The notes under the pieces are model-generated. The model searched no databases and was not told the origin of the DNA. It saw nothing but the letters and a program-made list of their open reading frames with translations. DNA of 39,229 nucleotides from contig JAZQIE010000059.1 in NCBI GenBank assembly GCA_045540975.1, positions 1-39,229 on the forward strand, in the 5' to 3' direction. The translations under genes were made by a program, and so were the position numbers. The DNA comes from Eubacteriales bacterium (GTDB lineage: Bacteria > Bacillota > Clostridia > Oscillospirales > JAAYXM01). Below are positions 1 to 39,229 of this stretch, piece after piece (within the stretch, counting starts at the first letter, position 1; each line of letters opens with the position of its first letter).

Positions 1-22
1 TACAATTCCAAAACACAAAGTA

Positions 23-44
23 AAGACACCCCAAAGGGTGTCTT
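23..44 (-). terminator. Intrinsic terminator downstream of tRNA-Ser
   Basis: AAGACACCC-caaa-GGGTGTCTT hairpin immediately 3' of the tRNA CCA, T-rich tail on the minus strand. Confidence 0.7.
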
Positions 45-50
45 CCTTTT

Positions 51-141
51 TGGCGGAGATGGTGGGGTTCGAACCCACGTGCCCGGTTAAGGACAACTCG
101 ATTTCGAGTCGAGCTCGTTATGACCTCTTCGATACATCTCC
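51..141 (-). tRNA. tRNA-Ser(CGA)
   Basis: Reverse complement gives GGAGATG...CATCTCC-G-CCA acceptor stem, anticodon arm CTCGA-CT-CGA-AA-TCGAG, long variable arm, GGTTCGAA T-loop, encoded CCA. Confidence 0.96.
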
Positions 142-274
142 GTATATAGCAACCCTTCAAACGAAGGAGTTTGCCGCTTGTTATCATGCACGAGCAGGGA
201 CGCTCGTTATGTCCTGTTGCGGTGCCCGAAATTTCTTGCACCGTATGAGTGAATACGGCAAACCGTACTCAAAC

Positions 275-303
275 AGTATACACGAAATTTTCGCGCAATG
301 CAA
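275..303 (-). promoter_or_regulatory. Sigma-A promoter for tRNA-Ser
   Basis: Minus strand TTGCAT-17 nt-TATACT. Confidence 0.6.
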
Positions 304-306
304 GTG

Positions 307-1398
307 TTAATCCGCAAATTGGGAGAAAAGTTGCTCCACCTCACGCGTTCCGATGGCCGCGACCGAATTTGCGAGACTTTTTGAGCGGGAGGAGATTTCG
401 GTAAACCGTTCCACCTGCGCGTGTGTCAAATGCGGACGGTTGGGGAAGAGGTCTGCGAAATAAGCGCGCATTTCATCGGTGGAGGAAAGCCCGAGCGCGC
501 GAAGCACCGTATTTGCCTTGTCGGGACGCATGGATGCCATCACCTCGACAAAATCGGATAAAAACCATGCATTCGCTTCGCCGTGCTGTACCCCTTCAAA
601 GAAGGTGAGCATATACCCCAGCACATGGGCAAAGCCTGTCCCGGTCTGCGCGATGACCTGCCCCGCCATGGTGGAAGCCATGAGAAGCTCCTCGCGTACC
701 GTATCCGTTAGCTCGCCTGCGCGCAGTTTCCCCAAGTTATTTGCGAGCATCCGCAGTGCGCGGAGTGCAATCGCGTCGGTATACGCGCTCGCCCGCACCG
801 AGCAGTACCCCTCGATACAATGACTCATCGCATCTACCGCGGTGGAAACCGTGAGCGGTAAGGGAAGGGTTGCGGTATATTTCGGGTCCATGAGCGCGAC
901 TTTCGGGAAGAGCAGGGGACTTTTCACGGTCATCTTGGTCTGCGCCGAGCACACGGTGAGGACCGCGTACTGGGTCACCTCACTGCCCGTGCCCGCGGTT
1001 GTTCCCACCGCAACGATGGGAAGCGCGGCATCCACACCCCGATAAATCTCCTCGGGGGAGGAAAATTTCTGCGCGGCAAATGCAGAAATCGCCTTTGCGG
1101 CATCAAGCGGCGAGCCGCCGCCGATTCCGACCACGAAATCCGCACCCACATCCCGCGCAATCGCCCCGCCTTCAAAGCAGGTCTCCACACGCGGGTTATT
1201 TTCCACACGGTCAAACACCGTGTAATCCACACCCTGCAGAACAAGTGCCTCGCGCACATCGTCGAGCGCACCGCAAATGCGCGCGGAGGTTTTGCCGCAC
1301 ACCAAAAGCGCGTGACGTCCGAGCGCGCGGAAATTGTATCCGCGTACCGCACCGTCTTTCATGATGATTTCGGTTGGATTCAAGCAGGTCCAAGTCAT
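307..1398 (-). CDS. Iron-containing alcohol dehydrogenase
   Basis: GIGGGSPLDAAK, TTAGTGSEVT, DAMSH, and two downstream His (AHVLG, QHGEAN); start overlaps the spoIIP stop (ATGA). Confidence 0.92.
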   Translation of the reverse strand: MTWTCLNPTEIIMKDGAVRGYNFRALGRHALLVCGKTSARICGALDDVREALVLQGVDYTVFDRVENNPRVETCFEGGAIARDVGADFVVGIGGGSPLDAAKAISAFAAQKFSSPEEIYRGVDAALPIVAVGTTAGTGSEVTQYAVLTVCSAQTKMTVKSPLLFPKVALMDPKYTATLPLPLTVSTAVDAMSHCIEGYCSVRASAYTDAIALRALRMLANNLGKLRAGELTDTVREELLMASTMAGQVIAQTGTGFAHVLGYMLTFFEGVQHGEANAWFLSDFVEVMASMRPDKANTVLRALGLSSTDEMRAYFADLFPNRPHLTHAQVERFTEISSRSKSLANSVAAIGTREVEQLFSQFAD

Positions 1399-2435
1399 GA
1401 TTTCACTTCCTTTAACAGTTCCGCGAGTTCTTCGGCAAGGGGACGTGCCGCGCGGAGTGCCTCGCTGAGTGCATTTGCGCTCGTTCCCACCTCGATGAGG
1501 AGCGAGCCCTTTGTCGCGTGCATATTGAATCGGTCTTTGCGCAGGTTGATCGGGCGCATCAGCCCCGGGTACTTGTCGGCAAGGCGACCTTGCAGCTTGA
1601 TGCCCAGTTTGAGATTCTCCTGCCAGTTGGGATGGGAAAGTCCGCTCTCACCCGTGCTCATGACCAGCATCATCTGTGCCGCGGTCTGCCCGTCCACCAC
1701 CGCCGAGGTTTTGTACTTCACCCCGTTCTGCGCGGTCATCGCGTCGCGATGGATGTCGAGCACCACCGCGATGGTGGGATATGCTTGAAGCGCGCGGCGA
1801 ATCCCGTCCAGCGCGCGTGTGTACGAGCCGTTGTACGAAGGGGAATCGTATAAATTCGTATCATGCACCACCGAAATCCCCCGACTCTCCAAAACCTCCT
1901 TGATTTCGCGCCCCACACGCACCACGTTGTAGTTCTTGTCGCTTGTGCGCTCCACATCGTCGGGCGTGTACGTGTCCCGCCCCTCGGGGAAATAGGACTC
2001 GCTCCCGTGTGTGTGGATGATGAGGACGTGCGGCCCGTCTCCCGAAAGTGTGAAGGGGAGGGGCGCCGCCAGATAGGATTTGAGGTCAATGGTTTTGGTG
2101 GAATCGTTTTTGAGGTAAATGTTCCCGTGGGTCACATACCCGCTCGGTGAGGTGGGATTGATTTGAATTGCCTTGATGGGATGCACGTTTTCCGCAATCG
2201 GTGGGGAAAATTCCCACGCGGAAATCGGTGCTTCCTCCTCCTCATGCGCGGGGATGAGCGAGGGCGGAGTGAAGGGCGAGGTCTCACCCAACTGGGAGCG
2301 GAGGGTCTCCGAGAGAAATTCCTCCTGCGCGCCGATGCGGGAAAACACCTGCGGAATCGAGCGCACGGGCAGAGCGCGAAGCCCCACCGCAAGGCATAGA
2401 ATCAGAATGATTTGAGTCTTTGGTAATTTCCGCAT
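1395..2435 (-). CDS. spoIIP: Stage II sporulation protein P (cell wall amidase)
   Basis: HTHGSESY, LDIHRDA, RFNMH and LLIEVG motifs, N-terminal hydrophobic anchor; ATG at 2435 with GGAGGG RBS preferred over the ORF-track start. Confidence 0.88.
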   Translation of the reverse strand: MRKLPKTQIILILCLAVGLRALPVRSIPQVFSRIGAQEEFLSETLRSQLGETSPFTPPSLIPAHEEEEAPISAWEFSPPIAENVHPIKAIQINPTSPSGYVTHGNIYLKNDSTKTIDLKSYLAAPLPFTLSGDGPHVLIIHTHGSESYFPEGRDTYTPDDVERTSDKNYNVVRVGREIKEVLESRGISVVHDTNLYDSPSYNGSYTRALDGIRRALQAYPTIAVVLDIHRDAMTAQNGVKYKTSAVVDGQTAAQMMLVMSTGESGLSHPNWQENLKLGIKLQGRLADKYPGLMRPINLRKDRFNMHATKGSLLIEVGTSANALSEALRAARPLAEELAELLKEVKS

Positions 2436-2480
2436 CGCGCATCCCTCCGTTTTCAAAATTCTATGAAAACGGAGCGCGGA

Positions 2481-3263
2481 TTATTCTTGCTCGAACAAAG
2501 TCCCCGCAATCTCGCCGTCCACAATCTCGTAGAGCGCGTCAAAACGGGTGCCGTTTGTAATCACCATGGGAATCGAATGCTTCATTGCGATTTCCGCCGC
2601 GTGCAGTTTGGTGGTCATACCGCCCGTACCGAGGCGGCTTCCCGCACCGCCCGCAAGGGCGTAGAGCGCATCGTCAATCTCGGTCACACGCGGAATGATT
2701 TTCGCATCGGGGAATTTGTGCGGGTCTTTGTCGTAAAGCCCGTCAATATCGGAAAAGAGCACCAAAAGGTCGGCGTTTGCGAGTACCGCAACCTCCGCGG
2801 AGAGCGAGTCGTTGTCACCGAACAGGATTTCTTCCACACCCACCGCGTCATTTTCGTTGATGACCGGGATCGCGCCCACCTCAAGCATCGCCTCAAGCGT
2901 ATTCACCAAACTCTCGCGACGGGTGATGCTGTCAATGTCGTCATGGGTAAAGAGAATCTGACCGCACACCGTTCCGTAGTCCAAGAACAGCTTATCGTAA
3001 ATGTGCATGAGTTCGCATTGTCCCACCGCGGCGGCCGCCTGCTTTAAGCGGATGTCCTCGGGACGTGTCTTCATCCCCAGTTTACTCATCCCGACCCCGA
3101 TTGCGCCCGAGGTGACCAGAATGATGCGGTACCCCTCGTTTTTCAGGTCGGAAATCGCGCGGACAAGTCTGTCCATATTCCGTAAATGTAAATCACCGGT
3201 CGGGTGCGTGAGCGAGGATGTGCCCACCTTCACCACGATACGGTTGAGTGAATTCGGATTCAT
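2481..3263 (-). CDS. proB: Glutamate 5-kinase (no PUA domain)
   Basis: VVKVGTSSL, VTSGAIG, KQAAAAVGQ, INEND, FGDNDSL, GTGGMTTK. Confidence 0.95.
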   Translation of the reverse strand: MNPNSLNRIVVKVGTSSLTHPTGDLHLRNMDRLVRAISDLKNEGYRIILVTSGAIGVGMSKLGMKTRPEDIRLKQAAAAVGQCELMHIYDKLFLDYGTVCGQILFTHDDIDSITRRESLVNTLEAMLEVGAIPVINENDAVGVEEILFGDNDSLSAEVAVLANADLLVLFSDIDGLYDKDPHKFPDAKIIPRVTEIDDALYALAGGAGSRLGTGGMTTKLHAAEIAMKHSIPMVITNGTRFDALYEIVDGEIAGTLFEQE

Positions 3264-3300
3264 ATCGGAAACCCCCTTGGAGTTTTTTCTTTATTCTACC

Positions 3301-3338
3301 AAAAAAACAAGGCGTCTGTCAATCGACAGACGCCTTGT
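3301..3338 (-). terminator. Intrinsic terminator after the NCS2 permease
   Basis: ACAAGGCGTCTGTC-aatc-GACAGACGCCTTGT hairpin with a T run on the minus strand. Confidence 0.85.
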
Positions 3339-3350
3339 GGGTTTGAACTC

Positions 3351-4748
3351 TTAATGGGTGGTGAAGAACATGACTGCAAAGAGCAGTGCGATGATCCAAG
3401 TGGTGAGCTTGGTCTCTTTGATCTTACCGGAGAAGAGCTTGATTGCGATGTAGGAAAGCATACCGAATGCGATACCGTAGGAAATGTTGTAGGTAAACGG
3501 CATGATTGCCAGAGTCAGGAATGCCGGAACAGCGCTGTCCGCAGAGATCCAGTCGATATCCTTAACACAGTTCATCATCAGAACGCCGACATAAACCAGA
3601 GCAGCCGCGGTAGCAGCACCCGGAATGAGGGAAGCGACCGGAGTGAAGAACATTGCGATGAAGAAGAACAGAGCGGTGAACATCGCGGTCAGACCGGTCT
3701 TACCGCCTTCCGCAGTACCTGCGGAGGATTCAACATAGGTGGTAACGGTGGAGGTACCGAGGATTGCACCGGTGGTGGTAGCAATCGCGTCCGCCAGCAT
3801 TGCCTTGTTCATGTTCGGGACTTCACCTTCCGCAGTCAGCAGGTTGCCGCGAGAGCAAGCGCCGTACAGGGTGCCGATGGTGTCGAACATATCAACCATG
3901 CAGAATGCAAGGGAGGTGGTGATGATGGTGAGCCACAGGTTTGCACTGCCGTGGGATGCGATGTATGCGGAGAAGTCGAAGCCTTCGGTAAAGACCTTGC
4001 CGAAGGACATCTGGCCGAATTCCTGGAATGCAGCGAGCGGATTTGCGTTTGCAAGGGAGATGCCCGCAAATTCCATCCAGCCGAGACCGCCGAGGATGTA
4101 GCCCAGGACATAGTAGAGAACGGAGCCGCCCAGGATACCCCACAGAACAGCACCCTTGACCTTCTTAGCGGAGAGAGCCGCCATCAGGATGAGGGAGAGG
4201 AGGGTGATTGCAACCGGGAACAGAGTGCCGATGGAAACTTCCGGCTTCATCAGGTTCATGGAAACAAGGTTGACCTTGGTTGCCGCATCGCCGACAACGA
4301 TACCTGCGTTCTGCAGACCGATGAATGCGATGAACAGACCGATACCTGCCGGGATTGCAACGCGAACAGCCTTCGGGATGGACTCGAAGATGATTTTGCG
4401 CAGACCGGTGACGGTCAGCAAGATGAAGAGGAGACCCTCAGCAAAAATCAGAACGAGTGCATTCGCGTAGGAGAGGCCGAAACCAAAGCAAACCGTGTAA
4501 ACGAAGAATGCGTTGAGGCCCATGCCGGATGCCTGAGCAAGCGGCAGATTTGCGAGCAGGCCCATCAGGACGGTGCCCACGATTGCGGAAAGTGCGGTTG
4601 CGATGTAGATTGCGTTGTAAGAAACAACGCCGAGTTCAGCAAACATACCCGAGTTGACAAACAGGATGTATGCCATTGCCATGAAGGTGGTCAGACCTGC
4701 CAAAAACTCGGTCTTGACCGTAGTGTTGTTTTCCTTGAGCTTAAACAT
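3351..4748 (-). CDS. NCS2/AzgA-family purine permease (PbuG-like)
   Basis: TEFLAGLTTFMAMAYI, GMGLNAFF, DMFDTIGT, TYVESSAG..EGGKTGLT; multi-pass hydrophobic. Confidence 0.93.
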   Translation of the reverse strand: MFKLKENNTTVKTEFLAGLTTFMAMAYILFVNSGMFAELGVVSYNAIYIATALSAIVGTVLMGLLANLPLAQASGMGLNAFFVYTVCFGFGLSYANALVLIFAEGLLFILLTVTGLRKIIFESIPKAVRVAIPAGIGLFIAFIGLQNAGIVVGDAATKVNLVSMNLMKPEVSIGTLFPVAITLLSLILMAALSAKKVKGAVLWGILGGSVLYYVLGYILGGLGWMEFAGISLANANPLAAFQEFGQMSFGKVFTEGFDFSAYIASHGSANLWLTIITTSLAFCMVDMFDTIGTLYGACSRGNLLTAEGEVPNMNKAMLADAIATTTGAILGTSTVTTYVESSAGTAEGGKTGLTAMFTALFFFIAMFFTPVASLIPGAATAAALVYVGVLMMNCVKDIDWISADSAVPAFLTLAIMPFTYNISYGIAFGMLSYIAIKLFSGKIKETKLTTWIIALLFAVMFFTTH

Positions 4749-4923
4749 AGCTTAGAAAACCCCTCTCTTTAAATTTTTGTTTTCCCCATATGTTCTGTTT
4801 TGCAATGTTACAAAACACAACATGTGGCGAATCCTACACAAATACAATACATGATTTTGACAAATTTTGCAAGAGGAAATGTAAAAAAATTATGAACAAG
4901 CAAAAAAAACCATGCGCAAGCGC

Positions 4924-5910
4924 TTATTCGTAGAGTGCGATATTTTCCGAAAGTTTTGTTTTCATGCCGTCGCGCACGTGCGCGGGGGAGAGGACCTCCA
5001 CCTCCCGACCAAATCCGAACAGCCAGCCGTAAAACTGCGGAGAGACCACCACATCCAGATAGACGGTGAAATGCTCCTCCCCGTCGGGCGTGATGACGAT
5101 TTCCTTCCCGAATCGGTCGATGACCGCGCTCACAAGATGGTTTGAAAAGCGAAGCTTTACCCGTGTCTCCTCACCGCGGAACATCCCGAATACCTTCTTG
5201 GAATATGCGGACATATCCACCGCCTCAAACGCCTCACTCCCCGCCCGCGGGGTGTCGAGAATGGAAATCTGGGTCATCTTGTCCACACGGTAGTGCTTCA
5301 AAAGAGATGCCTCGGAATCCCATGCAAGCAGGTAGTAATTCTCATCGTCCCACATGAGTGCATAGGGGCTTGCGGTGTAAAACCCGCCGTCCTTGCGAAA
5401 GCGCCGCTCCTTGTTTAAGTCATACTCAAAATAACGGAATCGGATTTCGCGGTCGGTCGTAATCGCGGCGGAAATATCGTCCACATTGTAATACACGCTC
5501 TCGTTCATGCTCTTTACCCGATTGCGCACAAACACCTGCCGCTGCAGAAGTTGTGCGTCAAACTTGTTGGCAAGCGCCTCAATCTTCCGAATCAGCGAAA
5601 GGGTCTTTTTCTGTGTGATGAACTTGGAGGATTGCACACTGTCCACCAAAAGCTTGAGTTCGGGCAGTTCAAACTCGCGCGCACCCTCGTAATATCCGCC
5701 GACCTTCCCGCGCACCTGCACAATGTCAAGCCCGAATACCCGAAGTGCCTCAATGTCATCGTAAATCGCCTTGCGCTCCGCCTTGATGTCAAGACTCGCA
5801 AGATACCCGATGATGTCCCCAACCGATGCGGGATGCTCCTCGTCGGTCATCTCATGGAAAAACTGCGCGAGATACAAGAGTTTCAATTTCTGATTTGCAC
5901 TTCTGGGCAT
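4924..5910 (-). CDS. WYL-domain transcriptional regulator (HTH-WYL-WCX)
   Basis: True start MPRSANQKLKLL at 5910 with GGAGGTG RBS; wHTH (ERKAIYDDIEAL), WYL core (SPYALMWDDENYYLLA...YRVDKM), WCX tail (FYGWLFGFG...VEVLSP..VR). Confidence 0.9.
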   Translation of the reverse strand: MPRSANQKLKLLYLAQFFHEMTDEEHPASVGDIIGYLASLDIKAERKAIYDDIEALRVFGLDIVQVRGKVGGYYEGAREFELPELKLLVDSVQSSKFITQKKTLSLIRKIEALANKFDAQLLQRQVFVRNRVKSMNESVYYNVDDISAAITTDREIRFRYFEYDLNKERRFRKDGGFYTASPYALMWDDENYYLLAWDSEASLLKHYRVDKMTQISILDTPRAGSEAFEAVDMSAYSKKVFGMFRGEETRVKLRFSNHLVSAVIDRFGKEIVITPDGEEHFTVYLDVVVSPQFYGWLFGFGREVEVLSPAHVRDGMKTKLSENIALYE

Positions 5911-5931
5911 AACCCCACCTCCGTTTTCTCC

Positions 5932-5960
5932 ATTATATCGGAATTTATTTGGTTTTACAA
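5932..5960 (-). promoter_or_regulatory. Sigma-A promoter of the WYL gene
   Basis: Minus strand TTGTAA-17 nt-TATAAT. Confidence 0.7.
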
Positions 5961-6007
5961 CAGTATCTGTCCAAAAAATAGGACAAACCCCGAAAAATCG
6001 CAACCGT

Positions 6008-6441
6008 CCGCTCTTGCCACGGTGGTTCTTGGTATGGTATAATGGTGGTGCGAATGGCTGATATTTCAAAGTTGTTGTAGTTCCCTGGTGGTTCTTGGTA
6101 TGGTATAATTCAAGGTCTTGTTCATTGTGGTCATCATGTAGTTGTAGTTCCCTGGTGGTTCTTGGTATGGTATAATACAATGATTTACGGACAGAGCGGT
6201 ACGGGAGTTGTAGTTCCCTGGTGGTTCTTGGTATGGTATAATTTATACTCCGCAGACAAGCGTTGACCCGTATGTTGTAGTTCCCTGGTGGTTCTTGGTA
6301 TGGTATAATGCGAGGTCGTGCTCAACCGCGTGGCGTCGAGTTGTAGTTCCCTGGTGGTTCTTGGTATGGTATAATGGCTTTCCTTTCCACTCCCCGTGCT
6401 TCACTGTTGTAGTTCCCTGGTGGTTCTTGGTATGGTATAAT
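6008..6441 (+). CRISPR. Type II-C CRISPR array: 7 repeats (first degenerate), 6 spacers of 30-31 nt
   Basis: 36-nt repeat GTTGTAGTTCCCTGGTGGTTCTTGGTATGGTATAAT at 6074, 6141, 6207, 6274, 6340 and 6406; partial copy (last 23 nt) ending at 6043; each repeat ends in an extended -10 TGGTATAAT. Confidence 0.98.
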
Positions 6442-6450
6442 AGACCACCG

Positions 6451-6488
6451 AAAAGTCCCCCGATTGCAATGCATTTGGGGGACTTTTT
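6451..6488. terminator. Bidirectional terminator between the array and the cas genes
   Basis: AAAAGTCCCCC...GGGGGACTTTT inverted repeat with A/T runs on both sides. Confidence 0.8.
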
Positions 6489-6532
6489 CTGTCCGAAATT
6501 CTTGTGTAAGGGGCAAAATCTCTGCCGTTTCG

Positions 6533-6823
6533 CTAAAAAATCGAGAGTTGTTCGCAATGGAACGGCTCATCCGCAGAGGTAAGTGCACCAAACAAGATAT
6601 CGATGGATTCATACTGCTTTTCGTCACAGACAAAAACAGCACAGCCGCACTGTCCCAAGTAGGACAGTGCGGCTGTTGTGATGGAGCTTTGTCTGTTTTC
6701 CGGCAAAATCGCAGAGAGATCCTCGACCGCAACCGAGTGGATGCGGTCGGTTTCGATACAGAGTTGGGTTTGCTTTAAGAAAATGCGAGCGGGGCTTTCA
6801 ATGATCACATTGCGAAATGCCAT
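6533..6823 (-). pseudogene. cas1: Internally deleted cas1'-'cas2 chimera (96 aa)
   Basis: First about 69 aa resemble the type II Cas1 N-terminus (MAFRNVIIESPARI...EDLSAI...ITTAAL...VFVCDEK); last about 29 aa resemble a type II Cas2 C-terminus (EKQYESIDILFG...EQLSIF); no room for full cas1 or cas2 between cas9 and the array. Confidence 0.82.
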
Positions 6824-6833
6824 CGTTTCTCCC

Positions 6834-9800
6834 TCACTTTCGAACGAAGCGTTGTCTCGGTTCTTTGGAAACCTTATGATAACGCCCTAAAACATCCACC
6901 GTGTATTTCTCGAAATTTGCGAGTGTCTTGATGCCAAGGCCCCTACTACGGTACGCACCGTCATGTGTATAGGTGCTTATACTTGCAGTTGCAATATCAG
7001 CACCAGTGTAGTACAAGAACTCGGATTCGGTCTCGTAACAATCGGGAAGGTCGCTCTCCGGTTGTGCTTTGGTGAGCTTTAGCATACGGGAAGAGGTCAC
7101 CCGAATCAAATCGTTCGGGTAGAGCGAGAAGAGAAAGTCCTCTTCCTTCATTTCTTTCCAATCGGCGTATGCATATCCACGTGTACACGCCTTGTTCGGA
7201 AGCTCCGCCTTCAAGGTATCCGCGGTGTAGATGGGGATGAAATAATACCCGTCGTTTTCCACGTGGAATACGTCGATGCGCACCATACCGCCATTGTCTG
7301 CAATGCCGAGTCCGTCATGCACCTTGACGTTCAGAGTGGTCGGTTCGGTAAGCTTGACCTTGCGGACGATGGGACCCGGGCTTCCGTCCGCCTTCGGCTT
7401 GCGGAATTCTTCCGCAAATGCTTTTTTTGCATCTCCGCCGAATGCGATGAGGCGGGAAAGAAGCGCTTCATAGAGCAGACGGTCGCTTTCCGGCATATAA
7501 TAATTTTCGATTTCGCCGTCTTTCAGCTTCAAATCGGTGAGCGGACGCTTGACCACCGCAAGCCCTTCCGAGAGCGCCTTTGCGCTCTTGATTGTTTCCT
7601 TGTGCGCCGCACCGGTGACTTTTCTCTGCGGCATACGGGAAACGAAGAGGGGAGCGGGGAATCCCACCTCGCGATACAGCGGAATCTTCAAATCATTTAA
7701 GACACGGGCGGGGTCATCGGTCAGCCTTGCTTCCAATTCCTTGCGGAACCATTCCCACGGATAGGGGAATCTGCGGAGTACCTCGCCGGTTGCGGAATTC
7801 ACCGCGAAGCTGCCCTCCTCGGTCTGCAGATACTCACATTCGCGAAGTGCGGCATAGCGGCTGATTTCCTGAATCATACGGTCGGTGGTGCAGGCGATGA
7901 CCACCGCATCCACCGCATGGTGCAAGTCTCCGTTTGCGCGGACCTTTGAGATGCCCCAACGCTTGCGGATGTATGAGGTGATGGCGCCGTTTACCGCGGT
8001 CACGCGCTTTTTCCGTTTGTCCGACGGTGCAAATTCCAAACGGTCATTGATATAATTGAGCAGGAAACGGGACATGGTCTTGGTGTCCTGCAAATTGCGT
8101 TCTTTGAATTTGTTGCGGTCTTCCTCGGTAATCCGCTCTTTTAAGAGATTGCGGCGCTTTTTGAAATCGCGGACACACGCATTGACCCAAACGATGAAAC
8201 GGTCACGCGCTTCACCGCTCAAATACTGCATCGGAAGGCGGTTTCCTTTGTCACGGTTTTCCTTGGAAAGCACGAGCACCTTGTTTTTATACGAATCGTC
8301 AAAGCTGATGCTGTACGGGATAATGTGGTCAACCTCCGCGTAATCCGTATCGAAGATGCGCTCAAGTGACATTTGCTTCTGCGAATAGGCACAAACCCCG
8401 CCTTGCTCCTCGAATAATTTGAGCTTGACCAAATCAAGACCGGTCGGGTTGCGCTTTCCGAATTCGGTTTTGATACGCTCAAGTGCGCGCTCGTTTCGTG
8501 CGCGGTTGGATTCCATATCCCTGCGCAGCTTGGTGCGCTCGCCGAAATCCTTTGCCATTTCGCGCGCAAGCTCGATGTTGATAAAGGTCGGCGCGCTTCC
8601 GCGCTCACGGACGATGGCGTTGAGCACCTTCACGGTCTGCGAGATGGCACGGCGCACAACCGGACTGGTAACCGATTCCAAATCCTCATCGGTCAGGTGC
8701 AGACGGGTGGAACGCTCCTTGCCGCTGTGACCCTTGAAGTCGTATCCCGCCGCCGCGCAAGCATCGTTGTAATTCATGCCCGCTTCGAGATGGGGGATGA
8801 GCTTGTCGCAGGCTTTGACCGACAAATGCCCGAATTTGGAAAAACTGCCGATGGAGATTGCGCACGCGATTTCCTCTGCGGTGAGTCCCGAGTCTTTCAG
8901 CGCATCGCAGATTTTTTCCTCGGTTTTGTAGAGGGAAAGCGCGCGCCCGATTGCATTCTTCTGCGCGGTGGAGAGTGTGGCGATATGCCCCTTTGAGAGC
9001 TTGTCGAACGCTACGCGCATTTCATGGTACGCCTTGAGATAGCAGAATTTTTCCTTCTTTTCCGCATCTTCGGGTGTCATCTCCGCGGTGTAATGCACCA
9101 TGTTGAAGGAAAATTCTTCGGAAATGCCGAGCTCCTTGCGGAGCTTTGCATAGGTCAGATTCGCGCTTTTGTGCGCAAGAGAAACGATAGCGGCGCGCTG
9201 TTCTGCCGTGAGCGGGATGCTCGCGGTGTTTGTGACCAGACGGATGTGATTGATGCGCTCCAAGAGATTGAAATACTCAAACGAGTAGGTGGCTTTTGCC
9301 GCGCGCATCTCTTCGGGCTCCAACGTGCATTTGCCCACCATGTTCTCAATTTGGTTTCCGCCGTACGGACTCTCGCCGCCCGGACCCTCGTCAAACGAAC
9401 GCTGGCTGAGTAAAATCTCCAAATACGCGGCTTCGATTTCCTCACTCGCAAAGGAAGAACCGAATCCGCGCTGGGATTTAAAAATCGCGCGCACCTCGTC
9501 CGCTACCATATCGCGGCTCACGGTCGAGATGTACTTGCCGCCCTTGTTCCGTTTGTTTTCACGGTAGATTTCGTCTTTCAAGAACAGCTCCGCAACCGTG
9601 CGGTAGCCGTTTTCTTTTATCCGCTCCAGGTTTTCGTTTACCGCACTCAGCAGCTCACCGTCTTCTTTGCTGACCCCGGATTTACGGTTGGAACGAAATC
9701 CGCGGCGCTGAGAGATATGGATGAGAATACGCGCAAATTCCTGCGCGGAAACCTCCTCGTCAAGTGCGCGTACGCGGAGCGCATAAATGTCGGAGAGCAC

Positions 9801-10088
9801 CCCGTCATACAAATGCGTGAGTTCTGCCTCTGTGAGAATCCCTTGCGAGAGCAGAAGATTGCGAATCCGCTCGTTGCGATGCTTGTGGCGGCGCAGACGA
9901 CGGCGCGCGCCACGAGCCTCACGGCGCGGAAGCGCCAAGGAAGCCCCGTTTTTCGGGTGCTCCGCCGAGGGGAAAATACGGGAACCCATATCGAGAATCC
10001 CGCAAGGATGCTCGGATTCGTCAAGGGCGACAGCCGCCCAACCAACAGAGGAAACGCCGATGTCAAGACCGATTGCATACGGATACAT
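6834..10088 (-). CDS. cas9: Type II-C Cas9, 1084 aa
   Basis: RuvC-I GLDIG, Arg-rich bridge helix, RuvC-II INIELARE, HNH EVDHIIPYS...NKVLV...EN..KGN, RuvC-III HHAVDA; catalytic residues appear intact; no csn2 or cas4. Confidence 0.98.
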   Translation of the reverse strand: MYPYAIGLDIGVSSVGWAAVALDESEHPCGILDMGSRIFPSAEHPKNGASLALPRREARGARRRLRRHKHRNERIRNLLLSQGILTEAELTHLYDGVLSDIYALRVRALDEEVSAQEFARILIHISQRRGFRSNRKSGVSKEDGELLSAVNENLERIKENGYRTVAELFLKDEIYRENKRNKGGKYISTVSRDMVADEVRAIFKSQRGFGSSFASEEIEAAYLEILLSQRSFDEGPGGESPYGGNQIENMVGKCTLEPEEMRAAKATYSFEYFNLLERINHIRLVTNTASIPLTAEQRAAIVSLAHKSANLTYAKLRKELGISEEFSFNMVHYTAEMTPEDAEKKEKFCYLKAYHEMRVAFDKLSKGHIATLSTAQKNAIGRALSLYKTEEKICDALKDSGLTAEEIACAISIGSFSKFGHLSVKACDKLIPHLEAGMNYNDACAAAGYDFKGHSGKERSTRLHLTDEDLESVTSPVVRRAISQTVKVLNAIVRERGSAPTFINIELAREMAKDFGERTKLRRDMESNRARNERALERIKTEFGKRNPTGLDLVKLKLFEEQGGVCAYSQKQMSLERIFDTDYAEVDHIIPYSISFDDSYKNKVLVLSKENRDKGNRLPMQYLSGEARDRFIVWVNACVRDFKKRRNLLKERITEEDRNKFKERNLQDTKTMSRFLLNYINDRLEFAPSDKRKKRVTAVNGAITSYIRKRWGISKVRANGDLHHAVDAVVIACTTDRMIQEISRYAALRECEYLQTEEGSFAVNSATGEVLRRFPYPWEWFRKELEARLTDDPARVLNDLKIPLYREVGFPAPLFVSRMPQRKVTGAAHKETIKSAKALSEGLAVVKRPLTDLKLKDGEIENYYMPESDRLLYEALLSRLIAFGGDAKKAFAEEFRKPKADGSPGPIVRKVKLTEPTTLNVKVHDGLGIADNGGMVRIDVFHVENDGYYFIPIYTADTLKAELPNKACTRGYAYADWKEMKEEDFLFSLYPNDLIRVTSSRMLKLTKAQPESDLPDCYETESEFLYYTGADIATASISTYTHDGAYRSRGLGIKTLANFEKYTVDVLGRYHKVSKEPRQRFVRK

Positions 10089-10122
10089 ACGAAAACCCCT
10101 TTCAGTTTTTGAATCTTCGAAG

Positions 10123-10221
10123 GAAAAGAGATAACGCCCCGCAGAAAGCGGGGCGTTAGTGCTCTGCGGTGTACTACCTTATCATAGTAACCTGCATAGT
10201 TCTTGGTATGGTATAAGAACT
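10123..10221 (-). ncRNA. tracrRNA
   Basis: Anti-repeat 10181-10216 (18-nt exact match, most other differences give G-U pairs), followed by an AAGG nexus-like start and terminal hairpin TAACGCCCCGC/GCGGGGCGTTA (10132-10158) with a U-rich tail; ends approximate. Confidence 0.9.
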
Positions 10222-10227
10222 ATGCTA

Positions 10228-10256
10228 AATATACCATAATTTCCCCGAAAAGTCAA
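10228..10256 (-). promoter_or_regulatory. tracrRNA (and possibly cas9) promoter
   Basis: Minus strand TTGACT-17 nt-TATATT with extended TGn motif. Confidence 0.75.
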
Positions 10257-10283
10257 CGGTTTTTGAACAATTCAAAGTATAAC

Positions 10284-10311
10284 AAAAAAACTGTCCGATA
10301 AAACGGACAGT
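10284..10311 (-). terminator. Terminator of the LacI/LuxR-type gene (also a TGTCC-N8-GGACA palindrome)
   Basis: ACTGTCCG-ataaaa-CGGACAGT followed by a T run on the minus strand, at the stop codon. Confidence 0.65.
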
Positions 10312-11351
10312 CAGTTTGTATACATCCCAAGCAGGGAAATCATCTGCTCGCGGTCGTGCGCGCCGCTCTCGGTCACAAGGCGCTTTATGTGGTACTTCAC
10401 ACTTCCCGATGAGAGGAAGCACGCCTCGGCAATCTGCTCGATGGTCTCGCCGCGGCGGAGCCCGTCGAGAATCCTCTGTTCGGTGGGGTCGGAAACCGAA
10501 AGCAGGCGTTCGGCAATCAGCATTTCCGCAAGCTCGGGGTCTTGGTAGAATCGGTCCTTCGCCTCAATCGGGGCGAGGGAGACCGCCTCCTTTGACGGTG
10601 TGCGCGCATCTTCAAAGGTCCACGCCACCTTGACCGTAAGCTCGGAAAACGAGGGGTGCTTGGCAAGGGTTTCGTAGAGATACACCGCGGCACGGCCGAA
10701 GCGGTCGAAATTCATACGGAGCGAGCGGATTTCGGGGTAGGCGTCCGAAATTTTAGACGCCGAGCAAGACACAACGGTCAGCCGCGCACGGTCCTCTTTC
10801 GAGAGCCGCCGCACCAAACTCACCGCGGCAAAGTCATTCGAGCAGATAACCGCGTCAAACACGTCCGTCTGCTCGGAAAATGCCGCATAGCACGCTTCCA
10901 GCGAGCCTTCATTCGGAAAAATCTGCAGCACGGTATCCTCGGTACGCCAAACGTACAGACTGTCCACACGCCCAAGGTCGGAAACCGAGTCGGTATTGAC
11001 GCCGTAGAGTGCGATGCGCTTCTTTCCCACACGGGTCAGACTCTCAAGCACCTCCTTCATCGAGGCGTTTAAGTCCGAACACACCGAACTGTAAATACAG
11101 CCGGGCAGCTGCTCGGCTTGGTTGCAGAGCAAAATCGGACGGTGTCCGCCCGCGTTTAAGCGCACCAAAACCGACTCGATCCACTCCCGTTCCGCGGCGA
11201 TGACGAACACGCCGTCAAGGTCGGGCGGGCAGACCGAATCAGGCTCGCAAAACGCGATGCGCTTGTCCTTGAGCGCACGCACAAGGCTCTCGTATAAATG
11301 CATCCCCCAAAGGCTGCTTGCGAAATTGGGATCGCGCAAAATTCCAACCAT
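10311..11351 (-). CDS. Regulator with LacI-type sugar-binding domain and C-terminal LuxR-type HTH
   Basis: GKKRIALYG, DAVICSNDFAA (PBP/LacI-like); C-terminal EQRILDGL..GETIEQIAEACFLS.GSVKYHI; ATG 11351 with AGGTGA RBS. Confidence 0.75.
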   Translation of the reverse strand: MVGILRDPNFASSLWGMHLYESLVRALKDKRIAFCEPDSVCPPDLDGVFVIAAEREWIESVLVRLNAGGHRPILLCNQAEQLPGCIYSSVCSDLNASMKEVLESLTRVGKKRIALYGVNTDSVSDLGRVDSLYVWRTEDTVLQIFPNEGSLEACYAAFSEQTDVFDAVICSNDFAAVSLVRRLSKEDRARLTVVSCSASKISDAYPEIRSLRMNFDRFGRAAVYLYETLAKHPSFSELTVKVAWTFEDARTPSKEAVSLAPIEAKDRFYQDPELAEMLIAERLLSVSDPTEQRILDGLRRGETIEQIAEACFLSSGSVKYHIKRLVTESGAHDREQMISLLGMYTN

Positions 11352-11370
11352 GCTATCACCTACTATGCCT

Positions 11371-11465
11371 ATTATACCGCATTCGCAAGCGCACCGCAAT
11401 CAAAAAAATCCGTATTTTTTCACACGTTTTTTTGCCTTGCCGAAGGGGGATTTCCCCGCTATAAT
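11371..11465. promoter_or_regulatory. Divergent sigma-A promoters
   Basis: Minus: TTGCGG-17-TATAAT (11399-11371). Plus: TTGCCG-17-TATAAT (11437-11465). Confidence 0.7.
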
Positions 11466-11499
11466 AAAACCGTATTACAATTAAAAGGAGAAATTTGTC

Positions 11500-14400
11500 A
11501 TGAGCGTTTCTGCCGAAAAAACAAAACAAATCATTCCGACTTATCTTCCCAAGCCCGCAAATGACCTTCCCATGTTCTTCGAGAACAAGCCGTATCAGGG
11601 CGCATCGGGAAGACTCTATCCGATTCCGTATTCGGATGGCATCACCGATGAAAAGCGGGATGTGGAATACACCGTATACAATCTGGAAAACGAATACGTC
11701 AAAACTCAGGTGCTGCCCGAAATCGGCGGCAAAATCCTGCGTGGCTACGACAAGGTCGGCGCGCATGACTTTATCTATTACAACGAGGTGGTAAAGCCCG
11801 CGCTGGTCGGTCTTGCGGGCGCATGGATTTCGGGCGGTATCGAATTCAACTGGCCGCAGCACCATCGCCCCACCACCTATATGCCGCTGGAAGCGGTCAT
11901 CGAGGAAAACGAAGACGGCGGAAAAACCGTCTGGACGGGTGAAGTCGAGCCGTTTGGCAGAATGAAGGGTATGGCAGGCATCACACTCGATGAGGGCAGA
12001 AGCTACATCAAGGCAAAGGTGCGCGTGTATAACCGTACCGCAATGCCGCAGCTTTTCATGTGGTGGGCAAACCTCGCGGTCCCGGTCAACAACGACTACC
12101 GCACCATCTTCCCGCCCGACTGTGAATGGGTCAATGACCACGACCGCCGCGCGGTCATGTCCTGGCCGATTGCAAAGGGTGTGTACAAAACCGCACGTCC
12201 CTATGATTTCGGGGAAGGTACCGACCTGTCCCATTACGATGCGGTCAAGGTCCCGTCCTCTTACCTGATTTCTCAGGGTCAGACCGATATGGACTTCATC
12301 GCAGGCTATGACGTGGGCATCAAGAAGGGTATCGCAACCGTCGCAAACCATCACATCTCCCCGGGTAAGAAGATGTGGCACTGGGGCATCGGTGACTTCG
12401 GTGATATGTGGTGCAACAACTTAACCGACGAAAACGGCCCGTATATCGAGCTGATGACCGGTGTTTATACCGACAACCAGCCCGACTTTACCTGGATTGC
12501 GCCGTATGAATCCCGTGAATTTGAGCAGTATTGGTACCCGATTCGTGACATCGGTGAGGTGAAAAACGCCACCATTGATGCGGCAATGAATTTAGAGCCG
12601 CGCGAGGGCGGAATCTTCTTCGGCTTTAACGTGACGGGCAAGTTTGAAAACGCGACCGTGCGCGTCGCCGCCAAGGACAAGGTCCTCTTTACCGAGACCT
12701 GCACCATGACCCCCGACGTTTCCTATATGAAGACGCTCGATACCGATGCAGCCTTTGAAGACATCACGGTCTCGCTCATGAGTGCGGAGGGCAAGCTGCT
12801 GGTTTCCTACACCCCGTACGTCCGCGGTCAGAAGACCCCGATTGAGCCGAGACTTCCGGTCAAGCGCCCCTCGGAGATTGAAACCGTGGAAGAACTCTAC
12901 ATCAACGGCTACCATCTCGAACAGTACAAGCAGCATAACTACCGCCCCGAGGATTATTACATGGAAGGCATCCGCCGTGACGCGGGCGACATCCGCTGCA
13001 ACACCTCCATGGCGCGCCTCTCCTTCAAAAACGGACGCTTTGAAGACTGTGTCCGCTTCTGTGATGTGGCAATCCGCCGTCTGACCTCCCGCAACGAGCA
13101 TCCGACCGACACCGAGGCATTCTACTTAAAAGGTCTCGCACTTTCCTACCTCGGGGAAGAGAAGGAGGCATACGACATCCTCTACAAAGCGGCTTGGAAC
13201 TATGCGCACAGAAGTGCCGCCATGTTCGAGCTTGCCTGCATGGATGCGAAAAACGGCGAATATACGGAAGCACTCCGCAAGCTGGATGAATCCTTGGGCC
13301 TCAACTACGGTCATACCAAAGCGCAGAACCTCAAAAATGCAATCCTGCGCAAACTCGGATGTGTGAAAAAGAGCGAGAGCGACGATAAGCTCGACCTCTT
13401 TGCAATGATTGAAAACTCCCATGTGGAGGATACCTCCGCGCTGATTTCCCAATTTGCGGTGAAGGCGGAAAACATCCTCGACGTGGTGCGCGACTATATG
13501 CAGGCAGGACTTTTTGAGGATGCCCTCTACGCGCTGGACTTCTTTAAGGGCGAGTCTCCGCTGGTCGAGTACTACCGTGCATACCTCACGGGTGATGACA
13601 GCTTCATCAAGACCGCAGAGGGTATGGACAGCGGCTACTGCTTCCCGTCAAGCTTAGACGACATCGCGGTGCTGAAGGCGGCAATCGCGCGCGACAACAC
13701 CGCGGCAAACGCGTGCTACTATCTGGGCAGCCTCTATTACGACCGCTTCCGCTATGAAGAAGCGGCGGAAATCTGGAACGAAGGCATCCGCCGTGACAGA
13801 ACCCACGGCAAGATTTGGCGCAACCTCTCGCTCTACTACTTCGACAAAGCGGGGGATGCAGCCACCGCGAAGGCGTGCATGGAAAATGCGCTCAAATACA
13901 AGCACGATCCGCGCCTCCTCCTCGAGTATCAGCAGCTTCTTAAAAACATGAACTACACTCCGGAGGAGCGCCTCAAAGTTTATGACGAATACCCCGACCT
14001 GCTTGCGGAACGCGATGACTGTTACCTCGACCGCCTCACCCTGATTTCCCAGACGGGTGACTTTAAGCGCGCAATCGACCTTGCAAAGGCAAAGCGCTTC
14101 CATATCTATGAGGGCGGCGAAGGAAAACTCACCAAGCAGCATGCTTGGATGCACGTGCTGTACGGCAACGTGCTTGCGGCTGAGGGCAAAACCGATGCGG
14201 CAAGAAATGCGTATCTGGACGGCGTGAATATGCCGAAATCCTACGGCGAGGCGAAGACCTTCTTCAATCAGGAAGCGCATATCTTCTACTTCCTCGGGAA
14301 ACTCTGCGAAACCCTCGGTGAGGATGCAAGCGTGGCATACGAAGAAGCCGCAATCTACAAAGCCGCGGTCAGCGAACTCTCCCTCTTCCGCGCACTCGCA

Positions 14401-14703
14401 CTCCAAAAACTCGGAAAAGTCGAGGAGGCAAATGCGGTGCTTGATGAAATGCTTTCGGTCGCGGAAAACTTCCTTGTAAATTCGGACCTCCGCACCTATT
14501 ACGGTGTCGGCTCTCCGTCTCCCATGCCGTTTGAGTATGACATTGTCAAAAACAACACCACCGACGGCGCAATCTTAAAGGCATTCGCACTCCTCGGTTA
14601 CGGCAAGACCGCGGACGCCGAGGCAACCATCCGAGTTGCACGCGAATACAACCCCTATGACTTCCGCATCTTCGCGTTTGACTCGGTCAAGGGGAGCTTG
14701 TAA
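11500..14703 (+). CDS. DUF5107-domain protein with TPR repeats
   Basis: LENEY...VLPEIGGKI, GAWISGGIEFNWPQHH, GKKMWHWG, YIELMTG; TPR-like helical C-terminal half; AAAGGAG RBS. Confidence 0.85.
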   Translation: MSVSAEKTKQIIPTYLPKPANDLPMFFENKPYQGASGRLYPIPYSDGITDEKRDVEYTVYNLENEYVKTQVLPEIGGKILRGYDKVGAHDFIYYNEVVKPALVGLAGAWISGGIEFNWPQHHRPTTYMPLEAVIEENEDGGKTVWTGEVEPFGRMKGMAGITLDEGRSYIKAKVRVYNRTAMPQLFMWWANLAVPVNNDYRTIFPPDCEWVNDHDRRAVMSWPIAKGVYKTARPYDFGEGTDLSHYDAVKVPSSYLISQGQTDMDFIAGYDVGIKKGIATVANHHISPGKKMWHWGIGDFGDMWCNNLTDENGPYIELMTGVYTDNQPDFTWIAPYESREFEQYWYPIRDIGEVKNATIDAAMNLEPREGGIFFGFNVTGKFENATVRVAAKDKVLFTETCTMTPDVSYMKTLDTDAAFEDITVSLMSAEGKLLVSYTPYVRGQKTPIEPRLPVKRPSEIETVEELYINGYHLEQYKQHNYRPEDYYMEGIRRDAGDIRCNTSMARLSFKNGRFEDCVRFCDVAIRRLTSRNEHPTDTEAFYLKGLALSYLGEEKEAYDILYKAAWNYAHRSAAMFELACMDAKNGEYTEALRKLDESLGLNYGHTKAQNLKNAILRKLGCVKKSESDDKLDLFAMIENSHVEDTSALISQFAVKAENILDVVRDYMQAGLFEDALYALDFFKGESPLVEYYRAYLTGDDSFIKTAEGMDSGYCFPSSLDDIAVLKAAIARDNTAANACYYLGSLYYDRFRYEEAAEIWNEGIRRDRTHGKIWRNLSLYYFDKAGDAATAKACMENALKYKHDPRLLLEYQQLLKNMNYTPEERLKVYDEYPDLLAERDDCYLDRLTLISQTGDFKRAIDLAKAKRFHIYEGGEGKLTKQHAWMHVLYGNVLAAEGKTDAARNAYLDGVNMPKSYGEAKTFFNQEAHIFYFLGKLCETLGEDASVAYEEAAIYKAAVSELSLFRALALQKLGKVEEANAVLDEMLSVAENFLVNSDLRTYYGVGSPSPMPFEYDIVKNNTTDGAILKAFALLGYGKTADAEATIRVAREYNPYDFRIFAFDSVKGSL

Positions 14704-15539
14704 TGATTCTGTATACCATAAAAAGCGGGGAGTGGTGCGCGCAGGTCGCACCCGAGTTTGGCGGCAACGTGGTAAAACTCACCCATCGCGGTAAGGACGT
14801 GTTTGTGCCGCTTGTCACCCCCGACCGCTTGGATATCGATCCGTACTTGCAGGGCGCACCCATCCTGCTCCCCGCAAACCGCACCCGTGATGCGCGCTTC
14901 ACCTTCGAGGGCGAGGAGTACCACCTCCTCAAAAACGAGAAATTAAACGGCGCGCACCTGCACGGACTTGTCCACACCAAGGAATTTTCGGTATTGAGCC
15001 ATAGCGAAAACTCCATCACCCTCGCCTTTGAAAACAAAGGCGAGGTTTACCCCTTTCCGTTTGTTTTGACGGTGGAGTATTCGTTTGACGGCGGCTTTGT
15101 GCAGACCTACCGCATCCGAAACAGCGGAAGCGGACGGATGCCCGTCACCTTCGCGCTCCACACCACATTTGTCGAGCCCGACCGCTTCACCGTCCCGATT
15201 GACGCGTGTCAGGAAAAGGACGAAGTGCATATCCCGACAGGGCGCTATGTCCCCCTTTCACCGCAGGAGCAAGGATATGCAAAGGGGAGTGCCTCCAAGG
15301 GGAAAATCATCTCGGGGTACTACCGCGCGTGCGGAAACGTGGCAACCGTGGGGAAATACACCTACACCGCAAGCGAGGAGTTTGACCATTGGGTGCTCTT
15401 CAATGCCCGCGGGGAGCGAGGGCTTCTCTGTGTCGAGCCGCAATGCGGCGCGGTGGATGGGCTCAATAACGGCGCCTGCCGTGTCATCGAGTCGGGCGAG
15501 ACCCTCACCTTACAGACACGCCTTGACGAAACAAAATAA
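14703..15539 (+). CDS. Aldose 1-epimerase (galactose mutarotase-like)
   Basis: GAPILLPANR, HLHGLV, YPFPF, ALHTTF, LCVEPQ; TAATG overlap with the upstream gene. Confidence 0.88.
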   Translation: MILYTIKSGEWCAQVAPEFGGNVVKLTHRGKDVFVPLVTPDRLDIDPYLQGAPILLPANRTRDARFTFEGEEYHLLKNEKLNGAHLHGLVHTKEFSVLSHSENSITLAFENKGEVYPFPFVLTVEYSFDGGFVQTYRIRNSGSGRMPVTFALHTTFVEPDRFTVPIDACQEKDEVHIPTGRYVPLSPQEQGYAKGSASKGKIISGYYRACGNVATVGKYTYTASEEFDHWVLFNARGERGLLCVEPQCGAVDGLNNGACRVIESGETLTLQTRLDETK

Positions 15540-15572
15540 ATACGATATGCTAAATTAAAGGAGGGAATCTCT

Positions 15573-16664
15573 ATGGTATGGACAAAAGAAAGAGCCTGGG
15601 AGTGGTATAACGCGCGCCCGTGGATGCGCGGCTGCAACTTCATGGGAAGTGACTGCGCAAACCGTATCGACCAGTGGCAGTCGCTCCATTGGGAGGAGCA
15701 TCTGGAGACCGCGGACCGCGAGCTCGCGCTTTGCGCGGAGACCGGGTTTAACACCATCCGCATCATTCTGGAATACACGGTTTGGGAAGAAGAGCATGAC
15801 ACCTTCTTTGACCGCTTTGACGAATACCTCGACACCGCGGCAAAATACGGCATCTCCGCCATCGTGGTGTTGGGCAACGACTGTATGCCGCCGCTTTCCC
15901 CCGAGTGGAGAAAGCCCGCTCTCGGCGAGCAGCATTACGATTGGGGCTACCACGGAGGCAGACGTGTCTCTCAGCACGGCACCTTCTCCACGGTCGGCTA
16001 TCATCTCATGGACGAGCCCGAACTCGCACTGCGCCATTACGAAATGGTGCGCGAGGTGGTCGAGCGTTATAAAAACGATGAGCGCATCTCGGTTTGGGAT
16101 GTGTACAACGAGGTGGGAAACAGCAACCGCGGGGATCTCACCATGCCGCATTTGGTCAAATTCTTTGAAATCATCCGTGAGATTGACCCCATCCAGCCGC
16201 TGACCTGCTGTCTGTGGAGCTTTGAGGGTTTGGATTCGCTCGAAAACCTTCCGCCGCTGCAGAAATACGCGATGGAACACTCGGATTTGATTTCTTATCA
16301 TAACTATAACTCCTATCAGGAGAACATCCGCATCATCGCAATGCTCAAAGAACTGGGCAGACCCATCTTGAACACCGAGTGGCTTGCACGCTGTATGCAC
16401 AATAACGTGCAGGAGATGTATCCGCTCTTCTACCTTGAAAAAATCGGATGCACCTGCTGGGGCTTTGTCGCAGGCAAGTACCAGACCTATGAGCCGTGGA
16501 ACAATATTTGGGACAAATACGAAGCCGACCCCACACTCGATTGGGACTTCACCAAATGGTTCCATGACCTCTACCGCCCCGCACTCCGCCCCTACGACCC
16601 CAAGGAAATCGAACTCATCAAAACATTCTCCGCATACGCGGACGCCGACTTCAAAAAACAGTAA
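15573..16664 (+). CDS. Glycoside hydrolase, GH5 / clan GH-A
   Basis: GFNTIRI, WDVYNE (acid/base), SYHNY, PILNTEWLAR (nucleophile), WG; no signal peptide. Confidence 0.82.
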   Translation: MVWTKERAWEWYNARPWMRGCNFMGSDCANRIDQWQSLHWEEHLETADRELALCAETGFNTIRIILEYTVWEEEHDTFFDRFDEYLDTAAKYGISAIVVLGNDCMPPLSPEWRKPALGEQHYDWGYHGGRRVSQHGTFSTVGYHLMDEPELALRHYEMVREVVERYKNDERISVWDVYNEVGNSNRGDLTMPHLVKFFEIIREIDPIQPLTCCLWSFEGLDSLENLPPLQKYAMEHSDLISYHNYNSYQENIRIIAMLKELGRPILNTEWLARCMHNNVQEMYPLFYLEKIGCTCWGFVAGKYQTYEPWNNIWDKYEADPTLDWDFTKWFHDLYRPALRPYDPKEIELIKTFSAYADADFKKQ

Positions 16665-16665
16665 G

Positions 16666-16700
16666 AAAAAACGGCACCGATTGAAATCGGTGTCGTTTTG
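16666..16700 (+). terminator. Intrinsic terminator
   Basis: AAAACGGCACCGATT-ga-AATCGGTGTCGTTTT. Confidence 0.75.
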
Positions 16701-16740
16701 TGTTAAACTAAAACCATCCTATCCGAAAAGAGGGAATCCA

Positions 16741-17109
16741 TTGCACTACTTAAAACAATTCGGAATCATCCTTGCGGTTTCGTTTGCGGGTGAGATTTTA
16801 AACCACCTCATCCCGCTTCCGATTCCCGCCTCCATCTATGGCATCATCCTGCTCTTTTTCGCCCTGCAGTTTCGCATTGTCAAACTCGAATGGGTGCGGG
16901 ATGCGGGAAAATTTTTAATTGAAATCATGCCCGTCATGTTCATTCCCGCCGCGGTCGGGCTGATGGATTCGTGGGAGGTTTTGCGCCCCGCGCTCATCCC
17001 CTATGTCTCCATCCTGGTCCTCACCACCGTCATCGTCATGGCGGCATCGGGCTCTGCCACGCAGGCGGTCATCCGCTTAAAAGAGAAGGGGGGCAAGAAG
17101 CATGACTGA
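16741..17109 (+). CDS. CidA/LrgA family holin-like membrane protein
   Basis: YLKQFGIIL..SFAGE...IPLPIPASIYG, MPVMFIPAAVGLM; TTG start at 16741 with AGAGGGA RBS. Confidence 0.88.
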   Translation: MHYLKQFGIILAVSFAGEILNHLIPLPIPASIYGIILLFFALQFRIVKLEWVRDAGKFLIEIMPVMFIPAAVGLMDSWEVLRPALIPYVSILVLTTVIVMAASGSATQAVIRLKEKGGKKHD

Positions 17110-17794
17110 GTTCTTCCAAAACACCGTGTTTTTCGGAAGTCTTGTGAGCCTCGCGTTTTACGGGGTGGGTGTCCTCCTCAAAAAGAAACTGAAGCTTGCC
17201 GTCTTCAATCCGCTTCTGGTCGCAATCGTCCTCACCGTAGCCTTTCTTTTGGTGTTTCGAGTTGATTTTGAAACCTACAACGCGAGCGCGAAGTATTTAA
17301 GCTTCCTGCTCACCCCCGCAACCGTCGCCCTCGCAATCCCACTCTATGAGCAGTTTGAAAAACTCAAGGAAAACGTGGCGGCAATCACGGTCGGCATCGT
17401 CACGGGCGCGCTCACGAGTATGACAAGCGTGCTCATCCTCTGTAAACTCTTCGGTCTGGGTCACGCCGAGTACGTCACCCTGCTTCCCAAATCCATCACC
17501 ACCGCAATCGGCATGGGTGTCTCCGAGGAGCTTGGCGGCTATGTCTCCATCACGGTCGCGGTCATCATCGTAACCGGTATCGTGGGAAACATCCTCGCGG
17601 TCGGCGTGTGCCGTCTCTTCCGCATCACACATCCGGTCGCAAAGGGGATTGGAATCGGCTCCTCCTCCCACGCCATCGGCACCACCAAAGCCATGGAGCT
17701 TGGCGAGGTGGAGGGCGCAATGAGTGGTCTCTCCATCGCTCTCTCGGGCATTCTCACCGTCCTGCTCGCAGGCATATTTGCAAACTTTATGTAA
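17102..17794 (+). CDS. LrgB/CidB family membrane protein
   Basis: FNPLL, LLTPATVALAIPLY, LPKSITTAIG, SHAIGT. Confidence 0.92.
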   Translation: MTEFFQNTVFFGSLVSLAFYGVGVLLKKKLKLAVFNPLLVAIVLTVAFLLVFRVDFETYNASAKYLSFLLTPATVALAIPLYEQFEKLKENVAAITVGIVTGALTSMTSVLILCKLFGLGHAEYVTLLPKSITTAIGMGVSEELGGYVSITVAVIIVTGIVGNILAVGVCRLFRITHPVAKGIGIGSSSHAIGTTKAMELGEVEGAMSGLSIALSGILTVLLAGIFANFM

Positions 17795-17797
17795 AGG

Positions 17798-17826
17798 AAA
17801 AGACCAACCGTTCGGTTGGTCTTTTA
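17798..17826. terminator. Bidirectional terminator between convergent genes
   Basis: AAAAGACCAACCG-tt-CGGTTGGTCTTTT. Confidence 0.85.
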
Positions 17827-18321
17827 CAATATCATCTCACATTTGCTTTGAATCTCAAATTCCTTGAAATATTCCTCCTCCATGGGAATCCATTTTGTGA
17901 AGAAATCCTCTGCATTCGGGCGGTTTAGAATCCGTTTCCTCTGCACGTCTTTCTCCACCGTGAGAAAGAGCGAATGGGTGTAAAACCGCTGAAAATCGGG
18001 GTGCATGGAATACGCGCCCTCCACAACCGCAAGCGGGGTGGGGGAGATGCGAATCGGGGCGCGGAAGGTCTGCGTTTTGCAGTCAAAGGCGATATAGTCA
18101 AACGCCTCGCCTTTGGAAAGCGGGAGGAGTACCTCGCGTAAAAACCGCGCACGGTCGATATTCCCGTCGCCGCGCCTTGCCTCAAACGGCAGGAAAAAGT
18201 CATCCATATGCACCACCGCGCAGCCGAAACAAGTGGCAAGCTCCTGCGCGAGTGTGGTCTTGCCCGACGCGCTTCCACCCTCAATCGCGAGGATGCCGCG
18301 CATCGATTCAAACCGTGTCAT
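17824..18321 (-). CDS. Uridine-kinase-like P-loop kinase
   Basis: AIEGGSASGKTT, HMDDFF, VEGAYS. Confidence 0.78.
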   Translation of the reverse strand: MTRFESMRGILAIEGGSASGKTTLAQELATCFGCAVVHMDDFFLPFEARRGDGNIDRARFLREVLLPLSKGEAFDYIAFDCKTQTFRAPIRISPTPLAVVEGAYSMHPDFQRFYTHSLFLTVEKDVQRKRILNRPNAEDFFTKWIPMEEEYFKEFEIQSKCEMIL

Positions 18322-18833
18322 ACCGAATCACGCTCCAATACCAGCACCAAAATCGGCACCAAAACAAGCTGGATCACAATTCCGGGAAGCGCGTTTGTCA
18401 CCGCGCCCGCAAGAAATGCGGAAAGCCCGAATTCCAACCCCAGACACACCGCCATTGCCGCGCCCCATACCAGCCGCCCCACAATCATGGCGAGGATGAG
18501 CGAAACCCAAAGCATGGGTTTGGTGCGCGGTAATTTTGCGTGCAAAAGCCCCGCCGTTCCGCCATATGCCATGAGTTCAAACGCCATGCACAGCGCGGAC
18601 GGGAAGAAGACGGGAATCCCCAAGGTGAGCGAGCGGAGAAGCGGTGTGAGAATCCCGACCGCAAGTCCGTACGCTCCGCCGCACACAAATCCGCACAGCA
18701 GCACGGGGATGTGCATCGGGCAGAGCATTTTTCCGATTTCGGGGATTTGCCCGGTCACAAACGGGAGTAAATATCCAAGTGCCAAAAACACCGCCGCATA
18801 AACCAAACGGCGAGTCGGACGCATCTGTTTCAT
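18318..18833 (-). CDS. ECF transporter S component
   Basis: LPFVTGQIP.IG.MLCPMHIPVLLCG, MAFEL..YG, PGIVIQ; ATG 18833 with GGAAGG RBS. Confidence 0.82.
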   Translation of the reverse strand: MKQMRPTRRLVYAAVFLALGYLLPFVTGQIPEIGKMLCPMHIPVLLCGFVCGGAYGLAVGILTPLLRSLTLGIPVFFPSALCMAFELMAYGGTAGLLHAKLPRTKPMLWVSLILAMIVGRLVWGAAMAVCLGLEFGLSAFLAGAVTNALPGIVIQLVLVPILVLVLERDSV

Positions 18834-18917
18834 CAAAATCCTTCCTTCCGCAATCAGTATATCACGATACGTTGCGGAAATCAATGAAATATGATATACT
18901 GAGCCTTGGTGATTGTT

Positions 18918-19844
18918 ATGAAGATTTTGGTTATTTTTACGGGCGGCACAATCGGAAGTGTCGCAAAAGACGGTATCATCGGCACAGACAGTCGAACAAA
19001 CTACACCCTCATCCGTGCGTCGCGCTATGATGCCGCCGTGTTTGATACCTGCGCGCCCTACACGGTTTTGAGCGAGCAGCTCTCCTCCCGTGAACTAAAT
19101 CTCTTGCAGGAGACCATTCAAACACGGTTGCATGACGGGTACGCGGGCATCATTGTCACCCACGGCACCGACACCTTGCAGTATACCGCCGCCGCGCTGG
19201 AATATGCCTTTGGGGACACCCTCCCCATCGTGCTGGTCTCGGCGGATTTTCCGCTCGACCATCCGCGCACCAACGGTCACCAAAATTTCGAAGCCGCGGT
19301 GGAACTTATCCGCGCAGGGCAAAACGGGGTGTTCGTCAGCCACCGCAACGAAGGTGCGGAGAAAACCGACCTCCACATCGCCTCGCGTCTCCTCGCGCAT
19401 GGGGAGTGCAGCGCGGAGTTGTTCTCGCTGGACGGTGTCCCGTATGCCACCTATGACGGGCGCATCACCGTGCATGGGGAGTATCCAAACCCCAAGCCGC
19501 ATGGAGTGGTGCGCTATTCCGAGACGAGCGGGATTTTATTTCTCACAAGCGCACCAGGAGACAGTTTTTCCTACTCGCTTGAGACGACTCGCGCGGTCAT
19601 CGTAAAGCCCTACCATTCCGCCACCCTCAACACCGCAAGTGTCCCCTTCAAAGCCTTTTGCGCACGCGCCAAAGCGCGCGGCATCCCCGTGTATGCGGTA
19701 AACGTCAAGGACGGAGACGTGTATGAAAGCACAACCGCCTTCTCCGACCTCGGAATCCGAGTCCTTCCGTATTCCACCGCCATCTCGGTGTATATGACCC
19801 TCTGGGCAGAGTGTTCCAAAACCGAAGAAAAAAACGCTGTGTGA
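18918..19844 (+). CDS. L-asparaginase family protein
   Basis: TGGTIGS and HGTDT catalytic-Thr motifs; ATG at 18918. Confidence 0.85.
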   Translation: MKILVIFTGGTIGSVAKDGIIGTDSRTNYTLIRASRYDAAVFDTCAPYTVLSEQLSSRELNLLQETIQTRLHDGYAGIIVTHGTDTLQYTAAALEYAFGDTLPIVLVSADFPLDHPRTNGHQNFEAAVELIRAGQNGVFVSHRNEGAEKTDLHIASRLLAHGECSAELFSLDGVPYATYDGRITVHGEYPNPKPHGVVRYSETSGILFLTSAPGDSFSYSLETTRAVIVKPYHSATLNTASVPFKAFCARAKARGIPVYAVNVKDGDVYESTTAFSDLGIRVLPYSTAISVYMTLWAECSKTEEKNAV

Positions 19845-19860
19845 AAACACAGCGTTTTTA
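19830..19860. terminator. Bidirectional terminator
   Basis: AAAAACGCTGTGT-gaaa-ACACAGCGTTTTT between convergent genes. Confidence 0.8.
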
Positions 19861-19865
19861 ATTCT

Positions 19866-21410
19866 TCATTCAACAAGTTGATTGTGCTCAAACCGCACCG
19901 CGTAGGTCTCTCCGCTTTGGACGGTGAAGGTTCCCGTTCCGTGGAAGTCTCCGTTTTGGAATTCCCCGACATACACTCTCCCGTCGGGGAAGTTGTAGAC
20001 TCCGCGGCGGTGCCACACGCCGTCTGTCCATTCGCCCTCATACACCCCGCCGTCGGGATACGTCATCCTGCCGCGGCCGTTTTTTTCGTCATCTGCCCAA
20101 GCACCCTCGTAGACCGCGCCGTCGGGATAGGTCATCTTGCCGTGGCCGTGGAATAAATTGTTTTGAAACTCACCCTCGTATACAGACCCGTCGGGGAAGG
20201 AGAACGTGCCGTGACCGTTTCTTTGGTCGTCTGCCCATGCACCCGCGTACACCGCCCCGTCGGGATAGGTTATCCTGCCGTGACCGTGGAACAAATCGTT
20301 CTCCCAATCGCCCTCGTACACAGACCCGTCGGGGAAGGTGAATGTGCCGCGGCCGCTTTTTTGGTCGCCCTTCCACTCGCCCTCGTAGACCGCGCCGTCG
20401 GGATACGTGAACGTGCCGTGACCGAGCATTTCGTCATCCACCCATGCACCTCGGTACGAAGCGCCGTCGGGATAGGTCATTACGCCGTAGCCGTGGAAGG
20501 AATCGTCCTTCCAGCCGCCCTCGTAGACCGCCCCGTTCGGGAAGACGAGGGTCCCTGTTCCGTTCTTTTTATCGTCCTTCCACTCGCCCACATACGAAGC
20601 GCCGTCGGGGAAGGTGAATGTGCCGTGACCGTTAAACGCGCCGTCTTTCCACTCGCCGGTGTAGGCCGCGCCGCTTTGATAGGTCATCGTACCGTGTCCG
20701 CTAAACCGCCCGTCTGCCCATTCGCCTTCGTACACCGCGCCGGAGCGAAATTCAATCACACCGTGTCCGGAACGGAAGATGGCACCTCCGAAATCAAACG
20801 GATTGTAGTTCGGGTCAATTCCGAAATTGACCCCAATCTGCTGCACCAAATCATCTTTGTGGTACGGGTTGGAGAAGGAGAGATAGGTCGCCTTGTCGGG
20901 AAATGCTTCTGTGAGGAGCTGCACCCAATCGTGCTGCGCCGACATCTCGTCCTCGGTGTCCGAAAATTCCTTGATCGGAAAAACCGATTTTAGAATCTTG
21001 GACGGGGATTTCTCGGTCAGATTCACACAAAAATAGTTCCGCTTCGTTTGTGGAAGGGCGGTCACCTTGTCTTTGCCGCAAGCGATTTGGATTTCGGTCT
21101 GAATCGAGCGGCTCAAAAACAGATTCTCGCTTAAATAAAAGATGATCCCTTCGCATTTTGGGTCGGTCATCTTCTCGCGTACCACATCGTCCCAGTTTTT
21201 GCCTGCGGGCAGTCCGCTGTCGTACCAGAAAGGAATGTCGCTTTCGTAAAGGTCCGCCAAATCACTGTAAACCTTCTTGTAATCCTTGTGGGAATAACTG
21301 ATGAAAATGTACGACTCATTCGTTTCCCGCAAAGGCACCTTCGCACAGGTGTCGCAAGAGGTTGTTTCTTCCAAATACTTTTTATACTCTGCCGCAACAA
21401 ATTCTGCCAT
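19866..21410 (-). CDS. TIR-domain protein with C-terminal MORN repeats
   Basis: YIFISYSHKD, WYDSGL.AG..W, GIIFYLS....S.SIQTEI; 12 full 23-aa repeats YxGxWxxxxxxGxGxxxxPDG. Confidence 0.9.
   Translation of the reverse strand: MAEFVAAEYKKYLEETTSCDTCAKVPLRETNESYIFISYSHKDYKKVYSDLADLYESDIPFWYDSGLPAGKNWDDVVREKMTDPKCEGIIFYLSENLFLSRSIQTEIQIACGKDKVTALPQTKRNYFCVNLTEKSPSKILKSVFPIKEFSDTEDEMSAQHDWVQLLTEAFPDKATYLSFSNPYHKDDLVQQIGVNFGIDPNYNPFDFGGAIFRSGHGVIEFRSGAVYEGEWADGRFSGHGTMTYQSGAAYTGEWKDGAFNGHGTFTFPDGASYVGEWKDDKKNGTGTLVFPNGAVYEGGWKDDSFHGYGVMTYPDGASYRGAWVDDEMLGHGTFTYPDGAVYEGEWKGDQKSGRGTFTFPDGSVYEGDWENDLFHGHGRITYPDGAVYAGAWADDQRNGHGTFSFPDGSVYEGEFQNNLFHGHGKMTYPDGAVYEGAWADDEKNGRGRMTYPDGGVYEGEWTDGVWHRRGVYNFPDGRVYVGEFQNGDFHGTGTFTVQSGETYAVRFEHNQLVE
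19880..20760 (-). repeat. Diverged 69-bp tandem repeats encoding MORN units
   Basis: Recurring CCGTCGGG[G/A] at about 69-nt period; 23-aa period in the translation. Confidence 0.85.
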
Positions 21411-21422
21411 GCTATCACCCCT

Positions 21423-22265
21423 CTAAGCCTGTTGTTTCTTCAAAGCCTCCGCCCACTCGTACGGAATCGCCAAATTCCCCGTTCCGCGCCCGAGTGCAAT
21501 ATGCGGTTTGTTGTCCCCGTGATAATCGCTGCCGCCCGACGGTAAGAGCCCAAACCGTTTCGCGAGTGCAAGGGCATCCGCGGCGGTCGTATCGTCATAT
21601 TCCGAGTAGAAGCACTCCATCCCCGCAAGACCGCACGCCTTTGCGCGCGGAAGGAGGGTCTCAAGCGCTTTTCGTGTTAAATTGAGAAACGGATGCGCCA
21701 GCACCGATACCGCGCCAAGCCGCCCGAGAAACCCAAGCATCTCAAAAAAATCAAGGCGTTCGGGCTCCTTGTAATGCCCGAATTTCGGATGCAGCAGCGT
21801 GTCAAACGCGGCTTTGGGCGACTCGGTGTATCCGAGCGCGACAAGACGCGCGGCAACGTGCGCGCGGTTGAATTTCCCATTCGGCGTGGCAGCGCAAAGC
21901 TCGTCATAATCCAGTAAATACCCCGCCGCATTCAGCGAGGAGATGAGTGCCTTGTTGCTCTCGCGCTTGCGCGCCTGCACATCCTCTGTCAGGGCGGTCA
22001 CCTCGGAAAACCCCTCCTCGGGGATAAAAAGCCCCAAAAGATGTAACTCGCGCCCCGCATAGTCCACCGAAAACTCTGCCCCCGCAATCGCCTCAATGGG
22101 GGAGTCCTTCGCGGCATCCAAAAACGCGGGGAGTCCGTCCGCGGTGTTGTGGTCGCACAGCGCAACCGCGCTCAGCCCAAGCGCGACCGCCGCGTCAATC
22201 AGCTCGCGCGGTGTGTCCGTCCCGTCCGAATAGATTGAATGTACGTGTAAATCGCAAATCCTCAT
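21423..22265 (-). CDS. PHP-domain metal-dependent phosphoesterase (TrpH/YciV-like)
   Basis: DLHVHS..SDG, CDHN, ELHLLG, LAHP, GGSDYHG. Confidence 0.92.
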   Translation of the reverse strand: MRICDLHVHSIYSDGTDTPRELIDAAVALGLSAVALCDHNTADGLPAFLDAAKDSPIEAIAGAEFSVDYAGRELHLLGLFIPEEGFSEVTALTEDVQARKRESNKALISSLNAAGYLLDYDELCAATPNGKFNRAHVAARLVALGYTESPKAAFDTLLHPKFGHYKEPERLDFFEMLGFLGRLGAVSVLAHPFLNLTRKALETLLPRAKACGLAGMECFYSEYDDTTAADALALAKRFGLLPSGGSDYHGDNKPHIALGRGTGNLAIPYEWAEALKKQQA

Positions 22266-22364
22266 CCGCTCACCTCACCACCATCATACCACATTCCGCA
22301 CAGAAAAGCAAAGCCGAGTTTTTGTTAAAAAAGTAACGCAAAAGTGTTTATTAATTAACAATTA

Positions 22365-22393
22365 TTGCGTTTTTTGAAACTATTTTGTATAAT
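22365..22393 (+). promoter_or_regulatory. Sigma-A promoter of the membrane pyrophosphatase gene
   Basis: TTGCGT-17 nt-TATAAT; AGGAGG RBS downstream. Confidence 0.7.
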
Positions 22394-22447
22394 AAGGAAG
22401 GTTTCGTTTTTTCGACGGAATACAACAATGATTAGGAGGCACATCCC

Positions 22448-24547
22448 ATGTATTATGCAGTCGTGCTTTCCGTTATCGTGCTCGCCCTTTTTTATGTGGT
22501 GTTCAACTACGTGCGCATTCGCCGTATGAACGAGGGGACAGCGGAGATGTCGGAAATGGCAGCAATCATCCGAAGCGGCTCCAACACCTTTATGAAAACC
22601 GAGTACAAAACAATTTCGGTTGTTGCGATTCTTGTCGCATTGATTTTCACCCTTTTCATCGAAAAAACCGCAGGGATCACATTCCTGTTCGGCGCGGCAA
22701 TGAGCAGCGCGGTCTGTGTTCTCGGTATGAAGAGCGCAACCTATGCAAACGTCCGTACCGCAAATAAAGCGCGCGAATCCCTCTCGATTGGCGAGACCGT
22801 CAAGGTCGCGCTTTGCGGCGGCAGTATTTCGGGCCTGAGCGTGCAGGCATTCGGTATGCTGGGTCTTCTGGCAGTCCTGCTTCTTTGGGGCGGCATTGAC
22901 CCGAACGCGGTCGGCAGCGGCTTTCTGGCAAATCTAACATGCAACCCGAGTATCATGCGTATTTCCACCTACTCGCTGGGCTGCTCCATGGTTGCAATGT
23001 TCAACCGTGTCGCGGGCGGTAACTATACCAAGGCGGCAGATATCTCGGCAGACATCCTCGCGAAAATCCGTCACGATATGCCGGAGGATGACAGCCGTGT
23101 TCCCAACGTTGTGGCAGACTTCATCGGGGATAACGTAAACGACATCGCGGGCAACTGCTCCGACCTGCTCGAGAGTTTTGTTGCTACCATGGCGGCGGCA
23201 ATCATGATTTCGGTCACCAACTTCGCAAATGCGGGCGCGGAAATCATGAGCGCGACCTCGATGTTCCCGATCGTCCTCGCAGGCGGCGGACTTCTCGGCT
23301 GCCTCCTCGGTCTTGTATTCGCGGCAATCCGTAAGATGGGCAATAACCCCTCCCGCGAGCTCAACCTCGCAACTTGGATTTCCGCGGGTCTCACAGTTGT
23401 TATCGGTCTCGCGGCGGCATATCTCATCTTCGGCGGACTCACGATTGACGGCTTCCGTCTGGGTTGGCTCAGCCCGTGGATTGCAAGTGTTTTGGGAATC
23501 GTCTGCGGCATCGCAATCGGCTCTATCACCGAGTACTACACCAGCGCAGACTTCAAGCCCACCAAGGTTTTGGCGGACATGGCAAAGGAAGGCGAAAGCT
23601 TTGTCATCACCAAGGGCGATGCAATCGGCTCCCGTTCCTGCCTCGCACCCATTCTTCTCATCGGAATCGCGCTTGTGGTCTCGGGTATCATCTGCGGTAC
23701 TTACGGCATCGCGATTTCCTCTCTCGGGATGCTCGCATTCGTCGGAACGACCGTTTCCATCGATGCATTCGGCCCGATTGCGGATAACGCGGGCGGGCTT
23801 GCGGAATCCTGCCATCTGGATGCGTCTGTCCGCGTGATTACCGATAAGCTCGACTCGGTCGGCAATACCACCGCGGCAATCGGAAAAGGCTTTGCAATCG
23901 GCTCCGCCGCATTCGCAACCGTCTCCCTCATCACCGCATATGTCGGAAACTATTCCTCGGGTACCCCCGTACTCAATATGGCATCCTTCATCGTGGTTGC
24001 GGGCGCACTTATCGGCGGCGCGCTGGTCGAGTACTTCTCCGCACTCCTCACCGATAATACCATCGAATCCGCGCGCCTCATGGCGGCGGAAGGTGACCGC
24101 CAACTCTCTGTCCCGGGCGTTTTGGAGGGCACGGTCAAGCCCGAGTACAACCGCTGTGTTGAAATGGCGGCACGTCATGCGCTTAAGAAAATGCTGCTCC
24201 CGTCCATGCTCGCACTCCTCATCCCGATTGCGGGCGGCTTCCTGTTCGGGGTCGAGTTCGTGGGCGGTATCCTGGTCGGTGCAACCGTCTGTGCAATCCC
24301 GCGCGCGATCTTCATGGGAAACTCGGGCGGCGCATTCGATAACGCGAAAAAGCACATCGAAAGCGGCGCAATCGAGGGTCACGGCAAAGGCTCCGCCGCG
24401 CATAAAGCCGCGGTCACGGGCGACACGGTCGGTGATACCCGTAAAGATGTGGTCGGCGTCGCACTCGATATCTTCATCAAGATGATGTCCACCGTCGCAA
24501 ATACCTTGGTCGTGGTCATCAAAAACTTCACATTGTTTCGATTCTAA
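22448..24547 (+). CDS. hppA: Membrane-bound H+/Na+-translocating pyrophosphatase (divergent)
   Basis: YTKAAD, PEDD, GDNV, EYYT, DAFGPIADNAGG, LDSVGNTTAAIGKGFAIGSA, GGAFDNAKK, GDTVGD; many hydrophobic segments. Confidence 0.93.
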   Translation: MYYAVVLSVIVLALFYVVFNYVRIRRMNEGTAEMSEMAAIIRSGSNTFMKTEYKTISVVAILVALIFTLFIEKTAGITFLFGAAMSSAVCVLGMKSATYANVRTANKARESLSIGETVKVALCGGSISGLSVQAFGMLGLLAVLLLWGGIDPNAVGSGFLANLTCNPSIMRISTYSLGCSMVAMFNRVAGGNYTKAADISADILAKIRHDMPEDDSRVPNVVADFIGDNVNDIAGNCSDLLESFVATMAAAIMISVTNFANAGAEIMSATSMFPIVLAGGGLLGCLLGLVFAAIRKMGNNPSRELNLATWISAGLTVVIGLAAAYLIFGGLTIDGFRLGWLSPWIASVLGIVCGIAIGSITEYYTSADFKPTKVLADMAKEGESFVITKGDAIGSRSCLAPILLIGIALVVSGIICGTYGIAISSLGMLAFVGTTVSIDAFGPIADNAGGLAESCHLDASVRVITDKLDSVGNTTAAIGKGFAIGSAAFATVSLITAYVGNYSSGTPVLNMASFIVVAGALIGGALVEYFSALLTDNTIESARLMAAEGDRQLSVPGVLEGTVKPEYNRCVEMAARHALKKMLLPSMLALLIPIAGGFLFGVEFVGGILVGATVCAIPRAIFMGNSGGAFDNAKKHIESGAIEGHGKGSAAHKAAVTGDTVGDTRKDVVGVALDIFIKMMSTVANTLVVVIKNFTLFRF

Positions 24548-24552
24548 AAAAA

Positions 24553-24582
24553 CAGCGGAGTGGGGTTTCCCACTCCGCTTGT
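24553..24582 (+). terminator. Terminator after hppA
   Basis: AGCGGAGTGGG-gttt-CCCACTCCGCT hairpin. Confidence 0.75.
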
Positions 24583-24594
24583 TGTAAAAAAGAA

Positions 24595-24782
24595 AACCAC
24601 GCGATAGTCGCGTGGTTCAAAAGAGGTTCATCGGTGAACAAAAAAATCCTCCAATGTGTTAGAATACCTTGACCGCCGGTCAAGAATAAAACACATTGGA
24701 GGATTTATCTATGAAAAGAGAAACCATAGACAAAAGTAGTTTAGCACACACAAAATGGATTTGTGAATATCACATCAAATAT
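24595..24782 (+). mobile_element. tnpA: IS200/IS605-family remnant (end hairpin, structured 5' UTR, tnpA 5' fragment)
   Basis: AACCACGCGA-tag-TCGCGTGGTT hairpin; 17-bp inverted repeat covering the GGAGG RBS; ATG 24711 reads MKRETIDKSSLAHTKWICEYHI, the typical TnpA(Y1) N-terminus, then similarity stops. Confidence 0.8.
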
Positions 24783-24788
24783 TTTGAC

Positions 24789-25598
24789 CTAATCAATATT
24801 ATTTCGCCATGCCTGATTGATGCGGATATTGTGATGGTGTTGTTCAGCATGATGGATAGCACTTTTATATTTGCTTCCTCTTGCAAATAAATCGATCTTA
24901 AGTTTATCACCAAAGGTTTGTTCCATTATGCATTCAACAATACCGTCATCTAAAAAACTACAAGAAAAAATATCAATGTTCGCAGTGCGTTCCAAAATGT
25001 CGTAATGAAAGGCAATGTGACTTTGAGCAACTACAAGGACACCTGAAATAAATTTCGGGGATTGTGTTTTGTCGTAAATAACATACGGACGCGAAATAGG
25101 CAACATATTGATTTTGGGGGCAATGTTATCAAGCCAGTTGAATATTTGCTCCGCGGTCACGTCGAAATCCTCTATGGTTATCATATAATGAGGCCCGAAA
25201 TCTAAGGAGGAATTGATTGTATTTGGAGGACTGTTGTCATTGCGTCGATCAACCACAATGGTGTTTATGTTTCTTGCATATATCTGCTGGCTGATAACAC
25301 GAATCGCTTCTTCTTCCGTGCAAAAATTGTCCGTTAGAATGTCTACGAAATAACAGTGGCGATACGGGAATGTATGAATGGTTACATGCGCGCCATTTTC
25401 ACAAATAACAAATGCACTGATACCACCATCTTCGGTGTCGTCACAATAATAGTAAGGAAGTAAAAAGGGCGGCATAACCGGACGCATCCCCAACTCGTGA
25501 GTCAAACTTACAAGTAGGTTGTTAACAGCCATAAAACTGTTAGATTGCGCCAAATCACAATCATATGCATCCATCATGACATGTCTGGTTGCTTGCAT
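24789..25598 (-). CDS. Tandem-domain S-adenosylmethionine decarboxylase (SpeD)-like protein
   Basis: Two SpeD-like repeats: H..MDAYDC...GISAFVICENGAHVTIHTFP...FVDILT and FGPHY...ISGVLVVAQSHIAFH...NIDIFSC. Confidence 0.75.
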   Translation of the reverse strand: MQATRHVMMDAYDCDLAQSNSFMAVNNLLVSLTHELGMRPVMPPFLLPYYYCDDTEDGGISAFVICENGAHVTIHTFPYRHCYFVDILTDNFCTEEEAIRVISQQIYARNINTIVVDRRNDNSPPNTINSSLDFGPHYMITIEDFDVTAEQIFNWLDNIAPKINMLPISRPYVIYDKTQSPKFISGVLVVAQSHIAFHYDILERTANIDIFSCSFLDDGIVECIMEQTFGDKLKIDLFARGSKYKSAIHHAEQHHHNIRINQAWRNNID

Positions 25599-27913
25599 TA
25601 GATTTCTTCCTTTCTGGAATCATTGAAAAGATTATTGAATCTTCTAAAATTAATTAAAACAGGATCGATCCACCACTTGTAGTTGGAGCGAATCACATTG
25701 GGCAAACAATAATAAACTTCGCTTCTCGGATAAGAGAATTCTGACAAAACGTTAATATTGGTTTGGTACTCCAGCTTGTTATCGTTATCGATGTCAATAT
25801 TTAGCGAAAAGTTAACTGTCTTGTAACCGTCCGGATTTTCTTTGCTGCGGTTAAATGCTGCGGTAAATGGGTAAATCGTATTAAACAGATTGTGGTCGAA
25901 TGGCGTATTACCGTAACTTCCTGTTTTGAAATATTCAAGTATTTCAATCGTTGTATTTACCCAAGTTTCTGCGTGTTGGTAGGGCGCATCACTTACTGAT
26001 AGCAGACGCATATAATGCTTTTTTAACACGCGTTTATCAATGATTTCGTATTTGCCTACTGCCACGTATAGATTGTGTGGGTTAGGCATGTTAGAGTTGT
26101 TGGATAAATCGCAAAAAGAGATAAAAGCATCAAATAAGCGAAGAGTTCCTTTGGGATGATCGGTTTCATAATTCTCTTTCGCAAGTTTTTCGGCTTTTCC
26201 TTGTGCAGCAGCAAAAAATTCATCTTCAAGCTTTTTTTGCGCGTCGGCAATGATGTCCTCGCTTAAGCACTTGTTGCTTGCCTCGTTGTCATACTCTGCT
26301 TTGATTTCCCCGTATTTATACAAACCGGAGTAAAAACACATAAGGTGCTTGAATGTTTCGCTAAGTATGATACATGCATGACGAATCCGCTTTTCACTCT
26401 CTGTAGAAGAATCCATGCTTTTTAAAAGCGAAATATTACTGTGGAGGTTTCCTGTGTAGATCAGGCTCTCATTCTGTTTGTTCTCCTGAAACATGGAGAG
26501 GTGGGAAACGATTAACATCGCACGCGCACGCGCTAATAATCTCCCTGTTGGTTTTGGTTTTGTGATTTTGCCGAAACCACCCGCTTCACCTACAACAAGT
26601 TTTGTGTCGTGAATTCGCTGCACCTCTGCATTTAATTCAGCCTGCTTTACGTTGAAACAAGGGAGGTCTGTGCGCTTGTATAAATTGGATACTATGTCGT
26701 AAAATGTCTGCGGAACACTCCACATAAGACGCTCAAGGACTGCAGTGGGACTTGCTTCGATGAGTAACATGATAACAATGGTATCCCAGTCAAGCGAATG
26801 AATGTCATTTTCGTAAACCGGTTGTTTAGACTGCGCCCCGCTTTTTTGAAAAACATACGGATATGCCGCACCGAAATGCTTATGAATTGCCTCTTTGCTT
26901 CCCGCGTTGGCACTGATTGCATCGGAAATTGCCAATGCCAGATTCTTGATATACTTATAATTAACAGTATGTATCTGATCAATGCTGTTAGAGTTTTTGA
27001 TGGTTTTGTCTGATTGTGACGAAAAAGGCATTTCGAAGCCGGTCAGTTCCATGTATACTTCGTTTGGACGCTGATTAATTAAATGTGATGAATTGTTGTC
27101 ATCGTCAGGGAGCGTGAAAACAACGGAATTGTTGCCGGAAAAGTATTTCAACACAATTAACGGTTGAGTGGATTGATTTGCGTCTGCAATATCTTCTCGC
27201 AATTCCACACTAAACAGATGATAAATTCCGCCGAACAGATTTGAATCGCGGAAGAAAATATGGTTTAACGGTAACACATCGAAGTCACAAGAGGAATTGT
27301 TTGTGCAGACAAAACGAAACATATCTGCACTCAGTTGTTGTAATTCATAATTGTGCAAGAAGGTTAATGTCTCAAGCAGTTCTTTTAACATTCTAAGCGA
27401 TTCGGCCTTGTTTTCGCATTGATAGCGTGAAGGATTTTTATCATATGCGGAAATGAGTTTAAAATAAGGATTGAAACTAAAACGACTCATATCCCTATTG
27501 CTTAAATCACCAAATACATCCTTTAATTCCCCACCGTTTTGGGCCAAGTCAAACTGAATATCTGTCAACACATATTGAATCAGTTCTTGGGTGGCAGGAT
27601 ATCGCACGAAGACGTCTTTTAAACTCTTGATTACCCGTTTAGCATTATGCTTCCCCATTTTTTGAGAGAACATACCGCCGAAGTCCATATCATAACGGTA
27701 ACATGCATAAGAAAAATAGAATGTCAACAATAAAGCATTTTTCATGAAAACAGGATAAAGCCTATACTGACTCAATAAATCCTCCAAAAGTTCATCTATA
27801 TCGTCCGTGCCGAAGATGAAACTACGGATATTACTGTCGACGATTGTATCCTCTAAAAGATGTTCAAGCAGTCGTCTTTGCTTTTTAATCTCGTCTTGGA
27901 CCCTATTCTCCAT
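25598..27913 (-). CDS. Hypothetical protein, 771 aa
   Basis: Long open frame in AT-rich DNA, GGAGGA RBS, TAATG coupling to the next gene; no family recognised. Confidence 0.85.
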   Translation of the reverse strand: MENRVQDEIKKQRRLLEHLLEDTIVDSNIRSFIFGTDDIDELLEDLLSQYRLYPVFMKNALLLTFYFSYACYRYDMDFGGMFSQKMGKHNAKRVIKSLKDVFVRYPATQELIQYVLTDIQFDLAQNGGELKDVFGDLSNRDMSRFSFNPYFKLISAYDKNPSRYQCENKAESLRMLKELLETLTFLHNYELQQLSADMFRFVCTNNSSCDFDVLPLNHIFFRDSNLFGGIYHLFSVELREDIADANQSTQPLIVLKYFSGNNSVVFTLPDDDNNSSHLINQRPNEVYMELTGFEMPFSSQSDKTIKNSNSIDQIHTVNYKYIKNLALAISDAISANAGSKEAIHKHFGAAYPYVFQKSGAQSKQPVYENDIHSLDWDTIVIMLLIEASPTAVLERLMWSVPQTFYDIVSNLYKRTDLPCFNVKQAELNAEVQRIHDTKLVVGEAGGFGKITKPKPTGRLLARARAMLIVSHLSMFQENKQNESLIYTGNLHSNISLLKSMDSSTESEKRIRHACIILSETFKHLMCFYSGLYKYGEIKAEYDNEASNKCLSEDIIADAQKKLEDEFFAAAQGKAEKLAKENYETDHPKGTLRLFDAFISFCDLSNNSNMPNPHNLYVAVGKYEIIDKRVLKKHYMRLLSVSDAPYQHAETWVNTTIEILEYFKTGSYGNTPFDHNLFNTIYPFTAAFNRSKENPDGYKTVNFSLNIDIDNDNKLEYQTNINVLSEFSYPRSEVYYCLPNVIRSNYKWWIDPVLINFRRFNNLFNDSRKEEI

Positions 27914-27930
27914 AAACGTTCCTCCGTTGA

Positions 27931-28845
27931 CTAACAGTTGCTGATAATTGCCGCAAGCTTCCTGTATCTTTCCAGTGCAAGTTTCTCGTTTTCATTCAGT
28001 TCAGCTTGGGTGGCCAGTTGACCTTCGCGCCACATGAAACTCTTGACCGCCGGAATCCCAAATTCGTTTTCGTCTAACATACCGGTTTCGTAAGAAATAT
28101 CGTCGTCAGCGTTTTGAACCAGCATTTCAAACTGAGATGTAATACGTTTAACTGCATAATCCGGGTATTTCTTGTCATCTACAATTACTTCTTCCTGGGG
28201 AATAACATTTGGCACAGCTATAATCTTCTTTCGTCCGTCAAACGAACCACCCTGTTCCAAGGATTTTAAAAATCTAACGGTTCCGTTGACAAATTGGATG
28301 GTAGGACGCATGCAGCAGACAACAATGTTGGAGACCTGATTTGTAGCATTCGCTGTTGCGTTGTTGCCAACAGCAGCATCTAAAATCACCGCAGGAACTT
28401 TATAATACTTGCAAACGTCAATAAAATCGCGCAGTTTTTCGGTGAAAGGATTGTTGGAATCGTTATAGTTTCCCTGGTCATCAACGTTTTTTACATCTTT
28501 TGCAGCCAAGAATAAAATAGATTCTTTATCGTAGCCGAAATGGTCTCCGACAGCAAAGAGATCTTTGAAATTAGGATGTTGCCAAATGAATTCCGGATAG
28601 TCTAAGGATTTCAATCCGTTCTTCAACAAGTCCTGTGTACAACATTCGTCGGTTACTTCGGTATCAACCCCTAATAAATAAGACATGCCGCAACTATCTA
28701 AGTCAGTATCAATGATGATTATGGGATGGTCTTTGGTAGGATGAAGATGTTCTTTGGCGAGAATCGGAATCGTATTATATGCTAAAGTACTTCTGCCGGC
28801 ACCACCCTTGTATGAAAAATAAGAAATTACTTTTAACCTTGCCAT
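27931..28845 (-). CDS. ParA/MinD-like ATPase, KGGxGR variant
   Basis: Deviant Walker A SYKGGAGRST (Arg in place of Lys), IIDTDLD, ILDAAVG; GGAGGA RBS. Confidence 0.82.
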   Translation of the reverse strand: MARLKVISYFSYKGGAGRSTLAYNTIPILAKEHLHPTKDHPIIIIDTDLDSCGMSYLLGVDTEVTDECCTQDLLKNGLKSLDYPEFIWQHPNFKDLFAVGDHFGYDKESILFLAAKDVKNVDDQGNYNDSNNPFTEKLRDFIDVCKYYKVPAVILDAAVGNNATANATNQVSNIVVCCMRPTIQFVNGTVRFLKSLEQGGSFDGRKKIIAVPNVIPQEEVIVDDKKYPDYAVKRITSQFEMLVQNADDDISYETGMLDENEFGIPAVKSFMWREGQLATQAELNENEKLALERYRKLAAIISNC

Positions 28846-28868
28846 AATATCCTCCGTGAATTGTTATT

Positions 28869-31157
28869 TTAGCCTAATTTGGTATACATGTTGCTTCTGT
28901 GATTGACATCGCTTGAGATGTCATCAATGTTATGGTTGATAATTGCACGCACATCTTCTTTGAAATATTTGGTTTGTTTCTCATATTCTTCAGGTGTGCA
29001 ACGCTTGAATGAGGAACTGTTTGCATAGCATTCGGCAACTACCATTTCCGTCATAGCGCCAAAAAGTTTTGCATACGTGCCGTTTTCATCTTGTGTGGGA
29101 TTAACTGTATCGGGTGCAAAACATGCCGCTGCCTGAGAGAATGCTTGTGTAAGAAGTGCAACGAATTGTGTGCTCAATTCCTTCTCTATCAGTTCACAGA
29201 TGCTATCCTCAACAGTTGGCTTTTTCAACCTTTCCTCTTCTAATAATTGTTCAAGTAACGCAATGCGGCTGTCACGCTGCGCAATCAGTCTGTCTTTTTC
29301 CTCTTCTGCTTTTTCGTGACGAGCTTTCAACTGCGTGATTTCGCCGTTGGGACCGGTAAGTCTGCTGTAATACTCTTGCTCTCTTTTTTGATTGTCGGCA
29401 CCAACTTCGATATACTTTTTTTCGTATGCTTCGTAGTATTCGTAAAGCTCTTTCAAAGCATTAACATAATAATAGTTACTACCGCTGAAATATCCGTCTT
29501 TTTCCCAAATCCACTCGGTGGTCTTGCCTTGCTCGGAACTTTCGGTGTATCGGTTTTCTAAAATAAAACCGGTGTACTTCTGCATGTTGATTTGGGGGTA
29601 TTTCACCAAATATGCGTTAATGATGTTGTTGGTGTGGATGAGCATGGGAAGAAGAGAGAAGACCCTCATGCGCAGTTTTCTTAAATCGTTAACACGTTCC
29701 TTATGGAAAACGAAGCGTTCGTTAAAACCGATAAGAAATTGGTCAACAATATAGTCCTTGCCATCGTTTTTTAAACTTTCATATGTACGGAAAGCTCGTT
29801 GTACGGCGAGCTGACAACTCTCGAGGAGGTTGTTGTATTCTCGCGATTTTTGGACGGAAAGGTTCCTTTGCTCTTCACGTTCTTGAGGAGTAATACTCTC
29901 ATCAGCGCTTTTTATTTCCGCCTGACGCATTTGCAGTTGCAATAACTCATCCATGCCACCGTCAATCAGGATATTAACAATATATACGGTGTTAAACAGA
30001 ACGTCACTGGTAGTACTCATGCGAAGTTCACTTTCGCTAAGTTTTGTAGCTAGGTCATTATAGAAGAAACTGTCTGCCAAGTCGGTGTTAACAAAACTCC
30101 AAATTGCGCTTGCAACATCTTTTAAATGCTTTTCCAAGAGTCCGTAGCGATGCGTAGAATCTACTTTGATTTCCTCGTATGGATCTTGCTCGCCGATTCT
30201 ATCGTTAGAGTTAATCATTCTAAATAAACGAACAAGTTCATTGTAGGTATCGTGACGGGCAACATCTTTGGGCTTGTCAGCGTTCTCTGCTTCTTCGAAC
30301 TGGTATTTTTCTTTCTGTTCGTCAAACTTCGCTTTGGCTTCTTCGTCAATTGGAGTGCCAAATTGTGCGTTGTTAAATAGGCTATACGGATATTTTAACA
30401 CTTCCTCAAATGTTGCGAACATATCCAGGAAACATTCACCGACTGTAAAGGTAAAGTATAAAGAAGGTTCTTCACAGTTCTTTGCAAAGTTCCAGCCGAT
30501 TTTCAAGCCTTTGCCATCCGGATTTTTGCTACCATCGATAAATGCGTTGTTGATATAGCGGAGACCGTATCGAATAATGCTAATTAAGTTGTGCTCCCAT
30601 TTGCAAATCTGTCCGGCCTCAGCATGGATGGTTAAAATCTGGAAGAAGGTAGGAAGTACCCAAGTGATGGTTTCAATGCTTGCGATTTCGGTATCAAAGT
30701 GATCAGAATCATACGGAGAAGCATCAAATATAAAGAGTTCCTTAACGCTCTCCTGTTCGTTTATATCCTCGTCAATTTCAATGTCGCTCACACGGAGTTT
30801 GTTGATGATATCTTTCAAAATCGCATCCATTATATTACGGATAGACCGATGGTGAATGGTGTCATACTCGGTATTGTCAAACTCCAAGCCAAAGTCGTTA
30901 ACCAACGAAACCAGTGTTTGAAGGCCTTGACACTGTGACAGCAAACCAACCTTCTTTTCGGCGTCGTCCATTGGAATACCCAGTTTACCGTTGCCCAAAT
31001 CGATTAGACGTGCATTGATCGCTTTGAAGATATCACGAGCAACTTCGCCTTGCGCTTTGTAAATCGGAAAGATGGTTTCAATATGCTCACGCTCATGACT
31101 CTGCATTGTTTTTTTGTCCAGTATATCCTTTAAGGGGTTGTTTTCAAACTGTTCCAT
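28869..31157 (-). CDS. Hypothetical protein, 762 aa, helical with C-terminal coiled coil
   Basis: Long ORF with GGAGGA RBS; E/K/R/Q-rich heptads near aa 600-660; weak alpha/alpha-barrel-like repeats (GLRYI...GW...SLYFT). Confidence 0.85.
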   Translation of the reverse strand: MEQFENNPLKDILDKKTMQSHEREHIETIFPIYKAQGEVARDIFKAINARLIDLGNGKLGIPMDDAEKKVGLLSQCQGLQTLVSLVNDFGLEFDNTEYDTIHHRSIRNIMDAILKDIINKLRVSDIEIDEDINEQESVKELFIFDASPYDSDHFDTEIASIETITWVLPTFFQILTIHAEAGQICKWEHNLISIIRYGLRYINNAFIDGSKNPDGKGLKIGWNFAKNCEEPSLYFTFTVGECFLDMFATFEEVLKYPYSLFNNAQFGTPIDEEAKAKFDEQKEKYQFEEAENADKPKDVARHDTYNELVRLFRMINSNDRIGEQDPYEEIKVDSTHRYGLLEKHLKDVASAIWSFVNTDLADSFFYNDLATKLSESELRMSTTSDVLFNTVYIVNILIDGGMDELLQLQMRQAEIKSADESITPQEREEQRNLSVQKSREYNNLLESCQLAVQRAFRTYESLKNDGKDYIVDQFLIGFNERFVFHKERVNDLRKLRMRVFSLLPMLIHTNNIINAYLVKYPQINMQKYTGFILENRYTESSEQGKTTEWIWEKDGYFSGSNYYYVNALKELYEYYEAYEKKYIEVGADNQKREQEYYSRLTGPNGEITQLKARHEKAEEEKDRLIAQRDSRIALLEQLLEEERLKKPTVEDSICELIEKELSTQFVALLTQAFSQAAACFAPDTVNPTQDENGTYAKLFGAMTEMVVAECYANSSSFKRCTPEEYEKQTKYFKEDVRAIINHNIDDISSDVNHRSNMYTKLG

Positions 31158-31168
31158 GGTTTTCCTCC

Positions 31169-32176
31169 TTAATTTTCTAATTTGTTTAAGAGTGAATAGA
31201 GTATAACTGAATCAAGTGTTATTACCGGGCGGATGCCTTTTTGATATAATTTGTGATTGTAACCGTTTTTATATATTGTACCATCCTCACGAATAACTGC
31301 TTGAAGATGACCGACTGTTTCGGTAAGCCACCAAATCTTATTTCTTGACAGTTCTTCTTGTGTCAATTGCTCGGCTTCTTCCAAGGTCAACAATCTAATT
31401 TTCCCCTGTAATTCACGCTGCTCATTCTCCGAGAAAGATTCCTTTGTAAATTTATTCAGCCAATCGCTTAGCGCTTGTCCACCTAAAGTGTCGGTTAAAA
31501 CATCTTGACAGAGCAAGGTGGATTGATTGTTTTCATCAGAGATTTTACGCCAAAGAATAGGTTTGTTGTCGTAAATCCCGAGCCTAAAAATAACATCCTT
31601 ATTTGCGTTCGAAAGGTCTACAAGTTTATCGCGGATTAGTTCATGTTCGTCTACTGTTTGAGCTGCAAGGCTTTTTATGTTTTGGAATAAGCTTTGCTTG
31701 TCCGCTACATTGGTTGCGGAATAGAACAAATGATCTTTTTTTCCGAAAAGGCTGCGAAAATCATCGTAATCATCATCGGAAAAAAGATCCTCTCGTTTTT
31801 TGACGAAATTCGTCAAAAAACGATAATCAAAATCCTGATCGTCACCTATCATAATAATTTGCGGATAGAACATACCTTTAGGACGAGATTCCTTCGTTTT
31901 AGCGGCCGCGCGCCACTCCTTTGCGACGTTAGGACTCTCAATTGCGCTTTTGCTGCAAAAGAATAGAATTCCGGAACAATTCTCGTGTGACAACAAGTCT
32001 TTTGCGATGGTTTCCCAATCGTCGCCACCCATAAACGCTGTGTCCCACCAAATGCGAACACCCTTGTCAATCAGATAATTGGTCCAATCTTGTACAATTT
32101 CCTTGTCATCATGTGCATAACTGACAAACAAAAACTTGTCTGTTGTTGCTTCGGCAGTTGTGTAAAAACTCCGCAT
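31169..32176 (-). CDS. TIR-domain protein with C-terminal DUF6273-like domain
   Basis: FLFVSYAHDD, IWWD....G.DW, GILFFCS..AIES.NVAKEW (candidate catalytic Glu); C-terminal LG....PILWR...LL...WLN.F....FS..E...IRLL..EEA...WWL...GIRPVI.L. Confidence 0.82.
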   Translation of the reverse strand: MRSFYTTAEATTDKFLFVSYAHDDKEIVQDWTNYLIDKGVRIWWDTAFMGGDDWETIAKDLLSHENCSGILFFCSKSAIESPNVAKEWRAAAKTKESRPKGMFYPQIIMIGDDQDFDYRFLTNFVKKREDLFSDDDYDDFRSLFGKKDHLFYSATNVADKQSLFQNIKSLAAQTVDEHELIRDKLVDLSNANKDVIFRLGIYDNKPILWRKISDENNQSTLLCQDVLTDTLGGQALSDWLNKFTKESFSENEQRELQGKIRLLTLEEAEQLTQEELSRNKIWWLTETVGHLQAVIREDGTIYKNGYNHKLYQKGIRPVITLDSVILYSLLNKLEN

Positions 32177-32224
32177 GTCGAATGCCCCTCCAAAAAATAA
32201 ATCGCAATACTAATATTCATTATA

Positions 32225-32253
32225 ATTATACGATTTTACAATGTTTTTGTCAA
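32225..32253 (-). promoter_or_regulatory. Perfect-consensus sigma-A promoter for the five-gene operon
   Basis: Minus strand TTGACA-17 nt-TATAAT; GGAGGGG RBS at 32185-32191. Confidence 0.85.
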
Positions 32254-32448
32254 TGTTCCATGGGTCTATTATTTGTTTTCTAGGAATAAATTGTCAGTTT
32301 TTGTTCTGCAGATGATAATCCTATCTTGTTTTCTAAAAAGCAGAAATGACACAGCGAATAAGTAAATATTTATTTTGTAAAAAACTGAAGTTTGCAAAAA
32401 CCCTTTATTCACTCATGAACACCATCTTGTTTGATCCCCGCGTGGCAT

Positions 32449-32502
32449 AAAAAGCCCTCCTATGGACGTTGGCTCAAGTCGACCGTAGGAGGGCTTTTTT
32501 TT
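32449..32502. terminator. Strong bidirectional terminator-like hairpin at the island edge
   Basis: AAAAAGCCCTCCTATGG...CCGTAGGAGGGCTTTTT. Confidence 0.8.
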
Positions 32503-32567
32503 ATTGTGAAACAACAAGGTTCCGGGGCACCCGACCGCAATCTATGATTGCGTGACGGGTCGGGTTC

Positions 32568-35500
32568 TTATTCCGCGGTTTTTACAATGGTTTCAAGCGC
32601 AGTTTTTTCGTCGTCACTCATGTTTTCGCCGTTACGAGCGAGACCGTTTTCCGCAACCTCAAAGATGGAACGCTCGGTCCAGGTGTCACCGTAAACCGTT
32701 TGCTCAACGCCGTTTTCATCCACATAAATGACATACGCTCTTGCGACAAAGACACGTTTGTAGTGTCTCGGCTCAAGGTTAATCAAAACCGCGGTGAAGG
32801 TGACCGAATCCAGCGAATCACGGTAGCGATTCTTTGCGACAACCTTCGCGGATTCCGCACCGTTCTTACCGACATAACCCAAGGTCAAATCCGAGCCGTC
32901 ATGACCGTCTAAGAGGAAATCCTTCGGCAGGAGAACCGTACCGAATTCCTTCACCTTGGAGGAGTCAACGTTGTACTCACTCTTATAGATGGTGGAGATG
33001 AAGCGGAGACCCTGATCGCCTTTGGTACGAACCTGCGCACCCTCAAGTGTGTAGAACGCATCACCGGTGCGGTGCAGGGTCAGTCCGTGGAGCGAAATCA
33101 GACCGCCGCTTGTACCTTTGTAGTTCACTGCGGTGGATTTCACGGTCAGAATGTACTCGCCCGCATAAAGCGCACGTTCGCCAAGCTCCAAGCCGTAGGC
33201 CAGGTTGCTTCTCTTGGTGATGTGATGGGAGCCAACCTTCCATCTCTCAGCGGTCGGGTCGGTCGCATTAATGGGTGCAATGTAAACATCAAAGTCGTTG
33301 GCTTTGCTCCAATCGGAGATGTTGAGCACTGTGCCGTAGTTTGCATCCTGATCAACCTTGAACTTGAGCTGAGTGTAAGTACCCACGGTTTTCGAGCTCA
33401 TCACAAACAAGCCGTAGCCTTGGGAGGTGGACTTGGTGTAATTGCAGTAGTTTTCGCTCGCGCTGGTGCTAAGCAGCATCCACGGTGCAGAGCCGCCGTC
33501 GGTCGATGCGGTGTATGAAGTCGCAAAATCCGTAGTAAACAGATTAAACGCGGTTGCATCGTTAAATTCGGTCGGGAAATCACGGTATTTCTCAACCGGT
33601 GCCTTAAAGTCAAAGGTGTAGGAGGAATTCTCCTTCTGTCCGATGATGACACGAACCTTGCCGACAATCGTTCCGTCCGCGGTGGAAATCGCGGTGATGA
33701 GCGCGGTACCTTCGGTTACCGCCTTGGTGGTGATTTCACCGCTTGCGCTAACCGTTGCAACCGCTTCGTTGTCGGAAACCCAGGTCACAGTCTGTTCCGC
33801 CAAAAGCGGATGAATCATCGGAATGAGCGTATGACTTGCATTTGCGCTTAAGTACAGCGCTTCGTCCACATGGTTGATAAAGCGAATATCCTTCGGCTTC
33901 GGCTGGACATACGGACCTGTTTTGTGCAGGACAAACGCGTGCAGATAGATGTAACGGCCGATTGATTCCGCAGACTTCAGCACCATGTTGTATTTGCCCT
34001 TTGCCAAATGGATTCCGTCAAAGCGCTGGCTGTCAAGACCGAGGTCTGTCACAATCACATCGCCGTCTGCTTCGCCATCCAATTCCGTGGTGCCGACGTA
34101 ATATGCCTCATGCATCAAGTCGTCGGTCGGGCAAGAAATCGGGGAGATGTAGAGTTCCACCTGACGGGAGCCCTGTGTATCGGACGAATTCAGCGCCAGA
34201 TACTGAAGGATTTCCGGAGTGTAGTAACCGTCTTCGGTGATTTCAATCTCAAAATGTGCGTAAGAGTCGTTGTTGTTGCCGAGGAGGAAGAGACCGTATT
34301 TGTAGTTCGGGTCGGTCTTATCTCCCTCGCCGTCCTCGATTGCGGATTCACCGGTATACGCGGTGGAGATGGAATCGTATTTTTCAATCAAACGCCAGCC
34401 CTGACCGAAGTCATGGTAGTTCTTCCAGGAATAAGCCGCATCGGTGAAGGTGGTGTCATCGGCAATGTTGACTCTGAGCTTACCGGTGGACTCCGCGTAC
34501 TTCTTGATAACCTCGTTGAAGGCGTAAACCTGTGCGGTGGAGCCAACCTGAATGACCACAGTCTCCGAACGAGCATCACGCGCGGTCGCGGTAATGAGTG
34601 CGACACCTTCGCCCTTCGCGGTCACAAGACCGGTATTCTTATCAACCGTTGCAACGTCGGTGTTCGACGAAGTCCATGAAACGATATCCTGCACCGCCCA
34701 AATCGGCTTGACGGATGCGGTAAGCTGCACGGTATCACCAATCGCCAAAGGCGCCATCGCCTCAGACGGTTTTGTGATGACCACAGCCTTCGGGGTGAGG
34801 GGGTCAGCCTCGGTGTCGGTCTCAACCAACGCGAGGTGATACAGATAGAGGTAACGCGCGGTTTTTTCGCCGTTTGCATTCAGCGTACCGTTGTATTCGC
34901 CAACCTTAAAGGTGAGGTAATACTCACCCGCTCCGAGGTACATTGCCTCATCGCTTCTCTTTGCCTTGATTGTGCCTGCACCCGGAGCATTCGCATCGGG
35001 AGTCAGCGTCATTACATGCTTGGTGTACGGGTCCTGACTAATCGGGGAAATGTAAACCTCGGACTCGCGCATATTTCCGGGGCCGTTGTCACGGTACAAC
35101 ACTTCGGGGGTGTACCATCCGCTTGTATCCACGCGAATCTTAAAGCGCACCCACTTGTCACTCCCGTTGCCAAGGTCGAGGAATACGCCGTAGCGTTCGT
35201 TGTATGTGGCATTGCCGTTGTTGTCTACGTGCGCCTGATACACGGTGGGGAGGATGGTGTTTGCATCCTGACCCACGAAAACCCACTTGTCACCGACAGT
35301 GACCTTGCTGTAATCGTTAAAATAGTCAAATGCAATCGAGGACAAAGACTGCTCGGCAAGATATTTCTTTGCCACATTGTTAAAGGTATAGAGCAGAGCA
35401 CCGGTAGATACCGAGGTGACCTCCTCACGTCCGTCAACCGTTGCGGTAATCACATTACTGCCCTTGAGTGTTCCGCTTGCGGTGAGAACGCCGTTATTTA

Positions 35501-37172
35501 CGCTGACGTATCCGTTCTGCCCTGCCGCAAAGCCCCAGGTAACGGTTTGATCCGCGGTACTCGGAAGCGCCTTCACGCCCAGCTTGTAGGTATCGTTGCC
35601 TGCGGTCATCTTCGGGGTCGGGTTATCAATCACAATGCGGGAAGCCTTGTTCGCATTGCTGTATGCACCTTGATACAAAAGTGCGATATGATTGACAAAG
35701 ACATATCTGCCGCTAGTCGATGTTGTCTTGAAGGTGACGTAATATTCACCCTTGCGCAGAGCAATCACACCGCCTTTTGCATGTTCCATAGCCATGTTTG
35801 TGCTGCCGGCTTGTGTCTGTGCTACATATGCCTCTTCCGGGCAGGAGCCTGCCGCATAGGTGGTCGGATAAATGTAAACATTGGAAGTGACTGAACTGGT
35901 GTGATTGACATAAGCAATATCCGGGATGTAATTGCCGTCGCTTTCAACGTTGATTTTGAAGGTGACGGTTCGACCTGCCAATTGAGTATCCTGAATATCA
36001 ACAAATGCACCGTACCAGCTGTTGACGTCACTGCGATATGCGGCAACTCGGAGGGGGGAGGTAATGGTACTGTGCGCAAAGCACCACTGATCTGCGCTTG
36101 TGCTGTTCGCATAGGTGTTTTTGAACACATTGTCAATTTCCACTGTCTCGGATTCATTTGCACGCATATAGTTCTGCGCATCCTCGTTGATGGCATACAA
36201 CTGGGATTTGCTGTTGCCGACAAGGACAGAAACCATTTCTCTGCGTGCGCTGGTTGTTGCGGCAATGACCGCACTTCCCGTGGTACTGCCTGCGGTCACA
36301 AGACCGGTGCTCGCATTCACACCTGCAACAGAAGCGTTAGAGGAACTCCAAGTCACGCTGGGCTGATGAACATAACCGCTTGCGACACTGTGCGGAATCT
36401 GCAGCGCACGAAGCTGACGGGTAGCGCCCGCGCTCAAAATCGAGCCGCTGTTTCCGTAAATTGCCAGTTTCTTTGCGGCTGCCGGTGCGGCATCACTGTT
36501 TTTGGTCAGCTTCACATTGTGAAGCATAAAGTAATTATGGTTGGCTGTTTGATTCGTATTCGGTCGGAACGTAATATAATAGTTGCCGGCTGTCAGCGGT
36601 ACACTGTAAGCTGCCCCCTTGCTTTCCAAAACACCGGTCGTCGGGTACTGCATATCGCCGCTGTTGATGGAAACAATCTGTTCGGAAACATCAAGCAAAA
36701 CCGGCTGATTGCCGGATGCCGAGGACAAATACACTGCGCACTCGCGGGCAGATTCGTAATCATAGTAGGTCACCGAAATACCGTAAGTGCCTGTTTCCGG
36801 GACATTGATTTCAAAGGTGGCGTAGTTGTTTAGTCCTTCACTGCCGGAAAAGAGAAACACACCGTATTGTTCTTGCGCGCTGCCGTTGTGCTGAATCAAG
36901 CCGGTATTGGTCCGCCCACGTACAAAGCGCCATGCGGCAGTACTGCCGGAATAGGTATTTAACGTATCAAATGTGGTGTCAGTCGTAAGACTGAGTGGGT
37001 TGCTGCCGAAGGAAGCAGAATTGTTCGTATGATGTGTCTTCAAGCCTTCCGCAAAGTTGTAGACATATGTGATGTCTGCCGCACTTGCGGAAAACATATC
37101 GGCGGGCAAAAATGCCACCAACATACAAACTGCGAGAAGAAGGGAGGTGAGCCGTCGAATCATTGTGTACAT
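32568..37172 (-). CDS. Large secreted modular protein (about 1534 aa): 5 beta-sandwich modules alternating with 4 Big_2 Ig-like domains, plus conserved C-terminal domain
   Basis: ATG 37172 with GAGAGGA RBS; signal peptide RRLTSLLLAVCMLVAFLP...ASA; VTWxSSNxxVAxV..GLVTA Big_2 motifs; recurring YGxF...FxIxV..xGxY...LxAGxYYxTF modules. Confidence 0.85.
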   Translation of the reverse strand: MYTMIRRLTSLLLAVCMLVAFLPADMFSASAADITYVYNFAEGLKTHHTNNSASFGSNPLSLTTDTTFDTLNTYSGSTAAWRFVRGRTNTGLIQHNGSAQEQYGVFLFSGSEGLNNYATFEINVPETGTYGISVTYYDYESARECAVYLSSASGNQPVLLDVSEQIVSINSGDMQYPTTGVLESKGAAYSVPLTAGNYYITFRPNTNQTANHNYFMLHNVKLTKNSDAAPAAAKKLAIYGNSGSILSAGATRQLRALQIPHSVASGYVHQPSVTWSSSNASVAGVNASTGLVTAGSTTGSAVIAATTSARREMVSVLVGNSKSQLYAINEDAQNYMRANESETVEIDNVFKNTYANSTSADQWCFAHSTITSPLRVAAYRSDVNSWYGAFVDIQDTQLAGRTVTFKINVESDGNYIPDIAYVNHTSSVTSNVYIYPTTYAAGSCPEEAYVAQTQAGSTNMAMEHAKGGVIALRKGEYYVTFKTTSTSGRYVFVNHIALLYQGAYSNANKASRIVIDNPTPKMTAGNDTYKLGVKALPSTADQTVTWGFAAGQNGYVSVNNGVLTASGTLKGSNVITATVDGREEVTSVSTGALLYTFNNVAKKYLAEQSLSSIAFDYFNDYSKVTVGDKWVFVGQDANTILPTVYQAHVDNNGNATYNERYGVFLDLGNGSDKWVRFKIRVDTSGWYTPEVLYRDNGPGNMRESEVYISPISQDPYTKHVMTLTPDANAPGAGTIKAKRSDEAMYLGAGEYYLTFKVGEYNGTLNANGEKTARYLYLYHLALVETDTEADPLTPKAVVITKPSEAMAPLAIGDTVQLTASVKPIWAVQDIVSWTSSNTDVATVDKNTGLVTAKGEGVALITATARDARSETVVIQVGSTAQVYAFNEVIKKYAESTGKLRVNIADDTTFTDAAYSWKNYHDFGQGWRLIEKYDSISTAYTGESAIEDGEGDKTDPNYKYGLFLLGNNNDSYAHFEIEITEDGYYTPEILQYLALNSSDTQGSRQVELYISPISCPTDDLMHEAYYVGTTELDGEADGDVIVTDLGLDSQRFDGIHLAKGKYNMVLKSAESIGRYIYLHAFVLHKTGPYVQPKPKDIRFINHVDEALYLSANASHTLIPMIHPLLAEQTVTWVSDNEAVATVSASGEITTKAVTEGTALITAISTADGTIVGKVRVIIGQKENSSYTFDFKAPVEKYRDFPTEFNDATAFNLFTTDFATSYTASTDGGSAPWMLLSTSASENYCNYTKSTSQGYGLFVMSSKTVGTYTQLKFKVDQDANYGTVLNISDWSKANDFDVYIAPINATDPTAERWKVGSHHITKRSNLAYGLELGERALYAGEYILTVKSTAVNYKGTSGGLISLHGLTLHRTGDAFYTLEGAQVRTKGDQGLRFISTIYKSEYNVDSSKVKEFGTVLLPKDFLLDGHDGSDLTLGYVGKNGAESAKVVAKNRYRDSLDSVTFTAVLINLEPRHYKRVFVARAYVIYVDENGVEQTVYGDTWTERSIFEVAENGLARNGENMSDDEKTALETIVKTAE

Positions 37173-37288
37173 GATATCATTCCTCTCAATATGTAGTTTT
37201 TTTGTGTAATGATGGAAATACACAGAATAATCATAACATAAATATGAGAAAAAGTAAATACTTATCGAAGTTTTTATAACAAAACAAG

Positions 37289-37320
37289 AAAAAAGGCAGA
37301 GCCATGATTGACTCTGCCCT
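37289..37320 (-). terminator. Intrinsic terminator after the small peptide gene
   Basis: GGCAGAG...CTCTGCC stem followed by TTTTTT on the minus strand. Confidence 0.8.
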
Positions 37321-37333
37321 TTGAATGAACCTG

Positions 37334-37441
37334 TTATGCCCACGGATCGGAGACATCGTTGTCGCCGTAAGACGCGGTCATTACATCATCGGTCAAAAAG
37401 ATTTCAACCTTCAGTTCGGGGGATTCGTAGAACTCTTTCAT
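37334..37441 (-). CDS. 35-aa peptide MKEFYESPELKVEIFLTDDVMTASYGDNDVSDPWA
   Basis: AAAGGAG RBS, ATG at 37441, TAA at 37334, starts 15 nt after the upstream stop and is followed by a terminator; below the ORF-track cutoff. Confidence 0.8.
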   Translation of the reverse strand: MKEFYESPELKVEIFLTDDVMTASYGDNDVSDPWA

Positions 37442-37456
37442 AGGAAAGCTCCTTTC

Positions 37457-39229
37457 TTATGCTTCGGAACCGACAACCGCATCCACAATCGTCTGGAAGA
37501 CCGCCTTGTCGGACTCGGATGCACCTGCATCTGCAAGACCCTTGAGCGCGACTTCGTAGATGGAGCGCGACACTGTGTTACCGTATGCAACGCGGGTCAT
37601 ACCGTTTGCATCCTCGTAAATGACATATGCGCGTGCGGTGTATGCACGGGTGTAATTCTTTTCTGCAATGTTGGTGATAACAGCGGTGAAGGTGACGGAT
37701 GCGTCATCCTCTGCATAGAGGACAGCGGCAGGTACCTTTGCGACCTTGTGACCGTTGTTTTCATAGCCGATGACCAAATCATCCGCATTGCTCAGGTCAG
37801 CGGTCGGAAGCAGGATGGTACCGTATTCAATCACCTTTGCAAATTCTGCACTCTTGGAAATCGAAGAGATGAAGCGGAGACCCTGAGTACCCTTGGTGCG
37901 AATCTGTGCGCCGTTAACCGAGGTCGGATTCAACTCGGTGCTGACCGATGCGAGTGTACCGGTCTTATAAAGCGAGAGATCGAAGATACCGATGAGGTGG
38001 GTATCGTCACGGGTGGAAACGAAGGTGACGTAGTATTCGCCTGCCTGCATTGCCATCTCGGAAGTCATATCCGAAAGAGTGATGCGAGTGGAGGGGTCAG
38101 AGCTCTTGAAGGAGAGGACCTTGTATTCCGCGGCAACCGGGTTTTTTGCAATTGCAGGTGCGATGTACATATCAAAGTCGTTCGAGCCGACCCAATCGGA
38201 GAACTTCAGCATTCCGGTGTACTTGCCGTCTTCCGCAACATTGATTTTCACACGGCTCCAGCCCGGAGCACCCGCATCAACATACAGCGCAAAGACACCG
38301 AAGCCGCCGTTGGAGGAAGCGGTGTAGTTGAAGTATGCTTTGCCGCCTGCACCCGACATATCGGAATCCTCATACATCCACGGGGAGGAACCTGCTTCGA
38401 CGGACGGAGCGTAGCTGTTTGCGTAGACGGTCTCGTCAATATCGATTTCCTTTTGACCGTTGGACTCAAAGATTGCCTTAATCGGATTGTAGAAGTCATA
38501 GACATAGCTTGCGCTCGGAGCACCGACCCAAACTCTGAAGGAATCGGCTGCGCCTTCACCGTCATTTGCGGTTGCGGTGATGGTTGCAACGCCTGCCTTT
38601 GCTGCGGTGATGGTGTTGCCCGAAACGGTGACCACATCACTCGAGGAGGAGAGGGTGTAGGTCAAATCGTCTGCGGTTGCGGGGAGTACGGTTGCGGTGA
38701 TGTCGAGGGTGTCGCCCGCGTTCATCAAAACCGTGCCGCTTTTATTCAGCGCGATGGACTCGACCGGAATGACCTGCTCAGCATCGGAGAGCTTGAGACC
38801 CTTGATGAAGTAACCCTTTGCATTCGGGCTGCGATAGATAATCTGATATTCGCCGGCCGCTTCTACGGTGACCTCACCGAGGATTTCTTCTACCTCATAG
38901 TTGGTAGAGGACTTGTGGTTCTTGGTTGCGAGCTGATACTTTTCAGCAAACGGGTCTGCCGCATCCTTCGGAGCGAAGAATGCTTCGAGCTCGTCGCCCG
39001 CGGTCCAAACGCTGTGGATAGAGGAGACCGTGTAGGTACCTGCTGCGGGAACAAAGAGATCCATTGCTGCCCAGCCGCCGGTCGATGCCGCAAAGTATGC
39101 GCCCAAAGATTTAGCGGAGGAGGACCAAACCCATTCGCGGGTGGTGTTGGAGGTCTCGCCGGTCTTCCAACCGAAGGACTTGGTGCTGCCGATACAGCCC
39201 GGAGCACCCGAGGTGGTGAGGGCGTAATA
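37457..39229 (-). CDS. Paralogous large modular surface protein (5'-truncated by the window edge)
   Basis: Frame stays open from 39106 to the window end; same beta-sandwich, Big_2 and GAQIRT.G.QGLRFIS C-terminal domain. Confidence 0.85.
   Translation of the reverse strand, partial: YYALTTSGAPGCIGSTKSFGWKTGETSNTTREWVWSSSAKSLGAYFAASTGGWAAMDLFVPAAGTYTVSSIHSVWTAGDELEAFFAPKDAADPFAEKYQLATKNHKSSTNYEVEEILGEVTVEAAGEYQIIYRSPNAKGYFIKGLKLSDAEQVIPVESIALNKSGTVLMNAGDTLDITATVLPATADDLTYTLSSSSDVVTVSGNTITAAKAGVATITATANDGEGAADSFRVWVGAPSASYVYDFYNPIKAIFESNGQKEIDIDETVYANSYAPSVEAGSSPWMYEDSDMSGAGGKAYFNYTASSNGGFGVFALYVDAGAPGWSRVKINVAEDGKYTGMLKFSDWVGSNDFDMYIAPAIAKNPVAAEYKVLSFKSSDPSTRITLSDMTSEMAMQAGEYYVTFVSTRDDTHLIGIFDLSLYKTGTLASVSTELNPTSVNGAQIRTKGTQGLRFISSISKSAEFAKVIEYGTILLPTADLSNADDLVIGYENNGHKVAKVPAAVLYAEDDASVTFTAVITNIAEKNYTRAYTARAYVIYEDANGMTRVAYGNTVSRSIYEVALKGLADAGASESDKAVFQTIVDAVVGSEA

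Follow-up and report, generated by a model that had tools for sequence, protein, structure and literature searches.

A conserved five-gene operon of gut Clostridia, with a TIR protein, a KGGxGR ATPase and an exchangeable terminal enzyme, as a candidate for a new bacterial defence module

The DNA analysed here, a stretch of 39,229 nucleotides from an Eubacteriales bacterium (the window), carries a five-gene operon, A-B-C-D-E, which recurs as a unit and matches no described system, and this makes it a strong candidate for a bacterial defence module of a new kind. The five genes are closely packed and passed on together as a single operon. The favoured reading, to which we give a probability of about one half, is that they form a new, horizontally mobile multi-protein conflict system acting against phages or other mobile elements, with an abortive-infection logic and a fixed core flanked by swappable ends. 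We infer the defence role from the parts and from their distribution. The first-pass annotation had already proposed an undescribed defence system, and the conserved, foreign and unnamed unit with its immune-type parts agrees with that proposal, whereas the genomic surroundings do not. The features of the locus are listed in Table 1.

Table 1. Features of the operon and of its boundaries, in window coordinates.
Feature	Position	Strand	Description
Gene A, 335 aa	31169..32176	-	N-terminal TIR, aa 17-111 (nt 31844-32128); C-terminal putative divergent DUF6273/C-type-lectin-like domain, ~aa 200-323
Gene B, 762 aa	28869..31157	-	Predicted (alpha/alpha)6 toroid, ~aa 10-580, then long coiled-coil helices, ~aa 558-750
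Gene C, 304 aa	27931..28845	-	Predicted ParA/MinD-like NTPase, KGGxGR Walker A, Arg in place of P-loop Lys
Gene D, 771 aa	25598..27913	-	No family or fold match; C-terminal module, ~aa 585-758, coupled to the terminal enzyme
Gene E, 269 aa	24789..25598	-	Tandem AdoMetDC-fold, pyruvoyl-type; domain 1 (nt 25245-25583) degenerate; domain 2 (nt 24909-25151) predicted catalytically complete
Operon promoter, TTGACA-17-TATAAT	32225..32253	-	Sole 12/12 match within 24400-32700
Truncated left end of IS200-family element	24575..24776	+	Hairpins and first ~20 codons of tnpA; E-side boundary of the island
Two terminator-like hairpins 3' of gene E	24554..24618 (24618-24594; 24579-24554)	-	11 pairs each, then T-runs
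Strong hairpin	32449..32499		Between upstream Big_2 gene and operon promoter; arms 32449-32468/32480-32499, 20 nt, 90% complementary, 11-nt loop

The operon covers about 7.4 kb (24789-32176 in the ORF listing), with gaps of 11 nt between A and B, 23 nt between B and C and 17 nt between C and D; D and E overlap by a single base (TAATG). This layout, together with the single perfect promoter, the lower GC, the IS200 fragment on one flank and the strong hairpin on the other, had been described by the first-pass annotation and is confirmed here. Its mention of strong ribosome-binding sites holds for the GGAGG-type sites located 6-9 nt 5' of the starts, gene E having a weaker one (AAGGAAG). The GC content in 1-kb windows is 0.385-0.422 in the operon (25001-32000) against 0.518-0.572 (22001-24000) and 0.508-0.539 (33001-36000) in the flanks, that is, about 40% versus 54%. 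The IS200 fragment shares 186/204 identities with the left end of a full-length IS200-type element of the same genome (G000:C115, L044), which carries a complete Y1_Tnp gene (138 bits). The similarity spans both hairpins of the element and roughly the first 20 codons of tnpA, ending about 13 bp short of the stop codon of gene E, and the hairpin on the opposite side sits directly 3' of the neighbouring Big_2 gene. Because of the GC drop, the truncated IS200 and the patchy occurrence described below, the island is considered foreign in this genome, in line with the horizontal acquisition suggested earlier.

Gene order is conserved across genomes: the same order and strand were found in 39 loci of Clostridia MAGs, from gut Clostridia, down to about 25% identity. 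Homologues of B, C and D are present in all 39 loci and gene A in 37, the other two loci ending at contig edges, while gene E is present in 37 and a GNAT gene in 2. In the 34 complete five-gene loci the junction gaps do not exceed 35 nt, with the single exception of one of 48 nt, and B, C, D and E diverge in parallel (Spearman 0.81-0.87). The operon occurs in 2 of 41 relatives, the same-genus copy being only 41% identical in D, and in 2 of 399 class-level genomes. A defence-island context, which had been considered beforehand, was not found: the neighbours differ in every genome, and the 195 flank proteins scanned were mostly metabolic or housekeeping, with only a handful of conflict type.

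Searches in PADLOC, Pfam, NCBIfam and the literature returned no named system with this gene combination, as had been expected, and no PADLOC model fits the operon beyond weak TIR and P-loop matches. Gene C is predicted to encode a nucleotide switch of ParA type whose loop reads KGGxGR. Its best family match is NCBIfam NF047398 AAA_KGGVGR (8.6e-14, 52.3 bits), under the 90-bit cut-off. The KGGxGR ATPase assignment made earlier is nevertheless upheld by the loop and the Walker B Asp, kept in 37/37 sequences, where K13, G14, G15, G17, R18, D46, D48, D50 and D156 are all invariant. A canonical ParA or MinD was rejected, as Arg replaces the P-loop Lys of the deviant Walker A KGGxxK[ST] and the scores are 17.8 bits vs a cut-off of 180 for ParA_partition and 12.2 vs 201 for MinD. 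No PDB sequence relative was found at E<=0.01. True NF047398 members, found in 8 of 301 Bacillota genomes at 145-204 bits, have the same Walker A, with Arg for the P-loop Lys, and sit in conflict-type architectures: they are fused to STAND-like modules, and in 2 of the 8 loci a Pfam HEPN protein is encoded by the small gene directly upstream. Gene C, in contrast, encodes a stand-alone protein without STAND/EAD modules or vWA/MoxR partners, and scores below the cut-off. 'Inactive MinD/ParA-like' domains are described in the vWA-MoxR (VMAP) ternary systems, which are NTP-dependent conflict systems, by Kaur et al. 2020 (PMC7159879); these systems were excluded, neither a vWA nor a MoxR AAA+ domain being present in the operon. 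The PADLOC profile PDC-M28B matches gene C at 9.5e-6, confined to aa 4-60 (P-loop), and the candidate system PDC-M28 was also rejected, this stretch falling short of a full-length component match.

The gene B product is predicted to be an (alpha/alpha)6 toroid followed by a coiled coil. Its AlphaFold model (pLDDT 84.8, pTM 0.74) aligned by VIA-align with the TEP1r thioester domain at Z 18.5 (rmsd 3.6, 275 aligned), C4d at 18.1, drimenyl-PP synthase at 17.9 and GH76 at 17.5, and the best Foldseek E was 2.7e-3. No Pfam family was found in 36 orthologues except coiled-coil noise.

Gene D has no match in Pfam, NCBIfam or PADLOC, and its model (pLDDT 74.7) gave a best Foldseek E of 0.14 and a best VIA Z of 7.0. 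Its homologues form 246 representative clusters (E<=1e-3) among 1.84 billion proteins, and no match was obtained in phage and plasmid collections. In all 12 tested members of 955-991 aa, and likewise in G936, D continues into a fused C-terminal GNAT; this fusion in a subfamily ties D to the terminal enzyme. The stop codon of D overlaps the start of E in 13 of the 34 complete loci (median gap 5.5 nt, a few nt in most). D is accordingly joined to the last enzyme either by fusion in the course of evolution or by translational coupling. Since a GNAT acetyltransferase replaces gene E in some genomes (L037, L039 and G945), E is regarded as a swappable terminal enzyme and not as a fixed 'SAM' output. 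Together, the E/GNAT exchange and the GNAT-D fusions make up an effector-swap pattern typical of defence systems.

The product of gene E matches Pfam AdoMet_dc in two stretches (2.4e-20, 73.3 bits, above the gathering score of 25), and its second half is predicted to hold an intact pyruvoyl-type active site. Q192, S193, H194, H198 and C213 of this half are kept without exception (33/33 sequences). In domain 1 the Ser position is occupied by S in 23 sequences, by G in 9 and by A in the window copy alone, and the Cys is absent. In T. maritima SpeD, residues S63, H68 and C83 are reported as essential by Li et al. 2023 (PMC10407285), where SpeD homologues that are Arg or Orn decarboxylases are also described. 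The SpeD-SpeD fusions presented in that source resemble gene E in having two class-1b AdoMetDC-fold halves in a chain of about 270 aa, of which one can be degenerate while the active half keeps Ser/His/Cys. Unlike those described there, gene E has its degenerate half at the N-terminus, its active half at the C-terminus and a QS-H rather than ES-H cleavage motif; it also lacks a speE neighbour, forms part of a TIR/ATPase operon and can be exchanged for a GNAT. The label of tandem SAM decarboxylase is supported for the tandem fold and the triad (33/33) but not for the substrate, SAM being only one of three known activities (SAM/Arg/Orn). A bona fide SAM decarboxylase is not supported, as the TIGR03330 equivalog scores 57.8 bits against a cut-off of 75.65 and the operon has no speE. 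Because gene E is the only AdoMet_dc match of the genome and the sole spermidine-synthase-like (Spermine_synth) match is weak (28 bits, 185-aa frame), gene E was counted as not housekeeping.

Some of these features would also suit an accessory amine or polyamine module, in which E as an Arg, Orn or SAM decarboxylase makes an amine and the GNAT variant modifies one by acetylation, with B-C-D serving to assemble, localise or regulate the enzyme and the TIR-lectin protein acting as an additional regulator. Gene E is the most conserved of the five proteins (median 61%), which fits a metabolic enzyme as well, and its being the sole AdoMet_dc gene, the mostly metabolic flanks, and the proven Arg/Orn activities and the fusions in the SpeD family (PMC10407285) all speak for such a module. 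In G938, B-C-D-E stand without the TIR gene (no homologue of A was detected with the query used), and 17 nt 5' of B lies instead a gene of the agmatinase/guanidino-acid hydrolase family (E 4e-36 to 3nio, 4e-31 to 3pzl). The core can therefore do without the TIR, and a connection to polyamines is possible. However, this agmatinase neighbour is seen in one genome only, the operon lacks speE or a transporter, and its distribution is very patchy, with a foreign GC here. Moreover, no known polyamine pathway involves a TIR protein, an ATPase of ParA type or a pair of 760-aa scaffold proteins. In metabolic terms a decarboxylase cannot stand in for an acetyltransferase, yet here the two exchange at the same position and both are coupled to D. 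An amine-producing role is thus considered unlikely.

At the opposite end of the operon, the TIR domain of gene A is clearly recognised by Pfam TIR_2 (3.4e-13, 50.6 bits, above the gathering score of 28), as it is in 36/36 orthologues, where S19, Y20, W43, D45, W54, C67, G69 and E87 are invariant. E87 is the catalytic Glu, so this part of the earlier annotation stands. The second half of its TIR-DUF6273 label is partly supported, because 16 of the 36 orthologues match DUF6273 at E<=1 (best 2.1e-5), the window copy reaching only E=0.1 (12.9 bits, under the 23.5-bit gathering score). DUF6273, a binding domain, is presented as C-type-lectin-like and as a DGR target in gut phages in two reports (PMC10743442, PMC11792537). 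The putative lectin-like domain of gene A would be of a kind diversified by DGRs there, and A is the fastest-evolving of the five proteins (median 29% identity to the window copy). Extra TIR genes adjoin the operon in L012, L019, L026 and G945, and a TIR-MORN gene lies 3.4 kb from it in the window. The PADLOC profile SAVED_TIR matches at 1.5e-8, with positions 4-211 of its 404 aligned, and Pfam detected no SAVED domain in the operon proteins. CBASS and Pycsar were excluded, the operon having neither a CD-NTase nor a cNMP cyclase.

The defence reading has a sub-variant with Thoeris-like signalling, in which the TIR senses infection and produces a signal derived from NAD, and this signal activates the B-C-D-enzyme complex as the effector. 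As in Thoeris, a TIR with a catalytic Glu is joined to a variable sensor-like domain, several TIR genes may be present in a locus, those directly adjoining the operon in L026 and G945 recalling multiple ThsB genes, and the operon is likewise accessory and patchy. The TIR of gene A also gives a weak PADLOC ThsB1 match (E 5.7e-4), limited to aa 6-46. Pfam and PADLOC, however, detected no SLOG, SAVED, CARF, Macro, SIR2 or other known signal-receptor domain in B-E. Thoeris itself was rejected, as no ThsA effector (SIR2/SLOG or TM/Macro) was found in B-E or among the orthologues scanned for D (26) and B (36). The operon also differs from it in its toroid/coiled-coil protein, KGGxGR ATPase, novel 771-aa protein and decarboxylase or GNAT, and in G938 its core is kept although the TIR gene is missing. 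Signalling of this type is consequently rated as quite improbable.

In G410, a 195-aa C-terminal fragment of D with an overlapping GNAT was found next to a decayed prophage; such mini-D and GNAT pairs are rare (8 matches, mostly on ~1-kb contigs) and may be deletion remnants. Their survival there, the D-GNAT fusions and the overlapping or near-adjacent D and E genes would be compatible with a selfish addiction or toxin-antitoxin-like island, in which the terminal enzyme is a toxin held by D and the island maintains itself by post-segregational killing, an anti-phage role of its own being absent. However, five large genes far exceed the needs of an addiction module, the TIR-lectin protein and the ATPase point to sensing, and the rare pair may be a mere remnant, which leaves this explanation with little chance.

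Taken together, the immune-type parts, namely a TIR with an invariant Glu, a putative lectin-like variable domain, a KGGxGR ATPase and nearby extra TIRs, suggest from their sequences a multi-protein conflict system. In such a system, the lectin-like domain of A would recognise an invader-derived ligand, and this would switch on the TIR as an NAD+-consuming enzyme, either as an effector or as a signal maker. B, with its toroid and coiled coil, C and D could form a regulatory scaffold, in which D would restrain the terminal enzyme until activation. Once released, the enzyme would alter or use up a metabolite of amino-acid type (in the case of E, SAM, arginine or ornithine), leading to the arrest of the infected cell. 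Metabolite-depleting effectors of abortive infection include TIR and SIR2 NADases as well as dNTP- and ATP-depleting effectors. The proposed logic would be shared with them, an enzyme removing an essential metabolite after infection is sensed, and the TIR here could do so with NAD+. A pyruvoyl decarboxylase or a GNAT as an immune output was not found in the searches of this analysis. More specifically, and only tentatively, the operon may represent an undescribed immune class in which a lectin-TIR receptor and a KGGxGR switch control a B/D scaffold carrying a swappable enzyme, here a pyruvoyl decarboxylase that destroys SAM, arginine or ornithine upon infection. If this is true, gene E would be the first immune effector of the pyruvoyl-enzyme type, and the operon would add a new metabolite-depletion arm to abortive infection.

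The island consists of five minus-strand genes, A to E, which encode a TIR protein with a lectin-like C-terminus, a toroid/coiled-coil protein, a KGGxGR ATPase, protein D and an AdoMetDC-fold protein, respectively. The ORF listing of the window places them where the first-pass annotation had put them, with intergenic gaps of 11, 23 and 17 nt and a D/E overlap of one base, and a GGAGG-type ribosome-binding site lies upstream of all five starts. The perfect promoter, the IS200 fragment on one side and the strong hairpin on the other that had been noticed in the sequence were all recovered, as was the low GC content (0.385-0.422 over 25-32 kb, against 0.52-0.57 in one flank and 0.51-0.54 in the other). 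The IS200 match takes in the hairpins of the element and about the first 20 tnpA codons, and ends about 13 bp before the stop codon of E; as it represents the left end only, the island adjoins a truncated IS copy. No flanking direct repeats suggestive of an att site were found around the island, and no Rfam matches within it; the only Rfam match of the window is a tRNA gene.

Features of the island and of the rest of the window
Feature	Position	Strand	Remarks
A	31169-32176	-	ORF, 335 aa
B	28869-31157	-	ORF, 762 aa
C	27931-28845	-	ORF, 304 aa
D	25598-27913	-	ORF, 771 aa
E	24789-25598	-	ORF, 269 aa
Promoter TTGACA-17-TATAAT	32253-32225	-	Sole 12/12 match within 24400-32700
Truncated IS200 left end	24575-24776	+	186/204 identical to complete same-genome element on another contig
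Hairpin, 20-bp stem	32449-32499		After neighbouring Big_2 surface-protein gene, promoter side
TIR-MORN protein gene	19866-21410	-
Big_2-repeat surface protein gene	32568-37343	-	1591 aa
Big_2-repeat surface protein gene	37457-39229	-	>549 aa
CRISPR array	6005-6445
Cas9 gene	6834-10088	-
WYL/WCX regulator ORF	4924-6180
tRNA gene	54-141	-

When prokaryotes were scanned at one genome per species, 39 loci came up, all from MAGs of Clostridia (Oscillospiraceae, Acutalibacteraceae, Christensenellaceae, Faecousia and others), many of them from animal gut. Genes B, C and D were present in all 39 loci and E in 37; A was also present in 37 (in locus L034 it was recognised via TIR_2), both exceptions being cut by contig ends. 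Gene order and strand were identical across the loci, and in the 34 complete ones all junction gaps were at most 35 nt bar one of 48 nt. The identities of B, C, D and E to their window counterparts rise and fall together (Spearman 0.81-0.87), while A follows more loosely (0.60-0.64) and has diverged most: its median identity is 29%, that of E 61%. Occurrence of the module is rare and uneven: it was found in 2 of 41 relatives, the window's own genome included, in 2 of 399 genomes from across the class, not counting 2 that went unscored, and in 9 of 301 genomes of the order holding locus L037. The same-genus copy is 41% identical in D, yet retains the full operon.

The GC content of the operon lies between 31 and 54% across the loci and mostly follows that of the host, so the contrast seen in the window points to a recent arrival and not to a family trait. 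The flanks vary between genomes and are mostly housekeeping or carbohydrate-metabolism genes; no conserved neighbour or obvious defence island was seen among the 139 + 56 flank proteins scanned. Of the two features proposed for examination in the first-pass annotation, the conserved gene order held across the 39 loci, and the defence-island context was not seen. Some neighbours are nonetheless of conflict type: there are extra TIR genes in L012, L019 (a TIR-HD protein, with TraG), L026 and genome G945; L003 has two non-specific endonucleases and a YpsA-SLOG protein, and L007 a RyR protein and an AAA-M41 protease. In the window, a gene 3.4 kb from the island encodes another TIR protein, whose TIR domain is joined to eight MORN repeats; the genome has five TIR_2 matches in total. 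Two very large Big_2-repeat surface proteins lie on the promoter side. The window also carries a CRISPR array (7 repeat copies, period 66-67 nt) adjoining a Cas9 gene (HNH_4, RuvC_III, Cas9_RuvC). No cas1 or cas2 was seen among the ORFs scanned near this array, into which a WYL/WCX regulator ORF extends, probably owing to an over-extended start.

Protein A matches Pfam TIR_2 (3.4e-13), and all 36 orthologues keep its residues S19, Y20, W43, D45, W54, C67 and G69 as well as the catalytic-type E87. Its C-terminal half bears a WWL...G(V/I)RP(V) signature. DUF6273 misses the Pfam threshold in the window A (E=0.1); 16 of the 36 orthologues match it at E<=1, the best at 2.1e-5. DUF6273 is described as a C-type-lectin-like domain and, in receptor-binding proteins of gut phages, as the variable region at which diversity-generating retroelements act (PMC10743442, PMC11792537), and by this analogy the C-terminal domain of A is predicted to be a ligand-binding module.

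Protein B has no sequence family in Pfam, NCBIfam or PADLOC, Pfam having also been run on its orthologues. Its structural model (pLDDT 84.8) has an (alpha/alpha)6 toroid at residues ~10-580, followed by long coiled-coil helices. VIA-align gave Z scores of 18.5 to the TEP1r thioester domain, 18.1 to C4d, 17.9 to drimenyl-diphosphate synthase and 17.5 to GH76, and Foldseek an E of 2.7e-3 at best; the modelled fold is generic to ligand-binding and catalytic toroids. We do not call B a thioester domain: the fold fits, but no CGEQ motif is conserved, residues 75-77 being QCQ, and C76 falls outside the conserved columns.

Protein C is predicted to be a divergent ParA/MinD-like NTPase. Its best match is the NCBIfam 'KGGVGR-motif variant AAA ATPase' (NF047398; 8.6e-14), where its 52.3 bits stay below the cut-off of 90 bits. 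All 37 sequences keep K13-G-G-x-G-R18, D46/D48/D50 and the Walker B D156, and no solved structure is related to C by sequence at E<=0.01. Bona fide KGGVGR-motif ATPases of 400-1037 aa, some with STAND-like C-terminal modules, occur in eight Bacillota genomes (L045-L052). A small gene of 124-157 aa lies just upstream in 7 of these 8 loci, with a Pfam HEPN match in 2, which looks like a recurrent HEPN and KGGVGR-ATPase pair. Kaur et al. 2020 described similar domains in ternary conflict systems, under the name 'MinD/ParA-like' (PMC7159879).

Protein D has no family in Pfam, NCBIfam or PADLOC and matches no fold (best E by Foldseek 0.14, best Z by VIA 7.0), and the ESM Atlas gave no usable match for whole D or D 580-771. 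At E<=1e-3, a 5.8-billion-protein collection held 101 relatives, none with an informative name, and an exhaustive search of 1.84 billion proteins returned 246 representative clusters (111 at E<=1e-30), none of them annotated in the cases where a name exists. A tblastn search of plasmid and phage collections found nothing, and a metagenome scan with the D-GNAT alignment no relative. An N-terminal HEPN domain was rejected (VIA Z only 4.8-6.5; hhalign probability 0.2 against the HEPN neighbour of a KGGVGR ATPase), and we do not claim a death-like fold at 320-420 (Z 5-6, under the stated noise level for helical bundles).

The fifth gene is not always E. In L037, L039 and G945 it encodes a 204-209-aa GNAT acetyltransferase (Pfam 5e-10), G936 has the GNAT as a C-terminal fusion to D (A-B-C-D::GNAT), and a C-terminal GNAT was found in 12/12 scanned D representatives of 955-991 aa. 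These variants mark the terminal enzyme as a swappable output and, together with the D/E start-stop overlap, suggest on Rosetta-stone evidence that D works directly with it; a complex prediction of D 580-771 with E (score 0.01, mark 0.32) was uninformative for or against. G945 has a six-gene version of the operon, in which a 467-aa protein with a TIR-like N-terminus (L064, G945:C3, 6522-7925) is encoded directly downstream of, and overlapping, the GNAT gene. In G410 (L042, G410:C3, 10148-11339), a stand-alone 195-aa protein matching the D C-terminal module (E 9e-29; 38% identical to the D of L037) overlaps a GNAT gene (35% identical to that of L037). The pair adjoins a split terminase large subunit, DUF3990 and an HTH gene, and is likely a remnant of a GNAT-type system in a decayed prophage region. 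Stand-alone mini-D proteins had only 8 matches, mostly on ~1-kb contigs, and are probably remnants. Conversely, in G938 (L067, G938:C30) an agmatinase/guanidino-acid hydrolase family gene (128-1042; E 4e-36 to 3nio) takes the place of the TIR gene ahead of B-C-D-E, with a gap of 17 nt to B, and the A query used detected no homologue in that genome. This argues that the constant core is B-C-D with the terminal enzyme, and that A is a common front end that the module can do without.

Protein E comprises two AdoMetDC-fold halves. In domain 2, Q192-S193-H194, H198 and C213 are kept in 33/33 sequences; S193, H198 and C213 are the counterparts of S63, H68 and C83, which T. maritima SpeD requires to process itself and for catalysis (Li et al. 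2023, PMC10407285). In domain 1 the Cys is missing and the Ser position is occupied by Ser in 23, Gly in 9 and Ala in 1 of the 33 sequences, the Ala being that of the window copy. Since domain 2 is kept and domain 1 degraded, E is predicted to be a pseudo-dimer with one active site. The degraded SpeD fusions reported in PMC10407285 also have one degraded half, but with the halves reversed relative to E. According to the same paper, SpeD homologues can be arginine or ornithine decarboxylases, so SAM is not the only candidate substrate. E fails the SAM-decarboxylase equivalog cut-off.

We prefer to read the module as a conflict system, with a probability of about one half. This reading draws on the fast-evolving lectin-like domain on a TIR predicted to be catalytically competent, on a nucleotide switch whose type is found elsewhere in Bacillota fused to STAND-like modules and, in 2 of 8 loci, just downstream of a Pfam HEPN gene, on the swappable terminal enzymes and on the patchy, horizontally transferred distribution. 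Conservation, domain identities, catalytic residues and the coupling of D to the terminal enzyme are observed, whereas sensing, activation order, substrate and phenotype are inferred; the model that we prefer has four steps. A would sense an invader ligand and its TIR would fire as an NAD+ consumer or signal maker; B, C and D would form an ATP-gated scaffold; D would restrain and then release the terminal enzyme; and the released enzyme would decarboxylate (E) or acetylate (GNAT) an amino-acid-type metabolite, leading to cell arrest.

An accessory amine or polyamine module is the foremost alternative, although we consider it unlikely. It draws support from the agmatinase-family neighbour in G938 and from the arginine and ornithine decarboxylase activities known for this fold (PMC10407285).

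A Thoeris-like signalling variant seems less probable again, and it is improbable that the island is selfish and toxin-antitoxin-like. Of Thoeris, CBASS/Pycsar and VMAP systems alike, the module lacks a defining component. As anticipated, PADLOC returned no full match, only weak TIR matches and a P-loop-only match to the candidate PDC-M28B. No description of the gene combination was found in full-text literature, supplementary candidate-system lists lying outside this search. The view that the combination is no named system was therefore upheld. Since the core families have no described function and the arrangement is unlike any named system, we rate the module, from its sequences, as a new kind of candidate system.

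To our knowledge, few defence systems have been tested in gut Clostridia. If the module is an immune system, it would bring to bacterial defence a new architecture and a new chemistry of output, in which an amino-acid-type metabolite is acetylated or undergoes pyruvoyl decarboxylation. It would also give two ~760-aa protein families their first functional context and take the use of lectin-TIR receptors and of ParA-like KGGxGR switches into gut Clostridia. Should its role be metabolic instead, gut anaerobes would have a route to an amine that is without precedent and under heavy regulation. Under either reading, the D-enzyme fusion offers a direct testable handle.

Follow-up and report, generated by a model that had tools for sequence, protein, structure and literature searches.

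The last gene of a five-gene operon encodes a 269-aa protein built from two SpeD-like repeats (tandem SpeD; 24789..25598, minus strand), whose ATG overlaps the stop codon of the upstream gene (TAATG). The protein is very probably a single-chain SpeD-fold pseudo-dimer, in which the N-terminal half is dead and the C-terminal half holds one live site. Taken as a whole, the explanation that we favour, with reserve, is a one-site pyruvoyl decarboxylase pseudo-dimer, probably for arginine, placed in a putative conflict cassette. Judged from their sequences, tandem SpeD proteins of ~265 aa form a large family, and the dead N-half and live C-half are found family-wide. The window, that is the whole stretch of DNA that was analysed, is 39,229 nucleotides long.

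Repeat 1 (aa 1-125; 25224..25598, minus strand) is the non-processing half and carries the motifs CENGAHVTIH (66-75) and DILT (86-89). Repeat 2 (aa ~130-243; 24870..25211, minus strand), the putative active half, carries VAQSHIAFH (190-198) and DIFSC (209-213). A preliminary description of this DNA had quoted these strings and proposed the two-repeat architecture, and both were recovered exactly in the 269-aa ORF. The Pfam AdoMet_dc model (PF02675) matched tandem SpeD over two stretches (E 2.4e-20, 73.3 bits). A six-frame search of the genome with the same model and a cut-off of 25 bits gave two separate matches above the cut-off, at 25245-25583 (49.8 bits) and 24909-25151 (27.1 bits), so two SpeD domains were detected and not one.

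The two repeats showed a colinear alignment of 107 aa with 19% identity (E 0.003), which paired A70 with S193 and G69 with Q192. In the HMMER alignment to 1tmi, the S63A mutant of T. maritima AdoMetDC, A70 occupied position 63, which is that of the pyruvoyl Ser, D90 occupied that of Cys83, and Y79 that of Glu72. The pyruvoyl Ser and the proton-donor Cys are present in repeat 2 (S193 and C213) and absent from repeat 1 (A70 and D90). Repeat 1 retains S61, H71, H75-T-F-P, and R80, and repeat 2 has S185, Q192-S193-H194, H198, D209, and C213. The predicted self-cleavage and pyruvoyl site, read from the sequence, lies at the Q192 codon (25023-25025) and the S193 codon (25020-25022) on the minus strand. 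H198 is the candidate processing His, and H75 acting in trans is another candidate.

The AlphaFold2 model (pLDDT 82.1, pTM 0.82) showed two beta-alpha-beta4-alpha-beta units. The modelled N-half matched T. maritima AdoMetDC with Z 15.4 (115 aa aligned, rmsd 2.8), and modelled residues 1-243 matched the human AdoMetDC proenzyme 1jl0_B with Z 15.0 (205 aa, rmsd 3.5). The C-terminal helix (aa ~244-268; 24792..24869, minus strand), with a conserved W264, was modelled with low confidence (pLDDT ~60). The two-unit fold, together with A70 and D90 in repeat 1 and the Ser, His, and Cys of repeat 2, bears out the earlier proposal of a single-chain pseudo-dimer with an inactive N-terminal repeat. Eukaryotic class 2 AdoMetDC (human 1jl0, 1msv) similarly packs two SpeD-like halves of one chain into an alpha-beta-beta-alpha sandwich that has a single pyruvoyl site. 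However, the human enzyme has its pyruvoyl Ser in the N-terminal half, cleaves at E-S, is regulated by putrescine, and uses AdoMet; its sequence identity with tandem SpeD is 6-9%. The tandem SpeD family also mirrors in bacteria, with the polarity reversed, the fusion that was proposed as the ancestor of eukaryotic AdoMetDC. T. brucei AdoMetDC/prozyme (5tvm, 5tvf, 6bm7) was also among the structural matches (Z 11.5-11.6). It likewise joins an active SpeD-fold unit to a dead paralogue, but as two separate class-2 chains.

A single metagenome scan gave 392 relatives of tandem SpeD. Conservation was read in 59 representatives at no more than 90% identity, and gene context in 90 loci. S193, H194, C213, H75, and S61 were each at least 95% conserved in the representatives, R80 of repeat 1 was as conserved as S61 and H75, and H198 of repeat 2 was present in 58 of 59. 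Such conservation is well above what chance would produce. At the Ser-equivalent position of repeat 1, 51 representatives had G, six had S, one had A, and one was unread. The Q-S site, which the preliminary description had treated as a special feature of this gene, lost that status, as it is the majority state of the sampled family (40/59) and also occurs in 17 of the 25 representatives adjoining an agmatinase. E and Q before the Ser switch several times on the family tree. Q-S was also considered as a mark of cassette-linked enzymes and rejected, because Q-S and E-S were found in both contexts. As metabolic and cassette contexts both include Q-S, the site cannot serve to diagnose function.

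These data bear on the idea that processing is blocked by the Q of the cleavage site, in which case tandem SpeD would be a structural subunit only. Canonical class-1b enzymes have E-S, and dead SpeD paralogues exist, such as the T. brucei prozyme found among the fold matches. Against this, conservation reaches at least 95% at S193, H194, H198, and C213, and a Q-S majority among agmatinase-paired enzymes is sensible only if they are active, which makes a dead scaffold highly improbable. In the mechanism proposed for a live enzyme, repeat 2 would self-cleave between Q192 and S193, with S193 turning into the pyruvoyl group and C213 serving as the proton donor. The N-terminal repeat would stay unprocessed and provide the other half of the beta-sandwich, and its S61 and H75 would probably act in trans, by analogy with the site sharing of AdoMetDC halves.

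Tandem SpeD scored 57.8 bits on the NCBIfam class-1b equivalog (TIGR03330), below its cut-off of 75.65, and six other tandem relatives scored 46.7-67.3 bits against the same cut-off. The E-S cleavage site is absent, as repeat 2 reads Q192-S193 and repeat 1 reads G69-A70. In T. maritima the Glu of HTWPE contacts the AdoMet ribose, and the Glu before the Ser is also AdoMet-contacting (PMC1282579). Tandem SpeD has no Glu at the ribose position, with Y79 in repeat 1 (HMMER) and L202 in repeat 2 (ungapped register), and so both acidic AdoMet-contact positions, with roles as given in PMC1282579, are altered (Q192; Y79/L202). No speE was found in the window or in the genome, which is 95.18% complete. 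The sole Spermine_synth match in the genome was a 181-aa RsmD-like methyltransferase adjoining coaD, and it was rejected as speE. The sub-cut-off score, the changed AdoMet-contact positions, and the lack of speE in the genome make it unlikely that tandem SpeD is an AdoMetDC, which agrees with the earlier view that it is no routine enzyme of this kind. Arginase-family (agmatinase) and PAD_porph (agmatine deiminase) genes were likewise not found in the 95.18%-complete genome. The favoured explanation places the enzyme of this genome outside polyamine synthesis.

The sources label relatives of tandem SpeD as 'S-adenosylmethionine decarboxylase', and this name, the Pfam AdoMet_dc match, and the fact that the known SpeD-SpeD fusions include a real AdoMetDC (PMC10407285) would suit an ordinary AdoMetDC for spermidine in fused form. 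We consider this very unlikely in view of the equivalog score, the two AdoMet-contact positions, neither of which is Glu, and the missing speE; in addition, the speE-associated relatives adjoin a separate class-1a AdoMetDC, and the polarity is opposite to that of the published fusions (PMC10407285). Those SpeD1-SpeD2 (SpeD-SpeDC) fusions come from Desulfotignum phosphitoxidans, Ca. Omnitrophica OLB16, and Victivallis vadensis (Li et al. 2023, PMC10407285). Like tandem SpeD they have two class-1b SpeD domains per chain, at ~270-320 aa, and the V. vadensis fusion, in which one domain is degraded, is also a single-site pseudo-dimer (PMC10407285). As described there, however, the N-domain of the fusions is a live AdoMetDC and the C-domain is an ODC or dead, which is the reverse of tandem SpeD, and the fusions sit immediately upstream of speE, which tandem SpeD lacks (PMC10407285). 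The live domain of tandem SpeD, unlike theirs, fails the AdoMetDC criteria, and its context is an agmatinase (in relatives) or the TIR/ATPase cassette (here). In the literature searched, we found no printed description of a tandem SpeD family with a dead N-half and a live C-half. A family with this reversed polarity would extend the AdoMetDC superfamily by a fourth architectural form.

Gene context points to another substrate. The tandem SpeD family is common in gut Clostridia beside agmatinase. In 53 of the 90 loci tandem SpeD lay directly downstream of an Arginase-family gene; the neighbour at locus L054, the only one of these checked with NCBIfam, passed the agmatinase equivalog. Two of the 90 loci placed tandem SpeD inside speD(class 1a)-speE operons, one of them also with an agmatinase, and the class-1a AdoMetDC beside it scored 428-439 bits against a cut-off of 255.8. 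The preliminary description had set its reading against homologues that sit with speE. Distant homologues (35-38% identity) do sit there, each being an additional SpeD-like gene next to a bona fide class-1a AdoMetDC. Because these distant homologues with speE have their own class-1a AdoMetDC next to them, arginine decarboxylation is indicated for them rather than AdoMet decarboxylation. One family member is fused to PAD_porph, of the agmatine-deiminase family. On the basis of the agmatinase neighbours, the speD(class 1a)-speE operons, and the PAD_porph fusion, the family is probably a pyruvoyl arginine decarboxylase and not an AdoMetDC. It probably also gives gut bacteria a route to agmatine and putrescine that has gone unrecognised. 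For tandem SpeD itself we lean towards L-arginine as the substrate, so that the reaction would be L-arginine to agmatine, and not one on AdoMet, as the context of its relatives suggests. We infer this assignment from gene neighbourhood and one fusion.

The SpeDA proteins (Li et al. 2023, PMC10407285) are pyruvoyl L-arginine decarboxylases derived from SpeD, a class defined by activity on L-arginine with none on AdoMet, Orn, or Lys. They are SpeD homologues without an AdoMetDC role, which is also the probable status of tandem SpeD, and the pathway-hole logic behind their discovery applies to the tandem family, whose members are linked to agmatinase or agmatine deiminase. This link to agmatine enzymes (SpeB or AguA/AguB) is seen in the tandem family but is absent at this locus and in this genome, and the likeness to SpeDA drawn here is one of gene context. 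The SpeDA and SpeDC proteins of Table 1 (one SpeDA, three SpeDC) have lengths of 127-197 aa (PMC10407285), compared with the 269-aa tandem pseudo-dimer. Cassette-specific active-site changes were looked for and rejected: at class-specific positions the cassette-linked and agmatinase-linked enzymes differ only conservatively, and they therefore probably share their activity.

The operon forms a cassette with the order TIR, pA, Arg-P-loop ParA-like ATPase, pB, and tandem SpeD. The first gene (31169..32176, minus strand) encodes a 335-aa TIR-domain protein, which matched TIR_2 at E 3.4e-13. Its residue E87 was invariant across 11 aligned cassette TIRs and, from the TIR consensus, is presumably the catalytic Glu. 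The orphan pA (28869..31157, minus strand; 762 aa) has a coiled-coil-like C-terminal part. The ParA/MinD-like ATPase (27931..28845, minus strand; 304 aa) has an Arg-variant deviant Walker A motif, SYKGGAGRST, which was retained in 12 of 13 aligned cassette ATPases. As in NF047398, the 'KGGVGR-motif variant AAA ATPase', Arg replaces the P-loop Lys (KGGAGRS), and the match to this model reached E 8.6e-14 and 52.3 bits against a cut-off of 90 bits. The orphan pB (25598..27913, minus strand) has 771 aa, of which the N-terminal ~260 aa are the part retained in minimal modules. A sigma-70-like promoter pattern, TTGACA-17-TATAAT with 12/12 consensus positions (32225..32253, minus strand), lies ~50 nt upstream of the TIR start, as a pattern match only, and two terminator-like hairpins (24554..24618, minus strand) lie downstream of the operon. 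The region 24700..32500 is a low-GC island of ~0.39-0.42 GC, compared with ~0.52-0.58 in the flanks.

Neither of the two orphan giants, pB and pA, had a usable ESM Atlas match, PDB sequences searched with pB and pA profiles yielded 0 matches and 2 chance-level ones, and the pB model had no PDB match at E ≤0.001 in Foldseek. The best Z of a wider structure search with the pB model was 6.7. Its death-fold-like matches (Z 4.5-6.3, residues ~318-420) and HEPN-like matches (Z ~5, residues 25-208) were below the reliable level and too weak to claim. A paralogous relation of pA and pB was considered and was not detectable (BLASTP E 0.30, hhalign probability 1.5%).

The identical five-gene order was found in five of six genome loci at 26-81% identity, the sixth locus being more diverged, and the order is conserved in other Clostridia with a patchy distribution. 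As a constant subunit, tandem SpeD accompanies the TIR protein, the Arg-P-loop ParA-like ATPase, and both orphan giants in this mobile cassette. At least one cassette core gene was present in 24 of the 90 tandem SpeD loci. Among the 18 loci with at least two core genes, the first gene was TIR in ten, agmatine-deiminase-like in four, both in two, and neither in two. The cassettes of L020, L021, L023, and L025 start with the agmatine-deiminase-like gene, which scored 315-318 bits against a cut-off of 381.8; in L017 it lies two genes downstream, and the L028 cassette carries both TIR and agmatine deiminase. L023 and L028 have TIR-TPR, TIR-LRR, and DUF4062-TPR genes as neighbours. A cassette clade of L059, L030, and L006 (the last by tblastn) adds a radical SAM enzyme, which in L059 and L030 is followed by a PigC-like PEP-utilising enzyme, and one family member is fused to the radical SAM type of the L059/L030 clade. 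Locus L037 has the order agmatinase, ATPase, 212-aa pB fragment, and SpeD.

We consider it reasonably likely that the cassette is a conflict (anti-phage-type) system, and we treat it as putative. The invariant E87 of the TIR protein and the TIR-TPR, TIR-LRR, and DUF4062-TPR neighbours of L023 and L028 speak for immunity. The Arg-P-loop ParA-like family has been named as an inactive MinD/ParA-like domain in conflict systems, where TIR and further domains of immune type likewise accompany it (Kaur et al. 2020, PMC7159879); the cassette ATPase is a stand-alone protein of 304 aa, and PMC7159879 describes no decarboxylase partner. Against immunity, PADLOC matched no system. It listed 0 families for tandem SpeD and pB, pA had one partial match, a weak one, and the TIR protein and the ATPase had only partial matches, to generic TIR and P-loop entries; NCBIfam named no catalogued defence system or signal-activated effector for the cassette proteins. 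In addition, only one viral contig carried a full tandem SpeD relative. As in Thoeris and other TIR anti-phage systems, a TIR with a conserved Glu lies in a mobile, patchy operon. Unlike Thoeris, the cassette has no ThsA-like, SIR2, SLOG, or Macro effector, and its partners are two orphan giants, the Arg-P-loop ParA-like ATPase, and a decarboxylase. In the conflict reading, the ATPase with pA and pB would sense or gate, and the enzymatic output would consist of NAD+ cleavage by the TIR and of arginine consumption or agmatine production by the decarboxylase. SpeD-derived ADCs turn over slowly in published assays (kcat 0.02-0.6 per s; PMC10407285, Tables 1 and 2), and a model of rapid depletion is weakened by this. 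In the literature searched, no paper connected SpeD or agmatine with TIR or anti-phage cassettes. If the cassette is immune, it would tie amino-acid or polyamine chemistry to bacterial immunity, a connection unreported in that literature.

Immunity accounts for the deiminase-first cassettes and L037 no better than a metabolic or regulatory apparatus would. In such an apparatus tandem SpeD would be an arginine decarboxylase of a putrescine pathway, which the ATPase, pA, and pB assemble, activate, or regulate, and the TIR would be an accessory regulator. The agmatinase in the short L037 module with its pB fragment, the agmatine-deiminase-like gene at the head of L020, L021, L023, and L025 or two genes downstream in L017, and the conserved residues common to cassette-linked and agmatinase-linked enzymes are consistent with this, and the MoxR ATPase RavA, acting with ViaA on a lysine decarboxylase complex (PMC7159879), gives a precedent. 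However, none of the genes whose enzymes could use the product (agmatinase, agmatine deiminase, speE) is present in this genome, the cassette, which lies in a low-GC island, has a very patchy distribution, and the TIR keeps its invariant Glu, with TIR-TPR, TIR-LRR, and DUF4062 neighbours in related loci. As an account of the cassette in this genome we regard a metabolic apparatus as rather unlikely.

The variable first gene also raises the case of a small-molecule pathway, in which agmatine from the decarboxylase would be converted by the first-gene enzyme. The TIR would exchange the base of NAD+ and so produce a signal or toxin of the ADP-ribosyl-agmatine type, and the deiminase would take its place in variant cassettes. 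TIR and agmatine deiminase share the first position in homologous cassettes, and L028 has both; the L059/L030/L006 clade adds its radical SAM enzyme, with the PigC-like enzyme next in L059 and L030, and the same radical SAM type also occurs fused to a family member. But TIR and deiminase could equally be independent effectors, and no signal receptor or effector was recognisable among the cassette proteins with PADLOC and NCBIfam, and such a pathway appears improbable. Its immune version would have the ATPase, pA, and pB as trigger, then conversion of arginine to agmatine, and then TIR base exchange with NAD+ to a nucleotide-polyamine conjugate of the ADP-ribosyl-agmatine type as signal or toxin, with the deiminase in sister cassettes. 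We rate this agmatine-centred immune pathway marginally lower still, as a speculation; if true, no earlier immune system would be known to rest on a pyruvoyl amino-acid decarboxylase, and the TIR product would be of a new class.

Signs of mobility, which support horizontal acquisition of the cassette, are its low-GC island, its unshared flanks, its rare relatives, and its different contig in a congener. The flanks were not common to related loci. Relatives were found in three of 400 genomes of the class and two of 401 of the order, this genome being counted. In one congener the cassette and the H+-PPase orthologue lay on different contigs. An empty-site comparison with congeners was not clean, because the G640 assembly is without the H+-PPase region and a shared 197-bp stretch is inverted relative to the neighbouring gene. 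The small ORF at 24711-24887 (plus strand) was considered as the N-terminus of an IS200-type transposase and rejected, as it had no Pfam match and the related 197-bp copy of a congener had no transposase ORF.

The tandem SpeD ORF (24789-25598, minus strand) encodes a 269-aa protein. The preliminary description had presented it as a duplicated SpeD-like protein with one apparently dead repeat, and this observation proved correct by Pfam, six-frame search, self-alignment and structural modelling. The Pfam family AdoMet_dc (E 2.4e-20) matched the protein in two stretches, and a six-frame genome search found both halves separately, each above the cut-off. Self-alignment of repeat 1 (N-half) against repeat 2 (C-half) gave an E value of 0.003, with A70 opposite S193. 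In the HMMER alignment with the T. maritima S63A mutant, A70, D90 and Y79 occupied the positions of the pyruvoyl Ser, Cys83 and Glu72, respectively. Repeat 2 reads ISGVLVVAQSHIAFH...DIFSC; set against the T. maritima motif without gaps, it yields S185, Q192, S193, H198, and C213. An AlphaFold2 model built from a 25-sequence alignment (pLDDT 82.1, pTM 0.82) matched the human AdoMetDC proenzyme over model residues 1-243 (Z 15.0, 205 residues, rmsd 3.5), and its N-half matched T. maritima AdoMetDC with Z 15.4; Foldseek agreed with these AdoMetDC matches.

According to the account of the AdoMetDC sandwich in Kozbial and Mushegian (PMC1282579), the active site is common to both halves: one half provides the pyruvoyl Ser and the Cys, the other contributes the processing His and the Glu that binds the ribose, and the adenine is contacted by a Glu at the end of strand 3. 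We take this Glu to be the residue directly before the pyruvoyl Ser. Because the halves share the active site in that account, we infer one live site, formed by S193 and C213 of repeat 2 with S61 and H75 of repeat 1. Both AdoMet-contacting acidic positions would then be replaced, by Q192 and Y79. The earlier interpretation stood in part: the pseudo-dimer architecture with a single putative live site is well supported, and the Q-S site did not hold up as a distinguishing feature.

A word-indexed search gave 513 candidates, of which 336 reached E ≤0.001; the top 120 of the 336 were 225-273 aa long, 53-87% identical, and came from Oscillospiraceae and other Clostridia MAGs. A phmmer scan of 1.84 billion representatives gave 286 proteins at E ≤0.001 (71 at ≤1e-10 and 27 at ≤1e-30). 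About 50 of the 150 listed matches (286 in all) were tandem proteins of 225-310 aa, in which repeat 1 reads G-G-H-x-T-x-H-T-F without Ser and repeat 2 reads I-A-E/Q-S-H-I. One metagenome scan found 392 relatives; the 80 best were retained, and this sample is skewed towards the query. The 59 representatives (≤90% identity) came from the window and 89 further loci. At the Ser-equivalent of repeat 1 they showed Gly in 51, Ser in six and Ala in one (the window gene), with one unread, and the H198-equivalent was His in 58 and Tyr in one. Thirty-eight positions were at least 95% conserved, among them S61, H71, H75, R80, and D86 in repeat 1 and S185, S193, H194, H198, D209, and C213 in repeat 2. The dead-N/live-C architecture is therefore family-wide, with the live site predicted from sequence.

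Q-S in place of E-S had been noted for the window gene, but Q-S is not special: it occurred in 40 of the 59 representatives, and E-S in 19. The agmatinase-linked representatives had 17 Q and 8 E, the cassette-linked ones 20 Q and 3 E, and E-S predominated among the more distant representatives. In a maximum-likelihood tree of 59 rows built with IQ-TREE, E and Q swap several times, with interchange in both the agmatinase-linked clade and the agmatine-deiminase-type cassette clade. If the Glu before the Ser serves adenine binding in AdoMetDC, as taken above, free variation of the pre-Ser residue would fit an enzyme that has lost AdoMet binding.

The one SpeDA and three SpeDC proteins (SpeD-derived pyruvoyl arginine and ornithine decarboxylases) whose lengths are printed in Table 1 of Li et al. 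2023 (PMC10407285) measure 127-197 aa. In the SpeD-SpeD fusions described there, the N-terminal domain is the live AdoMetDC and the gene lies upstream of speE, so the tandem family has the opposite polarity. In the literature covered, we found no description in print of a tandem SpeD family of this polarity. The enzyme represents a new form of the SpeD-fusion pseudo-dimers already known, with the polarity reversed; more surprising is that it occupies a fixed position in a TIR/ATPase cassette.

The tandem SpeD gene lay directly downstream of an Arginase-family gene in 53 of 90 loci (41 Q-S, 12 E-S), beside at least one cassette core gene in 24 (21 Q-S, 3 E-S), in speD-speE operons in two (both E-S), in an agmatinase-ATPase-pB fragment-SpeD arrangement in one (E-S), and without an informative flank in ten (4 Q-S, 6 E-S). 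The Arginase-family neighbour in locus L054 passes the agmatinase equivalog (195.4 vs 174.3 bits). The tandem SpeD gene overlaps or adjoins the agmatinase gene, and this two-gene unit travels through unrelated neighbourhoods; the pair probably represents an arginine-to-putrescine module that has gone unrecognised. Translationally coupled pairs were seen on metagenome contigs L054, L045, L041, L050, and L077 (around 8100-9800). Some contigs with the pair are labelled human gut, and one pair is flanked by CotE/LysM sporulation genes on one side and an Eco57I-type methylase on the other.

Both speE operons hold a separate class-1a AdoMetDC (428-439 vs 255.8 bits) plus SpeE, and the one in L014 also an agmatinase (308 vs 174.3 bits); their tandem proteins, at 47-50 bits, stayed below the class-1b cut-off of 75.65 bits. 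P0300 (602 aa) is a tandem SpeD fused to a PAD_porph domain of the agmatine-deiminase family. Li et al. 2023 arrived at SpeDA through pathway-hole reasoning (PMC10407285). By the same logic, the agmatinase, agmatine-deiminase and class-1a AdoMetDC contexts point to an L-arginine decarboxylase family, with arginine as the reasoned, predicted substrate. Cassette- and agmatinase-linked enzymes differ at class-specific positions by conservative substitutions only, from which we infer that they would share one activity. In genome G235, the speD-speE-tandem SpeD operon adjoins a KamA-family (lysine 2,3-aminomutase-like) radical SAM gene (L013:8580-9695, plus strand; 250.9 vs 199.2-bit cut-off).

The two halves of the tandem gene are the only AdoMet_dc matches of the window's genome. 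In this 95.18%-complete assembly speE is absent, its one weak match being an RsmD-like methyltransferase, and neither an Arginase-family nor a PAD_porph gene was found; agmatine produced here would lack a known onward route.

The tandem SpeD gene is the last of five co-oriented minus-strand genes, after those for a TIR protein (31169-32176), pA (762 aa, 28869-31157), a ParA-like ATPase (304 aa, 27931-28845) and pB (771 aa, 25598-27913). The gaps are 11, 23, and 17 nt, and the pB/tandem SpeD junction is an overlapping TAATG. By pattern match only, a sigma-70-type consensus promoter (12/12) lies at 32253-32225 and two terminator-like hairpins at 24618-24554, all on the minus strand. E87 of the TIR protein is an invariant Glu. 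An Arg-variant deviant Walker A, S-x-KGG-[AS]-[GC]-R, occurs in 12 of 13 cassette ATPases; for the ATPase of the window, the nearest family, NF047398, scored below its cut-off. Neither pA nor pB matched a Pfam, NCBIfam or PADLOC family or a PDB sequence, except for a weak partial PADLOC match of pA, and comparison of the two found no relatedness. The pB model (pLDDT 75.7) had no convincing structural neighbour; its death-fold-like and HEPN-like rows are weak leads only.

The same five genes recur in the same order in five of six genome loci at 26-81% identity with differing flanks; the sixth, L006 (40% identity), keeps the layout, is more diverged and has a radical SAM match nearby. Across metagenome loci the core pA-ATPase-pB-SpeD recurs. 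Among 18 loci with at least two core genes, the first gene was TIR in ten, agmatine-deiminase-like in four, both in two, and neither in two. L028 reads TIR, PAD_porph, pA, ATPase, 256-aa protein, SpeD, DUF4062, TPR, TIR-LRR; L023 has the cassette plus a TIR-TPR protein; and L037 reads agmatinase, ATPase, 212-aa protein, SpeD. The N-terminal ~260 residues of pB are the counterpart of both the 256-aa protein (hmmsearch 2.6e-26) and the 212-aa one (1.4e-7), so the minimal conserved set is ATPase, pB N-terminus and tandem SpeD.

Cassette enzymes fall in three clades on the same 59-row IQ-TREE tree: a TIR type, all Q-S, containing the window gene (support 100/99), an agmatine-deiminase type, and a TIR plus radical SAM type whose sister is the agmatinase-linked clade. 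In L059 (9816-12973) and L030 (2937-6098), a radical SAM enzyme and then a PigC-like PEP-utilising enzyme follow the tandem SpeD, which hints at small-molecule chemistry. The radical SAM enzyme of this clade is MSMEG_0568-like (variant_rSAM, 140.7 vs 125-bit cut-off), the PigC/PEP-synthase-like enzyme measures ~690 aa, and P0294 (599 aa) is a tandem SpeD fused to the same kind of radical SAM. Agmatine-deiminase-type cassettes have an extra 495-535-aa protein after SpeD (L021:9774-11360, L023:10060-11667, L025:7300-8787); none had a Pfam match, and the L021 protein also had no NCBIfam match.

The five-gene block has a GC content of ~0.39-0.42 against 0.52-0.58 in its surroundings. Among genomes sampled from the class, 3 of 400 encoded a relative of the protein, as did 2 of 401 from the order, with the window's own genome counted. 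Of two congeners, one carries the cassette, on a contig other than that of its H+-PPase orthologue, at whose locus the alignment to the window ends at 24560. A full tandem relative was present in one of 22 viral loci encoding a relative. The ParA-like family is noted in conflict systems in PMC7159879. Given this low-GC island, the patchy distribution, the conserved TIR Glu, the immune-type neighbours and the ParA-like family, the cassette has what appear from sequence to be the typical features of a mobile conflict system; neither PADLOC 2.0 nor the NCBIfam names include it. A metabolic or regulatory role is alive beside the conflict reading, as variant cassettes carry agmatine deiminase or agmatinase, and these variants suggest that agmatine chemistry may be integral to the cassette.

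In the one viral contig with a full tandem SpeD (245 aa; L096:5544-12324), the gene is flanked by those for a PAPS-reductase/DUF3440 protein and a radical SAM enzyme; a ParB_N protein and a large terminase are encoded nearby. At the left island edge, a 194-bp stretch (24579-24772) with a 36-nt inverted repeat (75% complementary) recurs in congener G640 at 87% identity. The small ORF 24711-24887 (plus strand) resembled an IS200-type transposase N-terminus; this reading was rejected, since it had no Pfam match and the G640 copy has no transposase ORF. At the right edge, a bidirectional terminator-like hairpin lies at ~32448-32500. Just past it, an ~80-bp element (32496-32574) containing a GC-rich hairpin looks like a REP/MITE-type repeat, with at least five copies in G640 at 90-94% identity. 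A 1591-aa protein with three Big_2 domains (32568-37343, minus strand) borders the island and has 51-63% identical paralogues, in tandem, in congeners. The second TIR gene of the window (19866-21410, minus strand) lies ~3 kb off the island in DNA of normal GC; its 514-aa product combines 11 MORN repeats with a TIR_2 domain (E 4.5e-07) at the N-terminus.
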